Shown here one piece after another: positions 1 to 64,000 of a stretch of DNA of 64,000 nt. Position 1 is the first letter of the stretch. The number at the start of each line of letters is the position of its first letter. Origin of the DNA: a bacterium (GTDB taxonomy: Bacteria > Actinomycetota > Acidimicrobiia > Spongiisociales > Spongiisociaceae); contig JAPPGV010000089.1 in NCBI GenBank assembly GCA_028821235.1, positions 93,839-157,838 of the forward strand, given 5' to 3'. The translations under genes were made by a program, and so were the position numbers. The notes below the pieces were generated by a model, which worked only from the letters and a program-made list of their open reading frames with translations, had not been told where the DNA came from and made no database searches.

Positions 1-301
1 CTCCAGGAACCATCTGCCGGACCTCGTCGAGCAACTGGCGGTTCTTGGGTAGCTCGAAGTCGACGATGTTGCTCACGATGGCGGCGAAGTCCCGCATGGT
101 GTCCTCATCATCGGCCTTCGCCACACCGAGGGCCATCGCCCTGGCCAACTCCCTCAGGAAGACGATGTTCTGGCCGATGTAGAAGGCGAACTTCCGTTCT
201 GGAAGGGTGCCGGCGGCCAATTCATCCACGAACGGATGGTTGTGCAGCACGTGCCAGATGTCCCGGCAGCTGTCCCTGAGGTTTTCGCAAACACTGCTCA
301 T
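1..301 (-). CDS. TenA/thiaminase-II-like (heme-oxygenase-like fold) family protein; 5' end in window, 3' end beyond window start
   Basis: Minus-strand ATG at 299-301 preceded by GGAGGAGG SD. Translation MSSVCENLRDSCRDIWHVLHNHPFVDELAAGTLPERKFAFYIGQNIVFLREL matches the TenA N-terminal signature (HPFV..L..GTLP.E.F..Y..Q). The start overlaps the stop of the upstream amidohydrolase (ATGA). Open frame runs to position 1. Confidence 0.6.
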   Translation of the reverse strand, partial: MSSVCENLRDSCRDIWHVLHNHPFVDELAAGTLPERKFAFYIGQNIVFLRELARAMALGVAKADDEDTMRDFAAIVSNIVDFELPKNRQLLDEVRQMVPG

Positions 302-1896
302 CGACGGGTACCTCCTCCGATACGCCGGCCGCCATCGAAGCCGACCGGGCCGGTCGTCGTGTTGTACTCGTAGCCGAGGGCCATGGGCTCCTCCGCCCAC
401 GGGCGGTAGAAGTCGAACAGGTACGGCTCGACCTCGAACGCAAGCTCGGCCCACCGAGCCCAGGGCTCCTCCAGATCGAAGAGCCCCCTCGCTATCGCCT
501 CGTTGTACTCGTCCCGGATCTGCTGCTCGTTAAGGGTGGTGATCTCCCCGTTGTCGAGCACCACCTTGCCGGCGATGAGCACCGTCTCGATGTCCGTGCC
601 GTCGGCCCGGTCCAGGATCACGTCGAGGACCGGGCTTATGTAGAAGCGAGCAGGCGTATCGAAGACCCGCTTGCGGTCGAGGATGAGCAAGTCGGCATCT
701 TTTCCCACCGCCAGGCTGCCGATGCGATCCTCGGCGCGGGCGGCCCGGGCGCCGTAGGTGGCCGCGGATCGCAGGAGCGCCTCGGAGTCGAGCCGGCCGT
801 GCTCGGGTTCCGGGCCTAGGGGTAGCCGCTGGAGGTAGGCGCCCAGCCTGACTTCCTGGAGCATGTCGTCACGTTCGGAGAAGGAGATGGCATCGGTGCC
901 GAACGCCAGCCCTCCGCCGGCGTCGAGGATGTCGCGCACCCGGCAAACGCCGGTGCTCAGCCGTAGATTCGAGCCGGGGTTGCTCGCCGCCACGGCCCCG
1001 CTGTCGGCCAGGATCTCGATGTCGCGGTCCGTTGCCCAGACGAAGTGCGACAGCGAGACGTCGGGACCGAGCAGTCCGATGTCAGACAGGCGTTGCATGC
1101 CGGTGACACCGAAGCGCTTGATGTTGTATTGCATCTCGGATCGGGTTTCGAGGCAGTGGGTCATGATCCCGGTGTCGTACTCGGTGGCTATGGCCCGGCA
1201 CCGCCGGTACAGGTCGTTCGAAACGGCCGGGGTCCAGTCCGGAGCAAGCAGGACGCGGAGCCGGTCGTCCCGGCGGTCCCACGTCCTGGCAGTATCCTGA
1301 TACGCGGCTAGGACATCGTCGCTGGGCAGGGCGTAACCCATGGGGGAGTTGCGCACCTCTTCGGCCAGCTGTTCGGGCAGTCGTTTCAGGAAGTCCTCGT
1401 TGGCCTCGTGGACATAGAGGTTCTCATCGCGCAGAGTGATCCCGAGCGCGGTCCGCATTCCCAGGTCCTCGTAGGCCTGCAGAGCATTGTTCATGCCGAA
1501 GTTCTTAGGACCGGGCCGGCCGTAGAAGGCGTCGACCGTGGTTGTGATTCCGCCCCGGACCGCGGTCATGAGGGTGACGAGGATGGCCTGGTACATGATC
1601 TCCTCGTCCATCGGCTTGAAGACCGGATGTACGTAGATGTTGGCCCTCTCGAAGAGCATCTCCCAGAGACCCGGACCCAGCGCCGACTCAGAGTGGTAGT
1701 GGGCGGCAACGAATCCGGGCATGACGAAGTGGTCCTGCGAGCCGAGGATGCGGTCGAAGGGCCCCTTGGTCTCGAGTTCGGCCCTCGGTCCCGACTCCAC
1801 AATCTTCTTACCTTCGACGATCAGGGCGCCATCCGTGATGAACGCTTCGTCGGCAAGCGTGACCACCGGGTTGCCCACGATGAGGTATCGCGACAT
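298..1896 (-). CDS. metal-dependent amidohydrolase family protein (amidohydrolase superfamily, about 532 aa); paralog of the gene at 6543-8099
   Basis: Real start is the internal Met MSRYLIVGNPVV (ATG at 1894-1896, AGGACGG SD upstream), not the track start at 2184. Contains PGFVAAHYHSES (HxH metal-binding motif) and GTD...S near the C-terminus. About 55-60% identical by eye to the 6543-8099 product. Confidence 0.85.
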   Translation of the reverse strand: MSRYLIVGNPVVTLADEAFITDGALIVEGKKIVESGPRAELETKGPFDRILGSQDHFVMPGFVAAHYHSESALGPGLWEMLFERANIYVHPVFKPMDEEIMYQAILVTLMTAVRGGITTTVDAFYGRPGPKNFGMNNALQAYEDLGMRTALGITLRDENLYVHEANEDFLKRLPEQLAEEVRNSPMGYALPSDDVLAAYQDTARTWDRRDDRLRVLLAPDWTPAVSNDLYRRCRAIATEYDTGIMTHCLETRSEMQYNIKRFGVTGMQRLSDIGLLGPDVSLSHFVWATDRDIEILADSGAVAASNPGSNLRLSTGVCRVRDILDAGGGLAFGTDAISFSERDDMLQEVRLGAYLQRLPLGPEPEHGRLDSEALLRSAATYGARAARAEDRIGSLAVGKDADLLILDRKRVFDTPARFYISPVLDVILDRADGTDIETVLIAGKVVLDNGEITTLNEQQIRDEYNEAIARGLFDLEEPWARWAELAFEVEPYLFDFYRPWAEEPMALGYEYNTTTGPVGFDGGRRIGGGTRR

Positions 1897-2012
1897 CTGT
1901 CCCGTCCTTTCGGCTCGTGCCTCCCGGGCCTGCACCGGTGAAGCGCTGACGTCTCTCCCGGACCTGCCGATTTGGTCCGTCATGGCGAGCTTACTTCGGG
2001 CTTGGGAACGGC

Positions 2013-2092
2013 GTCTTGAGGAGGGTGCCGCAAAGACGAGAGGGGGTTGGCCCGCGATCCCGCGACCTGGGTTTCGTTGCCGGTGCCGGGCC
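2013..2092 (+). promoter_or_regulatory. conserved ~80-nt upstream element, copy A (candidate cis-regulatory RNA or operator) in the leader of the amidohydrolase-2 gene
   Basis: cttgaggagggtgccgcaaagacgagagggggttggcccgcgatcccgcgacctgggtttcgttgccggtgccgggcc is closely similar to 10393-10472. Both copies keep a GGCCCG...CGGGCC inverted repeat. It lies 58 nt before the ATG at 2151 and is followed by the CTCGGG...CCCGAG hairpin and the GGAGG SD. Confidence 0.5.
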
Positions 2093-2150
2093 TGGCGGAC
2101 GGTGCTCGGGTTAGGGTATCGACGTTGCCCGAGTCCAGAGGAGGGCGCCA

Positions 2151-3152
2151 ATGCAGATCGATATGCACACCCATGTGCTCGCATTGGCGGCCGATCCCGA
2201 GTTCTCGGTGGAATACGGCCGGGAGGGGTCGCTCTGCATTTACCGCAGTGCGGGGTCCGTGCCGACGCATCGCATGCCCACGGAGGACGAGTGGGAGGAG
2301 AGTGGCTTCTCCCGCAAGGGTTGGCCGATCATCGGTGGCGCCGAATCCATGCGGGACCACCCCGGATTCGACAAGATCGTCCTGCTGTCCGTGTCGCCGC
2401 AGTGGCTCGACGGCCGCTTGATAGGAACGGTCGACCCGACGGGCATCAGCGGCGTCGAGGGTCCGCCTCACCCCGAGAAGTGCAACGACTACATAGCCGG
2501 GCTCGTGCGTCAGGACCCGGCGACCCTGGTCGGCTTCGCTTCGGTGAACCCCGCCTACCAGGGACCGGAGGCGGCGGTGGAGGAACTCACCCGGGCTGTC
2601 CGCGAGCTGGGATTGTCCGGAGTGAAGCTCTACCCGATGTACCAGCACTGGTCGCCCGACGATCGCGAACTGGCCTTCCCCGTCTACCAGTGTGCTCTTG
2701 AGCTCGGGATCCCGGTGATGTTCCACCAGGCCGGATCAACGCGTATCGACGCGTCCCTCGGCCTGGGACGGCCCGCGCTCCTCGACGATGTCGGCAGGGA
2801 GTTCCGTGACCTCGTGGTGATAATAGCCCACATGGGAATCCCGTGGCAGGACGAAGCGCTCTTCCTGCTCACCAAGCACCCCAACTTCTACGGTGAACTC
2901 TCCTACCTGATCGCGGCCCTCAGTCCGAGGGAGTTGTTCACCTTCCTCCACAAGGCGGAGCCCTTCTTCGTTCCCCTGGAGAAGCTGTTCTTCGGTTCGG
3001 ACTATCCCGGGTTCCTCTACGACCCGGTGGTGCTGCGTGACAAGCTCCTCACCATCAACGACCATGCTGAACCGCTGGGACTCGACCCCTTACCCCGGCA
3101 CAAGCTCAAGGGCATCATGGGCGACCACGCGGCCGCCGTCCTCGGCTGGTGA
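2151..3152 (+). CDS. amidohydrolase-2 family (PF04909-like TIM-barrel metal-dependent hydrolase/decarboxylase)
   Basis: ATG start with GGAGG SD 7 nt upstream. N-terminal MQIDMHTHV (D.H.H motif), internal HQAG, IIAHMG and FGSDYP motifs typical of the amidohydrolase-2/ACMSD family. Confidence 0.8.
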   Translation: MQIDMHTHVLALAADPEFSVEYGREGSLCIYRSAGSVPTHRMPTEDEWEESGFSRKGWPIIGGAESMRDHPGFDKIVLLSVSPQWLDGRLIGTVDPTGISGVEGPPHPEKCNDYIAGLVRQDPATLVGFASVNPAYQGPEAAVEELTRAVRELGLSGVKLYPMYQHWSPDDRELAFPVYQCALELGIPVMFHQAGSTRIDASLGLGRPALLDDVGREFRDLVVIIAHMGIPWQDEALFLLTKHPNFYGELSYLIAALSPRELFTFLHKAEPFFVPLEKLFFGSDYPGFLYDPVVLRDKLLTINDHAEPLGLDPLPRHKLKGIMGDHAAAVLGW

Positions 3153-3243
3153 TGGGGGAGTTCGGTAACGGCAGACCGTAGCCTTACCCGGGTCCGGTCG
3201 TCGTCCGGATGAGCACGCGGCATTCCAACCGCAGGAGCCCCGC

Positions 3244-4023
3244 TCATGCGGTCCATCCACCGTCGACGAGAAGGTTCTGCCCGGTCAGGTAGGAACTCAT
3301 ACCGGATACGAGGAACAGCGCTGCTCCGACCATCTCCTCCGGCCGGGCGATGCGGCCAATGGGCGTCCGCTGGAGGATGGCCGACACGTTGTCCTCGTCG
3401 GCGAGATAGTCGCGGGTCATGTCGGTTTCCACCCACGCCGGACTGATGCAGTTGAGCCGCACCTTGGGCGCCCAATGGTCGGCCAGCACGGCACTCATGT
3501 GGATCATGGCCGCCTTGCTGGCGCTGTAGGCGACCTGGGCGCCGTCGCTCACCACCCCTGACAGCGACGCGATGTGGACGATCGAGCCTCCATTGCCGTC
3601 CAGCATGCGGCGACCGACTTCCCTGGTCAGGAAGAAGGCGCCCCGGAGGTTCACGTCGAACAACGCATCCCATTCCGCGGGGCTGATCTCCAGCGCGGAG
3701 GAGCGGTTCGTGGCTCCGGCGGAGTTGACCAGGCTGTCCAGCCCTCCCTTCCACCTCCACGCCGCCGCTACAGCCGCCGCTGTGGAGTCGAGTTCGGCGA
3801 TGTCCGCAACGAGCGGAAGAAACTCGCCTCCTCCGGCGCGTATCTCGTCCCCGAGATCGTCAAGGGCGTCGGCGGAGCGGGCCAGGCCCATCACCGAGGC
3901 GCCGGCCGCGGCCAGACCGATGGCTATGGATCGCCCGATTCCCCTGCTGGCGCCGGCCACTAGCGAGGTGGCGCCACCGAGACCGGGCCGTAGTAGCACC
4001 TCGAAGTGTCCACATTCCACCAC
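3244..4023 (-). CDS. SDR family oxidoreductase (short-chain dehydrogenase/reductase)
   Basis: 259-aa ORF with N-terminal GASRGIGRSIA Rossmann motif, NAG motif (NSAGA) and YSASKAA catalytic Tyr-Lys motif. Confidence 0.85.
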   Translation of the reverse strand: MVECGHFEVLLRPGLGGATSLVAGASRGIGRSIAIGLAAAGASVMGLARSADALDDLGDEIRAGGGEFLPLVADIAELDSTAAAVAAAWRWKGGLDSLVNSAGATNRSSALEISPAEWDALFDVNLRGAFFLTREVGRRMLDGNGGSIVHIASLSGVVSDGAQVAYSASKAAMIHMSAVLADHWAPKVRLNCISPAWVETDMTRDYLADEDNVSAILQRTPIGRIARPEEMVGAALFLVSGMSSYLTGQNLLVDGGWTA

Positions 4024-4083
4024 GAGCGCCCTCCCTGACCTCCGATAAGCTGAGATCGGATCTCAACCAGCGAGGAAACCCTA

Positions 4084-5526
4084 ATGGCCTTGTTCGATGA
4101 GTACGAAGACCACGACGCCCTCGGCTTGGCCGGCCTCATCCGTGACCGCCGGACCACCCCCGATGAGCTGCTCGACGCGGCGCTGGAACGGGTAGCGACC
4201 AGGAATCCCGGTGTCAACGCGGTCATACATCTCATGGAGGACGCGGCCAGGGAAACGATCTCCCGCGGACTTCCTCCGGGGCCGGTGTCGGGGGTTCCCT
4301 TCATGCTCAAGGATCTTCACGGACTCTGCGCCGGCGAACCCACCACCAACGGATCCCGCCTCTACCAGGGGAACGTCGCGGACCATGACAGCACCATCAT
4401 CGCGCGGTACCGAGAGGCCGGTCTCCTCCTGTTCGCCAAGACCAACACGCCTGAGGTCGGGATCAGCGGCACCACCGAGCCGGTTCTTTACGGGCCGACC
4501 CTCAACCCATGGGACAGGTCCCGCAGCGCCGGAGGGTCGAGTGGCGGAGGCGCGGCGGCGGTGGTCACCGGCATGGTGCCCGTCGCGCAGGCAACCGACG
4601 GGGGAGGCTCGATCCGCAGTCCGGCCGCCAACTGCGGGCTGTTCGGTCTGAAACCGACCAGGGCACGGACACCGGCCGGTCCCGACGCGGGGGAGGGATG
4701 GAGCGGTCTTGCCACGTACCATGTCGTCTCCCGCACGGTGCGGGACAGTGCCGTCTTCCTCGACGTCGCCCACGGACCGGAACCCGGCGACCCCTACACC
4801 GCGCCCGTACCCGATCGCGACTTCCTGGCCGAGGTCGGCAGGGACCCGGGCAGGCTCCGCATTGCTCTGTGGACCGAGGGCCTCTGCGGGGAACCCGTCG
4901 ACCCGGAGTGCGTGCTGGCTGCGGAACGGGTCGCCGGCCGGCTAGCGGAACTCGGTCACACGGTCACCCCCGCCGTGCCTCCGGTCTCGGGGGCCGAATC
5001 CCGCCGAGCGATAACCACGATCCTCGTGGGGCATACCGCCAACCACGTCACGCTACGGCTGAATGCGCTGGGCCGTGCCCTCCGGAGCGACGATCTGGAG
5101 AACATAACCCGGCTGGCCGCCGAGGAGGGGAACCGTCTGTCGGCGCGTGACTACGCCAACGCCTTGGTGATGGCTCATCGCACCGGCCGTCAGATGGCCG
5201 GGTTCTTCGACGAGTACGACATCATCCTGAGCCCCACCCTCGCCGATCCACCCCTCCCGCTACGCGGCCTCGATATGATGGGGGACGACCTGGACTACTA
5301 CATGGACAGGCTGTGGGGGCACATGGCCTTCACCCCGCTCTACAACCTGAGCGGTTGCCCCGCCGCGAGCCTTCCGATGCGCATGACACCTGACGGTCTC
5401 CCCGTAGGCGTCCAGATCGGCGCCGCCTTCGGCAACGAGGCCATACTGTTCCGCCTCGCCGCCCAACTCGAAGAGGCCGACCCGTGGTGGGATCGCCGGC
5501 CCCCACCGCTGAACACGGAGGACTGA
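4084..5526 (+). CDS. amidase (amidase-signature family enzyme)
   Basis: 480 aa. Contains the [11 protein letters not shown] and [12 protein letters not shown] amidase-signature motifs. GAGGAA SD upstream of the ATG. Confidence 0.9.
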
Positions 5527-5571
5527 CTCTCCGATCACGGGTAGCCGGTTCTCACCGGCCACCGTTTCTGG

Positions 5572-6540
5572 TCACCGTCCGCTGTTTCGGTGGTGGTCTA
5601 GGCGGTACACGCGGCGGGTGTTCTCTCCGAGTATTTGGTCGATTTCGTGTTGGGGGATGCGGTAGCCCAGTTGTTTGGCCCATTCGGGGAGCATGCGGAA
5701 TTGGTCTACCCATTGTTTGAGGGTGAGGGAGACTTCTATGCCGGCCATGTCGGATCCGAACAGGATCCGGTCTGCTCCGATGCGGTCTCTCATCCATACG
5801 ATCTTGCGGGTTAGTTCGTCGGGGGAGATCCAGTGTTGCCATAGGCTCATGTCGAGGTGGATGTTGGTCTTGTAGATGGCGACGGAGATGGCTTCGTGTG
5901 CCCAGGTTTCGTAGCGGGCGGAGTGGCCGAGGATGAAGCGTAGGTCGGGGAAGTCGGCGGCGGCGGAGTCGACGTAGATGGGGTGTCCGAACTTGGATTT
6001 GTGCCGGCCTGCGGAGTGTCCTTGGTGGAGGAGTACGGGTAGGTCTCGTTCTAGGAGGAACCGGTAGAGGGGGTAGACGAGGTCTTCGTCGTCGGGGTAG
6101 AAGCCGTTGGTGGGGTATAGCTTGAGGCCTATGGCGCCCCATTCGTCTACTGCTGTGGTGAGGATGTCGAGGGCGTCGGGGCGGCGGGGGTCTACTCCGC
6201 AGAAGGTGTAGAGGCGTCCGGGGTGTCTTTTGGTGGCTTCGGCGCAGAGCCGGTTCTTTTCCGCGATGGGGATGACGCCTTCTTCGCCCAGGCCGACTCC
6301 GTGGTCCATGGGCATCATCACCGACGCGTCTACCCCGGCCTCGTCCATACGAGCCACCGCCTTATCGCCGTTGCCGTCGGCAGCCACACTCCAAGCCTCC
6401 GCGAAGTACTCGGGGTCGGACTTGGGCGGGTCGTACCAGCGCACCTGCCTCGCCCAGGATTCGGCCATGCCCGAGGACACGTTCATCGGGTTCCAGTCGT
6501 GTTCCATGATGTGCATGTGGCAATCCACCACCAAGGGCAT
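5572..6540 (-). CDS. amidohydrolase-2 family (PF04909-like metal-dependent hydrolase), second copy
   Basis: Real start is the internal Met MPLVVDCHMHIMEH (ATG at 6538-6540), 2 nt after the TGA of the upstream gene. The track's 565-aa ORF carries a spurious Arg/Pro-rich N-terminal extension. Motifs HQGHS and FGSDMAG. Confidence 0.8.
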   Translation of the reverse strand: MPLVVDCHMHIMEHDWNPMNVSSGMAESWARQVRWYDPPKSDPEYFAEAWSVAADGNGDKAVARMDEAGVDASVMMPMDHGVGLGEEGVIPIAEKNRLCAEATKRHPGRLYTFCGVDPRRPDALDILTTAVDEWGAIGLKLYPTNGFYPDDEDLVYPLYRFLLERDLPVLLHQGHSAGRHKSKFGHPIYVDSAAADFPDLRFILGHSARYETWAHEAISVAIYKTNIHLDMSLWQHWISPDELTRKIVWMRDRIGADRILFGSDMAGIEVSLTLKQWVDQFRMLPEWAKQLGYRIPQHEIDQILGENTRRVYRLDHHRNSGR

Positions 6541-6542
6541 GG

Positions 6543-8099
6543 TCACTCCCCTCTTGAACCGTTCCCCGTAAGGGGCGGATGCTTGGCGTTGTAAACGGCC
6601 GCCGGCTCCAACGGTGTCCGGGCCCACGGGCGGTAGAAGTCGAGGACGTAGGGGTCTACCTCCCATCCCAGGCGCACCGACTCGGGGTCGGGGTCGCTTC
6701 CCATGATGCGCGCAGCCGCTTCGGTGACGTAGTCGTGCACACGGCTGTGCGGAATGCGGGTGAACTCGCCGTCGTCGAACACGATCTCTCCGGCGACCAT
6801 GACCGAGGCCACGTCGGCGGCGGAGGCTCGGTCGAGGATCACGTCCAGGGGCGGGGTGGATGCGTAGCGTTCCTCCGGCCAGAACAAGCGGTCCCGGCTC
6901 AATACGACCAGGTCGGCTTCCTTGCCGACGCCGAGCGAGCCGAGTTCGGACTCGAAGCGGATCGCCCGGGCGCCGTTCTCCGCAGCGGCTCGCAGCACGG
7001 CCTCCGAATCGAGGCGCCCGACCTCGAGCAATCCCGGCGTTCTCTGCAGATAGGCGGCGAGGCGGAGTTCTTGGAGGAAGTCGCCGGAGTCGGAGAAGGA
7101 GATGTTGTCGGTGCCGAAGCACACCCGCCCGCCGCGGTCCATGATGTCCCTCACCCGGGCTATCCCGGTGCTGAGCCGGAGGTTGGAGCCGGGATTGTTG
7201 ACGGCCACCGCTCCCGTGTCGGCGAGTATCGAGATGTCCTCGTCGGTCGCCCAGACGAAATGGGAACACGACACGTCGGGCCCCAGCACCCCGAGATCCG
7301 CCAGGCGGCGCATAGCCGTCTTGCCGTCGCTCTCCAGCGCGTACATCATCTCGGAGCGGGTCTCGAGCACGTGCGTCATGATCCCCGTTCCGAACTCATC
7401 GGCGAGGCGCCGGTTCCGCACGTAGAGTTCGTCCGAGCACGCCGGCGTCCAGTCGGGGGCGAGCAGGACCCGGATCCGGCCCTCCCGGTGATCCCAGCGG
7501 GAGACCAGGTCCCGGTAGGTGGCGAACACCTCGCCGATCGGCCATGCGTAACCCATCGCCGAGGCGCGCACCCGAGCAGCCAGATCCTCGGGAAGCATGG
7601 CGAGGAACGACTCGTCGTCGGCATGGACCAGGGTGTTGCGGTCCCTGGTCACCACGCCGAGGGCCACCCGGACTCCGAGGTCCCGGTAGGCCGCCAGGAT
7701 CGCGTCGTACCCGAAGTTGGGCAGACCCGACCGGCCGTAGTTGAGGTCGACGAACCCGGTCTGGCCACCTCGCACATCGTTCATGACGTTGGCCAGTACC
7801 GCGTGGTATAGGTCTTCCTCGGTAACGGGGGTCCACATGCCATGCAAGTGGACGTTGGCCCGCTCGAAGATGTACTGGGCCATGCCCCTGCTCAGGGCTG
7901 AACCCGAGTGGTAGTGACCGTTGATGAATCCCGGAAGGACGGTATGGCGGCGCGATCCGACCCGCCGGTCGAACGGACCGAGGCCCTCCAGCTCGCGCCT
8001 CTTTCCGATCCGGGAGACGGTCCGATCCTCGACGACGAGCGCGCCGTCCCGGATATACCCCGGGGAAGCATCGCCGAGGACGACGAGGGGATCTCCCAT
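6543..8099 (-). CDS. metal-dependent amidohydrolase family protein (about 518 aa); paralog of 298-1896
   Basis: Start taken at MGDPLVVLGDASPGYIRDGALVVED (ATG 8097-8099), which aligns with MSRYLIVGNPVVTLADEAFITDGALIVEG of the paralog. GFINGHYHSGSAL HxH motif. The upstream 322 codons of the track ORF are low-complexity. Confidence 0.85.
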   Translation of the reverse strand: MGDPLVVLGDASPGYIRDGALVVEDRTVSRIGKRRELEGLGPFDRRVGSRRHTVLPGFINGHYHSGSALSRGMAQYIFERANVHLHGMWTPVTEEDLYHAVLANVMNDVRGGQTGFVDLNYGRSGLPNFGYDAILAAYRDLGVRVALGVVTRDRNTLVHADDESFLAMLPEDLAARVRASAMGYAWPIGEVFATYRDLVSRWDHREGRIRVLLAPDWTPACSDELYVRNRRLADEFGTGIMTHVLETRSEMMYALESDGKTAMRRLADLGVLGPDVSCSHFVWATDEDISILADTGAVAVNNPGSNLRLSTGIARVRDIMDRGGRVCFGTDNISFSDSGDFLQELRLAAYLQRTPGLLEVGRLDSEAVLRAAAENGARAIRFESELGSLGVGKEADLVVLSRDRLFWPEERYASTPPLDVILDRASAADVASVMVAGEIVFDDGEFTRIPHSRVHDYVTEAAARIMGSDPDPESVRLGWEVDPYVLDFYRPWARTPLEPAAVYNAKHPPLTGNGSRGE

Positions 8100-8171
8100 T
8101 ACCAGCGTCCGGCTCACCGTGGTCCTCTCACCCTGGTCCTCCTTGGGTGACCTGACCATAATGCCACCGGA

Positions 8172-9320
8172 GTGAGGTTGCTGGAACACGAGTCCAAGGC
8201 CCGCCTGGCCAGGGCCGGGGTCAGGGTTCCGCGGGGTGCCGTCGCCACCACACCGGAACAGGCTGGGTCTGCCGCGCGGGCTCTGGACGGCGAGGTCTTC
8301 GTCAAGGCGTTGGTCCCGGCGAACCGGCGGTCCAAGAACAATGGCGTGATAGGCCCCATCGGACGGGACGCCGCGGCGCGAGCGGCGCATGAGTTGCTCG
8401 GTTCCCGGATCCTGGGCCATCGGTGCCGGTCGGTCTACGTGGAGGAGGCTGTCGCCGTGGCCGGAGAGCTCTATACCGCCTTCTCGTGGGGTCCTCGCGG
8501 TCCCCGGGTCACCGCATCCGGCGCAGGAGGTGTTGACATCGAGAGCTCGGGCGATGCGATGGTTCACCTTGACCTCGAGGGGTTGGCAGAACTGCCCCAA
8601 GACGGGGCGGAGCGTCTCTGGCGGCGGGCGCTGGGCGACGCCCGGGTCCCACCTGCGCTGGTCGAGCTGACCGTGTCGGCAGCCGGCGTCTTCTTCGACG
8701 ATGCGCTGCTGGTGGAACTGAACCCGCTGGCCAGGTCGGCCGACGGGTTGTTCATCGCAGTCGGAGCGCTGATCGAGATGGACGGCAACGCCCTCTTCAG
8801 GCATCCGGAACTCCGATGGCGTCCCGACGGGTTCAGCGAGCGGGAGGCCGTCGTGGCAGAGGCCGATCGCCGGCTTCCGGGCGCCTCCGTACGTTACGTG
8901 GAACTCGACGGTGATACGGGGCTGCTGGTGGGCGGGGGCGGCGCCGGGCTCTACCAGCACGATCTGCTGGTCCAAGCGGGTATGCGACCGGCCAACCACA
9001 GCGACCTGGGCGCCGGGGTATCGGCCGAGAAGCTGGACGTGCTGATCGAGGCCGTGCTCGGCCACCCCAACCTCTCGCGTCTGCTGGTCAGCTTCAACAT
9101 CCTCCAGCTGGCCCCTTGCGACCTCATCATGGAGAGACTCCTGATGGGGCTGGACCGGCTCGGAGACCGAGACGGTCCGATCCCGGTGGTGGTCCGGCTA
9201 GAGGGGCTCAACGCCGATCGGGCCCGGAGGCTGGCGGCAGGACGGGCCGGTTTGCGGTACCTTCCGTCCGGAGCGAGTCTGGGAGAGGCCGTGGACACCT
9301 TGGTCAGGATCAGCCGGTGA
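8172..9320 (+). CDS. succinyl-CoA synthetase beta-subunit-like protein (SucC-like ATP-grasp subunit of an ADP-forming acid--CoA ligase)
   Basis: GTG start; N-terminal MRLLEHESKARLARAGVRVPRG aligns with the SucC start MNLHEYQAK.LL..YG.PVP. Length of 382 aa is typical for SucC. Divergently oriented to the amidohydrolase gene. Substrate is unknown. Confidence 0.8.
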   Translation: MRLLEHESKARLARAGVRVPRGAVATTPEQAGSAARALDGEVFVKALVPANRRSKNNGVIGPIGRDAAARAAHELLGSRILGHRCRSVYVEEAVAVAGELYTAFSWGPRGPRVTASGAGGVDIESSGDAMVHLDLEGLAELPQDGAERLWRRALGDARVPPALVELTVSAAGVFFDDALLVELNPLARSADGLFIAVGALIEMDGNALFRHPELRWRPDGFSEREAVVAEADRRLPGASVRYVELDGDTGLLVGGGGAGLYQHDLLVQAGMRPANHSDLGAGVSAEKLDVLIEAVLGHPNLSRLLVSFNILQLAPCDLIMERLLMGLDRLGDRDGPIPVVVRLEGLNADRARRLAAGRAGLRYLPSGASLGEAVDTLVRISR

Positions 9321-9535
9321 TCGTCCGCGCCGACATGGCGTCGATCGTCTGGCGGATCACCGTCGCCGAAGGCGAACGGGTGCGAGCCGGGCAGGAGCTC
9401 CTCATCCTCGAGTCGATGAAGATGGAGATGCCCGTCATTGCTCCGGTGGCCGGGACAGTGGTAAACATCCCGGTGGCGGAGGGAGACGTGATCGAGGCCG
9501 GTGACGCGCTGGTGCGGATCGAACGCAGCCGGTGA
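9317..9535 (+). CDS. stand-alone biotin carboxyl carrier protein (biotinyl domain, about 72 aa)
   Basis: GTG start overlapping the sucC-like stop (GTGA). Contains LILESMKMEMPVIAPVAGTV with the MKM biotinylation motif of biotin_lipoyl domains. The alternative ATG at 9335 is in frame. 4-nt overlap with the downstream gene. Confidence 0.7.
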   Translation: MIVRADMASIVWRITVAEGERVRAGQELLILESMKMEMPVIAPVAGTVVNIPVAEGDVIEAGDALVRIERSR

Positions 9536-10419
9536 GCATCCTGGTCGACGAGCGGACCCGGATCCTGGTCCAGGGCATAACCGGCTCCGTGGGCCGGGTG
9601 GATACCCGGCTTTGCCTCGACTACGGATCCCGGATCGTGGCCGGCGTAACGCCCGGACGGGGTGGTGAATCGGTCTCGGGGGTGCCGGTCTTCGATACGG
9701 TGGCCGAAGCAGTCGAGCGGACCGGGGCCACCGCGGCCGTTCAATACGTGCCGGCCCGCCACGCAGCGGACGCGGTGGTCGAGGCGGCCGCCTCCGGCCT
9801 GTCGCCGATCGTGGCCATTGCCGAGAACCTGCCCCGGCAGGATGCCTGGCGGGCCGCCGTCGCCGCTCGGAACGCCGGTTCGGTCCTGATCGGGTTCAAT
9901 ACCAACGGCATCATCTCACCGGGAAGGACGAAGCTGGGGGGCATCGGCGGGCCGCGGCCCGACGACCTGTTCCGCCCCGGAACCGTGGGTGTCTGCTCCC
10001 GGTCGGGGGGAATGTCCGCCGAGATCGCGCGTTCGTTAGCCAGGGCCGGCAGCGGGGTCTCTACCTGCGTCTCGATGGGAGGGGAGTCGATCACCGGAAG
10101 AACCATGGCCGAGTACGCCCGCTGGTTCGAGGCGGACGAGGCCACCCGCAGCATCGTGGTCTTCGGCGAGCCGGGATCGGAGCATGAGGCCGAAATGGCC
10201 GCCGCCATGGAGCGCGGCGAGGTGACCAAACCGGTCGTGGCGATGATCGTGGGCCAGTTCCAGGACGCCTACCCGGCCGGATCCTCCTTCGGCCACCTAT
10301 CGGCGATGGTACGGCTCGATACCGACCGTGCGGTGGTTAAACGTGACATGCTGGCGGCCGCCGGAGCGCTGATCGCGGAGCGTGTCGAGGACATTCCCGA
10401 TCTCTTGGGAGGGTGCTGA
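9532..10419 (+). CDS. succinyl-CoA synthetase alpha-subunit-like protein (SucD-like CoA-binding/phosphohistidine subunit)
   Basis: GTG start overlapping the previous stop (GTGA). MSILVDERTRILVQGITGSVG...GVTPGRGG...PVF matches the SucD N-terminus MSILV.K.TKVIVQG.TG..G...GVTPGKGG almost motif for motif. CSRSG and MGG motifs are present. Confidence 0.85.
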   Translation: MSILVDERTRILVQGITGSVGRVDTRLCLDYGSRIVAGVTPGRGGESVSGVPVFDTVAEAVERTGATAAVQYVPARHAADAVVEAAASGLSPIVAIAENLPRQDAWRAAVAARNAGSVLIGFNTNGIISPGRTKLGGIGGPRPDDLFRPGTVGVCSRSGGMSAEIARSLARAGSGVSTCVSMGGESITGRTMAEYARWFEADEATRSIVVFGEPGSEHEAEMAAAMERGEVTKPVVAMIVGQFQDAYPAGSSFGHLSAMVRLDTDRAVVKRDMLAAAGALIAERVEDIPDLLGGC

Positions 10420-10472
10420 AAAAGACGGGGTTTGGTTGGCCCGCGATGCCCCTACCTGGGGTTTTGTTTCCG
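10393..10472 (+). promoter_or_regulatory. conserved ~80-nt upstream element, copy B, in the leader of the carboxyltransferase gene
   Basis: cttgggagggtgctgaaaaagacggggtttggttggcccgcgatgcccctacctggggttttgtttccggctctcgggcc. The same blocks as copy A (aaagacg, ggttggcccgcgat, acctggg, ttt.gtt.ccgg, cgggcc) are conserved. It lies 63 nt before the GTG at 10536 and is followed by the ACCCT-cgt-AGGGT hairpin and the GGAGG SD. Its 5' end overlaps the last codons of the sucD-like gene. Confidence 0.5.
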
Positions 10473-10535
10473 GCTCTCGGGCCAACGGGACATTCTTCAG
10501 TACCCTCGTAGGGTCATGAGCAGGATGGAGGCGAA

Positions 10536-12092
10536 GTGATCTGGGACCCCGAACTCGAGGAGATGGAGCGCCGGAAGGTGTATGCGCTCTCGATGGGCGG
10601 GGAGGAGGCCGTGGCCCGCCAGCACGACGCCGGTCGGCTCACCGCCAGGGAGAGGCTCAGCCTACTGCTCGACGAGGGTACCTGGCAGGAGATCGGGACC
10701 TTCACCGGTGCGGCCACCTACGACGCGGAGGGCCGGCTCGTGACCGTGAAACCGGCCAACACCATCATCGGCACCGGCCGGGTCCGCGGTCGCCGGGTGG
10801 CCGTCGAAGCCGACGACTACACGATCAGGGGAGGTTCGACGGAAGCGCAGATCTCCGAGAAGTGGGAGTTCATCAACCGGTACGCATTGGAGATGCGGAT
10901 GCCGATGATCCGTCTCGTGGAGAATGTCGGCGGAAGTGTCCGCCTGCTCGAGAAGATGGGGCGGACCAAGATCCCCGGGTACCGCATGTGGCCCCTCGCC
11001 GGGATGCTCGGCTACGTACCTGTGGTGGCCCTGGTGCTAGGTCCGTCAGCAGGTCTCGGTCCTATGAAGGCCGCCAGCAGCCACTTCTCGGTGATGGTCC
11101 GCGGCACCAGCCAGGTGTTCGCCGCCGGCCCTCCGGTGGCGCGGGTCGCCCTGGGCCGGGACATCGATAAGGAGGAACTGGGAGGCGCCCACATCCACAC
11201 CGAGGAGAGCGGAGTCATCGATAACGCGACCGACTCGGAGGAGGAGGCGATCTGCCAGGCAAAGCGGTTCCTGTCGTACCTGCCGCAGAGTGTCTTCGAG
11301 TTGCCCCCCCGCCAACCCGGCGACGACTCTCCCGACCGCGCCGAGGACGAGTTGGCCTCGATCATCCCGCGGAATCAGCGCCGGGTCTACGACTCGCGGA
11401 GGCTCCTCTCGCTGGTCTTCGACCGCGGCACGCTCTTCGAGATCGCTCCCGCCTACGGACCTTCATCCATCACGATGCTGGCCCGCCTCAACGGTTATCC
11501 GGTCGGCGTGATCGCCAACGATCCCTACCGGTTCGGGGGCGGTCTGACCCGCGCCGCTGCAGAGAAGGTCGAGACTTTCGTGGATCTCTGTGACACCTTC
11601 CACGTTCCGATCGTGAACTTCGTGGACCAGCCCGGCACCGTGATCGGGCTGGAAGCCGAGCGCGAAGGGGCAGTGCGAGGGACCATCCGCCTCATCTCCG
11701 CCATCGAGCAGTCGCGGGTTCCGTGGTGCGGCATGATCGTGCGAAGGCTCTTCGGTCTGGCGGGCACCAGCTACGGTCGGCTGCAGGGCTTGAACCTTCA
11801 CTACGCCTGGCCGTCTGCCCGGTGGGGTTCCATCCCGATCCAGGGCGGGGTACGAGCCGCTTTCCGCCGGGAACTCGACGCCCTGCCACCAGACGAAGCG
11901 GCGGAAAGGCTTGCCCGGCTGGAGGAGCAATACGACGGGCTGTCGTCGCCGTTCCGGACGGCAGAGGCTTTTGGAGTGCCGGAGATCATCGACCCCCGCC
12001 GGACCAGGCCCATCCTGTGCCAATGGATCGAGGACGCCTATGCCGTGCTACCCGAGCAACTGGGGCCGACAGCCCGTACCATGCGCAGGTAG
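10536..12092 (+). CDS. acyl-CoA carboxyltransferase (PccB/AccD/12S transcarboxylase-like CT subunit)
   Basis: GTG start with GGAGG SD 5 nt upstream. N-terminal GGEEAVARQHDAGRLTARERLSLLLDEG is the classic propionyl-CoA carboxylase beta / methylmalonyl-CoA carboxyltransferase signature. 518 aa covers both CT halves. Confidence 0.9.
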   Translation: MIWDPELEEMERRKVYALSMGGEEAVARQHDAGRLTARERLSLLLDEGTWQEIGTFTGAATYDAEGRLVTVKPANTIIGTGRVRGRRVAVEADDYTIRGGSTEAQISEKWEFINRYALEMRMPMIRLVENVGGSVRLLEKMGRTKIPGYRMWPLAGMLGYVPVVALVLGPSAGLGPMKAASSHFSVMVRGTSQVFAAGPPVARVALGRDIDKEELGGAHIHTEESGVIDNATDSEEEAICQAKRFLSYLPQSVFELPPRQPGDDSPDRAEDELASIIPRNQRRVYDSRRLLSLVFDRGTLFEIAPAYGPSSITMLARLNGYPVGVIANDPYRFGGGLTRAAAEKVETFVDLCDTFHVPIVNFVDQPGTVIGLEAEREGAVRGTIRLISAIEQSRVPWCGMIVRRLFGLAGTSYGRLQGLNLHYAWPSARWGSIPIQGGVRAAFRRELDALPPDEAAERLARLEEQYDGLSSPFRTAEAFGVPEIIDPRRTRPILCQWIEDAYAVLPEQLGPTARTMRR

Positions 12093-12179
12093 CCAGGAGG
12101 AGACGGTTGTGGCGCCGGTGGCGCGATCCCACCTGCTTACCCGAGACCTGGAGAGGCCCACTGCGAAAGCGAGGAGATA

Positions 12180-13529
12180 GTGGCTGATCGGATCATCATC
12201 GAGAACGCTGCCATCGTGACGATGAACGAGGAGGACGATGTCATCTTCGACGGATCGATGGTCATCGAGGGCAACCGGTTAGTCGCCGTCGGAGGATCCG
12301 AGGCGGCGTCCGGATACGACCGCGCCACCGCGAAGGTCATCGACGCCGGCGGCAAAGCGGCGCTGCCGGGATTCGTCGACCTCCACTACCACACCGCCAT
12401 CGGAAAGGGCTACTGCGACCATCTGGATCTGTGGGAGATCCTGCAGGGGTTCTGGTATCCCATGATCCGGGCGATCAATCCCGAAGAGGCCTACTGGGCG
12501 GCCATGGCCAGTTACAGCGAGTCTCTGAAGGCCGGTGTCACCACCGCCAACGACATGTTCCGCCAACTCCCGGCCCTGGCGCGGGCGGCAGTCGACAGCG
12601 GGATCCGGGTGGTTCTCTCCAACGACATAGCCGACCCGGAGCACGACCTCGACGTGATCGAGGACAACGAATCGGCCTACCACGAGTGCCACGGGATGGG
12701 CGACGGGCGGGTGGAGGTCTACGTGGGTATCGAGTGGCTACCCCTCGCGTCCGAGCAACTGCTGGTGGACTGCCGGGCGCTGGCCGACCAGCTTGGGACC
12801 GGTATCCACATCCACCTGAACGAGTCCCTCGGCGAGGTCGAGATCTCCAAGCAGGCGTTCGGCGGCCGCCGGCCCACCGAGGTGGCATACGACACCGGGA
12901 TCCTGGGACCGGATTGCGTGGCCGCCCACTGCGTGCACCTATCGGACCGGGAGATCGGGCTCATGAGCGAGACAGGAACCCATATCTCCCACAACCCCAC
13001 CTCCAATGCCAAGCTCGGCAACGGTATCGCCCGGCTGCCCGAGATGCTGGAGGCAGGCCTCAACGTCGGCCTGGGCCACGACTCGGCGGAGGGAACCAAC
13101 AGTTGCGACCTGTTCCAGGTGATGAAGTGGGCGTCGTTGGTTCATCGGGCCGAGCGGAAGGACGCGTCGATCCTGCAGGCGCCCGCCATCCTGGGCATGG
13201 CGACCAGGAACGGCGCGCGTGCCCTCGGCCACGAGACGGGCGAGTTGAGCGTAGGAAAGGTGGCGGACGTGATCCTGGTCAACCTGCAGAACCACCACTT
13301 CACCCCTTGGGTGCCGGGCAACAAGATCCACCTCATGTCACACCTGGTCTACAGCGCGGAGAGCGCCGCGGTCGACACGACCATCGTGGACGGCACGGTG
13401 GTGATGGAAGGGCGCGAGTTCCTGGTCTTCGACGAGGAGGAGGTGCTGGCGAAGGCGACCGAGAGCTTCTTCACCTGCATCGACCGGATGGAGGTCCCCG
13501 AGGAGTACGCCGGGCTTCTCGATCGCTAG
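12180..13529 (+). CDS. amidohydrolase, TRZ/ATZ family (guanine/MTA-deaminase, chlorohydrolase-like)
   Basis: GTG start with GAGGAG SD. MADRIIIENAAIVTMNEE, LPGFVDLHYHTAIG (HxH), HIHLNES, GHD and VADVILV motifs characteristic of TRZ/ATZ-family amidohydrolases (MtaD/SsnA/AtzA-like). Confidence 0.85.
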   Translation: MADRIIIENAAIVTMNEEDDVIFDGSMVIEGNRLVAVGGSEAASGYDRATAKVIDAGGKAALPGFVDLHYHTAIGKGYCDHLDLWEILQGFWYPMIRAINPEEAYWAAMASYSESLKAGVTTANDMFRQLPALARAAVDSGIRVVLSNDIADPEHDLDVIEDNESAYHECHGMGDGRVEVYVGIEWLPLASEQLLVDCRALADQLGTGIHIHLNESLGEVEISKQAFGGRRPTEVAYDTGILGPDCVAAHCVHLSDREIGLMSETGTHISHNPTSNAKLGNGIARLPEMLEAGLNVGLGHDSAEGTNSCDLFQVMKWASLVHRAERKDASILQAPAILGMATRNGARALGHETGELSVGKVADVILVNLQNHHFTPWVPGNKIHLMSHLVYSAESAAVDTTIVDGTVVMEGREFLVFDEEEVLAKATESFFTCIDRMEVPEEYAGLLDR

Positions 13530-13603
13530 TTGCTAGGTATTAGATTTTGGTGATTGATTAGATCATATTGAGGTGTACTGACCGCTGGCCACAACCCTAG
13601 GGA

Positions 13604-14038
13604 CTAGCCATCTGGCGTTTCCACTAGTTCCACGAGCAGGCCGTCGAACTCGCGGGGGTGGACGAATGCGATCATCGTGCCCATCCCGCCGGGACGGGGC
13701 TGCTCGTCGATGAGTTGAACGCCCACGCTGGCGAGCCGCCGGAGGCATTCCCCGATGTCCTCCACCTCGAAGGCGATGTGGTGGAGAGCGGAGCCGCGCT
13801 TGTCTACGAACTTGCCTACGACCCCGGGGCCGGTCGCTTCGAGGGTCTGGACGAAGCCGTCCCCGACCGGGAGCATCCTCTCGGTGAATCCCGGTCCGTC
13901 CTCCTCGTGGCAGACCGGAACGCCCAGCAGCTCAGCGAACCGTTCGTGTGGCGCAGACGTCGGGGTGTGCGCGAAGGCGACATGGTGGATCCTGAGCAGC
14001 GGCGGCCACCACGGGGAAGGGGTCGGTTCCTGGACCAT
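13604..14038 (-). CDS. VOC/glyoxalase-family protein, methylmalonyl-CoA epimerase-like
   Basis: Start at internal Met MVQEPTPSPWWPPLLRIHHVAFAH (ATG 14036-14038), overlapping the stop of the upstream LLM gene (TAATG). HHVAF...LHHIAFEVEDI...VQLID motifs resemble methylmalonyl-CoA epimerase. The rest of the 447-aa track ORF is low-complexity. Confidence 0.65.
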   Translation of the reverse strand: MVQEPTPSPWWPPLLRIHHVAFAHTPTSAPHERFAELLGVPVCHEEDGPGFTERMLPVGDGFVQTLEATGPGVVGKFVDKRGSALHHIAFEVEDIGECLRRLASVGVQLIDEQPRPGGMGTMIAFVHPREFDGLLVELVETPDG

Positions 14039-15021
14039 TACAGGCGGGAGAAGACCCTGGAGAACGCCTCGACGGTCTCCCGGCGCCGGGAACCGAGCGG
14101 GAACACCGTCACCGAATCCACTCCCAGGTCGGCCAGGGTCCGGAGGTGGGCCATCGCTTGGTCGCTGTCGCCGGCGAAGGCCATCTTCTCGACGAATTCC
14201 CGGGGCATGATCGAAGCCGCGGCGAGTGCCTCCTGGAACTCGCCTCCTGCATACCGAGCCTTGACGTCGGCCGAGATGGCGGGGTCCAGACCGGCCAACT
14301 CGCAGTAGACCGGCGCGGTCTGGGGGAACCAGGCGGCGATCGAGCGGGCCGCCTGCAGGGCGCCGGCGGGATCGTCGTCGTCTATCGCTCCGTAGCCGAA
14401 GACGGACACGTGGGGGCGGGACCGGCCTGCTCGCTCGGCGCCCCGGTCGATGTGCTCCAACCCGTAGGCGACCCCGTCCCGGAACAGGCCGCCCAGGAAG
14501 ATGACCCCGTCGGCGATCTCGCCGGCCAACTCCAGGGTCTTGGGTCCGCTCGCCGAGATGAACACCGGGATCCGGTATGAGGCTTCGAACCGAAGGTGGG
14601 CGTCGTCCATAGTGAACCCAGCCCCTTCGTAGGTGACGTGTTCGCCGGCAAGGAGCCGGCGGATAACCTCGATCGACTGGCGCATCTCCAGGAGCCGGGC
14701 GGGCCGCAGGCCGAGGGAGCGGAGCGGGCGATCGCCCGCTCCGATACCGAGGACCGTCCTTCCCGGCGCCAACTCCTCGAGGCTGGCTGCATTGACGGCC
14801 ACGATGCCGGGATGGCGGGTCTGCGGGTTGGTCACCGCGGTTCCCAGCACCATGCGGGTGGTCAACCTCGCCGCCAGCGTCAGGTGCATGTAGGGGTTTC
14901 GGGTGTGGAGGGAGGAGTCGGTGAGCCAGAGGTAGTCGTACCCGCACCGGTCGACTACCCGGACCATGTCCTCGAATACGTGGGGAGGGTAACGACCCTG
15001 TAGGGCTACACCGGTCTGCAT
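14038..15021 (-). CDS. LLM-class flavin/F420-dependent oxidoreductase (luciferase-like monooxygenase family)
   Basis: Start at internal Met MQTGVALQGRYPPHVFEDMVRVVDRCGYDYLWLTDS (ATG 15019-15021, AGGAAGG SD upstream), 4 nt after the stop of the M20 gene. TIM-barrel LLM motifs are present. The track N-terminal 135 codons are spurious. Confidence 0.75.
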   Translation of the reverse strand: MQTGVALQGRYPPHVFEDMVRVVDRCGYDYLWLTDSSLHTRNPYMHLTLAARLTTRMVLGTAVTNPQTRHPGIVAVNAASLEELAPGRTVLGIGAGDRPLRSLGLRPARLLEMRQSIEVIRRLLAGEHVTYEGAGFTMDDAHLRFEASYRIPVFISASGPKTLELAGEIADGVIFLGGLFRDGVAYGLEHIDRGAERAGRSRPHVSVFGYGAIDDDDPAGALQAARSIAAWFPQTAPVYCELAGLDPAISADVKARYAGGEFQEALAAASIMPREFVEKMAFAGDSDQAMAHLRTLADLGVDSVTVFPLGSRRRETVEAFSRVFSRL

Positions 15022-15025
15022 ACGG

Positions 15026-16117
15026 TCATCCTGCCTTCCTGTCGTAGCGGAGGATGGTATCGGCCAGCGCGGCGAGTCCGGTTCCGATCGGTTCGGTCTC
15101 GATCCACTCCCCGGGTGTGTGCTCGCCGGATCCGAACGTGATGCCGATGGTGACCGCCGGAATGCCGGCCGCGTAGGCGGCGTTGGCGTCAGTGCTGGCT
15201 GCGACGTGCGCCGCATCGATCCCGACCGCGGCCAGGGCGGCGTCGGCGGCCGCCACCAGAGGATGCGTCTCCGGGATCGACCCGGCAGGCCGCTTGCCCA
15301 GTTCCTGGTAGGTCGCCGCCAGCTGTGACTCGGCCTCCACCACGCGGCGCGCCGAGGCATCGAGGTGGTCAAGGACCTCCGGGTCGGCGGAGCGGATGTC
15401 GACCCGCAGCGCTGCGCGGCGGGCACGAGCGTTGATCGACTCGCCCCCCTCGATGTGTCCTACGTTGAGCGAGCACCGGGCTCGGGACCTGGCGTCCGGC
15501 AGGAGATGTTCCAGGCCCACGATGATCCTCGCCAGGTCGTGGATGGCGCTGGGCGCGTCAGCAGCCTCCCAGGCGTGCCCTCCCGGACCCTCGAGTTCGA
15601 CCAGCCGGCGGACCGACCCGACACCCACCGTCGCCACCCGTCCGAGGTAGTTGCCCTCCAGCGCGATGAACGCGCTCATCCCGGCCGGAGGATGCTCCAC
15701 GAGGTGGAGTGCTCCGGCGAGGTTGCCTAGGCCCTCCTCGCCGGTGGTGGCCGCTATCCACACCGGCCGCGACAGGTCCTCCGGCAGGAGGCGGTCGAGC
15801 AGTGACAGGGCAGCGATGGCCACGGTGTTATCACCGACCCCGACACCATGGAGACGGCCGTCCCGCTGCTCGGTCCCATGGGGGATGTCCCGGCCGAAAA
15901 CCGTGTCGAGGTGGGCGGCCACGAACGTTGCCGGACCTTCTCCCGCACGGAGTCGGGCGACAACGTTTCCCGCCCGGTCGACCTGCGGCCGTAGCCCGTC
16001 CGCGCGCCACCACCGTTCTACGACGGTTACCCGGTCGGCCTCGTCAAGAGGAGGCCCGGGGACTGCTGCCAGCTCGACGGTCCGTGCGAGGATGACCGCG
16101 GCTGCATCTTCGGTCAT
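15026..16117 (-). CDS. M20 family metallopeptidase/amidohydrolase (ArgE/DapE/CPG2-like)
   Basis: 363 aa. HLDTV, GVGDN (His/Asp metal ligands) and EEG motifs of M20 peptidases. Stop overlaps the CoA-transferase start (ATGA). Confidence 0.8.
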   Translation of the reverse strand: MTEDAAAVILARTVELAAVPGPPLDEADRVTVVERWWRADGLRPQVDRAGNVVARLRAGEGPATFVAAHLDTVFGRDIPHGTEQRDGRLHGVGVGDNTVAIAALSLLDRLLPEDLSRPVWIAATTGEEGLGNLAGALHLVEHPPAGMSAFIALEGNYLGRVATVGVGSVRRLVELEGPGGHAWEAADAPSAIHDLARIIVGLEHLLPDARSRARCSLNVGHIEGGESINARARRAALRVDIRSADPEVLDHLDASARRVVEAESQLAATYQELGKRPAGSIPETHPLVAAADAALAAVGIDAAHVAASTDANAAYAAGIPAVTIGITFGSGEHTPGEWIETEPIGTGLAALADTILRYDRKAG

Positions 16118-17322
16118 CCCGGCTCGGCCGCCATCCCGCTTGCGAAGAGCGCATCGATGTAGGCGGGCTCCATACCGGCCTCGAGCAGTGACTCCCGCGT
16201 GTGCTGGCCGAGGAGGGGCGCAGGCCGGGGGATCGGCAAGGGTTCACGGTCGATCCGGAGCGGCAGGCCGATCGCAGGGTAGGGGCCCGCCGTGTCGTGC
16301 TCCAGCGTCTGTACCGAGCCGAGTGCCCGAGCCTGGGACCCGTCCAGTACCCCGCCGATGTCGTTGATACGGTCCGCCGGTACCTGAGCCTCTGCGAACA
16401 GGGTCAGCCACTCGGCTACGTCCTTCCGGGTGGTGATCGACTCGATCTCGGCGGTCAGTTCGTCACGAGCCGCCACCCGGGAGGCGTTGTCGGCGAAGCG
16501 AGGGTCTTCTACCAGGTGCGATGCGCCGAGCGTCTCGCAGAAGCGGCGCCAGATTGCCTCCGATCCGGCGCCGGCGGCCACGAAGTGCCCGTCGCGGGCG
16601 CGGAATGCTCCGTAAGGGGCGAAGGTGGGGGAGTGGCTGCCCAGCAGGCCGGGCACCTCGCCGTTCACGAGGTACGGCGTCGCTACCGTGGCCAGCGCGG
16701 CCAGCGAGAACTCGAGCAGCGAGGTGGAGACCTGGCGCCCGAGGCCGGTTCGTTCCCGCTCGGCCAGCGCGGCGAGCACCCCGACCACGCAGGCGAGCCC
16801 AGCTCCGATGTCGGTGACCGGGACGCCGATCTTGGCGGGCCCGGTCGCTTCATGCCCCGTGACGCTCATCAGGCCGCCGGAGGCCTGGAGAATGAGATCG
16901 AACCCACCCTTCCCGGCGTCGGGACCCACGTCTCCGAAGCCGGAGACCGACCCGTAGACCAGGGAGGGAAACCGGGCGTGGACCGCGGGGTAGTCGAGCC
17001 CGTACTTGGCGAGGCTTCCGGGCCGTCCGTTTTCCAGCAGGACATCCGCGGAGGCCAGGAGCCCATCCATCGCGGGGCGGGCATCCTCTGCTCGGAAGTC
17101 GAGAGCGACGCTCTTCTTGGCGCTGTTGAGGGTCATGAACAGCACCGATTGGTCCCCCACGCGCGCGGTTCCCTGGTTCCGGTAGGGGTCTCCACCGGCC
17201 GGGCCCTCGATCTTGAGAACCTCCGCGCCCAGGGTCGCCAGAATGAAGGAGGCATACGCTCCCGAGACGAACCTGGTCAGATCGACAACTCGGATGCCGT
17301 CCAGCATGCCGTTGCCGGTCAC
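16114..17322 (-). CDS. CoA-transferase family III protein (CaiB/BaiF/Frc-like)
   Basis: 402 aa. N-terminal MLDGIRVVDLTRFVSGAYASFILATLGAEV is the family III CoA-transferase signature. Start overlaps the stop of the mutase gene (ATGA). Confidence 0.85.
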   Translation of the reverse strand: MTGNGMLDGIRVVDLTRFVSGAYASFILATLGAEVLKIEGPAGGDPYRNQGTARVGDQSVLFMTLNSAKKSVALDFRAEDARPAMDGLLASADVLLENGRPGSLAKYGLDYPAVHARFPSLVYGSVSGFGDVGPDAGKGGFDLILQASGGLMSVTGHEATGPAKIGVPVTDIGAGLACVVGVLAALAERERTGLGRQVSTSLLEFSLAALATVATPYLVNGEVPGLLGSHSPTFAPYGAFRARDGHFVAAGAGSEAIWRRFCETLGASHLVEDPRFADNASRVAARDELTAEIESITTRKDVAEWLTLFAEAQVPADRINDIGGVLDGSQARALGSVQTLEHDTAGPYPAIGLPLRIDREPLPIPRPAPLLGQHTRESLLEAGMEPAYIDALFASGMAAEPG

Positions 17323-18911
17323 CAGGGACTCGGTTCCCGGAACTCTCCGTACTCGTTCCTCATCATGTCGCTCATCTCGCCGAGCGTCCCTCCGGCCCTC
17401 GCGCAGTCCATGATCGGGGGCATGACGTTGGTTCCGGTGCGCAAGGCCTCGCGCAGGGCCGCGAGCGTCGTCCTGGCTGCAGACTCGTCACGGGTGGCCC
17501 TTCTTCGTTCCGTGCGAGCGATCTGGAGTTCCCCGATCTTGGGATCCAGGGTGAACAGCCGCGGCTCGTGTTGTGCCAGCGCGTCGTCCACGTAGCGGTT
17601 CACGCCCACCCGGACCCTCGATCCGTCGGCGATCTCCCGCTCCGTCCGGTAGGCCTCAGCGGCTATCCACCGCTGGGGTGTACCCGACTCGAGCGCCGCG
17701 ACCGCTCCCCCCAGTTCCTCCACGGCGGCCATGATCTCGCGAGCCCGGCGTTCCACCTCGCTGGTGAGCCATTCGACGTAGTAGGAGCCCGCCAGGGCGT
17801 CGACCGTGTCGGCGACCCCGGACTCGTGTGCCACGATCTGCTGTGTCCTCAGGGAGAGCGTGACGGCCTCCTCGGTGGGAAGCTCGTAGGCCTCGTCATA
17901 GCCCATCACGTGTACGGACTGGGCGCCGCCCAGCACCGCGCCCAGGCACTGGATGGTCGAGCGGATGATGTTGTTGAGAGGCTGCGCGGCGGTGAGGGTG
18001 GTACCCGAGTTACCGGAGAAGAAGCGGAGCCGTGCGGAGCGGGGATCCTTGGCGCCGAAGCGGGTAGTGGCCGTGTCGTACCAGAGTCGCCGGGCCGCCC
18101 TCAGCTTGGCGACCTCCTCGAACAGGTTCATCGTGGTGGCGAAGTGGAAGGAGAACCGGGGCGCGAAGGAGTCGAAGGACAATCCTCGGGCCAGCAGTTC
18201 CTCCGCATATGCGATGGCGGATGACATGGTCAGGCCCAGTTCCTGGACGGCATTGCATCCGGCCTCTCTGGCGTGGTACCCGGTTATGGAGATCGGGTTG
18301 AACCGGGGCAGGTGTTCGGACGACCATTCCACGATGTCCGCCACGAGCCGCATCGATGCGGCCGGAGGGAAGATGAACGCCTTGCGGGCCAGGAACTCCT
18401 TGAGCAGGTCGTTCTGGAGCGTCCCCGAGAGGTCCGCGTAGGACGCGCCCTGGCGCTCGGCCGTCACCAGGTAGAACGCCAGGATGATCGGCGCCGTGGC
18501 ATTGATGGTGAAGTTCACCGAGAGCTTGTCGAGGGGCAGACCGTCGAACAACGCGGCCATGTCGTCGGCGGTATCGACAGCCACCCCCACCCGGCCGACT
18601 TCGGCGCGGGCCATGGGATGCGACGAGTCGTAGCCGAGCTGGGTGGGCAGGTCGAAGGCCACCGAGAGCGCCGTCTGGCCCTGTTCCAGCAGGAAGCGGA
18701 AGCGGTCGTTGGCGTCCTCGGCGCTGCCGTACCCTGCGAACTGGCGCATCGTCCACAGGCGCCCGCGGTACATCGTCTCGTACGGGCCCCTGGTGAAGGG
18801 AGGGTGGCCGGGGAGGCCCAGATGGTCCCCGGGCCGGAACCCCCCGACATCGTCCTGCGTGTATAGGGGAGCGACCGGGATGCCCGAGTCGGTACGGCGA
18901 TCGCCGGTCAT
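17319..18911 (-). CDS. acyl-CoA mutase large (substrate-binding) subunit, B12-domain-less (IcmA/HcmA/split-MCM type)
   Basis: 530 aa. PGHPPFTRGPYETMYRGRLWTMRQFAGYG..A...NDRF..LL..GQTALSVAFDLPTQLGYDSSH matches the methylmalonyl-CoA mutase catalytic domain. No C-terminal cobalamin-binding domain. ATGA overlap with the upstream small subunit. Confidence 0.85.
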   Translation of the reverse strand: MTGDRRTDSGIPVAPLYTQDDVGGFRPGDHLGLPGHPPFTRGPYETMYRGRLWTMRQFAGYGSAEDANDRFRFLLEQGQTALSVAFDLPTQLGYDSSHPMARAEVGRVGVAVDTADDMAALFDGLPLDKLSVNFTINATAPIILAFYLVTAERQGASYADLSGTLQNDLLKEFLARKAFIFPPAASMRLVADIVEWSSEHLPRFNPISITGYHAREAGCNAVQELGLTMSSAIAYAEELLARGLSFDSFAPRFSFHFATTMNLFEEVAKLRAARRLWYDTATTRFGAKDPRSARLRFFSGNSGTTLTAAQPLNNIIRSTIQCLGAVLGGAQSVHVMGYDEAYELPTEEAVTLSLRTQQIVAHESGVADTVDALAGSYYVEWLTSEVERRAREIMAAVEELGGAVAALESGTPQRWIAAEAYRTEREIADGSRVRVGVNRYVDDALAQHEPRLFTLDPKIGELQIARTERRRATRDESAARTTLAALREALRTGTNVMPPIMDCARAGGTLGEMSDMMRNEYGEFREPSPW

Positions 18912-19312
18912 GGCGCGACGCCGGCGGAGGCCTCACGGAACATCCCGTTCACCACCTCATCCAGGGGGGATCCGACCGGGAACACTCGGGAGATCCCGAT
19001 CCCCCGCAGCGCGTCGGCGTCCGCTTCGGGAATGGTCCCGCCGATGACGATCGGAACGCCAGCGATTCCGGCCTTGCCTCGTTCCTCCACCAGTTGGCGG
19101 CCCAGGGCGAGGTGGGCTCCGGACAGCACCGAAATGCCGATCACGTCGGCGCTCTCCTCGATCGCCGCGGTGATGATCTGCTCCGGTGATTGCCTGAGGC
19201 CGAGAAAGATCACTTCGGCGCCGGCATCCCGGAGGGCCATCGCGATGACCTTCACGCCGCGGTCGTGGCCGTCGAGACCGGGCTTGGCCAGGAGGATCCG
19301 GGGCCTTTTCAC
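18908..19312 (-). CDS. acyl-CoA mutase small subunit, cobalamin (B12)-binding domain
   Basis: GTG start (GGGGAG SD) overlapping the upstream stop (GTGA). 134 aa. LAKPGLDGHDRGVKVIAMALRDAGAEVIFLG...VIGISVLSGAHL matches the DxHxxG B12-binding motif of MCM/IcmB/HcmB. Confidence 0.8.
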   Translation of the reverse strand: MKRPRILLAKPGLDGHDRGVKVIAMALRDAGAEVIFLGLRQSPEQIITAAIEESADVIGISVLSGAHLALGRQLVEERGKAGIAGVPIVIGGTIPEADADALRGIGISRVFPVGSPLDEVVNGMFREASAGVAP

Positions 19313-20271
19313 TCCGTCAACTCCCCGTCGCTGATCACCACCTCGCCGTCGATCTCGAGGGTGGCGGCCGCCATCACGCAGTCGAGATGGGCGGTTGCGT
19401 CGACCGTCCCTCCGTAGGCGATGGAGTTGCCGAGGGCTATGTGGGCCGTCCCCAGCGCCGACTCGGTCTCCATGGGGACCCCGCAGATGGTTCCGAGCGG
19501 GTTTAGGCCCATGGAGACCTCGGCGAGGTTGCTCATCCGGTCGTCGTCACATCGAGCGATCATCTCGAGGAGCCGGTTCCGGTGGGTGCCCTCCACACCC
19601 ACCATCCGTCCGTCCTCAAAGTGCATCACGACCGGCTCGGGAAGGGGTCCTCTGCCCATGAAGAGCAGGTCGCCGTCGATCACGGCAACTCCGGAGGTGG
19701 TTTCCTCGACCGGCGCGGTGCCGGCCTCGATGTCGGGTGGCGCCATGTACTGGCCGTCGGCCCGGGCGATCCCGTCCAGCACGCGTCCGGCCCTGTTCTC
19801 GATCGAGCCTCGCAGATCGGTCCCGGCGGGGCTGGTGAGCCTGAACCCGGACCCGCGATCCCAAGCGGTTCCCACCTTGACGGCGACGGCACGCTGGGAG
19901 TCGAAGTCGACCGTCAGGGGGCCTCCGGAGCGGAATGTGCCCAACTCGACGCCGGGCATCGCCAGGTACCTGACCCCGGCCGCCGAGGCGCGCTGACGGG
20001 CCCGGCTCGATCCGATGAACAGGCTGGTCAGCTCGATGGCGGCGCCGGCCGATAGGAGGGCGGCGGCCACCGCCGCGGGTGGCTCGGCACCCGGAATGAA
20101 GGGCATCCGCATGGCGGCAATGACAGGGACGGCCCTCCGGGACGACACCCCATCCACGAGCCCGGCCACGACCTGCGCGTCCGTGCCCTCGTCGGTCAGC
20201 AGCAGAACCTCCTCACCCGGCCGTATTCGCAGGCACGAGTCGAGCACGGTGTCGAAACCCGGGTACTTCAT
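19309..20271 (-). CDS. aminopeptidase-T (M29)/NicX-like family protein, function uncertain
   Basis: Real start at internal MKYPGFDTVLDS (ATG 20269-20271), overlapping the M20 stop (ATGA). The upstream 228 codons of the track ORF are Arg/Gly-rich junk. Weak resemblance to the COG2309 (aminopeptidase T / 2,5-dihydroxypyridine dioxygenase) family. Call is tentative. Confidence 0.45.
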   Translation of the reverse strand: MKYPGFDTVLDSCLRIRPGEEVLLLTDEGTDAQVVAGLVDGVSSRRAVPVIAAMRMPFIPGAEPPAAVAAALLSAGAAIELTSLFIGSSRARQRASAAGVRYLAMPGVELGTFRSGGPLTVDFDSQRAVAVKVGTAWDRGSGFRLTSPAGTDLRGSIENRAGRVLDGIARADGQYMAPPDIEAGTAPVEETTSGVAVIDGDLLFMGRGPLPEPVVMHFEDGRMVGVEGTHRNRLLEMIARCDDDRMSNLAEVSMGLNPLGTICGVPMETESALGTAHIALGNSIAYGGTVDATAHLDCVMAAATLEIDGEVVISDGELTE

Positions 20272-21458
20272 GCCGAGAGAGCCAATGCTGCGAACGCGGC
20301 GTAAACCTTGGCGGCGTCGTGTATGTCGGGGACGGAGAGGTTCTCGTCGGCCGCGTAGACGGGTTCCCCACCCGGACCGAAGATCACCGTCTCGACCAGC
20401 GGCCCGAAGCTGGAGGTGTCGCCCAGCCAGCCCTCGACCCGCAGCGACGGCTCCTGTCCCGGCCGCGCCGCCCGGACAGCCTCCATCATCAGGGTCACCA
20501 CATCGGACTCCCGATCCACGAGATGGCCGGGCTTCTCGTCGGCGAGCACCACCTCGGCTCTGAACCGGGGGTCCCTTTCCGCCGCTGCGGCCAGGGCACG
20601 GTCGATCTCGGCCCGGACTGTCGCCTTGCTGACACCCGGCTGGGGCCGGCAGTCGACCCGGATCACGCACTCGTCGGGGATCATGGACGGGCCGCCCGGG
20701 GGTAACCCGCCGTAGATCCGGCCGGGGGACATGAACGTCTCGCTGCCGAACATCTCCGCCACCCAGGGCTCCAGTTGAGGCTCCAGCCGGGAGGCGTCCA
20801 ACTCGATGACCGCCAGCGCGGCCAGGTAGTTGGCGTTCACGGCGTCGTACTTGTGGCAGGTGTGGGCGGAGCGTCCGTAGACATGGATGTCGAAGTAGTA
20901 CCGGCCCCGATGGCCCAGGCAGATAGTGCTCTCGCTCAACTCTCCCAGAACGCACAGGTCGGCCGGGTGGGCCTCGAAGTATGCGATCGACCCCCGCTGG
21001 TCCCCCATGTGGTCCGACACCGCCGCGAAGGCGGCTGTCCCGGAGAGCGGGAGGCCGGCCTTCCTGAGTCCTGCCAGCGCCGCGATCTGGCAGGCCAGGG
21101 CCCCCTTCATGTCCATGATCCCGTGGCCGTACACGCGGTCGTTGACGAAGTCGCCCGAGTACGGTTCGGCAACCGTCCAGCCATGCGAGACCGGCTTGGT
21201 GTCGAGGTGGCCGGTGAGCACCACCCTCCGGCCCGGACCGAACGAGAGCTCCCCGATCGCGTTGGGCCGGTTGGCCAGGACGGGCTGGAGTTTCACCTTC
21301 TCGAACCCGAGATCCCCGAGCGTGCCGGCGATGAACGCCGCCAGGGGTCCCTCCTCGCCCAGGACGCTCGGGATGCGCGACACCTCCCGGCAGAGCTCGA
21401 CGGCCAGATCGAGGTCCACTGATTTGATCGCCGTCCGCGCTATCGCGTCAGCGCCCAC
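20268..21458 (-). CDS. M20 family metallopeptidase/amidohydrolase (second copy)
   Basis: 396 aa. GHLDTKPV, GHGIMDMKGA and HRGR motifs of the ArgE/DapE/ACY1 family. Confidence 0.8.
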   Translation of the reverse strand: MGADAIARTAIKSVDLDLAVELCREVSRIPSVLGEEGPLAAFIAGTLGDLGFEKVKLQPVLANRPNAIGELSFGPGRRVVLTGHLDTKPVSHGWTVAEPYSGDFVNDRVYGHGIMDMKGALACQIAALAGLRKAGLPLSGTAAFAAVSDHMGDQRGSIAYFEAHPADLCVLGELSESTICLGHRGRYYFDIHVYGRSAHTCHKYDAVNANYLAALAVIELDASRLEPQLEPWVAEMFGSETFMSPGRIYGGLPPGGPSMIPDECVIRVDCRPQPGVSKATVRAEIDRALAAAAERDPRFRAEVVLADEKPGHLVDRESDVVTLMMEAVRAARPGQEPSLRVEGWLGDTSSFGPLVETVIFGPGGEPVYAADENLSVPDIHDAAKVYAAFAALALSA

Positions 21459-21491
21459 CCGTCTCCTCTCTCGCCGGCAGACCGCTTCGGA

Positions 21492-22352
21492 TCATCCGGA
21501 CGACGGGTCTTCGAGTGGCAAGGAAGGGTCATTCGCCCACTCGCCCATCGAGGCGTCGTAGATCGAAACCTGCTCGACACCGAGGAGGGAAAGAGCGAAG
21601 GCCGTGCTGGCGGCGGAGATGCCGCCTCCGCAGTAGGCGATCTTCCGGCTGGACCCGGTCTCGAGTGCGGGGGCGGCCCGGCTTCGCAGTTCGTCGATGC
21701 CTGCATAGGCGTGGGTGTCGTGATCGACGAGGGAACCGGCCGGTACGTTGACGGCGGTCGGGATGTGGCCGCGACGCTGGTAGAACTGAATCGTTCCGTT
21801 GTAGTGGGCCGCCGGCAGGGCGTCGACTATGGCGACGTCTTCGTCCTCGATAGCAGCGAGCACCTCCTCCTTTCCGACGAAAGTGCCCGGTCGGGGCCGG
21901 ACAGTGAATGCGGCCCTCGGATGCCGCGGCGCAGGATCACTGGTTACACGCCGGCCCTCCGACTTCCAGCGCCTAAGCCCGCCATCGAGGACCCCGGCCT
22001 CGTCGAAGCCCATGGAGTGGAGCATCCACCACACCCTGGTGGCCCACATGTTGATGTCGAAGTCGTACAGGACGACCCTCGTTCCCTCGCCGACGCCGAC
22101 CGACTCCATGACGGACACGAACTGATCGGTGGACGGCATCATGAACAGGGCTTCCGCGGTCTGGTCGGCCAGTTCGGTCATGAGATCGACATGGACACTT
22201 CCCGGTATGTGCTCCCGATCCCATCTGGGCCTGCCGCTCTCGATGTTGAGCACGCCGCCCGGCCTCTCGAAGACCACCGAGCAGTCGAGGATGCGTAGAT
22301 CGGAGGCCGACCTGTTCTCTTCTAGCCAGCCTGGTTGTACGAGCTTCTCCAC
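21492..22352 (-). CDS. rhodanese-domain sulfurtransferase (thiosulfate/3-mercaptopyruvate sulfurtransferase-like, two rhodanese domains)
   Basis: Start reassigned to GTG at 22350-22352 (MEKLVQPGWLEEN...), which has a strong AAGGAGG SD 6 nt upstream. The track's upstream ATG adds an Arg-rich leader. EHIPGSV and the catalytic CGGGISA Cys loop are present. Confidence 0.8.
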   Translation of the reverse strand: MEKLVQPGWLEENRSASDLRILDCSVVFERPGGVLNIESGRPRWDREHIPGSVHVDLMTELADQTAEALFMMPSTDQFVSVMESVGVGEGTRVVLYDFDINMWATRVWWMLHSMGFDEAGVLDGGLRRWKSEGRRVTSDPAPRHPRAAFTVRPRPGTFVGKEEVLAAIEDEDVAIVDALPAAHYNGTIQFYQRRGHIPTAVNVPAGSLVDHDTHAYAGIDELRSRAAPALETGSSRKIAYCGGGISAASTAFALSLLGVEQVSIYDASMGEWANDPSLPLEDPSSG

Positions 22353-22455
22353 CCCGAGCCTCCTTGTCCGCGGTCGTCCGGAACGATAGATGATCACCCT
22401 GTCGGGTGTCCGCGCGTACTCAGCCCGCCGAGCCAACCGGCGGCGCGGCCTCGGG

Positions 22456-23973
22456 TCAGCGCGAGATGCCCTGTCCCTGGGTCGGGATCACCGCCTCCGT
22501 GTCTATCCAGATCGACTTGGGCTGGAGGTACGCGTCCAGCGCCTCCTCGCCCAGTTCACGTCCCCCGAAGCCCGACATCTTCTGGCCGCCGAACGGAACG
22601 GCGACGTCGAACATGCCGTAGGTGTTGATCCACACCGTGCCGGCGCGCACCGCGTTTGCGAACTTCAGCGCCTTGTTGACGTCGGATGTCCACACCCCGG
22701 CCGCGAGTCCATAGCTTACGTCGTTGGCCAGCGAGATGAGTTCGTCCCAATCGGAGAACCGCAGGATCGACACCACGGGTCCGAAGATCTCCTCCTGGGC
22801 CACTGTCATGTCGTTGGTCACCCGGTCGATCACCGTCGGCTCCAGGAAGTACCCGCCCTCTAGACCCTCCACGTTGGCGTCCCGCCCGCCCGCCACGACG
22901 TCGGCGCCTTCGTCGCCGGCGACGGTGACGAATCCTCTCACCGTCTCCCGGTGGGACGCCGAGACCAGCGGGCCCATCTGGGAGTCGGGGTTCAGACCCT
23001 GGCCGAGGCGCACGCCCTTGGCCTTCTCGGTCAGTTCCTCGGCGAACTCGTCGGCGATCGAGTCCTCCACGAACAGCCGGGATCCGGCCACGCAGGCCTG
23101 GCCCTGGTTGAAGAACGCTCCTCCGAACGCGCCCGCCATGGCGGCTTCCCGGTGGGCGTCCGCGAAGACCACGTTGGGGTTCTTCCCACCCAGCTCCAGC
23201 GAAACACGTTTGAGGGAGGGAATGGCCTGCCTGAGGATCTCCTGGCCGGTACTGGTCTGACCGGTGAAGGCCACCTTGTCGATCCCCGGATGGGACACGA
23301 GCGCTCCTCCGACCTCGGGACCGGGACCGGTCACGATGTTGATCACTCCCGGCGGGATCCCGGCCTCGTTCACCAGTTCCGCGAAGCGCAGTGTGGTGAG
23401 CGGCGTCCAGGTGGCAGGTTTCCCGACGACGGTGCAGCCGGCTGCCAGCGCCGGTCCGAGCTTGTAGATGATCTCGAGCAGCGGGAAGTTCCAGGGTGCT
23501 ATGGCCGCCACGACGCCGATCGGCTCCCGCTTGCGAATGCTGACCAACCCGGGAATGCTGTTCGGGAGCAGGTCACCGTGGATCTTGGTGGCCCAACCCG
23601 CGTAGTAGCGGAGGATCTCGATCGACAGGGCGATGTCGACCAACTCCGCCTCCCACAGGGGCTTTCCGTTGTCGAGAACCTCGAGCACGGCGAACTCGTC
23701 CTTGTGCTCGTCCAGCAGGTCGCCCAGACCCCAGATGAGCCGCTGGCGCTCCGTGGGCGCCATGTCGCGCCAACCGTTCTCGAAGGCATGCGCCGCCGCC
23801 TCCACGGCCTGGTCGACCTGGTCCGGGCCGGCGACCGGTATCTCGGCCAGTACTTCGCCGGTGGCGGGGTCGGTCGTCTCGAAAGTATCGACTCCGTCCA
23901 CCCATTCGCCGCCGATGAAGAGGCGCTTGGGTCGGGTCAGGAAGTCGAGGCTGGGGCGTTCTATCACGGTCAT
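22456..23973 (-). CDS. NAD(P)-dependent aldehyde dehydrogenase
   Basis: 505 aa. ELGGKNP and FFNQGQACVAGSR (catalytic Cys) ALDH signatures. Confidence 0.9.
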   Translation of the reverse strand: MTVIERPSLDFLTRPKRLFIGGEWVDGVDTFETTDPATGEVLAEIPVAGPDQVDQAVEAAAHAFENGWRDMAPTERQRLIWGLGDLLDEHKDEFAVLEVLDNGKPLWEAELVDIALSIEILRYYAGWATKIHGDLLPNSIPGLVSIRKREPIGVVAAIAPWNFPLLEIIYKLGPALAAGCTVVGKPATWTPLTTLRFAELVNEAGIPPGVINIVTGPGPEVGGALVSHPGIDKVAFTGQTSTGQEILRQAIPSLKRVSLELGGKNPNVVFADAHREAAMAGAFGGAFFNQGQACVAGSRLFVEDSIADEFAEELTEKAKGVRLGQGLNPDSQMGPLVSASHRETVRGFVTVAGDEGADVVAGGRDANVEGLEGGYFLEPTVIDRVTNDMTVAQEEIFGPVVSILRFSDWDELISLANDVSYGLAAGVWTSDVNKALKFANAVRAGTVWINTYGMFDVAVPFGGQKMSGFGGRELGEEALDAYLQPKSIWIDTEAVIPTQGQGISR

Positions 23974-23991
23974 GTTCCGGTTGCTCCCCTC

Positions 23992-25026
23992 TCAGGCCAG
24001 GGTGAGGATCTGGCGGCCGAGCACCCGCCGTTGCCTCAGGTTCTCCAGTGCTTCGCCCGCTCCGTCGAGCGGGTAGGTGGCGGCAACCGGTACCGAGATG
24101 TGCCCGCCCGCGGCCAGGCGGATGGCGTCGGCCAGGTCGCGGACCGTGGCGGCGACGGTTGAGACCCAGACGGTCTCGGGCAGGATGAACTCGATCGGAT
24201 GTACCTCCAGCGACTCGCCGGTGTACCCGGTGGAAACGAACCGACCGTGCTTGGCCAGGGAGCGGAGGCCGGCCAGCATGGTCTTGGTCGTTCCGACCAG
24301 CTCGAAGAAGAGGTCGGTGCCACGGCCTCCCGTCAACTCACGGATCCGGTCGGGCAGGTCTTCGTAGCCCGCGGCGTCCGGCACTACGACCCCTCCGGAG
24401 GCGCCGTACGACTTGGCCATCTCCAGCTTGTCCTCGGTATCGGCGACGGCGAGGACCCGGGCGCCGGCCAGGACGGCGACCTGGAGGACCATCGAGCCGA
24501 CCCCGCCGATACCGTTCACCACGGCCGTCTCACCGACGCTCATGTTCGAGAGATGGGCGGCGTGGACCGCGGTCATACCGGCACATGCCAGGACGGAGGC
24601 GGTTCCGAAGTCCACGTTGTCGGGAAGCGCCACCAGGTTGCGGGCCGGAGCGGTGATGTACTCCGCATACCCTCCGTCCAGGTTGAAGCCGAACTGCCCG
24701 GGCTCGTTGTCGCAGATGTTCTGGCGACCGACCAGGCACTGCTCGCACGCGCCGCAGAAGATCTTGTTGTAGACAGCCACCCGGTCGCCGACCGACACGG
24801 TCGATCCGTAGCCGACCTCGACCACGACTCCGGCCGCCTCATGTCCCACGGTCATCGGGTACTCGTCAGGCTGGATCATCCCTTCGAGAACATGCAGATC
24901 GGTGGCGCACACCCCCGCCGCATGGAGCCGGACCAAGGCCTCGCCGGGTCCCGGAGATCGTCTCTCCACATCGTTCACGTTCAGGCTCAGGTCTTCGTGA
25001 ACCTGCGCGGCCTTCATCGTTGGCAT
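23992..25026 (-). CDS. zinc-dependent alcohol dehydrogenase (MDR family)
   Basis: 344 aa. GVCATDLH, GHEAAGVVVEVG and GIGGVGS Rossmann motifs. GGAGGT SD 8 nt upstream of the ATG at 25026. Confidence 0.9.
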   Translation of the reverse strand: MPTMKAAQVHEDLSLNVNDVERRSPGPGEALVRLHAAGVCATDLHVLEGMIQPDEYPMTVGHEAAGVVVEVGYGSTVSVGDRVAVYNKIFCGACEQCLVGRQNICDNEPGQFGFNLDGGYAEYITAPARNLVALPDNVDFGTASVLACAGMTAVHAAHLSNMSVGETAVVNGIGGVGSMVLQVAVLAGARVLAVADTEDKLEMAKSYGASGGVVVPDAAGYEDLPDRIRELTGGRGTDLFFELVGTTKTMLAGLRSLAKHGRFVSTGYTGESLEVHPIEFILPETVWVSTVAATVRDLADAIRLAAGGHISVPVAATYPLDGAGEALENLRQRRVLGRQILTLA

Positions 25027-25556
25027 TCTGCTGACCTCCGTACGTGCTGCTGACGTGAGTCCTGTACCGCGCCCCGGACCTGCCGTCCAGGCCGATCGCG
25101 CGATCGCTCGGCCACTGCCTCGACCACCTAAGTTAGCTGCATACGGGCGCAGCCTGCGACCGGTTGCCGGCCCTTCCTCCTACCGATCCTGGTCCGGGCA
25201 ATCGAGGTCTCCCACAACACCATTCGAGGGAGGACGGAGTGTTCGCACGATTGCAGATAGATCACCGATTTCCGGCTACTGGCTATTCCCGAAGGCCGCT
25301 AACCCGTCCGTGGGTCGTCAATCCCGCGAACACGACCGATCAGTCTCTGTGCAAGACGAGGTCGATGGTTCCGGCGCCGGCTAGTCGGGCAGGATCGTGC
25401 TCCACAGCGCATGCAAGGGAGTCCGGCATCGAGGCGAAGTCGACGAAGAGGGTGACCCGGGGTTGATCGGCGCGGGGACCCGCTCCGGATCCGGTGGTCC
25501 CCGACTGTGCGGGGAATCCAGGAAGCCGGTGCGGGTCCGACGCGATGATCAGTCGA

Positions 25557-26078
25557 TCAGGCCAGTTCTATGTTCAGCGGTACCGGGTTACTCAGCGTGT
25601 GTCCGACCGGGGAGCTGTTGACGACCTTGTCGTGGAGGGCGGCAAGCTGCTCCTCCGTGGCATCGGAGTCCAGGTGGACCTTCACCGACAGGCCTCCGTA
25701 GCCGGCGTGGCCGGGCTTCAGACCCAGGAAGGTATGCAGGTCCAGATCGCCGCTGACTTCGATCTTGAGGTCGTTGATCTCCACTCCGGCCGCCGTAGCG
25801 TTGGCGGCGTATCCGACCGCCAAGCAATTGCCGAGCGCTCCGAGCACCTGCTCCGCCGGATTGGGGGCGGTGTCGGTGCCGCCGAGTCCGGCCGGCTCGT
25901 CGGAGGGGATCGGGTCAAAGTCCCGGATCGAGACCTCTGAGCGGAAGGCGCCCGTCCAGTTCACGGTGGCCTGCCATTCGGTCTGGCCCTGCTCCGGGTC
26001 GTCCGCCACGGCGGCGACCAGGGCGCCGACCGCCTGCAGGTCTACGTCGTTGAGTTGCTGTTCGGTCTTGGTAGTCAT
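25557..26078 (-). CDS. OsmC/Ohr family peroxiredoxin-like protein
   Basis: 173 aa. OsmC-fold pattern with paired Cys (GNCLAVGY ... SSPVGHT). Confidence 0.8.
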   Translation of the reverse strand: MTTKTEQQLNDVDLQAVGALVAAVADDPEQGQTEWQATVNWTGAFRSEVSIRDFDPIPSDEPAGLGGTDTAPNPAEQVLGALGNCLAVGYAANATAAGVEINDLKIEVSGDLDLHTFLGLKPGHAGYGGLSVKVHLDSDATEEQLAALHDKVVNSSPVGHTLSNPVPLNIELA

Positions 26079-26564
26079 GGATGTCCTTTCGTAGTCGTAC
26101 CCGTCCGGGTGCGCGTTGCACTCCGGATGGGCATATTCCTGACGCCGGATCTTGCTCTCGGGTGCTGGCGATCAGCGGGACAGGCCGAGCCGTCCCGGGC
26201 TTCTCACCCGAGAGCACGAACACGCGTGCATGGCGCAAACGGGGAAGGCGCGGGCCGGCATCAGGCCGAAGGGGGTTCCGTGAAGGGACATGGTCAGCAG
26301 TTCTCCTTTGTCGTTACGCGCTCCGTAGTGAGCGCCGACAGCGGAGTCCGCCGCAGGCTGTCTCATCGATCAGGCATTGGCACCGAACGGATCGGTTGCC
26401 GCGGTTTCGTAGGGCCTGTCCCTCCACCGCTCTTGATAAGCGCGTTGTTGGTGCGGAATGTTTGCATCCGGCCCTGCTGGTGTCAAGGTGGGAGCCGGGC
26501 CTGTTCCGAAAGTCATGTCAAGATGCCGAGGACACCAAGGTTGCAGTGCTCCGGAGACCGGTCG

Positions 26565-28172
26565 TCACACCTTCAGCTCGCGGCGAAGCATGAACATCCA
26601 GGTGAGGAGTCCCGACAGCGCGATGAGGACCAACGAGGTGATGCCGACCTCGGCGAAGAACCCGTCCTCCGCTGCGCTCCATATCAGTGTGGCCAGCGTC
26701 TCGAACCCGATCGGGGCGAGGAGCAGCGTGGCCGGCAGTTCCTTGAGCGTGGACAGCAGGACCAGGCCTCCTCCTGTTACCAGACCGGGCGTCACCAGCG
26801 GTAGGTCGATGGCGAAGAGACGGCGGCGGGCGGATACCCCGAGAGTGCGGGCGGCGTCTTCGTAGCGCGAGGGCACGTCCCTTATCGCCGCCTGGGTTGC
26901 CCTCATCGACTGGGCGCCGAAGTGCAGCACGTAGGCCAGCACGAGCAAGGGGAACGTCTGGTACAGCGCCGCCAGCGGGCCGGGCGCCCGGATGGCCCAG
27001 AAGACGATCGCCAGTGCGACCACCAGCCCGGGCAGGGCGAAGACAGAGGTCACTGAAGCGGCGGCCGAACTCGACACCCAGTTTCTACGCCTCGCGGCCG
27101 CGTAGGCCACGGGTAGCGTGACGGCCACTGCGCACAGCCCGGCGACAACCGAGGCGACAGCCGAGTTGAGGATGGGCCGGACGAGAAAGCCGAGCCCGTC
27201 CCCGATGCCCGAATAGCCGACCCCGACCGTGGTCGAGCCCCGGATCACCCAGAGCATGAACACCGCGACGGGGGCCACCAGAGCCACGCCGACCACCCCG
27301 CCGGCGAGCACTGCGGCCGGGGCCGCCGACCTGCGGAGCCGGTACCGCACCTGCTCCCTCCCGATTCCCGTGCCGGGTTGCCGGTCAGGTGAGGCTGCCC
27401 GCTCGATCAGCGCCACGATCAGCGCCAGGACGGCGAGCACCAGCCCGAGTGTCAGGGAAGTGGCTCGGTCGAACAGGCGGGACGAGAAGATGGCCCTCGC
27501 GATGGTGTCGTAGCGCATCAGCGCCACCGCACCGAAGTCGCTCAGCCCGTAGAGGAACACCAGCATGGTTCCGGCCGCCACCGTGTCGCGGATGTTCGGC
27601 AGGACTACCCGGATCAACGTACGTCCGGGGCGGCTGCCCAGGAGCCGCGCCGCTTCCTCCTGCGTGGCGACCGTGGTGGAGAGACGCGCCAGGACGGGGA
27701 GGTAGACGTAGGGATAGCTGAGCGCTGTCAGGACGATTAACGCTCCCCAGAACCCTTCGATCCTGGGGATGAAAGGCACCAGTCCTCCCCGACCGAAGGC
27801 CGACAGCAAGGCGGTGGCGCCCACGAAAGAGGGGATGACCAGCGGTAGCGGCAGCACCACCCGCCAGAACCGCCGCGCCACCAGGTCCGTGCGGGCTACG
27901 AGCCAGGCAAGCGTGGTTCCGAGGATCATGCAAGACACGGCGGTAGCCGAGGCGATCAGCAGCGAGTTGCGCAGTGGCCGCAGGGTGCGCTCGCCGAGGA
28001 CGGTCGTCCAGAAGTCCCCCCCGAGGTGCAGGGTTTCCCACGCCAGGTAGCCGATGGGGAAGAGGAAGAGTAGGCCCGATAGCGCCACCGCCACCAGGAG
28101 ACCGGGGTGGCGGCTCCGGCGCCGGGCTATGGCCGGAGCCGAGGTGTCAGAAGGACTCGAGCCCGCTTTCAT
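26565..28172 (-). CDS. iron(III)/thiamine-type ABC transporter permease, two-domain (FbpB-like)
   Basis: 535 aa polytopic membrane protein with two EAA-loop permease domains (LGSRPGRTLIRVVLPN; LGVSARRRLFAIDLPL). 26-nt overlap with the upstream SBP gene. Confidence 0.8.
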   Translation of the reverse strand: MKAGSSPSDTSAPAIARRRSRHPGLLVAVALSGLLFLFPIGYLAWETLHLGGDFWTTVLGERTLRPLRNSLLIASATAVSCMILGTTLAWLVARTDLVARRFWRVVLPLPLVIPSFVGATALLSAFGRGGLVPFIPRIEGFWGALIVLTALSYPYVYLPVLARLSTTVATQEEAARLLGSRPGRTLIRVVLPNIRDTVAAGTMLVFLYGLSDFGAVALMRYDTIARAIFSSRLFDRATSLTLGLVLAVLALIVALIERAASPDRQPGTGIGREQVRYRLRRSAAPAAVLAGGVVGVALVAPVAVFMLWVIRGSTTVGVGYSGIGDGLGFLVRPILNSAVASVVAGLCAVAVTLPVAYAAARRRNWVSSSAAASVTSVFALPGLVVALAIVFWAIRAPGPLAALYQTFPLLVLAYVLHFGAQSMRATQAAIRDVPSRYEDAARTLGVSARRRLFAIDLPLVTPGLVTGGGLVLLSTLKELPATLLLAPIGFETLATLIWSAAEDGFFAEVGITSLVLIALSGLLTWMFMLRRELKV

Positions 28173-29148
28173 CGATCAGTTCCTTAGTCCGCTCCAGCCC
28201 GCCTCCGAGCCGATCGAAATCGTAGGTGGCGACACCCAAGCTCGGAAGAGGGGGCAGTACGGAGGATGGTGCCACACCGGCCGCCAGTGGGTACTCGAAA
28301 GCCTGCTCGCTGAGGAAACGCTGGGCCTCCTCGCTGAGCATGAACTCCACGAGTTGATCGGCTAGTTCGGGGACATCGGTGGTGGAGAGCACCCCGATCG
28401 CCGTGACGATCAGTAGGGAGCCGATGTCGCGGTCGGGGAAGTAGTAGTTCTCCGAGGCGACGCCCGGATCCTCGGCCTTGGCGCGAAGGTTGTAGTAGTG
28501 GTTGACGAGGCCCATCGGGACATCACCCCGGCCCACGGCCTGGACGATCGAGGTGTTGTTGGCGTAGGCGCGGGCGTCGTTGGCCTCCAACGCCTTGAGC
28601 CACTCCAGAGCCACTCCATCGCCGTGGACCTCCCGCATGGCTGTCACGAAGTCCTGGAACGAGCCGTTGGCGGGCGCCACCCCGACTCGTCCGCGGAATC
28701 GCTCGTCGGTCAAATCGAAGACCGAGGCGGGAAGCTCGGCGGGATCCACGAGATCGCGGTTGTAGACGATGACGCGGACCCGGCCCGACATCCCCACCCA
28801 GAGACCTCCGGCATTCCGGAACTCCCCAGGGACCGCCTGGAGAGCGTACTGGTCGATGGGCCGGAGGTGGCCCTCCCCGGCCAGGAAACCCACCGCGCCC
28901 GGGCTCTGGGAGATGAACACGTCGGCCGGGTTCCGATCCCCTTCCTGGTCGATGAGCAGCGCCAGGTCGGCCGACTCTCCGTACCGGACCACGACCTCGA
29001 TGCCGGTAGCTTCGGTGAAGTCCTCGAGGATCGGCCCGATCAGGTTCTCGGTACGCCCCGAGTACACCGTAACCTTCTCGTCCCCACCCCCACAGGAGAC
29101 CCCCACCAATCCAAGGACCATCACCACCGCCGCGACTGCAGATCTCAC
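28147..29148 (-). CDS. iron(III) ABC transporter substrate-binding lipoprotein (FbpA-like)
   Basis: GTG start. Signal peptide with lipobox LVGVSCGGG. Periplasmic-binding fold similar to Fe3+ binding proteins. Confidence 0.75.
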   Translation of the reverse strand: MRSAVAAVVMVLGLVGVSCGGGDEKVTVYSGRTENLIGPILEDFTEATGIEVVVRYGESADLALLIDQEGDRNPADVFISQSPGAVGFLAGEGHLRPIDQYALQAVPGEFRNAGGLWVGMSGRVRVIVYNRDLVDPAELPASVFDLTDERFRGRVGVAPANGSFQDFVTAMREVHGDGVALEWLKALEANDARAYANNTSIVQAVGRGDVPMGLVNHYYNLRAKAEDPGVASENYYFPDRDIGSLLIVTAIGVLSTTDVPELADQLVEFMLSEEAQRFLSEQAFEYPLAAGVAPSSVLPPLPSLGVATYDFDRLGGGLERTKELIDESGLESF

Positions 29149-29584
29149 GTGCGTCCCTTCTGTATTCGGGGCTACTCAAGCGCAGGCGACTCACCACCTC
29201 GATGTGAGAGTAGGTAGACTATAGGATGACTGTCAAGTAACCCGATGAAAGAATATTCGGGCACCCTAATCACATATACTCTGAATTGAAGTCGGGCCTT
29301 TTGGCCTAGTGGCCGCTGGTCAAGGCGACGTGCTTCGGACGTTCCACGATCGCTCGCGGTGTAACCGTTCGGTGCCGCTATCCGGATACCGGGCGGTTAC
29401 GAATCCGTAGCTTACGAGTGGCTACTCGCTCCACCGGATCAGATCCTCCCGCGCGACTGACCCAGGGCCGAGTACAGCCCGGTAGGGTCCGGCTTGTGTT
29501 CGATGTTTCCGAGTACCGGGGTACAGCTTGGCTGTCCGTACTCTCTCAAGGCGGCGGCTGGTCGGTCGGGGACGGGCTTCTCCC

Positions 29585-29701
29585 ATGATCGGATGGATAC
29601 TGGGGATCGTGGTGGGGCTGTGGATACTTGTTCTGCTCGGGGTGATGCTGCTGGGCGCATGGACAATGATCCAGAAGTGGCGCAGCAAGAAGCAGCAGTG
29701 A
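29585..29701 (+). CDS. possible small hydrophobic membrane peptide (38 aa), speculative
   Basis: ATG...TGA ORF encoding MIGWILGIVVGLWILVLLGVMLLGAWTMIQKWRSKKQQ (one TM helix plus basic tail). It is below the 60-aa cutoff of the ORF track. No strong SD. Lies in an otherwise non-coding ~840 bp stretch. Confidence 0.2.
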   Translation: MIGWILGIVVGLWILVLLGVMLLGAWTMIQKWRSKKQQ

Positions 29702-29986
29702 GGGGCTGATCGCCGACTCTTCCTGGAGTTCCAGGTCCGGACGACAGGGACGCCGAGGGGACAGGGAAACGCCGAGGGCCTGCCGGGTGAGGCCGTGGGG
29801 CGCAAGAAGACGAAGATCGTGCGGATCGACGGCCTCCGCAGCCCGTGTCACGAGTACCCGAGCAGCTGCTCCGAGACCTGCTGGAGCTGACTCGCGGTCG
29901 CTCGTCGTCTGGTACCGGAAGCGATCGCTGTGCCTTGGAACCCCGTTAGGCTGCGATGCCACTGCCTGACATCACCGGAGCCGGAT

Positions 29987-30494
29987 GTGACTACGACATT
30001 GTCGGAGGAGATTGCCGCCTGGGACGGCAAATCCGCCGCCGTGTTGCAGTCGACATATGAGCGCCATAGCGCAGAAGAGGGTTTTGTTGCGACGATCCTG
30101 GCGCATATTTCAGATGTCGAATTGCAGCGGGCGGCGACCTGGCTGCTGAAGAAGTACCTCGAGGTGGGGAACTCGCTATCCGTTGCCGGTTGCCGTGCGG
30201 TCCTCGGAATGCTGTCGGGGCAGGAGCATTGGGAAGCCAAGCTGCACATCCTCCAGTGCCTGCCCTATCTGGACATTTCCGAGGACGACAGCGTCGGTGT
30301 CGGAGCAGTTCCTGGATGCCTGTCTTGAGAGCGAGCGCAAGTTCGTCAGGGCGTGGGCCTATAACGGATTCAACGAACTGGCGCTTCACTTCCCGCGGTA
30401 CCGGGACGAGGTGGACCGCATGCTTGCCCGGGCCGGCGAATCCGAATCTGCGTCGGTTCGGGCGAGGATTCGCAACATACGGAAAGGGCGCTGA
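29987..30494 (+). pseudogene. frameshifted hypothetical alpha-helical (HEAT-like repeat) protein, possibly DNA-alkylation-repair-like
   Basis: GTG at 29987 (GGAG SD) opens MTTTLSEEIAAWDGKSAAVLQSTYERH...LPYLDISEDD, ending at 30328. The reading frame then continues in the +1 frame (SVSEQFLDACLESERKFVRAWAYNGFNELALHFPRYRDEVDRMLARAGE...RKGR) to 30494. The two frames share the SV junction near 30290, indicating a single-base indel. Family assignment is weak. Confidence 0.4.
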
Positions 30495-30617
30495 CCTGTC
30501 CGACCGGCCCACTTATCCCTATTCACAGCTGCTTGCGTCGGCATCGGTGGTCACCAACGACCGGTGCTCGACGGAAGAACGGACCCTGGATGAGCTGCAG
30601 GAAGTCCGCTCGTCACG

Positions 30618-32981
30618 ATGCCGACTCACCCCGGATCCGGCTATGCGCGGGGCAGGGGGATGAAGGGTCTGGACGGAACTTCCCGGGCCCTCCGGAGAAA
30701 CCGGCATGGACGGGCCGGAGGCCTGGGCGCCGTCACGTTGCTGCTGGCCGTCACCCTGGTGGTACCGCCTGGTGCCGCGTACGGCGCCTCCCCGGATGGA
30801 TCAGCACCGCTCGCGCAGGCGGAGAGGGATCGGTTGGCGAGGGAGTTCGCGGCCGTGCTCAACCTGCGGGAAGCTCCCGACTCGATGTGCCTCTCGGTGA
30901 TGCTGGATGGTGATCCGATCTTCGAATCGCGGTCCGGTACCGCCTTCACCCCCGCGTCCTTGATGAAGGTGGCCACTGCCGCGGCTGCCTTCGAGGTGAT
31001 GAGCCCGGACGAGGTCTTCACCACGGAAGTGTTTGTCCGGACCGAGGACCTCGAGTCGATCACCGACGGCGTCCTGACGGGCGACGTGTACCTCGTCGGT
31101 CAGGGCGACCCGGTGCTGTCCACGCCCCGCTTCATCAACCGCTACGAGGTGCCGGTGGCCCACACCGACATCACGGGCCTGGCCAACCAGGTGATGGACG
31201 CCCTATCCGCCCATGGCGTCAGGAGGATCGAGGGCCGGATCGTGGGAGACGAGTCGTGGTATCCCGACAAGGAGCGCGACTACTCCGGGGAGGTTATCGC
31301 CGGCGAGACGGACCCGGTGTGGAGACGCTCCTTCGTGACCGCCAACCACTCCGGACCGCTGTCGGCCCTGCTCCTCAACAGCGGGTTCTCGCGGTATTCC
31401 AGCTCGGTATTCTCCGCGGGCCGCCGCCAGAGCGTGCGGGCGGCGCAGCCCGCGCAGCACGCCGCTTCGGTATTCGACGACTTCCTCGAGGCGCGACGGA
31501 TGGTGATCACGCGGCGGCCGGTGGCGGGCGTGGCGCCGGCTCCGAGCGAGCGGACCATGCTCGGGGCGGTCGAATCCCCGCCTCTGTCCGAGATCGTGGC
31601 TCGCATGCTGACCCGTTCCGACAACACCATCGCCGAGATGCTGCTGAAGGAGATCGGCCGCCGGGGCGGGGGCTCGGACCGCGCCTCTGCGGTGGCCGAT
31701 GTTCAGACCATCCTCCGGGACAAGTTGGGGCGGGCGGCGGACGGGTTGCTGATCGCCGATGGCTCGGGCCTGTCCTACTCCAACCGCCTCACCTGCGGCG
31801 CGGTCGCCGGACTGCTGGAGGAGGCCGGCCCCGGTTCGCCGCTGGTGGAGGGTCTGGCCGTGGCGGGCGAGACGGGCACTCTGAGAAACTGCCACCCCGT
31901 CCGGTCTAGGGGAAACCAGGACCAGCTCCTTACCGTCAAGGGCAAGACGGGCTCGCTGGACCATGTGATCTCCCTGGCGGGGACGGCTGTGGCGGCCGGC
32001 GGCGAGGCGATCACGTTCTCGATGATCGCGAACCAGCCAAACATCATCCTCCTCGGATCCTGCAACCGTCTCCGCAGGACGCTCCTGAACGCCGCCGCCA
32101 ACTACACGTACGGTCCCGCCGGGCCGGGTATTCCTGTCCATGCGGGAGATCGCGCCGCGCTCGTGGCGTTGTTCAACGACACGGGCGGGGAGGGCTGGTT
32201 CAACGCGTGGAGCTGGAAGACCGGCGCGCACCCGAGCAGGTGGCACGGTGTGGCCACCGACTCCGAGGGAAGGGTCACCGGGATCGACCTGAGCGGCCCG
32301 TTCGGTAACGGCTTGACGGGATCGATACCGGAGGAGATCGGCCGGTTGAGCGAGCTCGTCCGGCTCGATCTTTCCGGCAACGACCTGTGCGTGCCCCGGT
32401 CCATCGTAGACAGCTTGCCGAGCACCGGGGTCGGGACCTGTCCCGTGTTCGTCGACGCGATGGGGAACACTCATGAGGCGGCGCTGGAAGCCCTGGCCGG
32501 AAGGGGGATCCTGGACGGCACCGAGTGCGCGGACGGCATCTGTCCGAACGAGCCGATCAAGCGATGGACCATGGCGGTGTGGCTGGTTCGGGCGCGCGAC
32601 GGCCGCGAGCCATCTGCGGTCTCCACGTCGTCGTTCGCCGACGTGGACACGGATGCGTGGTGGCTTCCCTACGTGGAGCGGCTGTCGGAACTCCGCATCA
32701 CCGCAGGATACGCGCTCCAGCCGCTACGTTTCTGCCCTGACCGCCCGGTAACACGGGACGAGATGGCGTCGTTCCTGGTGCGCGCCTTCGACCTCGAAGA
32801 CGCCCCTCCAGCAGGATTCGGCGATACCGGTGGAAGCGTCCACCGGGCAGCCATCGACGCCCTATGGGCCGCCAGAGTCACGGCCGGATGCCAGGCGAAC
32901 CCGCCGCTCTACTGCCCCGCCCAAGCGGTCACCCGAGCCGAGATGGCGACGTTCCTCGCCCGATCTCTCGGCCTCGGCTGA
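30618..32981 (+). CDS. D-alanyl-D-alanine carboxypeptidase/endopeptidase (PBP4/DacB, peptidase S13) fused to a leucine-rich-repeat region and three C-terminal SLH domains
   Basis: 787 aa. Signal peptide (MKGLDG...VPPGAAYGA; the alternative start at 30660 gives the same mature protein). SxxK motif ASLMKV, SDN motif TRSDNT and KTG motif KGKTGSL. LRR segment GRVTGIDLSGPFGNGLTGSIPEEIGRLSELVRLDLSGNDL. Three S-layer-homology-like repeats (F.D....W...YVE.L...I.AGY). Confidence 0.8.
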   Translation: MPTHPGSGYARGRGMKGLDGTSRALRRNRHGRAGGLGAVTLLLAVTLVVPPGAAYGASPDGSAPLAQAERDRLAREFAAVLNLREAPDSMCLSVMLDGDPIFESRSGTAFTPASLMKVATAAAAFEVMSPDEVFTTEVFVRTEDLESITDGVLTGDVYLVGQGDPVLSTPRFINRYEVPVAHTDITGLANQVMDALSAHGVRRIEGRIVGDESWYPDKERDYSGEVIAGETDPVWRRSFVTANHSGPLSALLLNSGFSRYSSSVFSAGRRQSVRAAQPAQHAASVFDDFLEARRMVITRRPVAGVAPAPSERTMLGAVESPPLSEIVARMLTRSDNTIAEMLLKEIGRRGGGSDRASAVADVQTILRDKLGRAADGLLIADGSGLSYSNRLTCGAVAGLLEEAGPGSPLVEGLAVAGETGTLRNCHPVRSRGNQDQLLTVKGKTGSLDHVISLAGTAVAAGGEAITFSMIANQPNIILLGSCNRLRRTLLNAAANYTYGPAGPGIPVHAGDRAALVALFNDTGGEGWFNAWSWKTGAHPSRWHGVATDSEGRVTGIDLSGPFGNGLTGSIPEEIGRLSELVRLDLSGNDLCVPRSIVDSLPSTGVGTCPVFVDAMGNTHEAALEALAGRGILDGTECADGICPNEPIKRWTMAVWLVRARDGREPSAVSTSSFADVDTDAWWLPYVERLSELRITAGYALQPLRFCPDRPVTRDEMASFLVRAFDLEDAPPAGFGDTGGSVHRAAIDALWAARVTAGCQANPPLYCPAQAVTRAEMATFLARSLGLG

Positions 32982-32998
32982 GCACCCGTGACTCACCG

Positions 32999-33742
32999 GT
33001 GAGCCGGGTGGCCATCGTCTCCGGGGGAGGCCGCGGGATCGGGGCCGCCGTCTGCCGCAAGCTCGCCGACCGGTTCCGGGCCATCGGAGTGATCGACCGT
33101 GACCGGGATCCGGCGGAGCAGGTCGCAGCAGAACTGCGGGCCGCGGGGAGGGTCGCGGAGGTACGTGTCGTCGATGTCACCAACGTCGACGCGGTCGGGC
33201 AGGCGGTGGACAGCCTGGTGGCCGAGATGGGAGGCCTGGACACGGTGGTGGCGGCGGCCGGGAACCAGGTCGGCGCAGAGTTGGCGGATATGTCCGTGGC
33301 GGTCTGGTCCTCCGTCCTGGATGTCCACCTGACCGGCTCCTTCGCGCTGGTCAGAGCCTCGCTGCCCGCCTTGCGACAGTCGTCCAGCCCGAGCGTGGTG
33401 CTGGTCTCCTCGGTCGCCGCCCGCGGCATAGTCGGGCATGCCAACTACGGAGCGGCCAAGGCGGGCATCATGGGTCTCACCCGTTCCCTTGCCAGGGAGC
33501 TAGGGCCGGAGGGCATCCGGGTCAACGCAGTGGCGCCCGGCTTCATTGACACCCGCATGACCCGGGACGGCGCCGGCCACCGGGGCCTGAGCTGGGAGGA
33601 GTTCGCAGGGCCGGCGGCGGCCGCCACGGCCCTGGGACGGATCGGCCAACCGGAGGAGGTGGCCTCGGTCGTCGACTTCCTGGCGAGCCCGGACAGCAGC
33701 TACGTGACCGGCCAGATCGTCTACGTGACGGGCGGTATTTGA
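32999..33742 (+). CDS. SDR family oxidoreductase (FabG-like 3-oxoacyl reductase)
   Basis: Start reassigned to GTG at 32999 (MSRVAIVSGGGRGIGAAV), 18 nt after the PBP4 stop. The track ATG at 32864 lies inside the PBP4 gene. NAAG-like motif, YGAAKAG catalytic motif and PGFIDT. Confidence 0.85.
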   Translation: MSRVAIVSGGGRGIGAAVCRKLADRFRAIGVIDRDRDPAEQVAAELRAAGRVAEVRVVDVTNVDAVGQAVDSLVAEMGGLDTVVAAAGNQVGAELADMSVAVWSSVLDVHLTGSFALVRASLPALRQSSSPSVVLVSSVAARGIVGHANYGAAKAGIMGLTRSLARELGPEGIRVNAVAPGFIDTRMTRDGAGHRGLSWEEFAGPAAAATALGRIGQPEEVASVVDFLASPDSSYVTGQIVYVTGGI

Positions 33743-33789
33743 CCCGGGCCGATCCTCGTGCGTGGGCCAGCCCGGTGCCGATCTCCTGG

Positions 33790-33961
33790 GACGGAAGGGG
33801 CTGGAATGCCTGGTACAGGCCCGTTATACCTGTCAATGAGCACGAGGCTCGGAGGTGCTCGGCGTATTAGGCGGTGCCGAAGCCTCGGCTCATTTGTATA
33901 AAGCGGAACGGCACGGGACCAACGGGCACCCAGATGAGCGAGTCCTTGACTGAAGTCGGAC
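33790..33961 (+). promoter_or_regulatory. low-GC promoter/operator region of the hicAB operon
   Basis: Local drop in GC (tgtcaatgagcacgaggctcggaggtgctcggcgtattaggcgg...catttgtataaagcggaacggcac). Contains a TATAAA-like -10 candidate. Region lies immediately upstream of hicA. Confidence 0.35.
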
Positions 33962-34171
33962 ATGCCTCGACGGGTTAGGGTCCGTCAAGCCCTTCGGATT
34001 GTTGAGGGGGATGGCTGGGAACTGGCGCGGACACGTGGCAGCCACCGACAGTACCGGCATCCCGTGAAACCAGGAACCGTCACCATTCCTGGCCATATGA
34101 ACGATCAATTACATCCGAAGACATGGAAGAGTATTCTCAAGCAAGCAGGACTTGATCAGGAGCCCTTATGA
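33962..34171 (+). CDS. hicA: type II toxin-antitoxin system HicA family toxin (mRNA interferase)
   Basis: 69 aa. MPRRVRVRQALRIVEGDGWELARTRGSHRQYRHPVKPGTVTIPGH...KTWKSILKQAGL matches the HicA/YcfA consensus. Preceded by a low-GC promoter-like region. Stop overlaps the hicB start (ATGA). Confidence 0.8.
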   Translation: MPRRVRVRQALRIVEGDGWELARTRGSHRQYRHPVKPGTVTIPGHMNDQLHPKTWKSILKQAGLDQEPL

Positions 34172-34533
34172 AGTTGCGGTATGCGGTGGTGTACGAGGCC
34201 GGCACGCACAACCTCTCGGCATACGCCCCTGACCTACCAGGATGTGTTGCTACCGGCGGGAGTCTTGACAAGATCAGACAGAACATGCGCGAAGCGATGA
34301 CCCTTCACTTGGATCTCATCCGGGAGCACGGCGAGCCTTTTCCCCAACCGATGACGTCAGTAGGTGAGGCCATCGAGGATTATCGTCGCTATCACGAAGA
34401 GTCCGATGAACAGTCGGAGAACAGCATTCTCGAGTCGCCCGCGATCGCGGAGTTCATCGAAGTCGATACATCTCGGGGTGCCCTGGCGCGTGACTTTGGC
34501 CACATCTCCGGCGATGTACGACAGATCGCCTAG
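34168..34533 (+). CDS. hicB: type II toxin-antitoxin system HicB family antitoxin
   Basis: 121 aa. MKLRYAVVYEAGTHNLSAYAPDLPGCVATGGSLDKIRQNMREAMTLHLDL matches the HicB N-terminal (RNase-H-like) domain consensus. Translationally coupled to hicA. Confidence 0.8.
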   Translation: MKLRYAVVYEAGTHNLSAYAPDLPGCVATGGSLDKIRQNMREAMTLHLDLIREHGEPFPQPMTSVGEAIEDYRRYHEESDEQSENSILESPAIAEFIEVDTSRGALARDFGHISGDVRQIA

Positions 34534-34663
34534 TACTCGAACTACGGCGTAGGGAATCGCACGACGTCTCCACGAAGGCACGGAAGTGACGGAACTCCGC
34601 CATACCGTTCATGCTGGCGGAACCCGGGCGAGAGGCAATCAGCTCCTCGACTGTGAGTGAAGG

Positions 34664-35941
34664 TCAGAGGTCGGGAACGGCGAAGACCGCTCCGCCGAAG
34701 AGGATGGTGGCCACTAGCAACGTCCAGACGATGTTGGCGCCCTGTCCGAGCAGGAAGGCGGCGGCCGGGCGGCCCTGGTCCATCGACACCAGGTCGCGGA
34801 AGCGGGTCTCCAGACCGATGCAGGTGAAGGCCAGCGCGAACCACCAGGTGCGTATCTCTTTCATCAGCGCACCGGTCGAGTCGACCAGGTCGGCGCCGAG
34901 GACGAACGAGAACAGCAGCGACGCGGCGATGAACCCGAGCACGAACTTGGGGAACCGGTCCCAGATAACCCGCGCCGTCGGTCTCGTGTCGCTCTCCTCA
35001 CTGCCCCGGAATGCCCACCAGAGCGAGATCGCGAAGGCTGCCACGCCGAGCAGGGCGTTCTGGGAGAACTTGACGATCACGGCCGCGTTGAGAGCGGAGT
35101 CCCCCAGAATCTCACCCGCCGCGACAACCGCTCCCGAAGTGTCGATGGTCCCGCCCAGCCAGGCCCCGCCCACGATGGCTGGGATACCCAGAAGCTCCAC
35201 GACCCACGGCATGACAACCGTCATCGGCACCGCCACGATGAGCACCAGCGAGGTGACGTAGGAGAGTTTCTTCCGGTCTCCGGCGATGGCGCCGCACGTG
35301 GCGATGGCCGCGGACACCCCGCAGATCGAGACCGCCGACGCCAGCATGGTCCCGAACTCGTCGTCCACCCGCAGCCGCCTCGCTATTCGGTAACAGAGGT
35401 ACCACACCACCACGACCACGAGCAGGGCCTGGGCCACGCCGAGCAGGCCGGCCTGGAGGATCTCACCGAAGACGATGCCGGTGCCCAGGATCACCAGTCC
35501 CGTCTTGATGTAGTACTCGGTGCGGATCGCCTCCCGCATCCAGGTAGGAACGGATCCCAGGTTGGAGATGACCAGCCCGGCGGCCAGAGCCACGATCACG
35601 TAGCTGATCCCCCATTCCCTCAGGGCACCGTTCCCGGCGACGAGGCGGACGGCCCAGGCAACGGCGAACACGGCCGGGAAGCCGATCAGATACTCCCGCG
35701 TGCTCCCTCCCATCAGGCGGATCCCCGCAGCCGATACCGCTAGCAGCAGGAGTCCGGTCAGCACGGTGGCGGCCACGGCGCCCCACGAGAAGGCATCCAC
35801 GAGCTGTCCGGCGGACCACGAGAAGTCCGGGATGGCCGGCCTGATCCCCACCAGGACCAGGAGTATGAGGGCGCAGCCCTGCCAGACCGAGACCCAGTCC
35901 TCGGTAGCGAACCTGCCGGAGCCGTCCCGGGAGTCGGTCAT
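34664..35941 (-). CDS. YeiH/UPF0324 family putative sulfate exporter-type membrane protein
   Basis: Start at internal Met MTDSRDGSG (ATG 35939-35941, GAGGAG SD). About 425 aa polytopic membrane protein with the YeiH-family pattern. Confidence 0.75.
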   Translation of the reverse strand: MTDSRDGSGRFATEDWVSVWQGCALILLVLVGIRPAIPDFSWSAGQLVDAFSWGAVAATVLTGLLLLAVSAAGIRLMGGSTREYLIGFPAVFAVAWAVRLVAGNGALREWGISYVIVALAAGLVISNLGSVPTWMREAIRTEYYIKTGLVILGTGIVFGEILQAGLLGVAQALLVVVVVWYLCYRIARRLRVDDEFGTMLASAVSICGVSAAIATCGAIAGDRKKLSYVTSLVLIVAVPMTVVMPWVVELLGIPAIVGGAWLGGTIDTSGAVVAAGEILGDSALNAAVIVKFSQNALLGVAAFAISLWWAFRGSEESDTRPTARVIWDRFPKFVLGFIAASLLFSFVLGADLVDSTGALMKEIRTWWFALAFTCIGLETRFRDLVSMDQGRPAAAFLLGQGANIVWTLLVATILFGGAVFAVPDL

Positions 35942-36177
35942 GGGGCCCTTCTCCTCGACTGAGCGCAAACGGAAGCTAGTGGTCTGTCTGCGAAACAACC
36001 GGGTGCTCTGGCGGCCATCGGCGTCCCGTCGCTGCGTTCCGCTTCCTCAACGTACCCTGCGGGTACGCCTTCGTCAGCGGGCCTTGCGAGGAACACCGCT
36101 GCCGACGCCATACCACACCGCCATTACACAGACAGACCACTAGCCGCGCCGGAAGGCAAGGCTACCCTCGCTCTTCG

Positions 36178-37101
36178 ATGCCCTCCTCTCCCGGCCGATC
36201 GGGCCGGTCTCCCATCTTCTCCACGGCCCGGGGATCGCAGCCCGGCGCCTTCGGACCGGTCGAGTGGGCACTGCTCACCGGCGTGGCCCTTATCTGGGGT
36301 TCGTCATACTTGCTCATCGACATCGGGCTCGACGCCCTCGAACCGGCAGTGGTCACGTGGGTGAGGGTCACGCTCGGCTTCCTGGTGATGACCGCCTTCC
36401 CGGCCGCGCGCCGCCCCGTGGACCGGGCGGATTGGCCGCGGATCACGGCGCTCGCGCTGGTGTGGACCAGCTTCCCGTTCCTGCTCAGCCCCATCTCGCA
36501 GCAACACATCGACTCGGCCCTGGCGGGAATGATCAACTCCCTCATACCGATCTTCGCTGCATTGATCGCCATGGTGTTCCTGCGTACCCTGCCCGGCATC
36601 CGCCAGGTGTCGGGACTCCTCCTCGGGCTGGTGGGAGCGATCAGCCTCGCTCTTCCCGCCGCGTCGGAATCGCCGGCGGCGGCCTGGGGGGTCTTCCTGG
36701 CCGTGGTGGCCGCAGCCTTCTACGGGCTGGGACTCACCCAGGCGGTGCCCCTGCAGCAGCGGTACGGGGCTGCGGCGGTGATGTCGCGGGCCATGGGGAT
36801 ATCGTCGATCGTCATCGCGCCCTTCGCCCTCACCGGCCTGGGGGAGTCCACCTGGCAGGCCGGACCTGTGGTGGCGGTCACGATGCTCGGGCTCGTGAAC
36901 ACGGGGGTGGGCTTCCTGTTGATGGTGCTGTTCGCGGGGCGGGTGGGCCCGACTCGAGGGGGAGTGGCGATCTACTTCCTGCCGATCGTCGCCATCCTGC
37001 TCGGAACGGTCTTCCGCTCCGAGACCGTGCTCCCGATCCAGTGGATCGGAACGGCGGTGGTGCTGTTCGGCGCCTGGCTCACCAGCCGCGGCGAGTCCTG
37101 A
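36178..37101 (+). CDS. EamA/DMT-superfamily transporter (tandem copy 1)
   Basis: 307 aa, 10-TM DMT pattern. About 65% identical to the adjacent gene. Confidence 0.8.
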   Translation: MPSSPGRSGRSPIFSTARGSQPGAFGPVEWALLTGVALIWGSSYLLIDIGLDALEPAVVTWVRVTLGFLVMTAFPAARRPVDRADWPRITALALVWTSFPFLLSPISQQHIDSALAGMINSLIPIFAALIAMVFLRTLPGIRQVSGLLLGLVGAISLALPAASESPAAAWGVFLAVVAAAFYGLGLTQAVPLQQRYGAAAVMSRAMGISSIVIAPFALTGLGESTWQAGPVVAVTMLGLVNTGVGFLLMVLFAGRVGPTRGGVAIYFLPIVAILLGTVFRSETVLPIQWIGTAVVLFGAWLTSRGES

Positions 37102-37131
37102 CAGGGATCGCCCGGTACCCTCGTCCCTCCC

Positions 37132-38058
37132 ATGCCGTCCCCGCCTTCCCGTAGTCCCGCTCGTAGACCCGTACTGTCCACCAGCGAGGGATCCCAACTC
37201 GGACCGTTCGGTCTCGTCGAATGGGCCCTGCTCACCGGGGTGGCCCTCATATGGGGTTCCTCGTACCTGCTCATCGAGATCGGCCTGGAGTCGCTGGCGC
37301 CCACGGCTATCAGTTGGGTGAGGGTCACGCTGGGCTTCCTGGTGCTGGTGGCCGTTCCCGTGGCCCGGCAGAGGATCGACCGGCGGGACTATCCGCGCGT
37401 GGTGCTGCTGGGGTTCACCTGGGTCGCCGTGCCCTTCCTCCTGTTCCCGATCGCCCAACAGCACATCGACTCGGCCCTGGCGGGCATGCTGAACGCCCTG
37501 GTGCCCATCTTCAGCACCTGTACCGCCATCGTGCTGATGCGGTCCCTGCCCCGGCGCCGCATTGCGGTCGGCATCATCCTCGGCTTCGCCGGGGCGATCG
37601 TCATCAGCGTCCCCGCTATCCGCGATTCGACCGTAGGCGCATGGGGGGTGTCACTGGTGGTCCTCGCCACCTTCCTGTACGGCATATCCATCAACCTGGC
37701 GGTACCGCTCCAGCAGCGCTACGGGGCTCCGGCCGTGATGATGAGGGCGATCGGGGTAGGGGCGGTCGCCACCGCGCCCTTCGGCGTAGCCGGCCTGGCC
37801 GGCTCGCACTGGAGGATGGGGCCGGTGATCGCGGTGATCGTGCTGGGGGTGCTCAACACCGGTGCGGCGTACGTGATCATGGCCTCCTTCGTGGGGCGGG
37901 TGGGTCCTACCCGTGGGGGTGTGGCGATCTACTTCCTGCCGATCGTCGCCATAGTGCTGGGAGTGGCGTTCCGTTCGGAGGTAGTGCTCCCGGTCCAATG
38001 GGCCGGTACGGGCGTGGTGCTGTTCGGTGCCTGGCTAGCCAGCCGCCGCGAGGCCTGA
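37132..38058 (+). CDS. EamA/DMT-superfamily transporter (tandem copy 2)
   Basis: 308 aa. Paralog of 36178-37101 (WALLTGVALIWGSSYLLI.IGL...WVRVTLGFLV...QQHIDSALAGM..L.PIF are conserved between the two). Confidence 0.8.
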   Translation: MPSPPSRSPARRPVLSTSEGSQLGPFGLVEWALLTGVALIWGSSYLLIEIGLESLAPTAISWVRVTLGFLVLVAVPVARQRIDRRDYPRVVLLGFTWVAVPFLLFPIAQQHIDSALAGMLNALVPIFSTCTAIVLMRSLPRRRIAVGIILGFAGAIVISVPAIRDSTVGAWGVSLVVLATFLYGISINLAVPLQQRYGAPAVMMRAIGVGAVATAPFGVAGLAGSHWRMGPVIAVIVLGVLNTGAAYVIMASFVGRVGPTRGGVAIYFLPIVAIVLGVAFRSEVVLPVQWAGTGVVLFGAWLASRREA

Positions 38059-38069
38059 ACGGTGGCCGC

Positions 38070-38720
38070 TTAGACGTCCCGTCCTTGCCAGCCGTCCCAG
38101 TGCGTGAACTCCGCGGCCGGGATCCTGGTGACGGGCTTGAAGTCGTCGGCGGGATACCCGAGCGGGATCAGGGCGATGATCTGGGTCTCCTCCGGCATCC
38201 CGAGCGCGATCTTGGCGTCCTCCTCGAGGATGTTGAGGGCCGTGGTGAGGCAGGTACCGAGGCCGAGGTCACGGGCCGCCAGCATCAGGTTCTGGACGCA
38301 GGGCATGATGGATGTGTAGACCGCCTCGGTGCGGATGGCCTTGAGGACCCCGTATCGGGGCAGGTTGTGCTTGTCGAGGTTCATGGCCACGACGATGAGC
38401 ACCGGACTCTTCTCGAGGTGGTCGCGCAGGTAGACCGACTTCCTGATCATGGTCTTCTCGAAGGTGCGCTCGTCGACCTCCGTACGACCTTGGCGGAGAG
38501 GGTGGTCCAGCAGGAACTGCAGGCCCTCCCGGTAGAGGTCGGCGAGTCGCTTCTTGAGTTCCGCGTCCTTGACCACGATGAACTCCCATGGCTGAGCGTT
38601 GTGGCCGTTGGGTGCCCAGGTGGCCGCGGTCAGGATGGTGCGGATGTCGTGGTCGGACACCGGGTCCGGCTTGAAACGCTTGACGCTGCGCTGCGTCCGC
38701 ATCGCCTCTAATACGTCCAC
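38070..38720 (-). CDS. nitroreductase family protein
   Basis: 216 aa. RSVKRF, PNGHNAQPWEFIVV motifs of the NADH oxidase/nitroreductase fold. Confidence 0.85.
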   Translation of the reverse strand: MDVLEAMRTQRSVKRFKPDPVSDHDIRTILTAATWAPNGHNAQPWEFIVVKDAELKKRLADLYREGLQFLLDHPLRQGRTEVDERTFEKTMIRKSVYLRDHLEKSPVLIVVAMNLDKHNLPRYGVLKAIRTEAVYTSIMPCVQNLMLAARDLGLGTCLTTALNILEEDAKIALGMPEETQIIALIPLGYPADDFKPVTRIPAAEFTHWDGWQGRDV

Positions 38721-38839
38721 GTCTTCCTCCTCTCGGTCGCTCTACGCCCCCAGCACCCGCAACCTTAGGTTGAGAGCGAGGTCCAGCGCGCCAGGAGCCT
38801 TGGGTTGGGAGGTGGCCGGGTGAAGATCCGTAGAGACGG

Positions 38840-39787
38840 CTACCGAGCCTCATCGAGAACCGCGGTGAGGTATTCGTGCATCCTGTCCCGGGCGGCATTC
38901 CCGTAGGCGTTGTCGTACAGGTCGAAGGCGTGCAGGCCGCCGGGCCAGAGGTCGAGCCGGGCGGGGTTGCCGGCGGCCTTCCAGCGGGCGGCCATGAACA
39001 GCGAGTCGTCCAGCAGCGGGTCGAGGGTGCCCACGGTGAACAGCGCCGGCGGCATTCCACCGAGATCGGCCCAGATGGGGGAGATGTCGGGGTCCTCGAG
39101 GTCCCGGTCTCCGGTGAACAACTCCACGAACCAGTCGATGGAGGACGTGTTCAGGATCAGTGGCTGGTCGCCGAAGGCTCTCATCGACGGTGTCCCGCGC
39201 AGGTCGAAGGCCCCGTAGGTGAGCAGCGCCGCCCGGAAGGGGGTCAGGCCGTAGCGGTCCCGCAGCCGCAGGCAGGTGACGGCGGTGAGGTGCCCGCCCG
39301 CCGACTCCCCGCCGATCGCGACCAGCTCGTGCCCGAATGCGTCGACAGCATTCCGGTGGAGCCAGAGGGCCGCGGCCTCGCAGTCGTCGGGACCGGCCGG
39401 GTGGGGATGCTCGGGCGCCAGGCGGTAGGAGGTGGACACCGAGATCAGACCGGTTGCGTCCGCGAGAGCCGTCATCTGAGGGTCGTGATGGTGGGGTCCG
39501 CCCCACACCCATCCTCCCCCGTGGATGTGCAGGAATACCCCCCGGGCCGCCCTTCCCTCCGGGTGGATGACCCGCAGCCGGATGGGCCCGCCGGGCCCGT
39601 CGATGGTGCGGACCGAGGCTCGCGGCGAGAGACGGGGAGGACCGATCAATGACCTGCCCTCCTCCCTGGCCTGGCGGCCCGCCGCGGCGCCCACTTCCCA
39701 CACAGGTGGCGCGTGCCGCGTCTGGTCGGCCACCCATTCGTTGAAGGCCAGTACCTCGGCGGGTGCTTCTGAAGGTATATCGGTCAT
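38840..39787 (-). CDS. alpha/beta-hydrolase fold esterase/lipase (hormone-sensitive-lipase family)
   Basis: 315 aa. HGGGW oxyanion motif and GESAGG nucleophile elbow. Confidence 0.85.
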   Translation of the reverse strand: MTDIPSEAPAEVLAFNEWVADQTRHAPPVWEVGAAAGRQAREEGRSLIGPPRLSPRASVRTIDGPGGPIRLRVIHPEGRAARGVFLHIHGGGWVWGGPHHHDPQMTALADATGLISVSTSYRLAPEHPHPAGPDDCEAAALWLHRNAVDAFGHELVAIGGESAGGHLTAVTCLRLRDRYGLTPFRAALLTYGAFDLRGTPSMRAFGDQPLILNTSSIDWFVELFTGDRDLEDPDISPIWADLGGMPPALFTVGTLDPLLDDSLFMAARWKAAGNPARLDLWPGGLHAFDLYDNAYGNAARDRMHEYLTAVLDEAR

Positions 39788-39905
39788 CGGCCAAAGGCTC
39801 CCGGTACGCGGTCACATCCAGGGATTCAAGACCGCAACGTTACCGCGATGGGCGGGGGTGCGGCACCCACCACGACGGGCCTTTGGTATGGGACCTGGCC
39901 CAGGG

Positions 39906-40544
39906 CTAGACGATCCTCCTCCGGCTCGCCCAGTTGGCGAGCTCGTAGCGGTTGCTTAGCTGGAGTTTCCTGAGCACCGCCGAAACGTGGGACTCGACCG
40001 TCTTGTGGCTGATGTACAGCCGGTGCGCCACCTGCTTGTAGGAGAAGCCGCGGGCGATCAGGCGCAGTACCTCCTGCTCACGGGTGGTCAGCTGATCCAG
40101 TTCGGGATCCTCCGGAACGGGGATGGTGGCGGCGAAGGTGTCCAGCACGAATCCGGCCAGCATGGGGGAGAAGACCGCATCGCCCGCATGGACCCGCCTG
40201 ATCGCGTCGACCAGAGCCTCCGGGCGGATCGACTTGGTGACGTATCCACGGGCCCCGGCCCTGATCATGGCGATGACGTCCTCGGCCGCGTCCGACACGG
40301 ACAGGGCGAGGAACTTCACCTGCGGATGGGTCTGGAGCACGTTCTCCAGGATCGCGAGGCCTCCGCCTCCCGGCATGTGGACATCCACCAGCGCCACGTC
40401 GGGAGGATCGAGCCGCAGGGCGTCGATGGCATCGTCCACATCGCCGGCGGAGCCGATGAGTTCTATGTCGTGCGGATCGGACAGTTCCGTCCTGACCCCG
40501 GAGAGGAACAGCCGGTGGTCATCCACCAGAAAGACGCGGATCAT
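39906..40544 (-). CDS. LuxR/NarL-family two-component response regulator
   Basis: 212 aa. Receiver domain (VFLVDDH, phospho-acceptor D in VALVDVHMPGGGG) plus C-terminal LuxR HTH (TTREQEVLRLIARGFSYKQVAHRLYISHKTVESH). Start overlaps the sensor kinase stop (ATGA). Confidence 0.9.
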   Translation of the reverse strand: MIRVFLVDDHRLFLSGVRTELSDPHDIELIGSAGDVDDAIDALRLDPPDVALVDVHMPGGGGLAILENVLQTHPQVKFLALSVSDAAEDVIAMIRAGARGYVTKSIRPEALVDAIRRVHAGDAVFSPMLAGFVLDTFAATIPVPEDPELDQLTTREQEVLRLIARGFSYKQVAHRLYISHKTVESHVSAVLRKLQLSNRYELANWASRRRIV

Positions 40545-41689
40545 CGGGGCTCTCCTCCCAGATACAGATGGACTTCGGTACCTTCCCCCGGCGTCGACGA
40601 GATGGTGGCGGTGCCGCCCTTGCCCTCCATCCGGCCGACAATGGACGCGGCGATTCCGTGCCGGTCTCCGGCCACCGCGGTGGGGTCGAACCCGACGCCG
40701 TGGTCGGAGATCCAGACGTCCGTTGCGTCCCTACCCACCTCGGAGTAGACGGAGATTCGATCGGTGCCCGAGTGCCGGGCGGCGTTGTTCAGCGACTCGC
40801 CCGTGGCCGCGATGATCGCCCTGACGTCGTCATCGAGGGGGCGGTCCCCCACCGTGACCAGCTGGACCCGGACGTCGAAGGTGTGTTCGACCCGGTCGGC
40901 CTCCTCCTGCAGTGCGGCGGAGAGCAGCTCCGGATCGTCCGCAGGCCTCGTGTCGTAGAGCCATCGTCGTAGCTCCCTTTCCTGGACCCGGGCCAGCGTC
41001 ACCATCCTTCGCGAGTCGTCGGTCCGCTGGATGAGGGCCAGCGTCTGGAGTACCGAGTCGTGGAGGTGGGCGGCCATGTCGGCCCGTTCCTCCTGGCGGA
41101 TACGCTTCCGGCGTTCGGCCCCCAGATCTGCTCCTAGTTTCCATACCCACGGTCCGAAGAGCACGACCATGCCGACTCCGGTGATCAGCACCGCCAGCAG
41201 TACGGTTCCGACGGCAGGAGCCGCCACGTTGGCGAGGATCGACACCCCGGCAAGCGCCAGCACGATCCCGATCACCGTGCGCGCCCGGAACCTTCCGCTC
41301 TGCGGATCGAACAGTCCCAGGATGGCCGAGCGGGGATCGATGTCACCCCTGTCCATCAGGAAGGCGATGCCGAAGCTCAGTGCCAGTCCGGGCCAGACCC
41401 AACCGTCTCCGCTCCAGATCCCCAGGCTGCGGAGCAGCAGCAGCGAGCCGATGAACATCAGGACGTAAGCCGCCCGCCGCTCCCCGTCCGCCTCCGGAGC
41501 AGGATCCTGGCGGGCGGTCTTGTCCAGGGTCAGCGCCCACAGCACCAGGTAGAGGAGTATTCCCAGTCCCCATACGAGCGCGAGAACCAGGAAGGCGGCG
41601 CGGACATAGAGATCGGGGATGCCTAGTTGGTCGGCGATCCCTCCGGCCACGCCGGCCACCAGGCGGTTCCGTTCCCGCCGTGCCGGCAT
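40541..41689 (-). CDS. PspC-domain sensor histidine kinase (HisKA_3 + HATPase_c)
   Basis: Start at internal Met MPARRERNRLVAGVAGGIADQLGIPDLYVRAAFLV (PspC domain; ATG 41687-41689, GAGAGG SD). C-terminal H-box AAHLHDSVLQTL and ATPase N/G boxes (ESLNNAARHSG, DHGVGF). The track N-terminal 107 codons are not credible. Confidence 0.85.
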   Translation of the reverse strand: MPARRERNRLVAGVAGGIADQLGIPDLYVRAAFLVLALVWGLGILLYLVLWALTLDKTARQDPAPEADGERRAAYVLMFIGSLLLLRSLGIWSGDGWVWPGLALSFGIAFLMDRGDIDPRSAILGLFDPQSGRFRARTVIGIVLALAGVSILANVAAPAVGTVLLAVLITGVGMVVLFGPWVWKLGADLGAERRKRIRQEERADMAAHLHDSVLQTLALIQRTDDSRRMVTLARVQERELRRWLYDTRPADDPELLSAALQEEADRVEHTFDVRVQLVTVGDRPLDDDVRAIIAATGESLNNAARHSGTDRISVYSEVGRDATDVWISDHGVGFDPTAVAGDRHGIAASIVGRMEGKGGTATISSTPGEGTEVHLYLGGEPR

Positions 41690-41840
41690 TGCCGTGGCCT
41701 CTCGTGCGGTATGGCTTCGCATGAGGCTTATGTTGGCATCGTCCGGTTGCCGTTCGGGCCCGGAACCGGAGATATACCCCCGGCCGGCGGCCGGTCTGGG
41801 GGATGTTTCAGGGTGATACCCCACAGACTCAGGGTCCGGA

Positions 41841-43079
41841 ATGATGGATGATATGGGTATGACGAACAGCAGCCACCCATCGCTCCGCAGACCCGGCGAG
41901 GGTCGCTGGATTGCAGGGGTGGCGCTCGGAATCGCCCACCGCCTCGGCATCGAGGCTTGGATCGTCCGGGTGGCCTTCATCGTCCTCGTGACCGTCGGTG
42001 GCGTCGGCATCTTCCTCTACGCGGCAGGCTGGATCCTGATCCCGGATGAAGGCGAGACCGAGTCGATCGTCCGGGGATGGTCCGGCCGACCCTCGGCGCG
42101 CCGGTGGGTGGGCGTCATCCTCATCGGGCTCGCGGCGATCGTGCTGCTCGCCGAGACCAGGTGGGTGAGGGGCGAGCTTGTGTTTGCCCTCGTCCTCCTG
42201 GGGATCGGAGTATTGCTGTACCGCGGCGACCTGAGCGCGCCGGAACAGCAGAGCCCGGATTCCGCAAGTGTCCCGCAGGCGGCGCCTGCCGACCAGGTCG
42301 AAGAGCCTGGGGCCGGCCCTCCCTCCTCCTTGCCCGCCGGTCCCGTGCCGGCGCCGCCGCGGGATAAGTCCCACCTCGGTCGCGTGACGGTCGGAGCCGC
42401 CTTGATCTCGCTGGGATTACTCGGGTTCCTCGACGGCGTGGTACCCGGGTTCAATCCGGCTTTCCGCCACTACATGGCGTTGCTGGTAGCGGTGGTGGGT
42501 CTCGGGCTGGTGGTAGGCGCCTGGTTCGGGCGGATCGGCGGTCTGGTTGCCCTGGGCATCGTGCTCGTGCCCGTGGTGCTGGTGTCGCTCGTGTCCGACA
42601 AGGTCGAGTTCAGGACGACCGATAACGGACCGGTGGTGCTGGTGTCGTTGTCATCGGACACGGCTGAGTTCAGCACGTCCGCCGGAGACGGATACCACCG
42701 TCCGGCCGGAGTGGAGCAGATCCCCGATGCCTACCGTCTCGGTGTCGGGAGTCTGCTGGTCGACATGAGGCAGGTCGACTTCACGGGCAGGGTGGTCCGA
42801 GTCAAGGCCGAGGTCGGCATCGGTGAACTGATCGTCTACCTGCCCCAGGATGTCGCGGCCGACGTGTCCGGACGGGTAGGGATCGGGTCGATACGCACCT
42901 GGGACCATCTTGGCAGCACCTCCAGGCAAGGGATCGGAATAACGTCCGACTATGTCTGGGAGGGCGCCCACGGAATGATCATCCTCGATGCCAGCGTGGG
43001 GCTGGGTGAGATCGAGGTCCGGACGTTGCCCGGAGCGCCAAGGCCATCGACAACGGTGACCGTGGGGGACAGCCGATGA
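41841..43079 (+). CDS. PspC-domain membrane protein with LiaF-like (DUF2154-type) C-terminal domain
   Basis: 412 aa. N-terminal PspC motif RRPGEGRWIAGVALGIAHRLGIEAWIVRVAFIVL. Several TM segments. C-terminal beta-repeat domain (VKAEVGIGELIVYLP...GIGSI...DASVGLGEIEV) resembles the LiaF-like cell-wall-active-antibiotic response domain. Contains an internal ~51-nt tandem repeat. Confidence 0.7.
   Translation: MMDDMGMTNSSHPSLRRPGEGRWIAGVALGIAHRLGIEAWIVRVAFIVLVTVGGVGIFLYAAGWILIPDEGETESIVRGWSGRPSARRWVGVILIGLAAIVLLAETRWVRGELVFALVLLGIGVLLYRGDLSAPEQQSPDSASVPQAAPADQVEEPGAGPPSSLPAGPVPAPPRDKSHLGRVTVGAALISLGLLGFLDGVVPGFNPAFRHYMALLVAVVGLGLVVGAWFGRIGGLVALGIVLVPVVLVSLVSDKVEFRTTDNGPVVLVSLSSDTAEFSTSAGDGYHRPAGVEQIPDAYRLGVGSLLVDMRQVDFTGRVVRVKAEVGIGELIVYLPQDVAADVSGRVGIGSIRTWDHLGSTSRQGIGITSDYVWEGAHGMIILDASVGLGEIEVRTLPGAPRPSTTVTVGDSR
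42571..42680 (+). repeat. imperfect ~51-nt tandem direct repeat inside the PspC/LiaF-like gene
   Basis: ccgtggtgctggtgtcgctcgtgtccgacaaggtcgagttcaggacgacc and ccggtggtgctggtgtcgttgtcatcggacacggctgagttcagcacgtcc, separated by 9 nt. They encode VVLVSLVSDKVEFRTT / VVLVSLSSDTAEFSTS. Confidence 0.7.
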
Positions 43080-43363
43080 AACGCCACCCTTTCAACGTGT
43101 TCTCGCTCGGGTTCGGGGTGGTGCTGATCCTGCTCGCGGTCGGGTTGGTGGTCCCCGCCGAGCTCAGCGATGAGTTCAGCCGATTCGCCACTGTCCGGTG
43201 GCTCCTACCCCTGGCGATGGTGCTGGTGGGGGTCTCGATGCTGAGCTCTCTCTTCCGCCGCCGCGAGAGCGGGGCCGAGCCCGATCCGGTAGAGGCCGCA
43301 ACCGAAACGCACGGCGAGTCTGAGATCGAAGCAGAAGCCGAGACGGAGTCCGCTTCCGGCTGA
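43076..43363 (+). CDS. small membrane protein (hypothetical), co-transcribed with the PspC/LiaF-like gene
   Basis: 95 aa. ATG overlaps the upstream stop (ATGA). Two predicted TM helices followed by an acidic (E/A/T-rich) tail. Confidence 0.45.
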   Translation: MKRHPFNVFSLGFGVVLILLAVGLVVPAELSDEFSRFATVRWLLPLAMVLVGVSMLSSLFRRRESGAEPDPVEAATETHGESEIEAEAETESASG

Positions 43364-43400
43364 ACCGGCCGGCTCCTGCCTGGCTAATCCGGTCCGGGTC

Positions 43401-44420
43401 TCACAACTGCTCCCGCTGCCAGCCGAGGTTGGAGAGGAGCACGATCCCGGTCCCGACCAGGAGGGCCTGGGGGTTGGCTATGGAGACATCGGCGAACAGC
43501 CACAGCCAGAGCATCTGGAAGACCGGCGAGAAGAACATGATCCTCTGGACGCTCAGGCTCGAGGTCACGTAAAGGGAGTACCGGTGGCTGAGGGCGCCGG
43601 CCGCATTGAACACTCCGGTCGCGGTCAGGAGGCCCACCATGTTCCACGTGACGTCGAAACTGTCGCCGGACGGCGGGAAGAACAGGAAGCTTCCCACCAG
43701 GGTCAGTGGTAGGGCGAGTGCCCGTCCGGCTACCGCCGCGAATGTGGCGTTCCAGACCAGGTCGTGGGGATTGCGGGTCGGCCACCCCATCATGCGTCCG
43801 ATCGAAACGGTTCCCCATAGGCTTCCGACTGCGGTCGCGGTGCCCATGAACGCCACGGCTATACCCAGCCAGTTGAGGGTGCTTACCGCGGCCGTCTCCG
43901 ACCAGATGACCAGCGCGGCGCCCAGGAACGAGAAGAACATGAGCGTCCAGTGCTTGCCACCGATGACGTGCGGGGACGATCGCTGCCCGCCGGAGATCTT
44001 CCTGCCCAGCCGGGCCGCCATCCAGACCATCCCGATCAGCATCAGCTGGAAGATGATGGTCACCACCAGCGGATCGATCAGCGTGGCGGCCCATACCCAG
44101 AAGGCCAGGTCGAGGGCGAAGCAGATCGCCATCCACAGGACCGGGGCTCGAAGCATGTCCTGCGCGTTCCGCACCTTGACGGGCTCCCCGCCGTCTCCCC
44201 AGTAGAACAGCAGCCGCCGGGTGTTCTCTATCCAGCGCTTGTTCTCGGCCGGGACCAGGAAGAACACCGGGATGAGCATGACGACCTGGAAGACCAGCAG
44301 CCACGATCGCCACACGAATGGGTCGTTGCTGACGTGGGTGTAGAGGTAGAACAGAGGTAACCAGGAGCCGGTCAGGACCGCGGACACAGCCCACAACATC
44401 CCCTTGGTGTTCGGGTTCAC
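43401..44420 (-). CDS. hypothetical polytopic integral membrane protein (Trp-rich)
   Basis: 339 aa with about 9 hydrophobic helices and many Trp residues. No family recognisable by eye. The opposite-strand ORF 43384-44394 is a shadow. Confidence 0.55.
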   Translation of the reverse strand: MNPNTKGMLWAVSAVLTGSWLPLFYLYTHVSNDPFVWRSWLLVFQVVMLIPVFFLVPAENKRWIENTRRLLFYWGDGGEPVKVRNAQDMLRAPVLWMAICFALDLAFWVWAATLIDPLVVTIIFQLMLIGMVWMAARLGRKISGGQRSSPHVIGGKHWTLMFFSFLGAALVIWSETAAVSTLNWLGIAVAFMGTATAVGSLWGTVSIGRMMGWPTRNPHDLVWNATFAAVAGRALALPLTLVGSFLFFPPSGDSFDVTWNMVGLLTATGVFNAAGALSHRYSLYVTSSLSVQRIMFFSPVFQMLWLWLFADVSIANPQALLVGTGIVLLSNLGWQREQL

Positions 44421-44557
44421 CGGTCGAACGATCCTGTTCCGTGTGCCTGGTTTCGCAGGGGTCGCCGAGGCGGATGACCCTGGAGCGGCGATCGGCGGCG
44501 AGGCCGGGCCGTACCCCGGAGGCTACCCGCCCGTGGCAGCACGGGATGACCCGTGGC

Positions 44558-46201
44558 TCAGGCGGACTCGATCCGGGCCGCGCCCTCCAGTCCGAGTTCG
44601 GCGATGGATGCCTCGCGCATCTCGACCTTGCGGATCTTGCCGGTAACCGTCATCGGGAAGCTGTCAACGAACTTCACGTATTGCGGGACCTTGAAGTGGG
44701 CGATCCGGCCCCGGCAGAAGTCTCTGATGTCCTGTGCGGTCGCCTCGGCGCCCTCCCGCAGTTTCACCCACGCCATGACCTGCTCGCCGTACTTGACGTC
44801 CGGTACGCCGATCACCTGCACGTCCTCGATGGCGGGATGGCCGTACAGGTACTCCTCGATCTCCCTCGGGTAGATGTTCTCGCCGCCGCGGATGATCATG
44901 TCCTTGATCCGGCCCACGATGTTCATGTAACCGTCCGGGTCCATCGTGGCGAGGTCACCGGAGTGCATCCACCCGTCGGCGTCGATGGACTCCTCGGTTC
45001 GCTGCGGGTCGTTCCAGTACCCCAACATGATCGAGTAACCGCGGGTACAGAGCTCGCCGTCCTGTCCCCGCTCCACGGTCTCGCCGGTCTCGGGGTCGAT
45101 GATCTTGATCTCGACGTGGGGATGCACCCGGCCCACGGTGGACACCCGTCTCTCTATCGAGTCGGTGGTCTTCGTCTGGGTGGACGTAGGGGAGGTCTCG
45201 GTCATGCCGTAGGCGATCGTGACGTCGGTCATGTTCATGTCGGATATCACCTGCTTCATCACCTCCACCGGGCAGGGGGATCCGGCCATGATCCCGGTGC
45301 GGAGCGAGGACAGGTCGAAGGTCTCCAGGTCGGGATGGGCGAGTTCTGCGATGAACATCGTCGGGACTCCGTAGACGCTGGTGCAGTGCTCCTGCTGGAT
45401 CGCGGTGAGGACCTGGTCCGGATCGAAACCGGCGCCCGGCAGCACGATGGCGGCGCCGTGGGTAGTGCATGCCAGCGTTCCGAGCACCATCCCGAAGCAG
45501 TGATAGAGGGGGACGGGGATGCAGACCCGGTCCTCTTCCGTGTAGGCGCAGGATTGGCCCACGAAGAAACCGTTGTTGAGGATGTTGGCGTGGCTGAGCG
45601 TGGCGCCCTTCGGGAACCCGGTGGTGCCCGACGTGTACTGGATGTTGATGGCGTCGTCATGATGCAGCCCGGCCTTCCGATCGGCCAGGGCGCCGTCCAT
45701 ACCGTCCTCCGACGGGGCCATGAGGTCGTCCCATTCGGGCGTGCCGAAGAAGATCACCCGCTCCAGGTCGGGCAACTCGTCCTCCACCTTGGCCACCATC
45801 TCCCGGTAATTCGAGGACTGATGGGTCTGCGCGGCGACCAGCACCCGGCAGCCGGACTGGGCCAGTGCGTAGCGGAGTTCGTGGGTCCGGTAGGCGGGGT
45901 TGATGTTGACGAGGATCACCCCGGCCTTCGCGGTGGCGTACTGGAGCCATACCCACTCCGCGCAGTTGGGACTCCAGATGCCGACCCGGTCGCCCGTCTC
46001 GAGACCGAGCCGGAGCAACCCCATCGCAAGCAGGTCCACCGAGTCGTTGAAGGCCCGGTAGGTCTGGCGGATCCCCTGGTGCACCGAGATGAGAGCATCC
46101 CGCTCGGGGAACCGGGCAACGGTTGATTCCAGGTTCTGGCCGACAGTCTCCTGCAACAGCGGTGTCGACCGGTCGCCGCTCGTATAGGCCGGATCGGGCA
46201 T
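44558..46201 (-). CDS. AMP-dependent acyl-CoA synthetase/ligase (FadD-like)
   Basis: Start at internal Met MPDPAYTSG (ATG 46199-46201, AAGGAG SD 6 nt upstream). [15 protein letters not shown]-binding motif, GYGMTETS and GWMHSGDLA motifs. Confidence 0.9.
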
Positions 46202-46327
46202 TCGGGCTCCTTGCAGTACACGAATTCGTCGCGGTTTCACTGTATCAGCCTGCACATGGCGTCCATATGCGCATGCTCGGCGATGACCGGGAGCGGCCGG
46301 AACGGACGAGGCTCTTAGGATTGCGAC

Positions 46328-47245
46328 GTGAGCCTGCGGATCACCAACCAACGGATCTGGGTGATCCTCGGGATCATCAGCCTGTCATGGGGCACCGCCC
46401 CGATCGCCGGAAGGATCGGCCTCGCCGAGGGCATCGGCCCCTCGACCATGGCGGCCGGAGGGTCACTGGTCGCCGCCGTGGCGGTCTGGCTGATGATCGG
46501 CCTTATGCGTCGCCGGAACCTGGTGGGTCCGGCCGAGCTTCGCATCGGTCTGGTGCTGGCCCTCGTAGCCGTGCTACTGCCCCAGCAGGCCCGATACCTG
46601 GCGCTGGCCAACGCTTCGGCCGGTTTCGTCACCCTGATCAGTGCCCTGATCCCGCTGGGTACCGCTTTGATCGCCCATTTCATGCTGGCAGACGAGCGCC
46701 TCAACCCGTGGACCACGTTCGGTCTGCTGCTCGGTCTGGCGGGAACGGCTGCTCTCATCCTGATCGGTGACTCCGGAATCATCGAGGGCGGCGACCCGAC
46801 GACCGCGGGCATGATGGCCCTGGCCGCCGTGGTGTTCATCTCGCTCGCGAGCGTCTATGCCAAGCGCTATGCCGGGCAGTACTCGGTGCTCGGCGTAACA
46901 GGGGTCCAGTTGGCGGTGGGAAGCCTGGCCCAGTGGGCGGTGGCATTGACGATCGAAGGGTTGCCGCTCGGCCATAGCACCACCGGCCTCCTGGCGATTC
47001 TCTACGTCGGCACTATCGGGGTGTTTCTCCCGCTCAGCCTCTACTACTTCCTGATCCGCCACGTTCCGGTGGTCTTCTCGTCCGTCATCTCCTATCTGAT
47101 CCCACTGGTGGCCGTCATTGCCGGAGTTCTGGTCCTCGACGAGCAGCTCCAGCCGGGCATCCTGTTGGGCGGCGCGCTGGTTCTTTCGGGAGTGGTGGTG
47201 ACCGACCTGGTCCGCATCCGGGAAGCCCGCCGGCAGGGGGCGTGA
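46328..47245 (+). CDS. DMT-superfamily (EamA-like) transporter
   Basis: GTG start. 305 aa with 10 TM segments and two EamA-like halves. Confidence 0.7.
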
Positions 47246-47332
47246 CTCCGGGCCTCTCCGGTTACCATCCGGCCGGTATCCCGTCCCGGCGCTAGCCAGG
47301 CGCCCTCCATCCCGGCAACCGGAAAGGTCCCG

Positions 47333-48352
47333 GTGAAAGCGGCAGTCATCACAGGACCCGGCCAGGTGGAACTTCGCACCGAGCCATGCCCCACCCCCGG
47401 TCGCGATCAGGTGCTGGTCGAGCTGGCCGCCTGCGGTGTCTGCACCTTCGAGAGGAGGCTGTTCGCGGGCGATAAACGTTGGTACCCCGTCTCTCCAGGA
47501 CACGAGATTTCCGGGTCGGTGGTGGAGGTGGGCTCCGCCGTGGACGGCCTGGAGGGTTCCCCGCAGGTCGGGGAGCCCGTGACGGTCGATCTATTGACCC
47601 GATGCCTCACCTGTGCACCGTGCCGGCGGGGCAGGACCGCCCTCTGCCGGTACCCCCAGGGTCGTTCCCTGTCGGACGGGACCTTCAGCTTCGGAGGGTT
47701 GGTGGAGGCCATCTCGGTCGACGCCAAGTCGACCTACCCGGTCGGGAGTGCCCCCATGCTGCATGCCGCCATGGGGGAGCCCATCGCCTGCACGGTCCAT
47801 TCCCTGCGTAGGGCCGGTCACGTGGCAGGGGGGCGGGTCGCCATCATCGGCGGCGGGTTCATGGGGCGGCTCCATATGGCCCTGGCACGCATCGAGGGTG
47901 CCTCGGCGATCGGAGTGGTGGACATTTCGGAGGAGAGGCGCAGGCAAGCCGCGGACGCGGGCGCCGACTGGGTGGCCCGGCCCCGGGCAGCCCGCCAGGT
48001 CGGTGGTCTCCAGGATGTGGTGTTCGTGACCGCCATGGGGGGTCTGGACCTCGCGGTCGAGATGGTGGCGCCGGGCGGCTCGGTCGTCCTGTACAGCGCC
48101 TTCGACCCGGAGGCCACGGTCGGCATGGCGGCTGATCGGGCTCACCGCGACGAGATGTCGATCGTCGGGGTGTACAGCCAGGAGCCCGAGGATTGGATGC
48201 GGGCGGCGGCCGTCATCCGCTCTGGAGTGATCGCGGACGAGCTTGACCGTCTGGTAACGGCTCGGTTCCCGCTGTCCCAGGCGCACGAGGCCCTCACCCT
48301 CGTCACTTCCCAGCCCACCTACCGGGTGTTCGTGGAGAACGAGCCGGGCTGA
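47333..48352 (+). CDS. zinc-dependent MDR-family dehydrogenase (sorbitol/threonine dehydrogenase-like)
   Basis: GTG start with GGAAAGG SD. GHEISGSVVEVG, structural-zinc Cys cluster (CLTCAPCRRG) and GGGFMG Rossmann motif. Confidence 0.85.
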   Translation: MKAAVITGPGQVELRTEPCPTPGRDQVLVELAACGVCTFERRLFAGDKRWYPVSPGHEISGSVVEVGSAVDGLEGSPQVGEPVTVDLLTRCLTCAPCRRGRTALCRYPQGRSLSDGTFSFGGLVEAISVDAKSTYPVGSAPMLHAAMGEPIACTVHSLRRAGHVAGGRVAIIGGGFMGRLHMALARIEGASAIGVVDISEERRRQAADAGADWVARPRAARQVGGLQDVVFVTAMGGLDLAVEMVAPGGSVVLYSAFDPEATVGMAADRAHRDEMSIVGVYSQEPEDWMRAAAVIRSGVIADELDRLVTARFPLSQAHEALTLVTSQPTYRVFVENEPG

Positions 48353-49653
48353 TGGCAGGCCAGGTTGTCGTCGGGGTGGACATCGGCACCGGCGCGGCTA
48401 GAGCGGTGGCCCTCGACCGGGCCGGAAGGGTCTTGGCCGGATCCGAGGCGCGGATCGTGCCGATGAATCTCCCCCGAGGCGAGGCGGATCCCTTCCGCTG
48501 GATGGAGGGGCTGGTTCAAGCAGTGGAGCAACTCGACGCCGGTCCGCCAGCCGCCCTCGGGATCGGCGGCCAGGGTCCCACCACCGTGATGCGATCGGCG
48601 CGCCGGGCGCTGACCTACCAGCATCCGGCCGGCGCCTCCTCCGACTTCGCCGGCCAGCATCTGGCGCAGGCGGAGGAGCTGTCGGGCCGGTTCGGAGGCG
48701 CCGGCCGACCCCGCCAGATGTGGGACTTCCTGGTGGCCGAACTCGGCGGCTCGTCCGGCACCCAGGCGGTCTGGCCGGGTCAGGATCCTCTGGAAGGGTT
48801 CGGAGACCCCATCCCGGTCGGGTCGGCCGCCGGAGTCACGGCGGGCGATTCCGGGCTGCCCGGGGGGATCGTGCTGGCTCCGGGCGCCAACGACGCCTTT
48901 CTCACCGCCTGGGCAGCCGCCATCGACCGGCCCGGCAAGGGCTTCGACCCGGGTGGCCGGACAGGTGGTCTCGGCGTGGCCGCCAGCCGGTGCGACCACC
49001 CGTCGGTCTCCGAACACGGCATCCCCGGACACGTCCCCGGTGTCTACCTGGTCGGTGGCCCGGCGGCTTCGCACGGCGCCATGCTGGACTGGTGGTCCTC
49101 GATGACCGGCCGGACGGTTCCCGAACTGCTCGAAGCGGCCGCAGCTGTCGGACCGGGATCGGGTGGGGTGACGGTCCTGCCGTTCCTCGAGGGGGAGAGG
49201 GCGCCCCGCTGGGTGTCGGGGCTACGGGCCGAGATCCACGGTCTCGGTGTGGCCTCAGACCAGGGCGTCGTCGCCCGAGCCGTCCTGGAGGCCTCCGCCT
49301 ACGGCTTGGCTCACATCGCCCGTGACCTTGCCCGGCACGGCATTACCATGAACCGGATGGTGAGTTCGGGTGCCCCGTCGCGTAGCAGTCTGTGGGTTTC
49401 CATCAAGGCATCGGTGCTGGGCGTGCCGGTCGATGTCCCGAGTTGTCCCGAGATGGCGGCCTACGGAGCGGCCCTGGCTGCGGGATCCGCCGTCGGGTGG
49501 TGGCCGCGGCCGGGCGAGGGCGAGGCCGGAGACTGGCCGGCGCCGGCGTTCACCACGTTCGCGCCGGCGACCGTGACAGCCTACGAAGAGGGGCTGGACC
49601 GCTTCATCGCGCTCGGTGATGAGGCAGCCCGCCGGCTCCGGCAGGAGGTTTGA
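48352..49653 (+). CDS. FGGY-family carbohydrate kinase (xylulokinase/glycerol-kinase-like, divergent)
   Basis: 433 aa. N-terminal VVGVDIGTGAARAV (ATPase phosphate-1 motif). ATG overlaps the upstream stop (TGATG). Confidence 0.7.
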   Translation: MAGQVVVGVDIGTGAARAVALDRAGRVLAGSEARIVPMNLPRGEADPFRWMEGLVQAVEQLDAGPPAALGIGGQGPTTVMRSARRALTYQHPAGASSDFAGQHLAQAEELSGRFGGAGRPRQMWDFLVAELGGSSGTQAVWPGQDPLEGFGDPIPVGSAAGVTAGDSGLPGGIVLAPGANDAFLTAWAAAIDRPGKGFDPGGRTGGLGVAASRCDHPSVSEHGIPGHVPGVYLVGGPAASHGAMLDWWSSMTGRTVPELLEAAAAVGPGSGGVTVLPFLEGERAPRWVSGLRAEIHGLGVASDQGVVARAVLEASAYGLAHIARDLARHGITMNRMVSSGAPSRSSLWVSIKASVLGVPVDVPSCPEMAAYGAALAAGSAVGWWPRPGEGEAGDWPAPAFTTFAPATVTAYEEGLDRFIALGDEAARRLRQEV

Positions 49654-49656
49654 GGC

Positions 49657-50442
49657 ATGGATTCGGTGGCCTCGGCAGTGGGCGCAGGCAAGACCAGGCG
49701 TACTCGCCGCTTCGTGGGTCGGGACGGGCGAGCGTTGCTGGTCGCCATCGACATGCAGCTGGCCACGGGGTCCGGTCCGGCGCTGGACGTGGTGGAGGCG
49801 GTGTCCGAAGGGCAACCCGACGGCATCCTGGTCACCTGGCAGATTGCCCGGCGCTACCCCGAGACCTTCGCGGAGTGCGGTCTGATTCTCCGCATGGATG
49901 GTGCGGCCACCCACCTTGATCCGAATGCGGACGGCGACGGCCTCTCGCTGATGTATCGAGCCGAGGAGGCGGCGGTGATCGGCGCGGATGCGGTCATCCT
50001 GATGGTCTACCCGGGTATGCGCGAGGAGAAGCGCTCGCTGCGCCGGCTGGCTGCTCTGGTGGGGGAGTGCGAGCGGATCGGGATGCCGGTGATTGCCGAG
50101 TCCATTCCCGGAGGGTGGCATCGGGATGTGCCTTGGGATACGGACAACATCGCCCGGAGCGCCCGGATCTGCGTGGAGATCGGTGCCGACGCCGTCAAGA
50201 CCATGGCTCCTGCGCAGGTCGAGGAGCTCGGTGACGTGGTGGAAGGATGCGAGGCCCCGCTGTTCGTGCTGGGTGGTCCCAAGAGGGACAGCGAGCACGA
50301 AGTGGTCACGTACGCGGCCGGCGTGGTGACCGCGGGAGCCTCGGGCGTCTGCTTCGGGCGCAACGTCTGGGGAGCTTCCGACCCCGGGGAGATGGTCCGG
50401 CGCCTCGGCCGAGTCGTCCACGGTAACGGGCAGCGAGCATGA
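49657..50442 (+). CDS. class I aldolase, DeoC/FbaB (DhnA)-type
   Basis: 261 aa. TIM-barrel aldolase pattern with the Schiff-base Lys region (GADAVKTM). Confidence 0.65.
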   Translation: MDSVASAVGAGKTRRTRRFVGRDGRALLVAIDMQLATGSGPALDVVEAVSEGQPDGILVTWQIARRYPETFAECGLILRMDGAATHLDPNADGDGLSLMYRAEEAAVIGADAVILMVYPGMREEKRSLRRLAALVGECERIGMPVIAESIPGGWHRDVPWDTDNIARSARICVEIGADAVKTMAPAQVEELGDVVEGCEAPLFVLGGPKRDSEHEVVTYAAGVVTAGASGVCFGRNVWGASDPGEMVRRLGRVVHGNGQRA

Positions 50443-51518
50443 AGGGCTTCCGGGTCTGGCCCGTGCTCGGCTTCCTGGCGGTCTTAGCGGTTGCTTCGGC
50501 CTGTGCCGACACCGGCGACGGCCCAGGAGAGACGCCTTCGGCGGAATGGGGGGCGGCGGACTTCAACGGCGACGGATCGGTCCGCATCGCGGTGGTCACA
50601 GAGGGCTCCCGAGACGATGGGGCCTACTACCAGGCCCTGGTCGAGCGGGTCGAGGAGATATCGGCGGCTGAGGGATACGAGGCGCCGCTGATCGTGGACC
50701 AGGTCGCTCCGGCCGACGCCCGGGCCGAGTTGAACAACGTGGTGGCCCAGGGTGCGGACATCATCGCCATCGGCTCCAGCAACCTGGCGGATGGCAACGA
50801 GGACCTGTTCCTGGAGCATGAGGAGATCTTCTGGTACTGCAACTGCGGGTCCGGTTACCAGGACACTCCCGGCCTGCTGCGGAGTGCCGACAGCGGGGCC
50901 GAACTGGGCATCTCGGCCGGATACGCGACCGGTTTGCTGCTGGATGCTCGTGACGCCGACCTGGCGGTGTTCCTTGGATGCTGCGATCTCAACTTCGAGG
51001 TGGAGTCCTTCCTGGCCTTCCGGCTCGGTCTTCATCTGGTGGACGAGTCGTTCGACGCCATCTACGTGCCCACCGGCAACTTCCCCTTCGACTTCAACAA
51101 CACCGCCGGAGCCACCGAGGCATACAACGCCGCGGTCGCCGAGGGCGTGGCGGCGGTCTACCCGTTCCTGGGCGGCGCCCACGAGCCGATCACCCGGCTC
51201 GCCAACGAGGACGGGCTGGTCGTCCTGACCGCCGGTTCGTCCAGAGGCTGCGAACGAGAAGACCTGGACTACGACATTGAGGTGATGTTCGATGCCGGCG
51301 ACTTCCTGACGCCGATCTTCGACGAGATCATCGCCGGCACTGCCGAAGAGGGGGGAGCGCGCCGCTTCACCGTGGGGGTCGATCCCGAGGTGGGGGCCAA
51401 CCTGTGCGACGGAACCCCCGACCAGGATCAGGCGCTCACCGATCTGAACGCCCGGATCGGGGCCGGCCAGTTCGAGGAGGAGATCTCCAGGATCCTCGCC
51501 GAGGCTTACGGCTTCTGA
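50439..51518 (+). CDS. BMP-family ABC transporter substrate-binding lipoprotein (nucleoside/purine-binding, PnrA-like)
   Basis: 359 aa. Signal peptide with lipobox LAVASAC. Overlaps the previous stop by 4 nt. Confidence 0.75.
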   Translation: MKGFRVWPVLGFLAVLAVASACADTGDGPGETPSAEWGAADFNGDGSVRIAVVTEGSRDDGAYYQALVERVEEISAAEGYEAPLIVDQVAPADARAELNNVVAQGADIIAIGSSNLADGNEDLFLEHEEIFWYCNCGSGYQDTPGLLRSADSGAELGISAGYATGLLLDARDADLAVFLGCCDLNFEVESFLAFRLGLHLVDESFDAIYVPTGNFPFDFNNTAGATEAYNAAVAEGVAAVYPFLGGAHEPITRLANEDGLVVLTAGSSRGCEREDLDYDIEVMFDAGDFLTPIFDEIIAGTAEEGGARRFTVGVDPEVGANLCDGTPDQDQALTDLNARIGAGQFEEEISRILAEAYGF

Positions 51519-51601
51519 GTGCCCGCTCCGGTCCGTCTGTCGTCCAGCGAGCGTGGCCTGATTCGTCCTCCGGCCGGCCGTCTCCCTGATCGATCCCACC
51601 C

Positions 51602-53224
51602 TTGGCGGGCCGGATGATCGAGGACTTCAGGTTCGAGCCCCCGGTGATCGAGGTGGACGGCCTCACCAAGCACTTCGGTTCGGTGGTCGCCTGCGAGGAG
51701 GTTGACCTGGCCCTCCGGGCGGGCGAGATACACGGCATTCTCGGAGAGAACGGCGCCGGTAAGTCCACCCTCATGCGCATGATGTTCGGCTTGGTCCATC
51801 CCGACCTGGGGGTGATCAGGGTCGATGGCCAAGCCATCCGCATAGCCGATCCGTCCGAGGCCGTACGGCTCGGGATCGGCATGGTCCACCAGCACTACAG
51901 CCTGGTCGACGCGCTGACTGTGTGGGAGAACGTTGCCCTCGGCGAGGTGGGGTCCCTGGATCCCGACCGGACCAGGGCCCGTGTCCGGAGGATCTCGTGG
52001 CGGTACGGCCTGTCGGTCGATCCGGACGCGACCGTGCGCGACCTTTCGGCCGGCATCCGCCAGAGGGTCGAGATCATCAAGTGCCTGGGGCGCCGGCCGC
52101 GCACGATCATCCTTGATGAGCCGACTTCGGCGCTGACCCCTGCCGAGTCCCAGTACCTGTTCGACGTTCTCCTGACCGGCGTGCGGACCCAGGGCTGGGC
52201 GGTGGCGCTGGTCAGCCACAAGCTCGACGAGATACTGCGGGCCACCGACCGGATCACGGTGATGCGGGAGGGGAGGGTGGTGGATCGCCTGCTGACCGCC
52301 GAGGCGCGGGTTCCCTCGCTGGCCCGGGCGATGGTGGGTCGTCCCGTACCGCTCCGTACGGTCACGGCCGCTTTCGAGCGGGATCAGGTTGCCCGGGATC
52401 TGCTCGAGGCCGACCCGATGGACGGCGAAGGACCCGACCGGGCCGTCGAGACGGGCGCGCGGACGGTTCCGGTCCTGCAAGTTGAGAGAGCGTCGGTGAA
52501 GGGCGCTGACGGGCGAGTGCTGCTGGACGGCCTGTCGCTCACCGTGGGCGCGGGCGAGATAGTCGGGGTGGCGGGCGTGGAGGGAAACGGCCAGACCGCC
52601 CTCGCCGATCTGCTGGGCGGTCTACTGCGCCTCGATGACGGAACGGTCCACGTCAATGGCCGGACGGTTCCGACCGGTGTGGCCGGGGCCATGACCAGGG
52701 CCGGCATAGCGGTCGTGCCGGCCGATCGCCATCGGGCCGGATGCGTGCTGGACATGACCGTGGCCGAGAACCTGATGATCCCTTCCATGCGCAGGATGCG
52801 ACGCTGGGGCTTGCTCCGCCTGGACGCCATCAGGCGCCACGCCCTCCGGCTGATCGACGAGTACGACATCCGGACGTCCGGACCCGATGCCTCGCTCGGT
52901 GACCTGTCGGGCGGGAACCAGCAGCGGACGGTGATCGCTCGTGCTCTGTCCGCCTCCCCCGAGGTCATGGTGGCCCACCAGCCCACCAGAGGCCTCGATG
53001 TCGGGGCGATCGAGTACGTGGCGGATCGGATCCGGCAGGCGGCGGATCGGGGAATCGGGGTGCTGCTCCTCTCCACCGACCTCCGCGAGATACTGTCGCT
53101 GGCCGACCGGCTGGTGGTACTCCATCGGGGGAGCATCGTGGGCGAGATGTCGCGTGAAGAGTTCGACCTGCCCCGGCTGGGCTTGCTGATGGGCGGGACG
53201 GACGAGGAGGAACAGGCGTCTTGA
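51602..53224 (+). CDS. ABC transporter ATP-binding protein with duplicated ABC domains (sugar/nucleoside type)
   Basis: 540 aa. Two Walker A motifs (GENGAGKST; GVEGNGQT) and two signature motifs (LSAGIRQR; LSGGNQQR). The start is TTG at 51602 or ATG at 51614 (uncertain). Confidence 0.9.
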   Translation: MAGRMIEDFRFEPPVIEVDGLTKHFGSVVACEEVDLALRAGEIHGILGENGAGKSTLMRMMFGLVHPDLGVIRVDGQAIRIADPSEAVRLGIGMVHQHYSLVDALTVWENVALGEVGSLDPDRTRARVRRISWRYGLSVDPDATVRDLSAGIRQRVEIIKCLGRRPRTIILDEPTSALTPAESQYLFDVLLTGVRTQGWAVALVSHKLDEILRATDRITVMREGRVVDRLLTAEARVPSLARAMVGRPVPLRTVTAAFERDQVARDLLEADPMDGEGPDRAVETGARTVPVLQVERASVKGADGRVLLDGLSLTVGAGEIVGVAGVEGNGQTALADLLGGLLRLDDGTVHVNGRTVPTGVAGAMTRAGIAVVPADRHRAGCVLDMTVAENLMIPSMRRMRRWGLLRLDAIRRHALRLIDEYDIRTSGPDASLGDLSGGNQQRTVIARALSASPEVMVAHQPTRGLDVGAIEYVADRIRQAADRGIGVLLLSTDLREILSLADRLVVLHRGSIVGEMSREEFDLPRLGLLMGGTDEEEQAS

Positions 53225-54351
53225 GCACCGATCCCGCGGCACTACCACCCGACGCTCCCGGTCTCGCAGGCCGGGACGGGGGCCTGTACGTGCTGCTGCT
53301 CTACGTGGTGAGCGTCGGGTTCGCGCTGGTGATCTCGGCCGGGCTGGTGGCGGTCTCCGGCAATGCCTGGGGCAGCGTTGCCGAGGCACTGGCGGAGGGC
53401 GCCTTCCTCGCCCCCGGACGGTGGGGCGAGACGCTGGCCGTCGCCACGCCCATCCTCCTGGTGTCCCTCGGCATGGTGGTGGGGGTCAGGGCCGGTTTCT
53501 TCAACATCGGGCAGGAGGGCCAGCTCCTGATGGGTGCGCTGGCCATGGCCCTCATCGGCACCAGGGTGGCCGGGTCGGGCCCCCTCCTTCTCGTGGGCGG
53601 GTTGGCCCTCGGGGCGGTGGCCGGGGGCCTCTACGCCGGGGTGGCGGCGCTGATGAGGTTTCGCCGGGGAGTCCCCGAGGTCATCTCCACCCTGCTCCTG
53701 GTGTTCGTGGCGTTCCAGATAGTCGGATTCGCCATCACGACCGACTGGTTCCTGCGGGACCTCGACCCGAACCGGCCTAGCCAGGCCGTGACCAGCGCCG
53801 CCCTTCCCGGCTCCGTGCGCCTGCCGGTCATGACGGTATGGGGCAACGAGGTCACGATCGGGTTCTACCTGGCCCTGCTGGGCGCCGGGCTGGCGGCGTT
53901 CGTCCTGGCCCGGACCGTATTCGGGTTCAAGCTGCGGCTGCTCGGGAGCAATCCCAAGGTCGCCCAGCAGGCGGGGGTCTCCTTCGGGCGAGCCGGTGCT
54001 ACGGCGCTCTTCATCTCCGGGGCCGCGGCCGGCCTGGCAGGCGCCGTGATGCTGGCGGCCGGGGCATCGAGTGCCCGCCTGACGGCCGGATTCTCCAACG
54101 AGATCGGATGGCAGGGGCTCCTCGTGGCGCTGCTGGCGCGAAACCGTCCGTTGCTGTGCATTCCCATGGCGATCCTGTTCGCAGCTCTTCGAACCGGATC
54201 CGGGTTCCTGGCCGCCACCGGGGTGGATCGGACCGTGGTCGACGTGGTACAGGCCCTGCTCGTACTGGCCCTGCTGGTCCCTCCGGCGGTTGAGTTCATG
54301 CGGGATCGGCGCCGGGTCTCGATTGCGGCCCAGGTTGCGGAACCGGCATGA
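53221..54351 (+). CDS. ABC transporter permease (BMP-type system, permease 1)
   Basis: 376 aa polytopic membrane protein. 4-nt overlap with the upstream ATPase gene. Confidence 0.8.
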   Translation: MSTDPAALPPDAPGLAGRDGGLYVLLLYVVSVGFALVISAGLVAVSGNAWGSVAEALAEGAFLAPGRWGETLAVATPILLVSLGMVVGVRAGFFNIGQEGQLLMGALAMALIGTRVAGSGPLLLVGGLALGAVAGGLYAGVAALMRFRRGVPEVISTLLLVFVAFQIVGFAITTDWFLRDLDPNRPSQAVTSAALPGSVRLPVMTVWGNEVTIGFYLALLGAGLAAFVLARTVFGFKLRLLGSNPKVAQQAGVSFGRAGATALFISGAAAGLAGAVMLAAGASSARLTAGFSNEIGWQGLLVALLARNRPLLCIPMAILFAALRTGSGFLAATGVDRTVVDVVQALLVLALLVPPAVEFMRDRRRVSIAAQVAEPA

Positions 54352-55283
54352 ACGACATCCTCGGCGCCCTTGGCGACATTTTCTCCAGTCCCGCCATGTA
54401 CGGGAGCGCCGTCAGGCTCGGAGTGTTCCTGGCGTTCGCCGCCCTCGGCGAACTGGTGGCCGAGAAGGCGGGAACCATCAACATATCGGTGGAAGGCTCC
54501 CTGCTGGCGGGCGCGTTGGGCGGGACGATGGCCTACGACCTGTCCGGTTCGACCGTCCTCGGCCTGACCGCGGGAGCGGTGGCCGGGGTGTTGGTCGCGA
54601 TGGTGGCGGCCAACATGAGCCACCGGCTCACCGCCGATCAGTTCGTGGTGGGAATCACGGTCAACGTTCTCGTGCTGGGCCTGGCCGGGTTCCTGGACGC
54701 GACGGTCGGCCCCCTCGGAGGGCGGGCCGGGGTGGTCACCATCCCGCTCCTGTCGCGCATACCCGTGATCGGTCAGGCGCTGTTCAGCCAGACCTGGCCC
54801 ACGTACCTGCTGTACGGGCTGATTCCGCTGACCTGGTGGCTGCTCTACCGGACTCGGTGGGGTTTGGAGGTGAGGTCCGCGGGCGAGAATCCCCAGGCCG
54901 CCGACGTCTCCGGGGTGGACGTCAACGGCCGCCGCCGCCAAGCCATCTACTACGGCGGAGTCCTTTCCGGCCTGGGAGGAGCGTTCCTGATCCTGGGTCA
55001 GGTGGGAAGCTTCGACGTCGGCGTGGTCGGCGGCCGGGGCTTCATCGCCATCGCCGCCGTCTACTTCGGTGGGTGGACGCTGCGGGGCACGCTGATAGGC
55101 GCGCTCCTGTTCGGGATGGCGGATGCCTTCCGCCTGGCCGTGCCGGTGCTGGGCTACCAGGTGAACGCCCAGCTCCTGGCGGCTCTTCCCTATCTCCTCA
55201 CGCTGGTCGTCATGTACTTCATCACCAAACGGTTCGTCCAGCCGGCCGCACTCGCCAGACCATTCGTGCGCGGCCTGCGCTAG
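54348..55283 (+). CDS. ABC transporter permease (BMP-type system, permease 2)
   Basis: 311 aa polytopic membrane protein. 4-nt overlap with permease 1. Confidence 0.8.
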   Translation: MNDILGALGDIFSSPAMYGSAVRLGVFLAFAALGELVAEKAGTINISVEGSLLAGALGGTMAYDLSGSTVLGLTAGAVAGVLVAMVAANMSHRLTADQFVVGITVNVLVLGLAGFLDATVGPLGGRAGVVTIPLLSRIPVIGQALFSQTWPTYLLYGLIPLTWWLLYRTRWGLEVRSAGENPQAADVSGVDVNGRRRQAIYYGGVLSGLGGAFLILGQVGSFDVGVVGGRGFIAIAAVYFGGWTLRGTLIGALLFGMADAFRLAVPVLGYQVNAQLLAALPYLLTLVVMYFITKRFVQPAALARPFVRGLR

Positions 55284-55327
55284 CTGATCCGTCGGCGGCC
55301 CCATCCCGTCTCGTATCCTCCAAAGCG

Positions 55328-56038
55328 ATGTTCTCGTACGACCATGAGGTGCCGGCCAGGTTCCCGACCATCCGAGCCGGCGTCGTCCATGCCGACGGGT
55401 TGGTCAACGGCCCGAGTCCCGACGCTCTCCGGAAGGCTTTCCAGCAGCAGCAGGCTGTCTCGCTGGACCGATTCCGCGGTACGCCCATTTCGGAGGTCCC
55501 CTCGATCGTCGCCTGGAGGAGGACCTTCTCGGCCTTCGGTGTGCAGCCGACCCGGTACCGCAACGCCGCCGAAGCGTTGATCCGGCGCCTCACCAAGGCG
55601 GGTGACATCCCGTCGATCAACTGCCTGGTGGACATCGCCAACCTGGTGTCGATCCGGTACGGGTTGCCGGTCGCGGCGATGGATCAGGAACGGGTTGCGG
55701 GGTCGACCACCGTTCGCTTTGCCCAGGGAGACGAGCGTTTCAACGATCTGGGCAGTTCCAGGACCACCTCGCCCGAGGTGGGAGAGGTCATCTTCGTAGA
55801 CCGGGTGGGCACGGTGTCGGCGCGCCGCTGGTGCTGGCGGCAGAGCGCTCAGAGCGCCACCGGTCCGGACACGGTGGAGGCCCTGTACACCGTGGAGGGT
55901 CATCACGAGGGCGCCGAGGAGGACGTTGCTTCCGCCACCCGCGATCTGGTGGCACTCCTCGAGGCCCACCAGCCGCAGGCCCGGATCGAGTCGGCACGGC
56001 TCTCGCCATCCCGGCCACGGTACGAGCCTGACCACTAG
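55328..56038 (+). CDS. B3/4-domain-containing protein (Phe-tRNA-synthetase-beta-like B3/B4 domain), function unknown
   Basis: Start at internal ATG 55328 (MFSYDHEVPARFP...). The track ORF 54290-56038 overlaps the permease and is spurious upstream. The motif IPSINCLVDIANLVSIRYGLPVAAMD is typical of stand-alone B3/4 domain proteins. Confidence 0.5.
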   Translation: MFSYDHEVPARFPTIRAGVVHADGLVNGPSPDALRKAFQQQQAVSLDRFRGTPISEVPSIVAWRRTFSAFGVQPTRYRNAAEALIRRLTKAGDIPSINCLVDIANLVSIRYGLPVAAMDQERVAGSTTVRFAQGDERFNDLGSSRTTSPEVGEVIFVDRVGTVSARRWCWRQSAQSATGPDTVEALYTVEGHHEGAEEDVASATRDLVALLEAHQPQARIESARLSPSRPRYEPDH

Positions 56039-56130
56039 GAAGCGTGTACCGCCCGAGCAGGCCGGTGCGTCCTCAAGCGCCGCCTCACTCGGTAGCATTC
56101 GGTGTACACCAGCATCGAACGGAGCGCACG

Positions 56131-56637
56131 ATGGCACTAGCCGAACGGATGGAGAGGGCACTCAACGATCAGATCACCTGCGAGCTCAGCGCGTCTCTCG
56201 CCTACCTCCAGATGGCTGCCTACTTCGAGGCGGACGAACGTCCCGGCATGGCCTCGTGGATGGCCGCGCAGTCCGAGGAGGAGGCCGGCCACGCCCGGAT
56301 GTTCATCGACTACGTCGTGGACCGGGACGGGCGGGTGGAGATAGGCGCCATCGACGCTCCTGTCTCCAAGTTCGACAGCCCTCTACACGTGTTCGAGGAG
56401 GCCCTGCGGCACGAACAGTTCGTAACCGGGAGGATACGGAACCTCTACCGGCTGGCGACCGAGTTGGGCGACCTGGAGAGCCTGCCGTTTCTGCAGGGCT
56501 TCCTGGTGGAGCAGGTGGAGGAGGAGGCGTTGGTCTCCGGGATACGCGAGCGTATCGGTCGCCTGGAGGGCAACGAGGTCGGCCTGGCGCTGATCGAGGC
56601 CGAGCTGGGCGGACGCGCCGGAGCGGACGAGGAGTGA
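56131..56637 (+). CDS. ferritin (non-heme bacterial ferritin, Ftn-like)
   Basis: Start at internal ATG 56131 (GGAG SD). MALAERMERALNDQITCELSASLAYLQMAAYFE matches the ferritin N-terminal consensus. Ferroxidase-centre Glu/His residues are present. Confidence 0.85.
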   Translation: MALAERMERALNDQITCELSASLAYLQMAAYFEADERPGMASWMAAQSEEEAGHARMFIDYVVDRDGRVEIGAIDAPVSKFDSPLHVFEEALRHEQFVTGRIRNLYRLATELGDLESLPFLQGFLVEQVEEEALVSGIRERIGRLEGNEVGLALIEAELGGRAGADEE

Positions 56638-56813
56638 AGCGGGCCGGATAGCCCGGCTCCCGTACTACTCTCGCCTGTTGGTGGTCGTAGAAGGCATTTG
56701 GGCTCGTCGTCCGTGCTGCCAGTGGTCTGTCCATTTCACAGACACACCACCGAGAATCAAGGGCCGGGCCTGATGCCGCGCGGTCTCGCCGGTAGTCGAC
56801 AGGACATTGAGCG

Positions 56814-57812
56814 ATGAAAGAGATCATCCACGCGACCGGACTGGTCAAGCGTTACGGGGAGGTGGTGGCCCTCGACGGCCTGGACCTGTCGGTGCGGGAG
56901 GGGACCATCGTCGCCCTGCTCGGGCCGAACGGGGCCGGCAAGACCACCGCGGTATCGGTCCTCACCACCCTGATCGAGCCCGACGAGGGCGCCGCCACGG
57001 TGGCGGGTATCGACGTGCTGAGCGATCCGGCGGAGGTCCGCAAGCTGATCGGCCTCTCCGGCCAGTACGCCGCGGTCGACCAGGACCTGACCGGCTTCGA
57101 GAACCTGGACATGATCGGGTGTCTCTACCACCTCGGCCGGAAGAAGGCGAGGTCCCGGGCCCGGGAGCTCCTGGACAGGTTCGATCTGGCCGACGCAGCC
57201 GACCGGCCCGTCAAGACCTACTCGGGAGGCATGAGGCGGCGACTCGACCTGGCCGGGGCGCTGGTGGCGGAGTCGCCGGTGCTGTTCCTGGACGAGCCCA
57301 CAACCGGCCTGGACCTCATCAGCCGCAGGGAGCTGTGGGGGCTGATCCGCACCCTGGTCGATCAGGGAGCCACGCTGCTCCTCACCACCCAGTACCTGGA
57401 GGAAGCCGACCGGCTGGCCGATGACGTCCTGGTCATCGACAAGGGCAAGACCATTGCCCATGGCACGGTTGACGAATTGAAAGACATGGTGGGCGGCGAG
57501 CGAATCGCGGTCAAGGTGACCAACCGGGATGACCTACCTGCGGCCCACGAGATACTGGGTCGGGCGGCGGTTGGAGAGCTGCAGGGCGACGAACGGTCCC
57601 GCACGGTGGTCGCGCCCGTGTCGGGCGGCACCAGAGAGCTGGCCGGGGTGCTGGAGGCCTTCGAGAGTCACCGGGTCCGGATCAGCGAGGTGGTGCTCCG
57701 CCGTCCGACTCTCGACGACGTGTTCCTGGCGCTGACCGGTGCTTCCGCGGAGTCCGGCGAGGAAACGCCGCCGCCTGCCAAGCCGGGCCGGAGGGGAAGG
57801 GGATCGCGATGA
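56814..57812 (+). CDS. ABC transporter ATP-binding protein (ABC-2/DrrA-like exporter)
   Basis: 332 aa. Walker A GPNGAGKTT, signature YSGGMRRRL, Walker B LFLDEPTTGLD. Confidence 0.9.
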   Translation: MKEIIHATGLVKRYGEVVALDGLDLSVREGTIVALLGPNGAGKTTAVSVLTTLIEPDEGAATVAGIDVLSDPAEVRKLIGLSGQYAAVDQDLTGFENLDMIGCLYHLGRKKARSRARELLDRFDLADAADRPVKTYSGGMRRRLDLAGALVAESPVLFLDEPTTGLDLISRRELWGLIRTLVDQGATLLLTTQYLEEADRLADDVLVIDKGKTIAHGTVDELKDMVGGERIAVKVTNRDDLPAAHEILGRAAVGELQGDERSRTVVAPVSGGTRELAGVLEAFESHRVRISEVVLRRPTLDDVFLALTGASAESGEETPPPAKPGRRGRGSR

Positions 57813-58612
57813 ACTTCCTGTCAGCCCTCGGCGACGGCCTGGTCATCGCCCGCCGCAACCTCATCAAGCTCAAGCGGGTGCCCGACGTGCTGGTGTTCGT
57901 GCTGCTCTCACCGATCATGTTCGTCCTGCTGTTCGCCTACGTGTTCGGAAGCGCCATCGACATCCCGGGCGGGTCCTACCGGGAGTTCCTCATGGCCGGG
58001 ATCTTCGGACAGACCGTGGTGTTCGGCGCCACCTTCACCGGCGCCGGCCTCGCCGAGGACATGCAGAAGGGCATCATCGACAGGTTCCGTTCACTGCCCA
58101 TGTCGCGGGCGGCGGTGGTGTTCGGACGGACCGCCAGCGATGTGGTCTACAACATCATCACGCTGACCGTCATGGCGACAGCCGGACTCATCGTGGGATG
58201 GCGCGTCAGGGGAAGCCTGCTCGACGCTCTGGCCGGCTTCCTGCTGCTGCTCCTGTTCGCCTACTCCGTCTCCTGGATAATGGCCCTGCTCGGCCTGTCG
58301 GTGCCCAGCCCGGAGGTGCTCAACAACGCCTCCTTCATCGTGATCTTCCCGATGACGTTCATCGCCAACACGTTCGTGCCGGCCGAGAGCCTTCCAACGG
58401 TGCTGAGGGTGTTCGCCGAGTGGAACCCGATCTCGTCCCTGGTCCAGGCGACCAGAGAGCTGTTCGGGAACATCCCACCGGGAACCCCCGAACCGGCCTC
58501 CTGGGCGCTGCAGAATCCGGTTATCTACACCGTGTCCTGCGCCTGCCTGATCATCGCCGTATTCGCCCCCCTGGCAGTCCGCCGCTACATCCGGGTGGCC
58601 AAGAAGACTTAG
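57809..58612 (+). CDS. ABC-2 type transporter permease (DrrB-like)
   Basis: 267 aa with 6 TM segments. 4-nt overlap with the upstream ATPase. Confidence 0.8.
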   Translation: MNFLSALGDGLVIARRNLIKLKRVPDVLVFVLLSPIMFVLLFAYVFGSAIDIPGGSYREFLMAGIFGQTVVFGATFTGAGLAEDMQKGIIDRFRSLPMSRAAVVFGRTASDVVYNIITLTVMATAGLIVGWRVRGSLLDALAGFLLLLLFAYSVSWIMALLGLSVPSPEVLNNASFIVIFPMTFIANTFVPAESLPTVLRVFAEWNPISSLVQATRELFGNIPPGTPEPASWALQNPVIYTVSCACLIIAVFAPLAVRRYIRVAKKT

Positions 58613-58648
58613 AAGAGACGACCGGTCTGTAGATGGCGGGGTTTTGGT

Positions 58649-60331
58649 TTGATGCCGTCCCCTGGTGATACTGGCCGATTGATGCGGGACTCGACGCCTC
58701 TGGCGGCCATCGACGTGGGGACCAACTCCGTGCACATGGTGATAGCCCGGCCGGTGGATGGTGGGACTCCGGAGGTTCTGGCCCGTGAGAAGTTGTCGGT
58801 TCGCCTCGGGCAGGGCGCCACCGACATGAAGCACTTGGGCCATGACGCCATCGAGCGGGCGGTGGCGGCCCTCACCGAGTTCCGGCACATCGCGGACGCC
58901 TACGGCGCCGAAGTGGTGGCGGTAGCCACCAGCGCGGCCCGGGAGGCCGAGAACCGGACCGACTTCCAGCGACAGGTGCGGGACGAGACCGGGGTGGACG
59001 TCGAGGTGATCTCGGGAGTGGAGGAGGCGCGGCTCATCCACCTCGGGGCGTTGAGCGCGGTGCCGGCGGCCGGACGGCCCCACCTGGTCATCGACATCGG
59101 CGGGGGATCGACCGAGCTGATCGTGGCCACCGACACCGAGCCCCACCTGGTACGCAGCGTCAAGCTCGGGCATATGCGGCTCACCGAGCGCTTCTTTCCG
59201 GGCGGGATCATCCGCGACGGGGCGGTGGAGGAGTGTCGCCGGCACATCCGTTCCTTCGTGGCGCCGGAGGCCCGCCGGGCCAGGGCTATCGGCTTCGATC
59301 TTGCGGTGGGATGTTCGGGGACGATCGCCGCGCTGGCGTCCATGTCCGCATCGAGCCGGGGCAAGCGGCCCCGAAGCTTGGCCAACACCACCATCGACCG
59401 GAAGGAACTCGACTGGACGGTGGCGGCGGTTCTGGCTCGGGCGCACCCAGACGACCGCAAGGGCCTCACCGGCCTCGAGCCGGCCCGTCGGGATGTGATC
59501 GTCGGAGGAGCCGTCCTGCTGAGCCAGCTGTTCGAAGACCTGGGGATCGAGTCTCTGGTCATATCGACAGGCGCCCTGCGCGAGGGGGTTCTTCTCGACA
59601 GGTTCAGCCGGCGGGAGGAGTCGCTATCCGATCGACTCCACCATCTCGGCGACCTCCGGCGGAGCAGCGTCCTGGCCCTGGCCCGGAGTTATGACGAGGA
59701 TCTCATCCATGTCGAACACGCCACGGAGTTGGCCCTGCAGCTGTTCGACGAGACCCAACATGTTCATGGCTTGGGCGCGAGCGATAGCGAACTGCTGGAG
59801 GCGGCGGGATTGCTCCACAACATCGGGCGTTTTGTGGCCAACTCCGCCCATCACCGCCACTCGTACTATTTGATCCGTCACAGCGAGCGCCTGGCCGGAT
59901 TCACGGCCGGCGAGCTAGAGCTGATCGCCCTGGTGGCCCGCTACCACCGCAAGAGTGCTCCCCGCAGGAGGCATTCGCGCTTCAGTGCCCTGAGCCGATC
60001 CGACCGGCGCAAGGTTCGGTTGCTGGCCGGTATGTTGCGAGTCGGAATCGGGCTTGACCGCACCTACAGGCGGGCGGTGGAGTGCGTTCATGCCCGGTTC
60101 AACGGTGACACCATCACCATCGATGTGGAGGCGGCGGACGGGATGGATGTGGAGATCGAGATGTTCAGCGCCAAGGCCCGGTCGAGCCTGCTTGCCGATG
60201 CGCTGGGCCACCGGGTGGAGTTCAGGACGGCCGATCCGTGCGGAGCTCCGGGTGGCAGGGCCGGGGCCCAGCAACGCCATCCGTCGGCGTTCGGGGCGGA
60301 GGAGCGGGTCAGTAGCCCCCCAGCCGTCTGA
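58649..60331 (+). CDS. Ppx/GppA family exopolyphosphatase / guanosine pentaphosphate phosphohydrolase with C-terminal HD domain
   Basis: 560 aa. N-terminal AAIDVGTNSVHMVIA (ASKHA phosphate-1 motif), DIGGGSTE, and C-terminal HD-domain motif (LLHNIGRFV...HHRHSYYLI). The start is ATG 58649 or 58682. Confidence 0.85.
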   Translation: MMPSPGDTGRLMRDSTPLAAIDVGTNSVHMVIARPVDGGTPEVLAREKLSVRLGQGATDMKHLGHDAIERAVAALTEFRHIADAYGAEVVAVATSAAREAENRTDFQRQVRDETGVDVEVISGVEEARLIHLGALSAVPAAGRPHLVIDIGGGSTELIVATDTEPHLVRSVKLGHMRLTERFFPGGIIRDGAVEECRRHIRSFVAPEARRARAIGFDLAVGCSGTIAALASMSASSRGKRPRSLANTTIDRKELDWTVAAVLARAHPDDRKGLTGLEPARRDVIVGGAVLLSQLFEDLGIESLVISTGALREGVLLDRFSRREESLSDRLHHLGDLRRSSVLALARSYDEDLIHVEHATELALQLFDETQHVHGLGASDSELLEAAGLLHNIGRFVANSAHHRHSYYLIRHSERLAGFTAGELELIALVARYHRKSAPRRRHSRFSALSRSDRRKVRLLAGMLRVGIGLDRTYRRAVECVHARFNGDTITIDVEAADGMDVEIEMFSAKARSSLLADALGHRVEFRTADPCGAPGGRAGAQQRHPSAFGAEERVSSPPAV

Positions 60332-61715
60332 TCCCGTCCAGAGCGGCGGTGGTGTATGCCTCGGCGAGGGTGGGATAACCGATCACCGACTCCACGAAGT
60401 AGTCGATGGTTCCTCCGTAGGCGATGACAGCCTGGCCGATGTGGATCAGTTCGGCGGCGTTCTCGCCCACGATGTGCACCCCGAGGATCTGCCGGGTCTT
60501 CAGATGGAACAGCAGCTTGAGGAATCCGACGTCGTCGCCTCGCATCAGGCTGCTCTCCGTCTCTCGGTAGCGAGCCTTGCCCACCTCGAAGGGGACGCCT
60601 TCCTCGTTGAGCTGGTCCTCGGTCTTGCCCACCATGGCCACCTCGGGAATGGTCTTGATGGTGTAGGGGAGGAGGTCCTGGAAGTCCTCGCGCTCGATCC
60701 CGAACGCATGGCGGGCGGCCAGGCGCCCCTGCATGCGGGAGGTCGAGACCAGGTCGGGGAACCCGATCACCCCACCCACCGCGTAGACGCCCTCGACGCT
60801 GGTCTGGTAGTTCTCGTCGACGCTGAGGCGGCCGCGTGCGTCCGCTTCCAGCCCGATCGCCTCGAGGTTGAGCGAAGCCGTACAGCCCGTCCGTCCCACG
60901 CAGTACATGACGGCGTCGCTGATGATCTGCTTGCCGCTCTCGAGCTGTACCCGCACCCGGTCACCCACCTCGTCCCTCATGTAGTCGATGTCGAACACCA
61001 CCTCGGTCAGGCGCAGGGTCACGCCGGTCTGGCGCATGTGGTAGGCGAGCGTGTCGGCGAGCTCCTCATCGGCGAAGGTGAGCAGGCGATGGTTCCGGTC
61101 AACCAGGGTCACCCGGATACCGAGCGCGGCGAACGTGCTGGTGTATTCCAGCCCAATGGCGCCCGCGCCGACGATGGTCAGCGTACGGGGCAGCTTCGGC
61201 AGGCTGAGCATGTGATCGCTCACGAAGACCAGCCGCCCGTCGGCGTAGACGACCGGAGGCTCGGTGGAGTAGGAGCCGACTGCGATCACCACCTTGTCGG
61301 CGGTGATGGTGCGTTCCGTCCGGTTCTCCTCGGACCTCACCCTCAGGGTGTGGCGGTCGACGAATGAGCCCTCGCCGATGATCGTCTCCACCCGGTTGTG
61401 GGCGAGCTGGCTCTGCAGGATGTCCGACTGCTGCTGGATCACGTATCGGGTGCGCACCATCAGGTCGTCCATCGTGATGTTCTGCTTGACCGCGTAGGAC
61501 TGGCCGTAGATGTTGCGTTCCCGGTAGCCCGTGAGGTAGAGGACCGCATCCCGCATCGTCTTGCTGACCGTGCCGGCGTAGATGTTGATACCGCCGATGC
61601 GGGGGGACTTCTCGAGGATGACGGTGCGTTTCCCGATCTCGGCCGCCTGGATGGCGGTCCGCTGACCGGCAGGCCCCGATCCGATGATCGCTAGGTCGTA
61701 GTCATAACCCGGCAT
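60309..61715 (-). CDS. sthA: soluble pyridine nucleotide transhydrogenase (Si-specific NAD(P)+ transhydrogenase)
   Basis: Start at MPGYDYDLAIIGSGPAG (ATG 61713-61715, AAAGGA SD). Near-collinear with the E. coli SthA consensus (MPHSYDYDAIVIGSGPGG ... IHIGQAI ... YPTMAEAYR). 468 aa. Confidence 0.85.
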   Translation of the reverse strand: MPGYDYDLAIIGSGPAGQRTAIQAAEIGKRTVILEKSPRIGGINIYAGTVSKTMRDAVLYLTGYRERNIYGQSYAVKQNITMDDLMVRTRYVIQQQSDILQSQLAHNRVETIIGEGSFVDRHTLRVRSEENRTERTITADKVVIAVGSYSTEPPVVYADGRLVFVSDHMLSLPKLPRTLTIVGAGAIGLEYTSTFAALGIRVTLVDRNHRLLTFADEELADTLAYHMRQTGVTLRLTEVVFDIDYMRDEVGDRVRVQLESGKQIISDAVMYCVGRTGCTASLNLEAIGLEADARGRLSVDENYQTSVEGVYAVGGVIGFPDLVSTSRMQGRLAARHAFGIEREDFQDLLPYTIKTIPEVAMVGKTEDQLNEEGVPFEVGKARYRETESSLMRGDDVGFLKLLFHLKTRQILGVHIVGENAAELIHIGQAVIAYGGTIDYFVESVIGYPTLAEAYTTAALDGIRRLGGY

Positions 61716-61907
61716 CGCCGATCCTTTCACCACCCGGCGCCCGCGGGCCCGGGATGCGCCATCTGCTTGTGAGGTACGAGGCTCCGAGCATCCATCAGCC
61801 TCGAACGTTGAGGGTAGCGCGCCAACCCGGCGGCGATGCCTGATCCGGCATCGGACCTGCTTCGCCGAAGGGCACGACTGGTGACGAGGCCGTGATCGTC
61901 TCCCGTC

Positions 61908-63269
61908 CTATAGCTCGAGGAGGGCTTGCTCCACCACCTCGGGCAGGGCCGGGTGGATGTAGTACTGGCCACGGGCCATCTGGTCGACGGTCAGGTCGAA
62001 GTGCATCCCCTGGATCAGCTGCTGGATGAGGGTGGAGGCCTGGGGCCCGATGATGTGGCCCCCGAGCAGCCGGCGGGTGTGGCGGTGGGCGATGACTTTG
62101 GCGGCGCTCTCGGTGTCCTCCAAGGCCCATCCGTAGCCGGCAGCCGAGTAGGGCTGGACATGGGACACGTAGGGGAGGCCCTGCTCCTGGCACTCGCGTT
62201 CGGTCAACCCCACTGCTGCGATCTGGGGATGGCCAAACACGGCATGGGGGATGAAGCGGTGATCGACCGTGATCGGCGAATCAGGATGGATCAGGTTGTG
62301 GCGGACCACCCGGGCTTCGTGGTTGGCCACGTGCTTGAGCTGGACCGGGTTGGTGATGTCGCCCAGGGCCCACACACCGTCCACGTTGGTACGGAGGTGG
62401 TCATCGGTGATCACCTGCCCCCGGTCGGCCACGGCGAGTCCCCCGGCGGCCGCGTCCACCAGGTCCGAATTGGGCCTCCGTCCCGTCGCGACCAGGAGCT
62501 CGTCGCCGCGCAGGTCAGCGGTGACCCCATCCCGGCCGGCCACCTGCAACACCACCTCGTCACCTTCCCGGCGGGCTCCGAGGATCCGGGTGTGGGTGCG
62601 CACATCGAACCGTTGCGAGTAGGCATCGGTGAAGCGGCGGCTGATCTCCGCGTCCTCCCGCCGCAGGAAGCTGTCTCCCCTCAGCAGGAACGTCACCCTC
62701 GACCCCAGCGCGCCCATGACACCCCCCAGTTCGGCGGCGATGTAGCCGGCGCCGATCACCAGCAGGCGCTCGGGTAGCCGATCCAGGCGCATGATCGTGT
62801 CGGAGGTGTGGTAGCCGACGCCGTCCAGGCCGGGTACGGGAGGAGCCACGGCTCGGGCGCCCGCCGCCAGCACGATCCGGTCGGCCGTGATCACTTCGTC
62901 GCCGACCTCCAGCTGCTTGGGGGCCACGAAGCGTCCGGTGACCGGGTACACAGTGACGTTGGGTGATCCTTCCCGGTAGTCGCGGCCCGCCTCGGCGATC
63001 GGGTCGATCCGGCCGAAGATGCGGTCCCTGACGGCGGGCCAGTCGACGCCGTTGAAGCTGGTGTGAACGCCCAGCCGGTCGCCGCCGGCTGCCAGTTCGG
63101 CGACTTCGGCGGTGTAGACGAACATCTTGGACGGGAGGCATCCGACGTTGAGGCAGGTTCCGCCGAACGGACCGTGTTCCACCATGGCGATGTCCCAATC
63201 GGCGTGCTCGGGCCCGATCACCGAATTGCCCGAGCCTGCGCCGATTACCAGCAGGTCGAAACTGCGCAC
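61908..63269 (-). CDS. mtr: mycothione reductase-like class I pyridine nucleotide-disulfide oxidoreductase
   Basis: 453 aa. [19 protein letters not shown]...[25 protein letters not shown] resembles the mycobacterial Mtr N-terminus and redox-active disulfide CLNVGC. C-terminal HP.L.E catalytic dyad region. Confidence 0.7.
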   Translation of the reverse strand: [453 protein letters not shown]

Positions 63270-63326
63270 GTTGTCCTCATCTCTCCGGGTAGATGCAATG
63301 TAGACGCGGCGGCCGGTTCAGCCGGA

Positions 63327-63773
63327 TCACTCGAACTCGGCCGGTGAGGCCCGGGCGGTCACCGTGACCGTTATCCCGCCGGCGGGAGCGAACATCCGCA
63401 TCAAGGTCAGCGGGACCGTCTCGGTTATCTCCACCACTATCTCCGACCGGCTCGCCTCAGGGGTGAGGCTCATCGAGTTGTCCCAGTCCGGCTGGTTCTC
63501 GGCGAACCGGCGGGCAGCTTCCTCGGCGACATCCGGATCCAGCACCAGCCTGTTCTCGTACAGGTCGGACTCGACCACCCTGGCGGCCCCGGCGACGGCC
63601 GACTTGTAGGCGATGCCGCTCAGGGTGCCGTGCCGGGAGAGCACCCGCCACAGATCGAGTGCGAGACCGCCCGCGAACAACAGCATCAGCAGCAACCCCA
63701 GGCTCCACAGCACGACAGCGCCTCGCTCACCGGCCGGTCCGGATCGGCCGGTCTGCTTTACGCGGCGCCTCAT
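63327..63773 (-). CDS. TadE/TadG-like Flp-pilus assembly (pseudopilin-like) protein
   Basis: Start at internal Met MRRRVKQTGRSG (ATG 63771-63773), overlapping the upstream stop (ATGA). N-terminal ERGAVVLWSLGLLLMLLFAGGLAL resembles the TadE-like motif. Confidence 0.45.
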   Translation of the reverse strand: MRRRVKQTGRSGPAGERGAVVLWSLGLLLMLLFAGGLALDLWRVLSRHGTLSGIAYKSAVAGAARVVESDLYENRLVLDPDVAEEAARRFAENQPDWDNSMSLTPEASRSEIVVEITETVPLTLMRMFAPAGGITVTVTARASPAEFE

Positions 63774-63991
63774 GGGCGCGGAATACTCCGGTACGGTTCC
63801 ATCTGCTCCCGGTAGCTGCTGGTGATCGTCCACGTGCCCAGCGTCCAGGATCCCATCACCTTGATGGCCGGTACGTCCAGCGATACCCGGGCGCTCACCA
63901 CCCCGCCCGGCGCCCAGGAGGTCCGGCAGTCGATCACAAGGTCGGGCGTACCGGGAGCCAGGCTCCGCTCGGCCAGGATCCGGCGGGCCAC
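63770..63991 (-). CDS. C-terminal fragment of a TadE-like/hypothetical secreted protein; 5' end probably beyond the window
   Basis: Open minus-strand frame ending TGA at 63770-63772. No N-terminal TM segment within the window, so the true start is likely upstream of 64000. Confidence 0.3.
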   Translation of the reverse strand: MARRILAERSLAPGTPDLVIDCRTSWAPGGVVSARVSLDVPAIKVMGSWTLGTWTITSSYREQMEPYRSIPRP

Positions 63992-64000
63992 GGCCTCGGA

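What the first reader, a model, noticed from the sequence alone, without database searches (positions are those of the whole stretch)
30618..32981. PBP4/DacB-type D,D-peptidase fused to a leucine-rich-repeat block and three SLH domains
Seen in sequence: one 787-aa secreted protein contains a complete class-C PBP4 catalytic triad of motifs (SLMK, SDN, KTG). A plant-like LRR stretch follows (LSGPFGNGLTGSIPEEIGRLSELVRLDLSGNDL). Three tandem S-layer-homology-like repeats (F.D....W...YV..L......GY) lie at the C-terminus. Established knowledge: DacB enzymes are normally ~480 aa and soluble periplasmic; SLH domains anchor proteins to pyruvylated secondary cell-wall polymers; LRRs mediate protein-protein contacts. 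Inference: a cell-wall-anchored peptidoglycan hydrolase with an extra recognition module, an uncommon architecture.
Basis: partly seen in the sequence, partly recalled or inferred. Interest (0 to 1): 0.6.

Follow-up and report, generated by a model that had tools for sequence, protein, structure and literature searches.

The report
Wall-anchored PBP4 enzyme with LRR unit
A sponge-symbiont actinobacterium encodes a real, conserved three-part protein: a peptidoglycan-trimming enzyme (PBP4), one small leucine-rich-repeat unit and a three-repeat cell-wall anchor (SLH); it is a new shuffle of known domains rather than a new kind of system.

Summary
ORF 30618-32981 (+) encodes 787 aa, though the true start is probably ATG 30660. 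It holds a peptidase-S13/PBP4 domain with intact SxxK, SxN and KTG motifs. After that comes a 101-aa capped mini-LRR unit, then three SLH repeats that model as a canonical SLH trimer.

It is not a fusion artefact. The same architecture occurs in 75 of the 120 best database relatives and at 19 loci of species-representative genomes. All are sponge-associated Acidimicrobiia (Ca. Spongiisociaceae and relatives).

It is one self-contained unit: an N-cap, two 24-aa plant-type repeats and a two-Cys C-cap. The same unit is repeated up to 20 times in giant proteins, with cap-to-cap spacing stepping by about 24 aa. It also occurs fused to the same SLH type.

In the PBP4 family the unit entered once. 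It later lost one repeat (as in the query) or was deleted entirely (one lineage). It is the most conserved segment of the protein (dN/dS about 0.13).

Best reading: a DD-peptidase retained in the wall by SLH binding to a pyruvylated wall polymer, with the LRR unit as a conserved adaptor or spacer. A CsaB gene was not found in the DNA available. New variant of a known kind; moderate interest.

The parts
30618..32981 (+). Whole ORF, 787 aa including stop: PBP4, capped LRR unit and 3 SLH repeats
   Evidence: ORF list; GC3 0.85; the exact protein is on record on a 189.5-kb metagenome scaffold.
30660..30785 (+). Probable true start (M15) and Sec-type signal peptide, residues 15-56: Arg-rich n-region, h-region LGAVTLLLAVTLVV, c-region PPGAAYG|A
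   Evidence: Most homologues start at the equivalent Met. A purine-rich GGGGCAGGGGG stretch lies just upstream of ATG 30660. Residues 1-63 are disordered in the model. The signal peptide is read from the sequence by inspection; no predictor was run.
30813..32111 (+). Peptidase S13 / class-C low-molecular-weight PBP domain (residues about 66-498)
   Evidence: PF02113 1.2e-56; TIGR00666 151.4 bits against cut-off 107.8. Profile hits to R39 DD-peptidase 2wke 8e-39, B. subtilis PBP4a 1w5d 1e-33 and E. coli PBP4 2ex2 3.5e-28. Foldseek 1w79 E=1e-22, TM(target) 0.64-0.68.
30957..30968 (+). SxxK motif (S114-L-M-K117), the catalytic serine
   Evidence: S114 and K117 are invariant in alignment A1.
31617..31625 (+). 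SxN motif (S334-D-N336)
   Evidence: Invariant in A1.
31944..31952 (+). KTG motif (K443-T-G445)
   Evidence: Invariant in A1.
32139..32273 (+). N-cap of the LRR unit (residues 508-552: HAGDRAALVALFNDTGGEGWFNAWSWKTGAHPSRWHGVATDSEGR)
   Evidence: The family profile aligns it with the N-cap of plant LRR-RK ectodomains, e.g. GSO1 residues 35-104. It forms two helices in the model. The same cap recurs 2-20 times in giant proteins. It is 41-47% identical to the units of P0275.
32274..32354 (+). LRR 1 (residues 553-579, VTGIDLSGPFGNGLTGSIPEEIGRLSE): a plant-specific-type repeat with a family-specific PFG insertion
   Evidence: LxxLxLxxNxLTGxIP pattern; G560, G563, G568 and P571 are invariant in A2. 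Beta strands in the model. dN/dS median about 0.13.
32355..32441 (+). LRR 2 fused to the two-Cys C-cap (residues 580-608, LVRLDLSGNDLCVPRSIVDSLPSTGVGTC; C591 and C608)
   Evidence: An exact 24-aa gap relative to 3-repeat relatives lies between LSGND(L) and CVPRS. C591 and C608 are invariant in A2. The same L.L.GTGLC...C ending occurs in the units of P0275.
32448..32597 (+). SLH repeat 1 (residues 611-660): GILDG634, C637/C642, K-R649-W-T in place of TRAE
   Evidence: Family SLH HMM 67.9 bits. phmmer aligns it with a Sap SLH repeat, with G634 and R649 on the conserved Gly and Arg. Fold match.
32634..32789 (+). SLH repeat 2 (residues 673-724): W681, G697, T-R713-D-E; Y698 where relatives have Cys
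   Evidence: Pfam SLH 32.7 bits when scored alone; family HMM 62.6 bits; aligned to Sap W/G/K. Codon 32709-32711 is TAC.
32817..32972 (+). SLH repeat 3 (residues 734-785): H742, G757, C758/C766, T-R773-A-E
   Evidence: Family HMM 72.4 bits. It is part of the modelled trimer, pLDDT above 90. R773 is invariant.

Best explanation
The gene encodes a secreted class-C low-molecular-weight penicillin-binding protein. It belongs to peptidase family S13, the PBP4 / DacB / Actinomadura R39 kind of DD-carboxypeptidase and DD-endopeptidase.

Its C-terminus carries two added modules. The first is one self-contained capped mini-LRR unit. The second is an S-layer-homology (SLH) trimer.

Proposed mechanism:
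1. The protein is exported by a Sec-type signal peptide.
2. [quoted passage not shown] This keeps an otherwise soluble enzyme inside the wall of a single-membrane bacterium that lives in the flushed matrix of a sponge.
3. The PBP4 domain trims D-Ala-D-Ala ends and/or cuts 4-3 cross-links in the surrounding peptidoglycan.
4. The LRR unit sits between enzyme and anchor. It acts as a rigid, strongly conserved spacer or adaptor that probably binds a conserved partner of the bacterium's own envelope.

Shown here: the domain identities, the conservation and evolutionary history of the architecture, purifying selection on every part, and the presence of ligand-binding residues in the SLH trimer.

Inferred: enzymatic activity, the identity of the wall ligand, and any partner of the LRR unit.
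For: Enzyme: Pfam and NCBIfam scores lie far above their cut-offs. SxxK, SxN and KTG are invariant. The fold matches R39, PBP4a and PBP4.

Anchor: the three repeats model at pLDDT 85-96. They superpose on the Sap and SpaA SLH trimers (TM 0.78-0.86), including structures solved with pyruvylated ligand. The residues that Blackler et al. [quoted passage not shown] Gly and Arg are present in all three repeats (G634/G697/G757; R649/R713/R773). Trp is present in repeat 2 (W681). This gives one complete groove, G634 + W681 + R773, equivalent to SpaA groove 1.

SLH is the lineage's general display device. The same Cys-type trimer is fused to RCC1/WD40, trypsin-like, Big_1, fn3, cadherin-like and LRR proteins in the same metagenomes and genomes. 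PBP4 relatives also occur with the trimer at the N-terminus (P0099, P0103, P0112, P0252, P0254, P0256). The pairing of PBP4 with SLH therefore occurs in both domain orders, which suggests more than one fusion event.

Not an artefact: 75 of the 120 best relatives and 19 loci in 18 species genomes share the architecture.

LRR unit functional: it is the most conserved segment, with 72-92% amino-acid identity when the whole protein is at 57-62%. Its median dN/dS is about 0.13, against 0.22 for PBP4 and 0.35 for SLH. Repeats are lost only in exact 24-aa steps.
Against: - No pyruvyl-transferase (CsaB, PF04230) gene was seen in the fully scanned 64-kb window. None was seen in seven other contexts either. 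Whole genomes could not be searched, so the ligand is unverified.
- Two of the three grooves have His/Thr where canonical SLH has Trp.
- The query has Tyr at 698 where relatives have a conserved Cys, so its own repeat 2 may be slightly impaired.
- The LRR unit is modelled only at moderate confidence (pLDDT 63-84). It has just two repeats, a very small binding surface.
- One lineage (L020) deleted the unit cleanly and kept the rest, so the unit is dispensable there.
- Genomic neighbours give no functional hint; they are transport and metabolic genes.
- No expression or biochemical data exist.
Confidence: 0.6

Rival explanations
1. The LRR unit is a host-facing 'eukaryotic-like' module. It binds a sponge protein, for recognition or to evade phagocytosis, and the PBP4-SLH protein is merely the carrier that displays it.
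For: The LRR-bearing form is confined to one clade of sponge-associated Acidimicrobiia. LRR genes are significantly enriched in sponge-symbiotic versus free-living Actinobacteriota (PMC11706023). The same unit builds giant multi-unit proteins, and SLH-anchored LRR proteins occur in the same kind of genomes.
Against: The unit is the slowest-evolving part of the protein (median dN/dS about 0.13), which is the opposite of what a host-interaction surface under conflict usually shows. It has only two repeats. It lies between the enzyme and the wall anchor, so it is probably buried in the wall rather than exposed. One Spongiisociaceae lineage deleted it.
Confidence: 0.15
2. The SLH trimer does not bind a pyruvylated polymer here. 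It binds peptidoglycan itself or a different, non-pyruvylated wall glycopolymer, or it tethers the enzyme to another envelope layer.
For: No CsaB gene was found in any DNA examined. Two grooves have His/Thr instead of Trp13. Every repeat carries an extra Cys pair flanking the groove loop, a departure from the Bacillus and Paenibacillus models. A published survey found SLH/CsaB retained in only 'a few examples within Actinobacteria' (bioRxiv 10.1101/2021.05.31.446380).
Against: Gly29 and Arg43 equivalents are conserved in all three repeats, and one groove has the full triad. The fold is very close to ligand-bound SLH trimers. Less than about 100 kb of any one genome was searched, so the absence of csaB carries little weight.
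Confidence: 0.2
3. The LRR unit has no ligand. It is a rigid spacer left by domain shuffling from an SLH-LRR surface protein, and it is retained only because it sets the distance between enzyme and anchor.
For: SLH trimers and cap-LRR units are neighbours in several other proteins (P0275, P0333, P0318 and others). The copy number of repeats varies (3, 2 or 0) without loss of the rest.
Against: A passive spacer would not be expected to be the most conserved segment, with an invariant family-specific PFG insertion and conserved non-structural positions. The true linker next to it (residues 593-610) evolves quickly (dN/dS 0.2-0.96).
Confidence: 0.2
4. The long ORF is an assembly or frameshift artefact joining a dacB gene to a separate LRR-SLH gene.
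For: In one other assembly the gene is split into a 513-aa PBP4 ORF (P0082) and a 274-aa LRR-SLH ORF (P0121) on the same 122,709-bp contig. The PBP4 ORF ends in out-of-frame residues after NYTYGP.
Against: In the window the frame is uninterrupted. The same single ORF is found at 19 loci, several on Mb-scale assemblies titled 'chromosome'. The junction and LRR codons show purifying selection in this frame. The split copy is the exception and carries a visible frameshift tail.
Confidence: 0.02

Closest known systems
Class-C low-molecular-weight PBPs (peptidase S13): Actinomadura R39 DD-peptidase, Bacillus subtilis PBP4a (DacC), E. coli and H. influenzae PBP4 (DacB)
   Same: The catalytic domain has SxxK, SxN and KTG at comparable spacing. 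Pfam and TIGRFAM membership is met. The fold matches (1w79, 1w5d, 2ex2, 3a3d).
   Different: Those enzymes are about 450-490 aa and have no wall-binding extension. This protein adds about 290 aa (LRR unit plus SLH trimer). Identity to them is only 19-24%. It fails the E. coli DacB equivalog model (87.7 bits against cut-off 527). The segment 218-274 (probably domain III) is modelled poorly.
SLH-trimer anchoring of surface proteins to pyruvylated wall polymer (B. anthracis Sap, Paenibacillus alvei SpaA and SlhA)
   Same: Three tandem repeats fold into the three-pronged spindle. Gly29 and Arg43 equivalents are present in all repeats, and one groove has the complete Trp/Gly/Arg triad.
   Different: The cargo is an LMW-PBP rather than an S-layer protein. 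Each repeat has an extra Cys pair (GC...xCP). Two grooves have His/Thr for Trp. The host is an actinobacterium, and CsaB is unverified.
Cap-LRR unit proteins found here: giant poly-unit proteins (e.g. P0246, 2,901 aa, 20 caps) and SLH plus cap-LRR proteins (P0275, P0333, P0318)
   Same: The N-cap sequence is the same (DRxALxALYxxTxGxxW...W.GV.TD..GRVT.L.L) and the LRRs are 24 aa long. In P0275 the two-Cys C-cap and the Cys-type SLH trimer are also shared. Unit identity is 41-47% and SLH identity 42%.
   Different: Those proteins carry 2-20 units and no enzyme domain. Here a single, minimal unit (104 aa from cap to SLH) is spliced between an enzyme and the anchor, and it has a family-specific PFG insertion in LRR 1.
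Plant LRR receptor-kinase ectodomains (BAK1/SERK, BRL3, PXY/TDR, PSKR1, GSO1): N-terminal cap plus plant-specific LRRs
   Same: The repeat type is the same (LxxLxLxxNxLTGxIPxxLGxL, 24 aa) and so is the cap fold. Profile E-values reach 2e-31. Structural matches cover 84-114 columns at rmsd 2.1-3.9 A with 24-34% identity.
   Different: There are two repeats instead of 5-29. The N-cap lacks the plant Cys pair, and Pfam LRRNT_2 was not hit. The nearest sequence relatives are bacterial, so nothing points to recent transfer from plants.
NEAT-LRR-SLH surface protein of the Bacillus cereus group (NCBIfam NF033190; known as IlsA from memory)
   Same: It combines an LRR segment and SLH repeats in one wall-bound protein.
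   Different: Only the SLH region matches (residues 610-723, 30.2 bits against cut-off 1275). There is no NEAT domain, the LRR type differs and the cargo differs. It is not a member.
Eukaryotic-like proteins (LRR class) of sponge symbionts
   Same: An LRR-bearing protein in a sponge-associated lineage in which LRR genes are enriched (PMC11706023).
   Different: Published surveys count Pfam LRR hits per genome. This unit is sub-threshold for those models, so it would be missed. Neither SLH nor S-layer is mentioned in that paper.

Membership tests
Peptidase S13 / class-C LMW PBP (PBP4, DacB, R39) | Profile membership (Pfam PF02113; NCBIfam TIGR00666) above curated cut-offs | tested here: met
   PF02113 192.8 bits (cut-off 22.8); TIGR00666 151.4 bits (cut-off 107.8).
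Peptidase S13 / class-C LMW PBP (PBP4, DacB, R39) | The three active-site motifs SxxK, SxN and KTG | tested here: met
   S114LMK117, S334DN336 and K443TG445; all invariant in 27 relatives.
Peptidase S13 / class-C LMW PBP (PBP4, DacB, R39) | Penicillin-binding fold with the extra domains inserted between SxxK and SxN | tested here: inconclusive
   Foldseek gives 1w79 E=1e-22 and TM(target) 0.64-0.68 over about 510 columns. Residues 218-243 and 256-274 have pLDDT below 50, so the innermost inserted domain is not resolved.
Peptidase S13 / class-C LMW PBP (PBP4, DacB, R39) | DD-carboxypeptidase/endopeptidase activity and covalent beta-lactam binding | not testable with these tools
   Needs purified protein.
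E. coli-type DacB equivalog (NCBIfam NF008322) | Score above the equivalog cut-off | tested here: not met
   87.7 bits against cut-off 527. It is a distant S13 member, not the enterobacterial orthologue.
SLH domain trimer | Three tandem repeats of about 55 aa matching the SLH profile | tested here: met
   Whole-protein PF00395 score is 39.3 bits (cut-off 20.8). Alone, repeat 2 scores 32.7 bits, repeat 1 scores 11.7 bits and repeat 3 gives no hit. The family profile against Sap 3pyw gives E=6e-19; phmmer gives 7.6e-7.
SLH domain trimer | Three-pronged spindle fold with a central three-helix bundle | tested here: met
   The model has pLDDT 85-96. TM(target) is 0.78-0.86 and rmsd 2.1-3.5 A to 3pyw, 6bt4, 6cwc and 7sv3 over about 172 columns.
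SLH domain trimer | Ligand residues SLH-Trp13, SLH-Gly29 (GIIxG) and SLH-Arg43 (TRAE) lining the grooves (PMC6081394) | tested here: met
   Gly: G634, G697, G757. Arg: R649, R713, R773. Trp only in repeat 2 (W681); H619 (or T618) and H742 elsewhere. That makes one complete groove (G634 + W681 + R773) and two with His/Thr for Trp.
SLH domain trimer | Co-occurrence with the CsaB pyruvyl transferase (PF04230) and a pyruvylated wall polymer | tested here: inconclusive
   No PF04230 gene among about 60 ORFs of the window or in seven related contexts.
Leucine-rich repeat, plant-specific type with N-cap | Pfam LRR models above the gathering score | tested here: not met
   For the query, LRR_1 scores 18.2 against 20.6, LRR_4 14.2 against 27, LRR_8 12.1 against 27 and LRR_14 11.8 against 40; there is no LRRNT_2 hit. 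Three-repeat relatives do carry PF13855, PF12799, PF23598 or PF00560 hits.
Leucine-rich repeat, plant-specific type with N-cap | 24-aa LxxLxLxxNxL(T/S)GxIPxxLGxL repeats recognised by profile and fold comparison | tested here: met
   The family profile hits GSO1 2e-31, FLS2 7e-25, ERL1 3e-24 and Leptospira LIC11098 1.6e-16. Foldseek matches to BAK1, BRL3, SRF6, SERK and PXY have E 2.6e-4 to 5e-3 and rmsd 2.1-3.9 A. Repeat loss occurs in exact 24-aa steps.
Leucine-rich repeat, plant-specific type with N-cap | A multi-repeat curved solenoid offering a concave binding face | tested here: not met
   There are only two repeats between the caps (three in most relatives). The model has pLDDT 63-84. 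It is a minimal capped unit, not a horseshoe.
Sponge-symbiont eukaryotic-like proteins (LRR class) | A eukaryote-type repeat domain in a lineage restricted to sponge hosts, with a role in host interaction | tested here: inconclusive
   The lineage is sponge-associated judging by record titles and names (Ca. Spongiisocius, SB06xx bins). LRR enrichment is published. A host-interaction role is untested and is disfavoured by the low dN/dS.

The most novel reading that the evidence does not exclude
The cap-LRR unit may be the building block of a lineage-wide surface toolkit in sponge-symbiont Acidimicrobiia. The same unit is strung 2-20 times in giant proteins and hung on the wall by the same Cys-type SLH trimer. 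On this reading, the single, highly conserved copy in the PBP4 protein is a docking site. It would couple peptidoglycan remodelling to that toolkit by binding a giant LRR or ELP protein, or a host factor. A housekeeping PBP would then be a component of the symbiosis interface. One possible role is local trimming of peptidoglycan stems where surface proteins are inserted or where the host senses muropeptides.
Probability: 0.12. Interest if true: 0.7.

Novelty: new variant of a known kind. Interest (0 to 1): 0.4.

Why it matters
Low-molecular-weight PBPs are usually thought of as free periplasmic or secreted enzymes. This family shows a lineage that pins one to the wall with an SLH trimer, in both domain orders. 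That gives a testable example of how single-membrane bacteria position peptidoglycan hydrolases.

The inserted LRR unit links the enzyme to a large, little-described family of modular cap-LRR proteins in sponge symbionts. This unit is sub-threshold for the Pfam LRR models on which surveys of "eukaryotic-like proteins" rely, so such surveys may undercount it.

If the unit proves to be a docking module, it would connect wall remodelling with the display of symbiosis proteins. If not, the finding remains a tidy case of domain shuffling with no wider consequence.

Tried and rejected
1. Fusion or frameshift artefact. Rejected: the frame is continuous, the architecture is conserved, and selection acts in frame.

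2. csaB and wall-polymer genes nearby. All substantial ORFs of the window were scanned against Pfam, and Pfam-annotated contexts of SLH and LRR proteins in related genomes were read. No PF04230 was found. Whole genomes could not be searched, and I had no CsaB seed sequence, so this stays open.

3. Other SLH proteins in the window. A family SLH HMM against the six-frame translation found only the three repeats of this ORF.

4. Operon logic. The neighbours are an ABC-transporter binding protein (divergent), an SDR 27 nt downstream and HicAB, which give no functional link.

5. Regulatory RNA, promoter or terminator in the 1.47-kb upstream gap and around the gene. There were no Rfam hits at E<=1 and no consensus sites.

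6. Word-indexed homologue search with the LRR unit alone found only 5 hits. The exhaustive HMMER search was needed to reveal the giant cap-LRR proteins.

7. AFDB fold search for other PBP4-SLH architectures. The library was unavailable.

8. Literature. No paper held 'S-layer homology' together with Acidimicrobiia. None linked SLH to D-Ala-D-Ala carboxypeptidases of this type, or combined sponge symbionts, LRR and SLH.

9. Tat export. The RR in the n-region (LRRNRHG) does not fit the S/T-RRxFLK motif, so Sec export is assumed (by inspection).

10. Plant origin of the LRR. Not supported: the nearest relatives are bacterial units at 41-54% identity.

Full report
OBSERVATION

The ORF lies exactly at 30618..32981 on the + strand and encodes 787 aa. 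Its third-position GC is 0.85, like its neighbours.

- Pfam gives Peptidase_S13 at E=1.2e-56 and SLH at E=6e-10 for the whole protein.
- NCBIfam TIGR00666 (PBP4) scores 151.4 bits against a cut-off of 107.8. The enterobacterial DacB equivalog model is not met (87.7 against 527).
All are invariant in a 27-sequence alignment spanning 44-92% identity.
- Most homologues begin at the query's Met15, and ATG 30660 is preceded by a purine-rich stretch. The real start is therefore probably 30660.
- Residues 15-56 read as a Sec-type signal peptide (by inspection). Residues 1-63 are disordered in the model.

SLH PART

Scored alone against Pfam, only repeat 2 passes (32.7 bits). Repeat 1 scores 11.7 bits and repeat 3 gives no hit. 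Independent evidence covers all three repeats:
- The family profile hits the Bacillus anthracis Sap SLH domain (3pyw) at 6e-19.
- The single sequence hits 3pyw at 7.6e-7.
- Both AlphaFold models place residues 611-787 at pLDDT 85-96. They superpose on the Sap and SpaA trimers, including ligand-bound structures, with TM(target) 0.78-0.86 and rmsd 2.1-3.5 A over about 172 columns.

Blackler et al. [quoted passage not shown] Each groove takes these residues from different repeats. In the query:
- Gly equivalents are G634, G697 and G757.
- Arg equivalents are R649, R713 and R773.
- Trp is present only in repeat 2 (W681). H619 (or T618) and H742 stand in the other repeats.

One groove (G634 + W681 + R773, equivalent to SpaA groove 1) is therefore fully canonical. 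Each repeat also carries a conserved Cys pair flanking the groove loop (GC...xCP). The query alone has Tyr at 698, where 90% or more of relatives have Cys (TAC at 32709-32711).

LRR PART

On the query itself every Pfam LRR model is below threshold. The assignment nevertheless holds:
- The family profile aligns residues about 510-580 with the N-terminal cap plus first repeats of plant LRR receptor ectodomains (GSO1 2e-31, ERL1 3e-24, HSL1, TDR, PSKR1). It also hits Leptospira LRR proteins.
- Relatives with one more repeat carry Pfam LRR hits.
- A dedicated model of residues 495-787 raises the LRR region to pLDDT 63-84. It matches BAK1/SERK, BRL3, SRF6, BIR and PXY ectodomains over 84-114 columns at rmsd 2.1-3.9 A and 24-34% identity.

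The anatomy of the unit is:
- an N-cap (residues 508-552);
- LRR 1 (553-579, with an invariant PFG insertion);
- LRR 2 fused to a C-cap carrying two invariant cysteines (580-608; C591 and C608).

CONSERVATION OF THE ARCHITECTURE

The architecture is real and conserved. The counts below are for the query plus its 120 best relatives:

| Architecture | Number |
|---|---|
| PBP4 + cap-LRR + 3 SLH | 76 |
| PBP4 + 3 SLH, no LRR | 20 |
| PBP4 only | 16 |
| SLH trimer at the N-terminus (P0099, P0103, P0112) | 3 |

A scan of one genome per species found the tripartite form at 19 loci in 18 genomes, several on Mb-scale assemblies titled 'chromosome'. The genomes are titled Ca. Spongiisocius variivorans, Ca. 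Spongiisociaceae, and Acidimicrobiia SB06xx, CO36xxx or APA bins. The window itself comes from a 189.5-kb metagenome scaffold (ROBB21-1_SAMN13943213). Its nearest relative is 92% identical (SB0664_bin_25). The taxonomy is Actinomycetota; Acidimicrobiia; Ca. Spongiisociales. The SB06xx series are sponge metagenome bins.

EVOLUTIONARY HISTORY

A neighbour-joining tree of the catalytic domain places all LRR-bearing genes in one clade, which implies a single gain.
- Most members have three repeats (cap-to-SLH distance 133-137 aa).
- The query's subclade, and separately L007, lack exactly one 24-aa repeat (104 aa).
- L020 keeps the first residues of the cap (TKDRSA) and then jumps straight into SLH 1, a clean secondary deletion.

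Pairwise Nei-Gojobori estimates against 14 loci give the following:

| Segment | Median dN/dS |
|---|---|
| LRR repeats | about 0.13 |
| PBP4 domain | about 0.22 |
| SLH trimer | about 0.35 |
| Linker 593-610 | 0.2-0.96 (range) |

LRR amino-acid identity stays at 72-92% when the whole protein is at 57-62%. The caveats are that the LRR segment has only 40 codons and that dS is saturated for the most distant pairs. Even so, the unit is clearly under strong constraint in this frame. That also disposes of the frameshift-artefact idea.

WHERE THE UNIT COMES FROM

An exhaustive HMMER search of 1.84 billion representatives gave 43,449 hits at E<=0.001. Mapping my family HMMs onto the 140 proteins among the best 150 that were new to the session gave:
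- 82 giant proteins (median 2,024 aa, maximum 4,892 aa) with 2-20 copies of the same cap;
- 9 proteins that combine cap-LRR units with an SLH trimer;
- 25 SLH-only proteins, often with six repeats;
- 6 PBP4 + SLH proteins.

Cap-to-cap spacing is quantised, with peaks near 104, 128, 152, 176, 200, 228, 250 and 272 aa. That is a cap plus n repeats of 24 aa. The query's 104-aa module equals the smallest unit.

P0275 (1,082 aa, on a 3.2-Mb contig) has an N-terminal Cys-type SLH trimer that is 42% identical to the query's. It is followed by six units, each 41-47% identical to the query's unit. Its units end in the same L.L.GTGLC...C cap.

Other SLH cargoes in these genomes include RCC1/WD40, trypsin-like, Big_1, fn3, SWM and cadherin-like giants. 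SLH is therefore the lineage's general display device. The PBP4 gene appears to have picked up one unit from this toolkit.

MECHANISM

Shown: domain identities, intact catalytic and ligand-binding residues, conservation and selection.

Inferred from established knowledge of S13 PBPs and of SLH-polymer anchoring: after Sec export, the SLH trimer binds a pyruvylated secondary wall polymer and retains the DD-peptidase in the wall. There it trims pentapeptide stems and/or cleaves cross-links. PBP4 with SLH occurs in both domain orders, which suggests that retention is the selected property.

The LRR unit sits between enzyme and anchor and is the slowest-evolving part. It is best read as a rigid adaptor with a conserved, probably bacterial, partner. 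A host-facing 'eukaryotic-like' role is possible, because LRR genes are enriched in sponge-symbiotic Actinobacteriota (PMC11706023). It fits the low dN/dS, the two-repeat size and the buried position less well.

OPEN POINTS

- CsaB (PF04230) was not found in the window or in any context read. No whole genome could be searched.
- A published survey says the SLH/CsaB system persists in 'a few examples within Actinobacteria'. SLH hits are reported as common in Actinobacteria (PMC6801904).
- The genomic neighbourhood is uninformative: metabolic and transport genes, HicAB, and a PspC-type two-component module 7 kb away.
- There is no riboswitch, promoter or terminator signal around the gene.

COMPARISON AND NOVELTY

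Each part is a member of a known family. The exception is that the LRR unit fails the Pfam thresholds and is not a multi-repeat solenoid.

I found no paper describing an S13 PBP fused to SLH, or this tripartite form. Public annotations call these proteins 'D-alanyl-D-alanine carboxypeptidase' or 'hypothetical protein'.

This is a new variant of known kinds, namely SLH-anchored wall enzymes and LMW PBPs. It has an informative by-product: a modular cap-LRR unit family in sponge symbionts.

Interest is 0.4. The finding is solid and tidy and of real use to people studying sponge-symbiont surfaces or PBP localisation, but it does not overturn anything.

Noticed in passing
proteins P0246-P0385; e.g. 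P0246, P0250, P0296, P0274: Giant proteins (median about 2,000 aa, up to 4,892 aa) are built from 2-20 tandem 'cap + n x 24-aa LRR' units. Cap-to-cap spacing is sharply quantised at about 104, 128, 152, 176, 200 and 228 aa. The cap, normally thought of as an N-terminal cap, is itself the repeated element.
   Followed up: partly
L087:8001-11249 (P0275) and the adjacent gene L087:11246-12559: A 1,082-aa protein has an N-terminal Cys-type SLH trimer followed by six cap-LRR units, each ending in a two-Cys C-cap. A 437-aa LRR gene follows immediately. This is the closest non-PBP relative of the query's C-terminal cassette.
   Followed up: partly
window 32709-32711 (codon 698): The query has Tyr (TAC) where 90% or more of relatives have the first Cys of the SLH-2 Cys pair (TGC). 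This leaves C706 without its presumed partner. It could be a real variant or a consensus or assembly error.
   Followed up: partly
P0082 (513 aa) and P0121 (274 aa), same 122,709-bp contig: In another assembly the orthologous gene is split by a frameshift just after NYTYGP into a PBP4 ORF and an LRR-SLH ORF. This is either a pseudogene or a sequencing error.
   Followed up: partly
P0099, P0103, P0112, P0252, P0254, P0256: Related PBP4 proteins carry the SLH trimer at the N-terminus instead of the C-terminus. This suggests that PBP4 and SLH were fused more than once.
   Followed up: partly
L020:10001-12040 (Ca. Spongiisociaceae OZ243930.1): This orthologue keeps 'TKDRSA', the first residues of the cap, and then runs directly into SLH repeat 1. 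It is a clean secondary deletion of the whole LRR unit.
   Followed up: yes
window 29149-30617: A 1.47-kb gap lies upstream of the gene, with slightly lower GC. It holds two overlapping + strand ORFs (29930-30328 and 30183-30494) that look like one frameshifted gene. There are no Pfam or Rfam hits.
   Followed up: partly
window 33962-34533: A HicA toxin (PF07927, 7e-21) and HicB-like antitoxin pair overlap by 4 nt, about 1 kb downstream of the PBP4 gene.
   Followed up: no
window 39906-42010, continuing to about 43400: A LuxR-type response regulator, a PspC-domain histidine kinase and a divergent PspC-domain gene look like a LiaFSR-type envelope-stress module, about 7 kb from the wall enzyme. 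No link was shown.
   Followed up: no
window 298-13529: There is an unusual density of amidohydrolase-superfamily genes: four Amidohydro_1/3, one Amidohydro_2 and one amidase. The 840-aa member at 6543-9065 has a 370-aa N-terminal extension with no Pfam hit.
   Followed up: no
window 43401-44420 (-), 50439-51518 (+), 63327-63833 (-): Three well-supported ORFs by GC3 (339, 359 and 168 aa) have no Pfam match at E<=0.001 to 0.01.
   Followed up: no
L088:10001-19957 (P0264) and L089:10001-20059 (P0272, Ca. Aldehydirespirator OZ244832.1): Two proteins of 3,300 aa carry six SLH repeats (two trimers) together with fn3, SWM_repeat and cadherin-like domains. They are SLH-anchored 'eukaryotic-like' adhesin-type giants in sponge Acidimicrobiia, flanked by integrases and transposases.
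   Followed up: no
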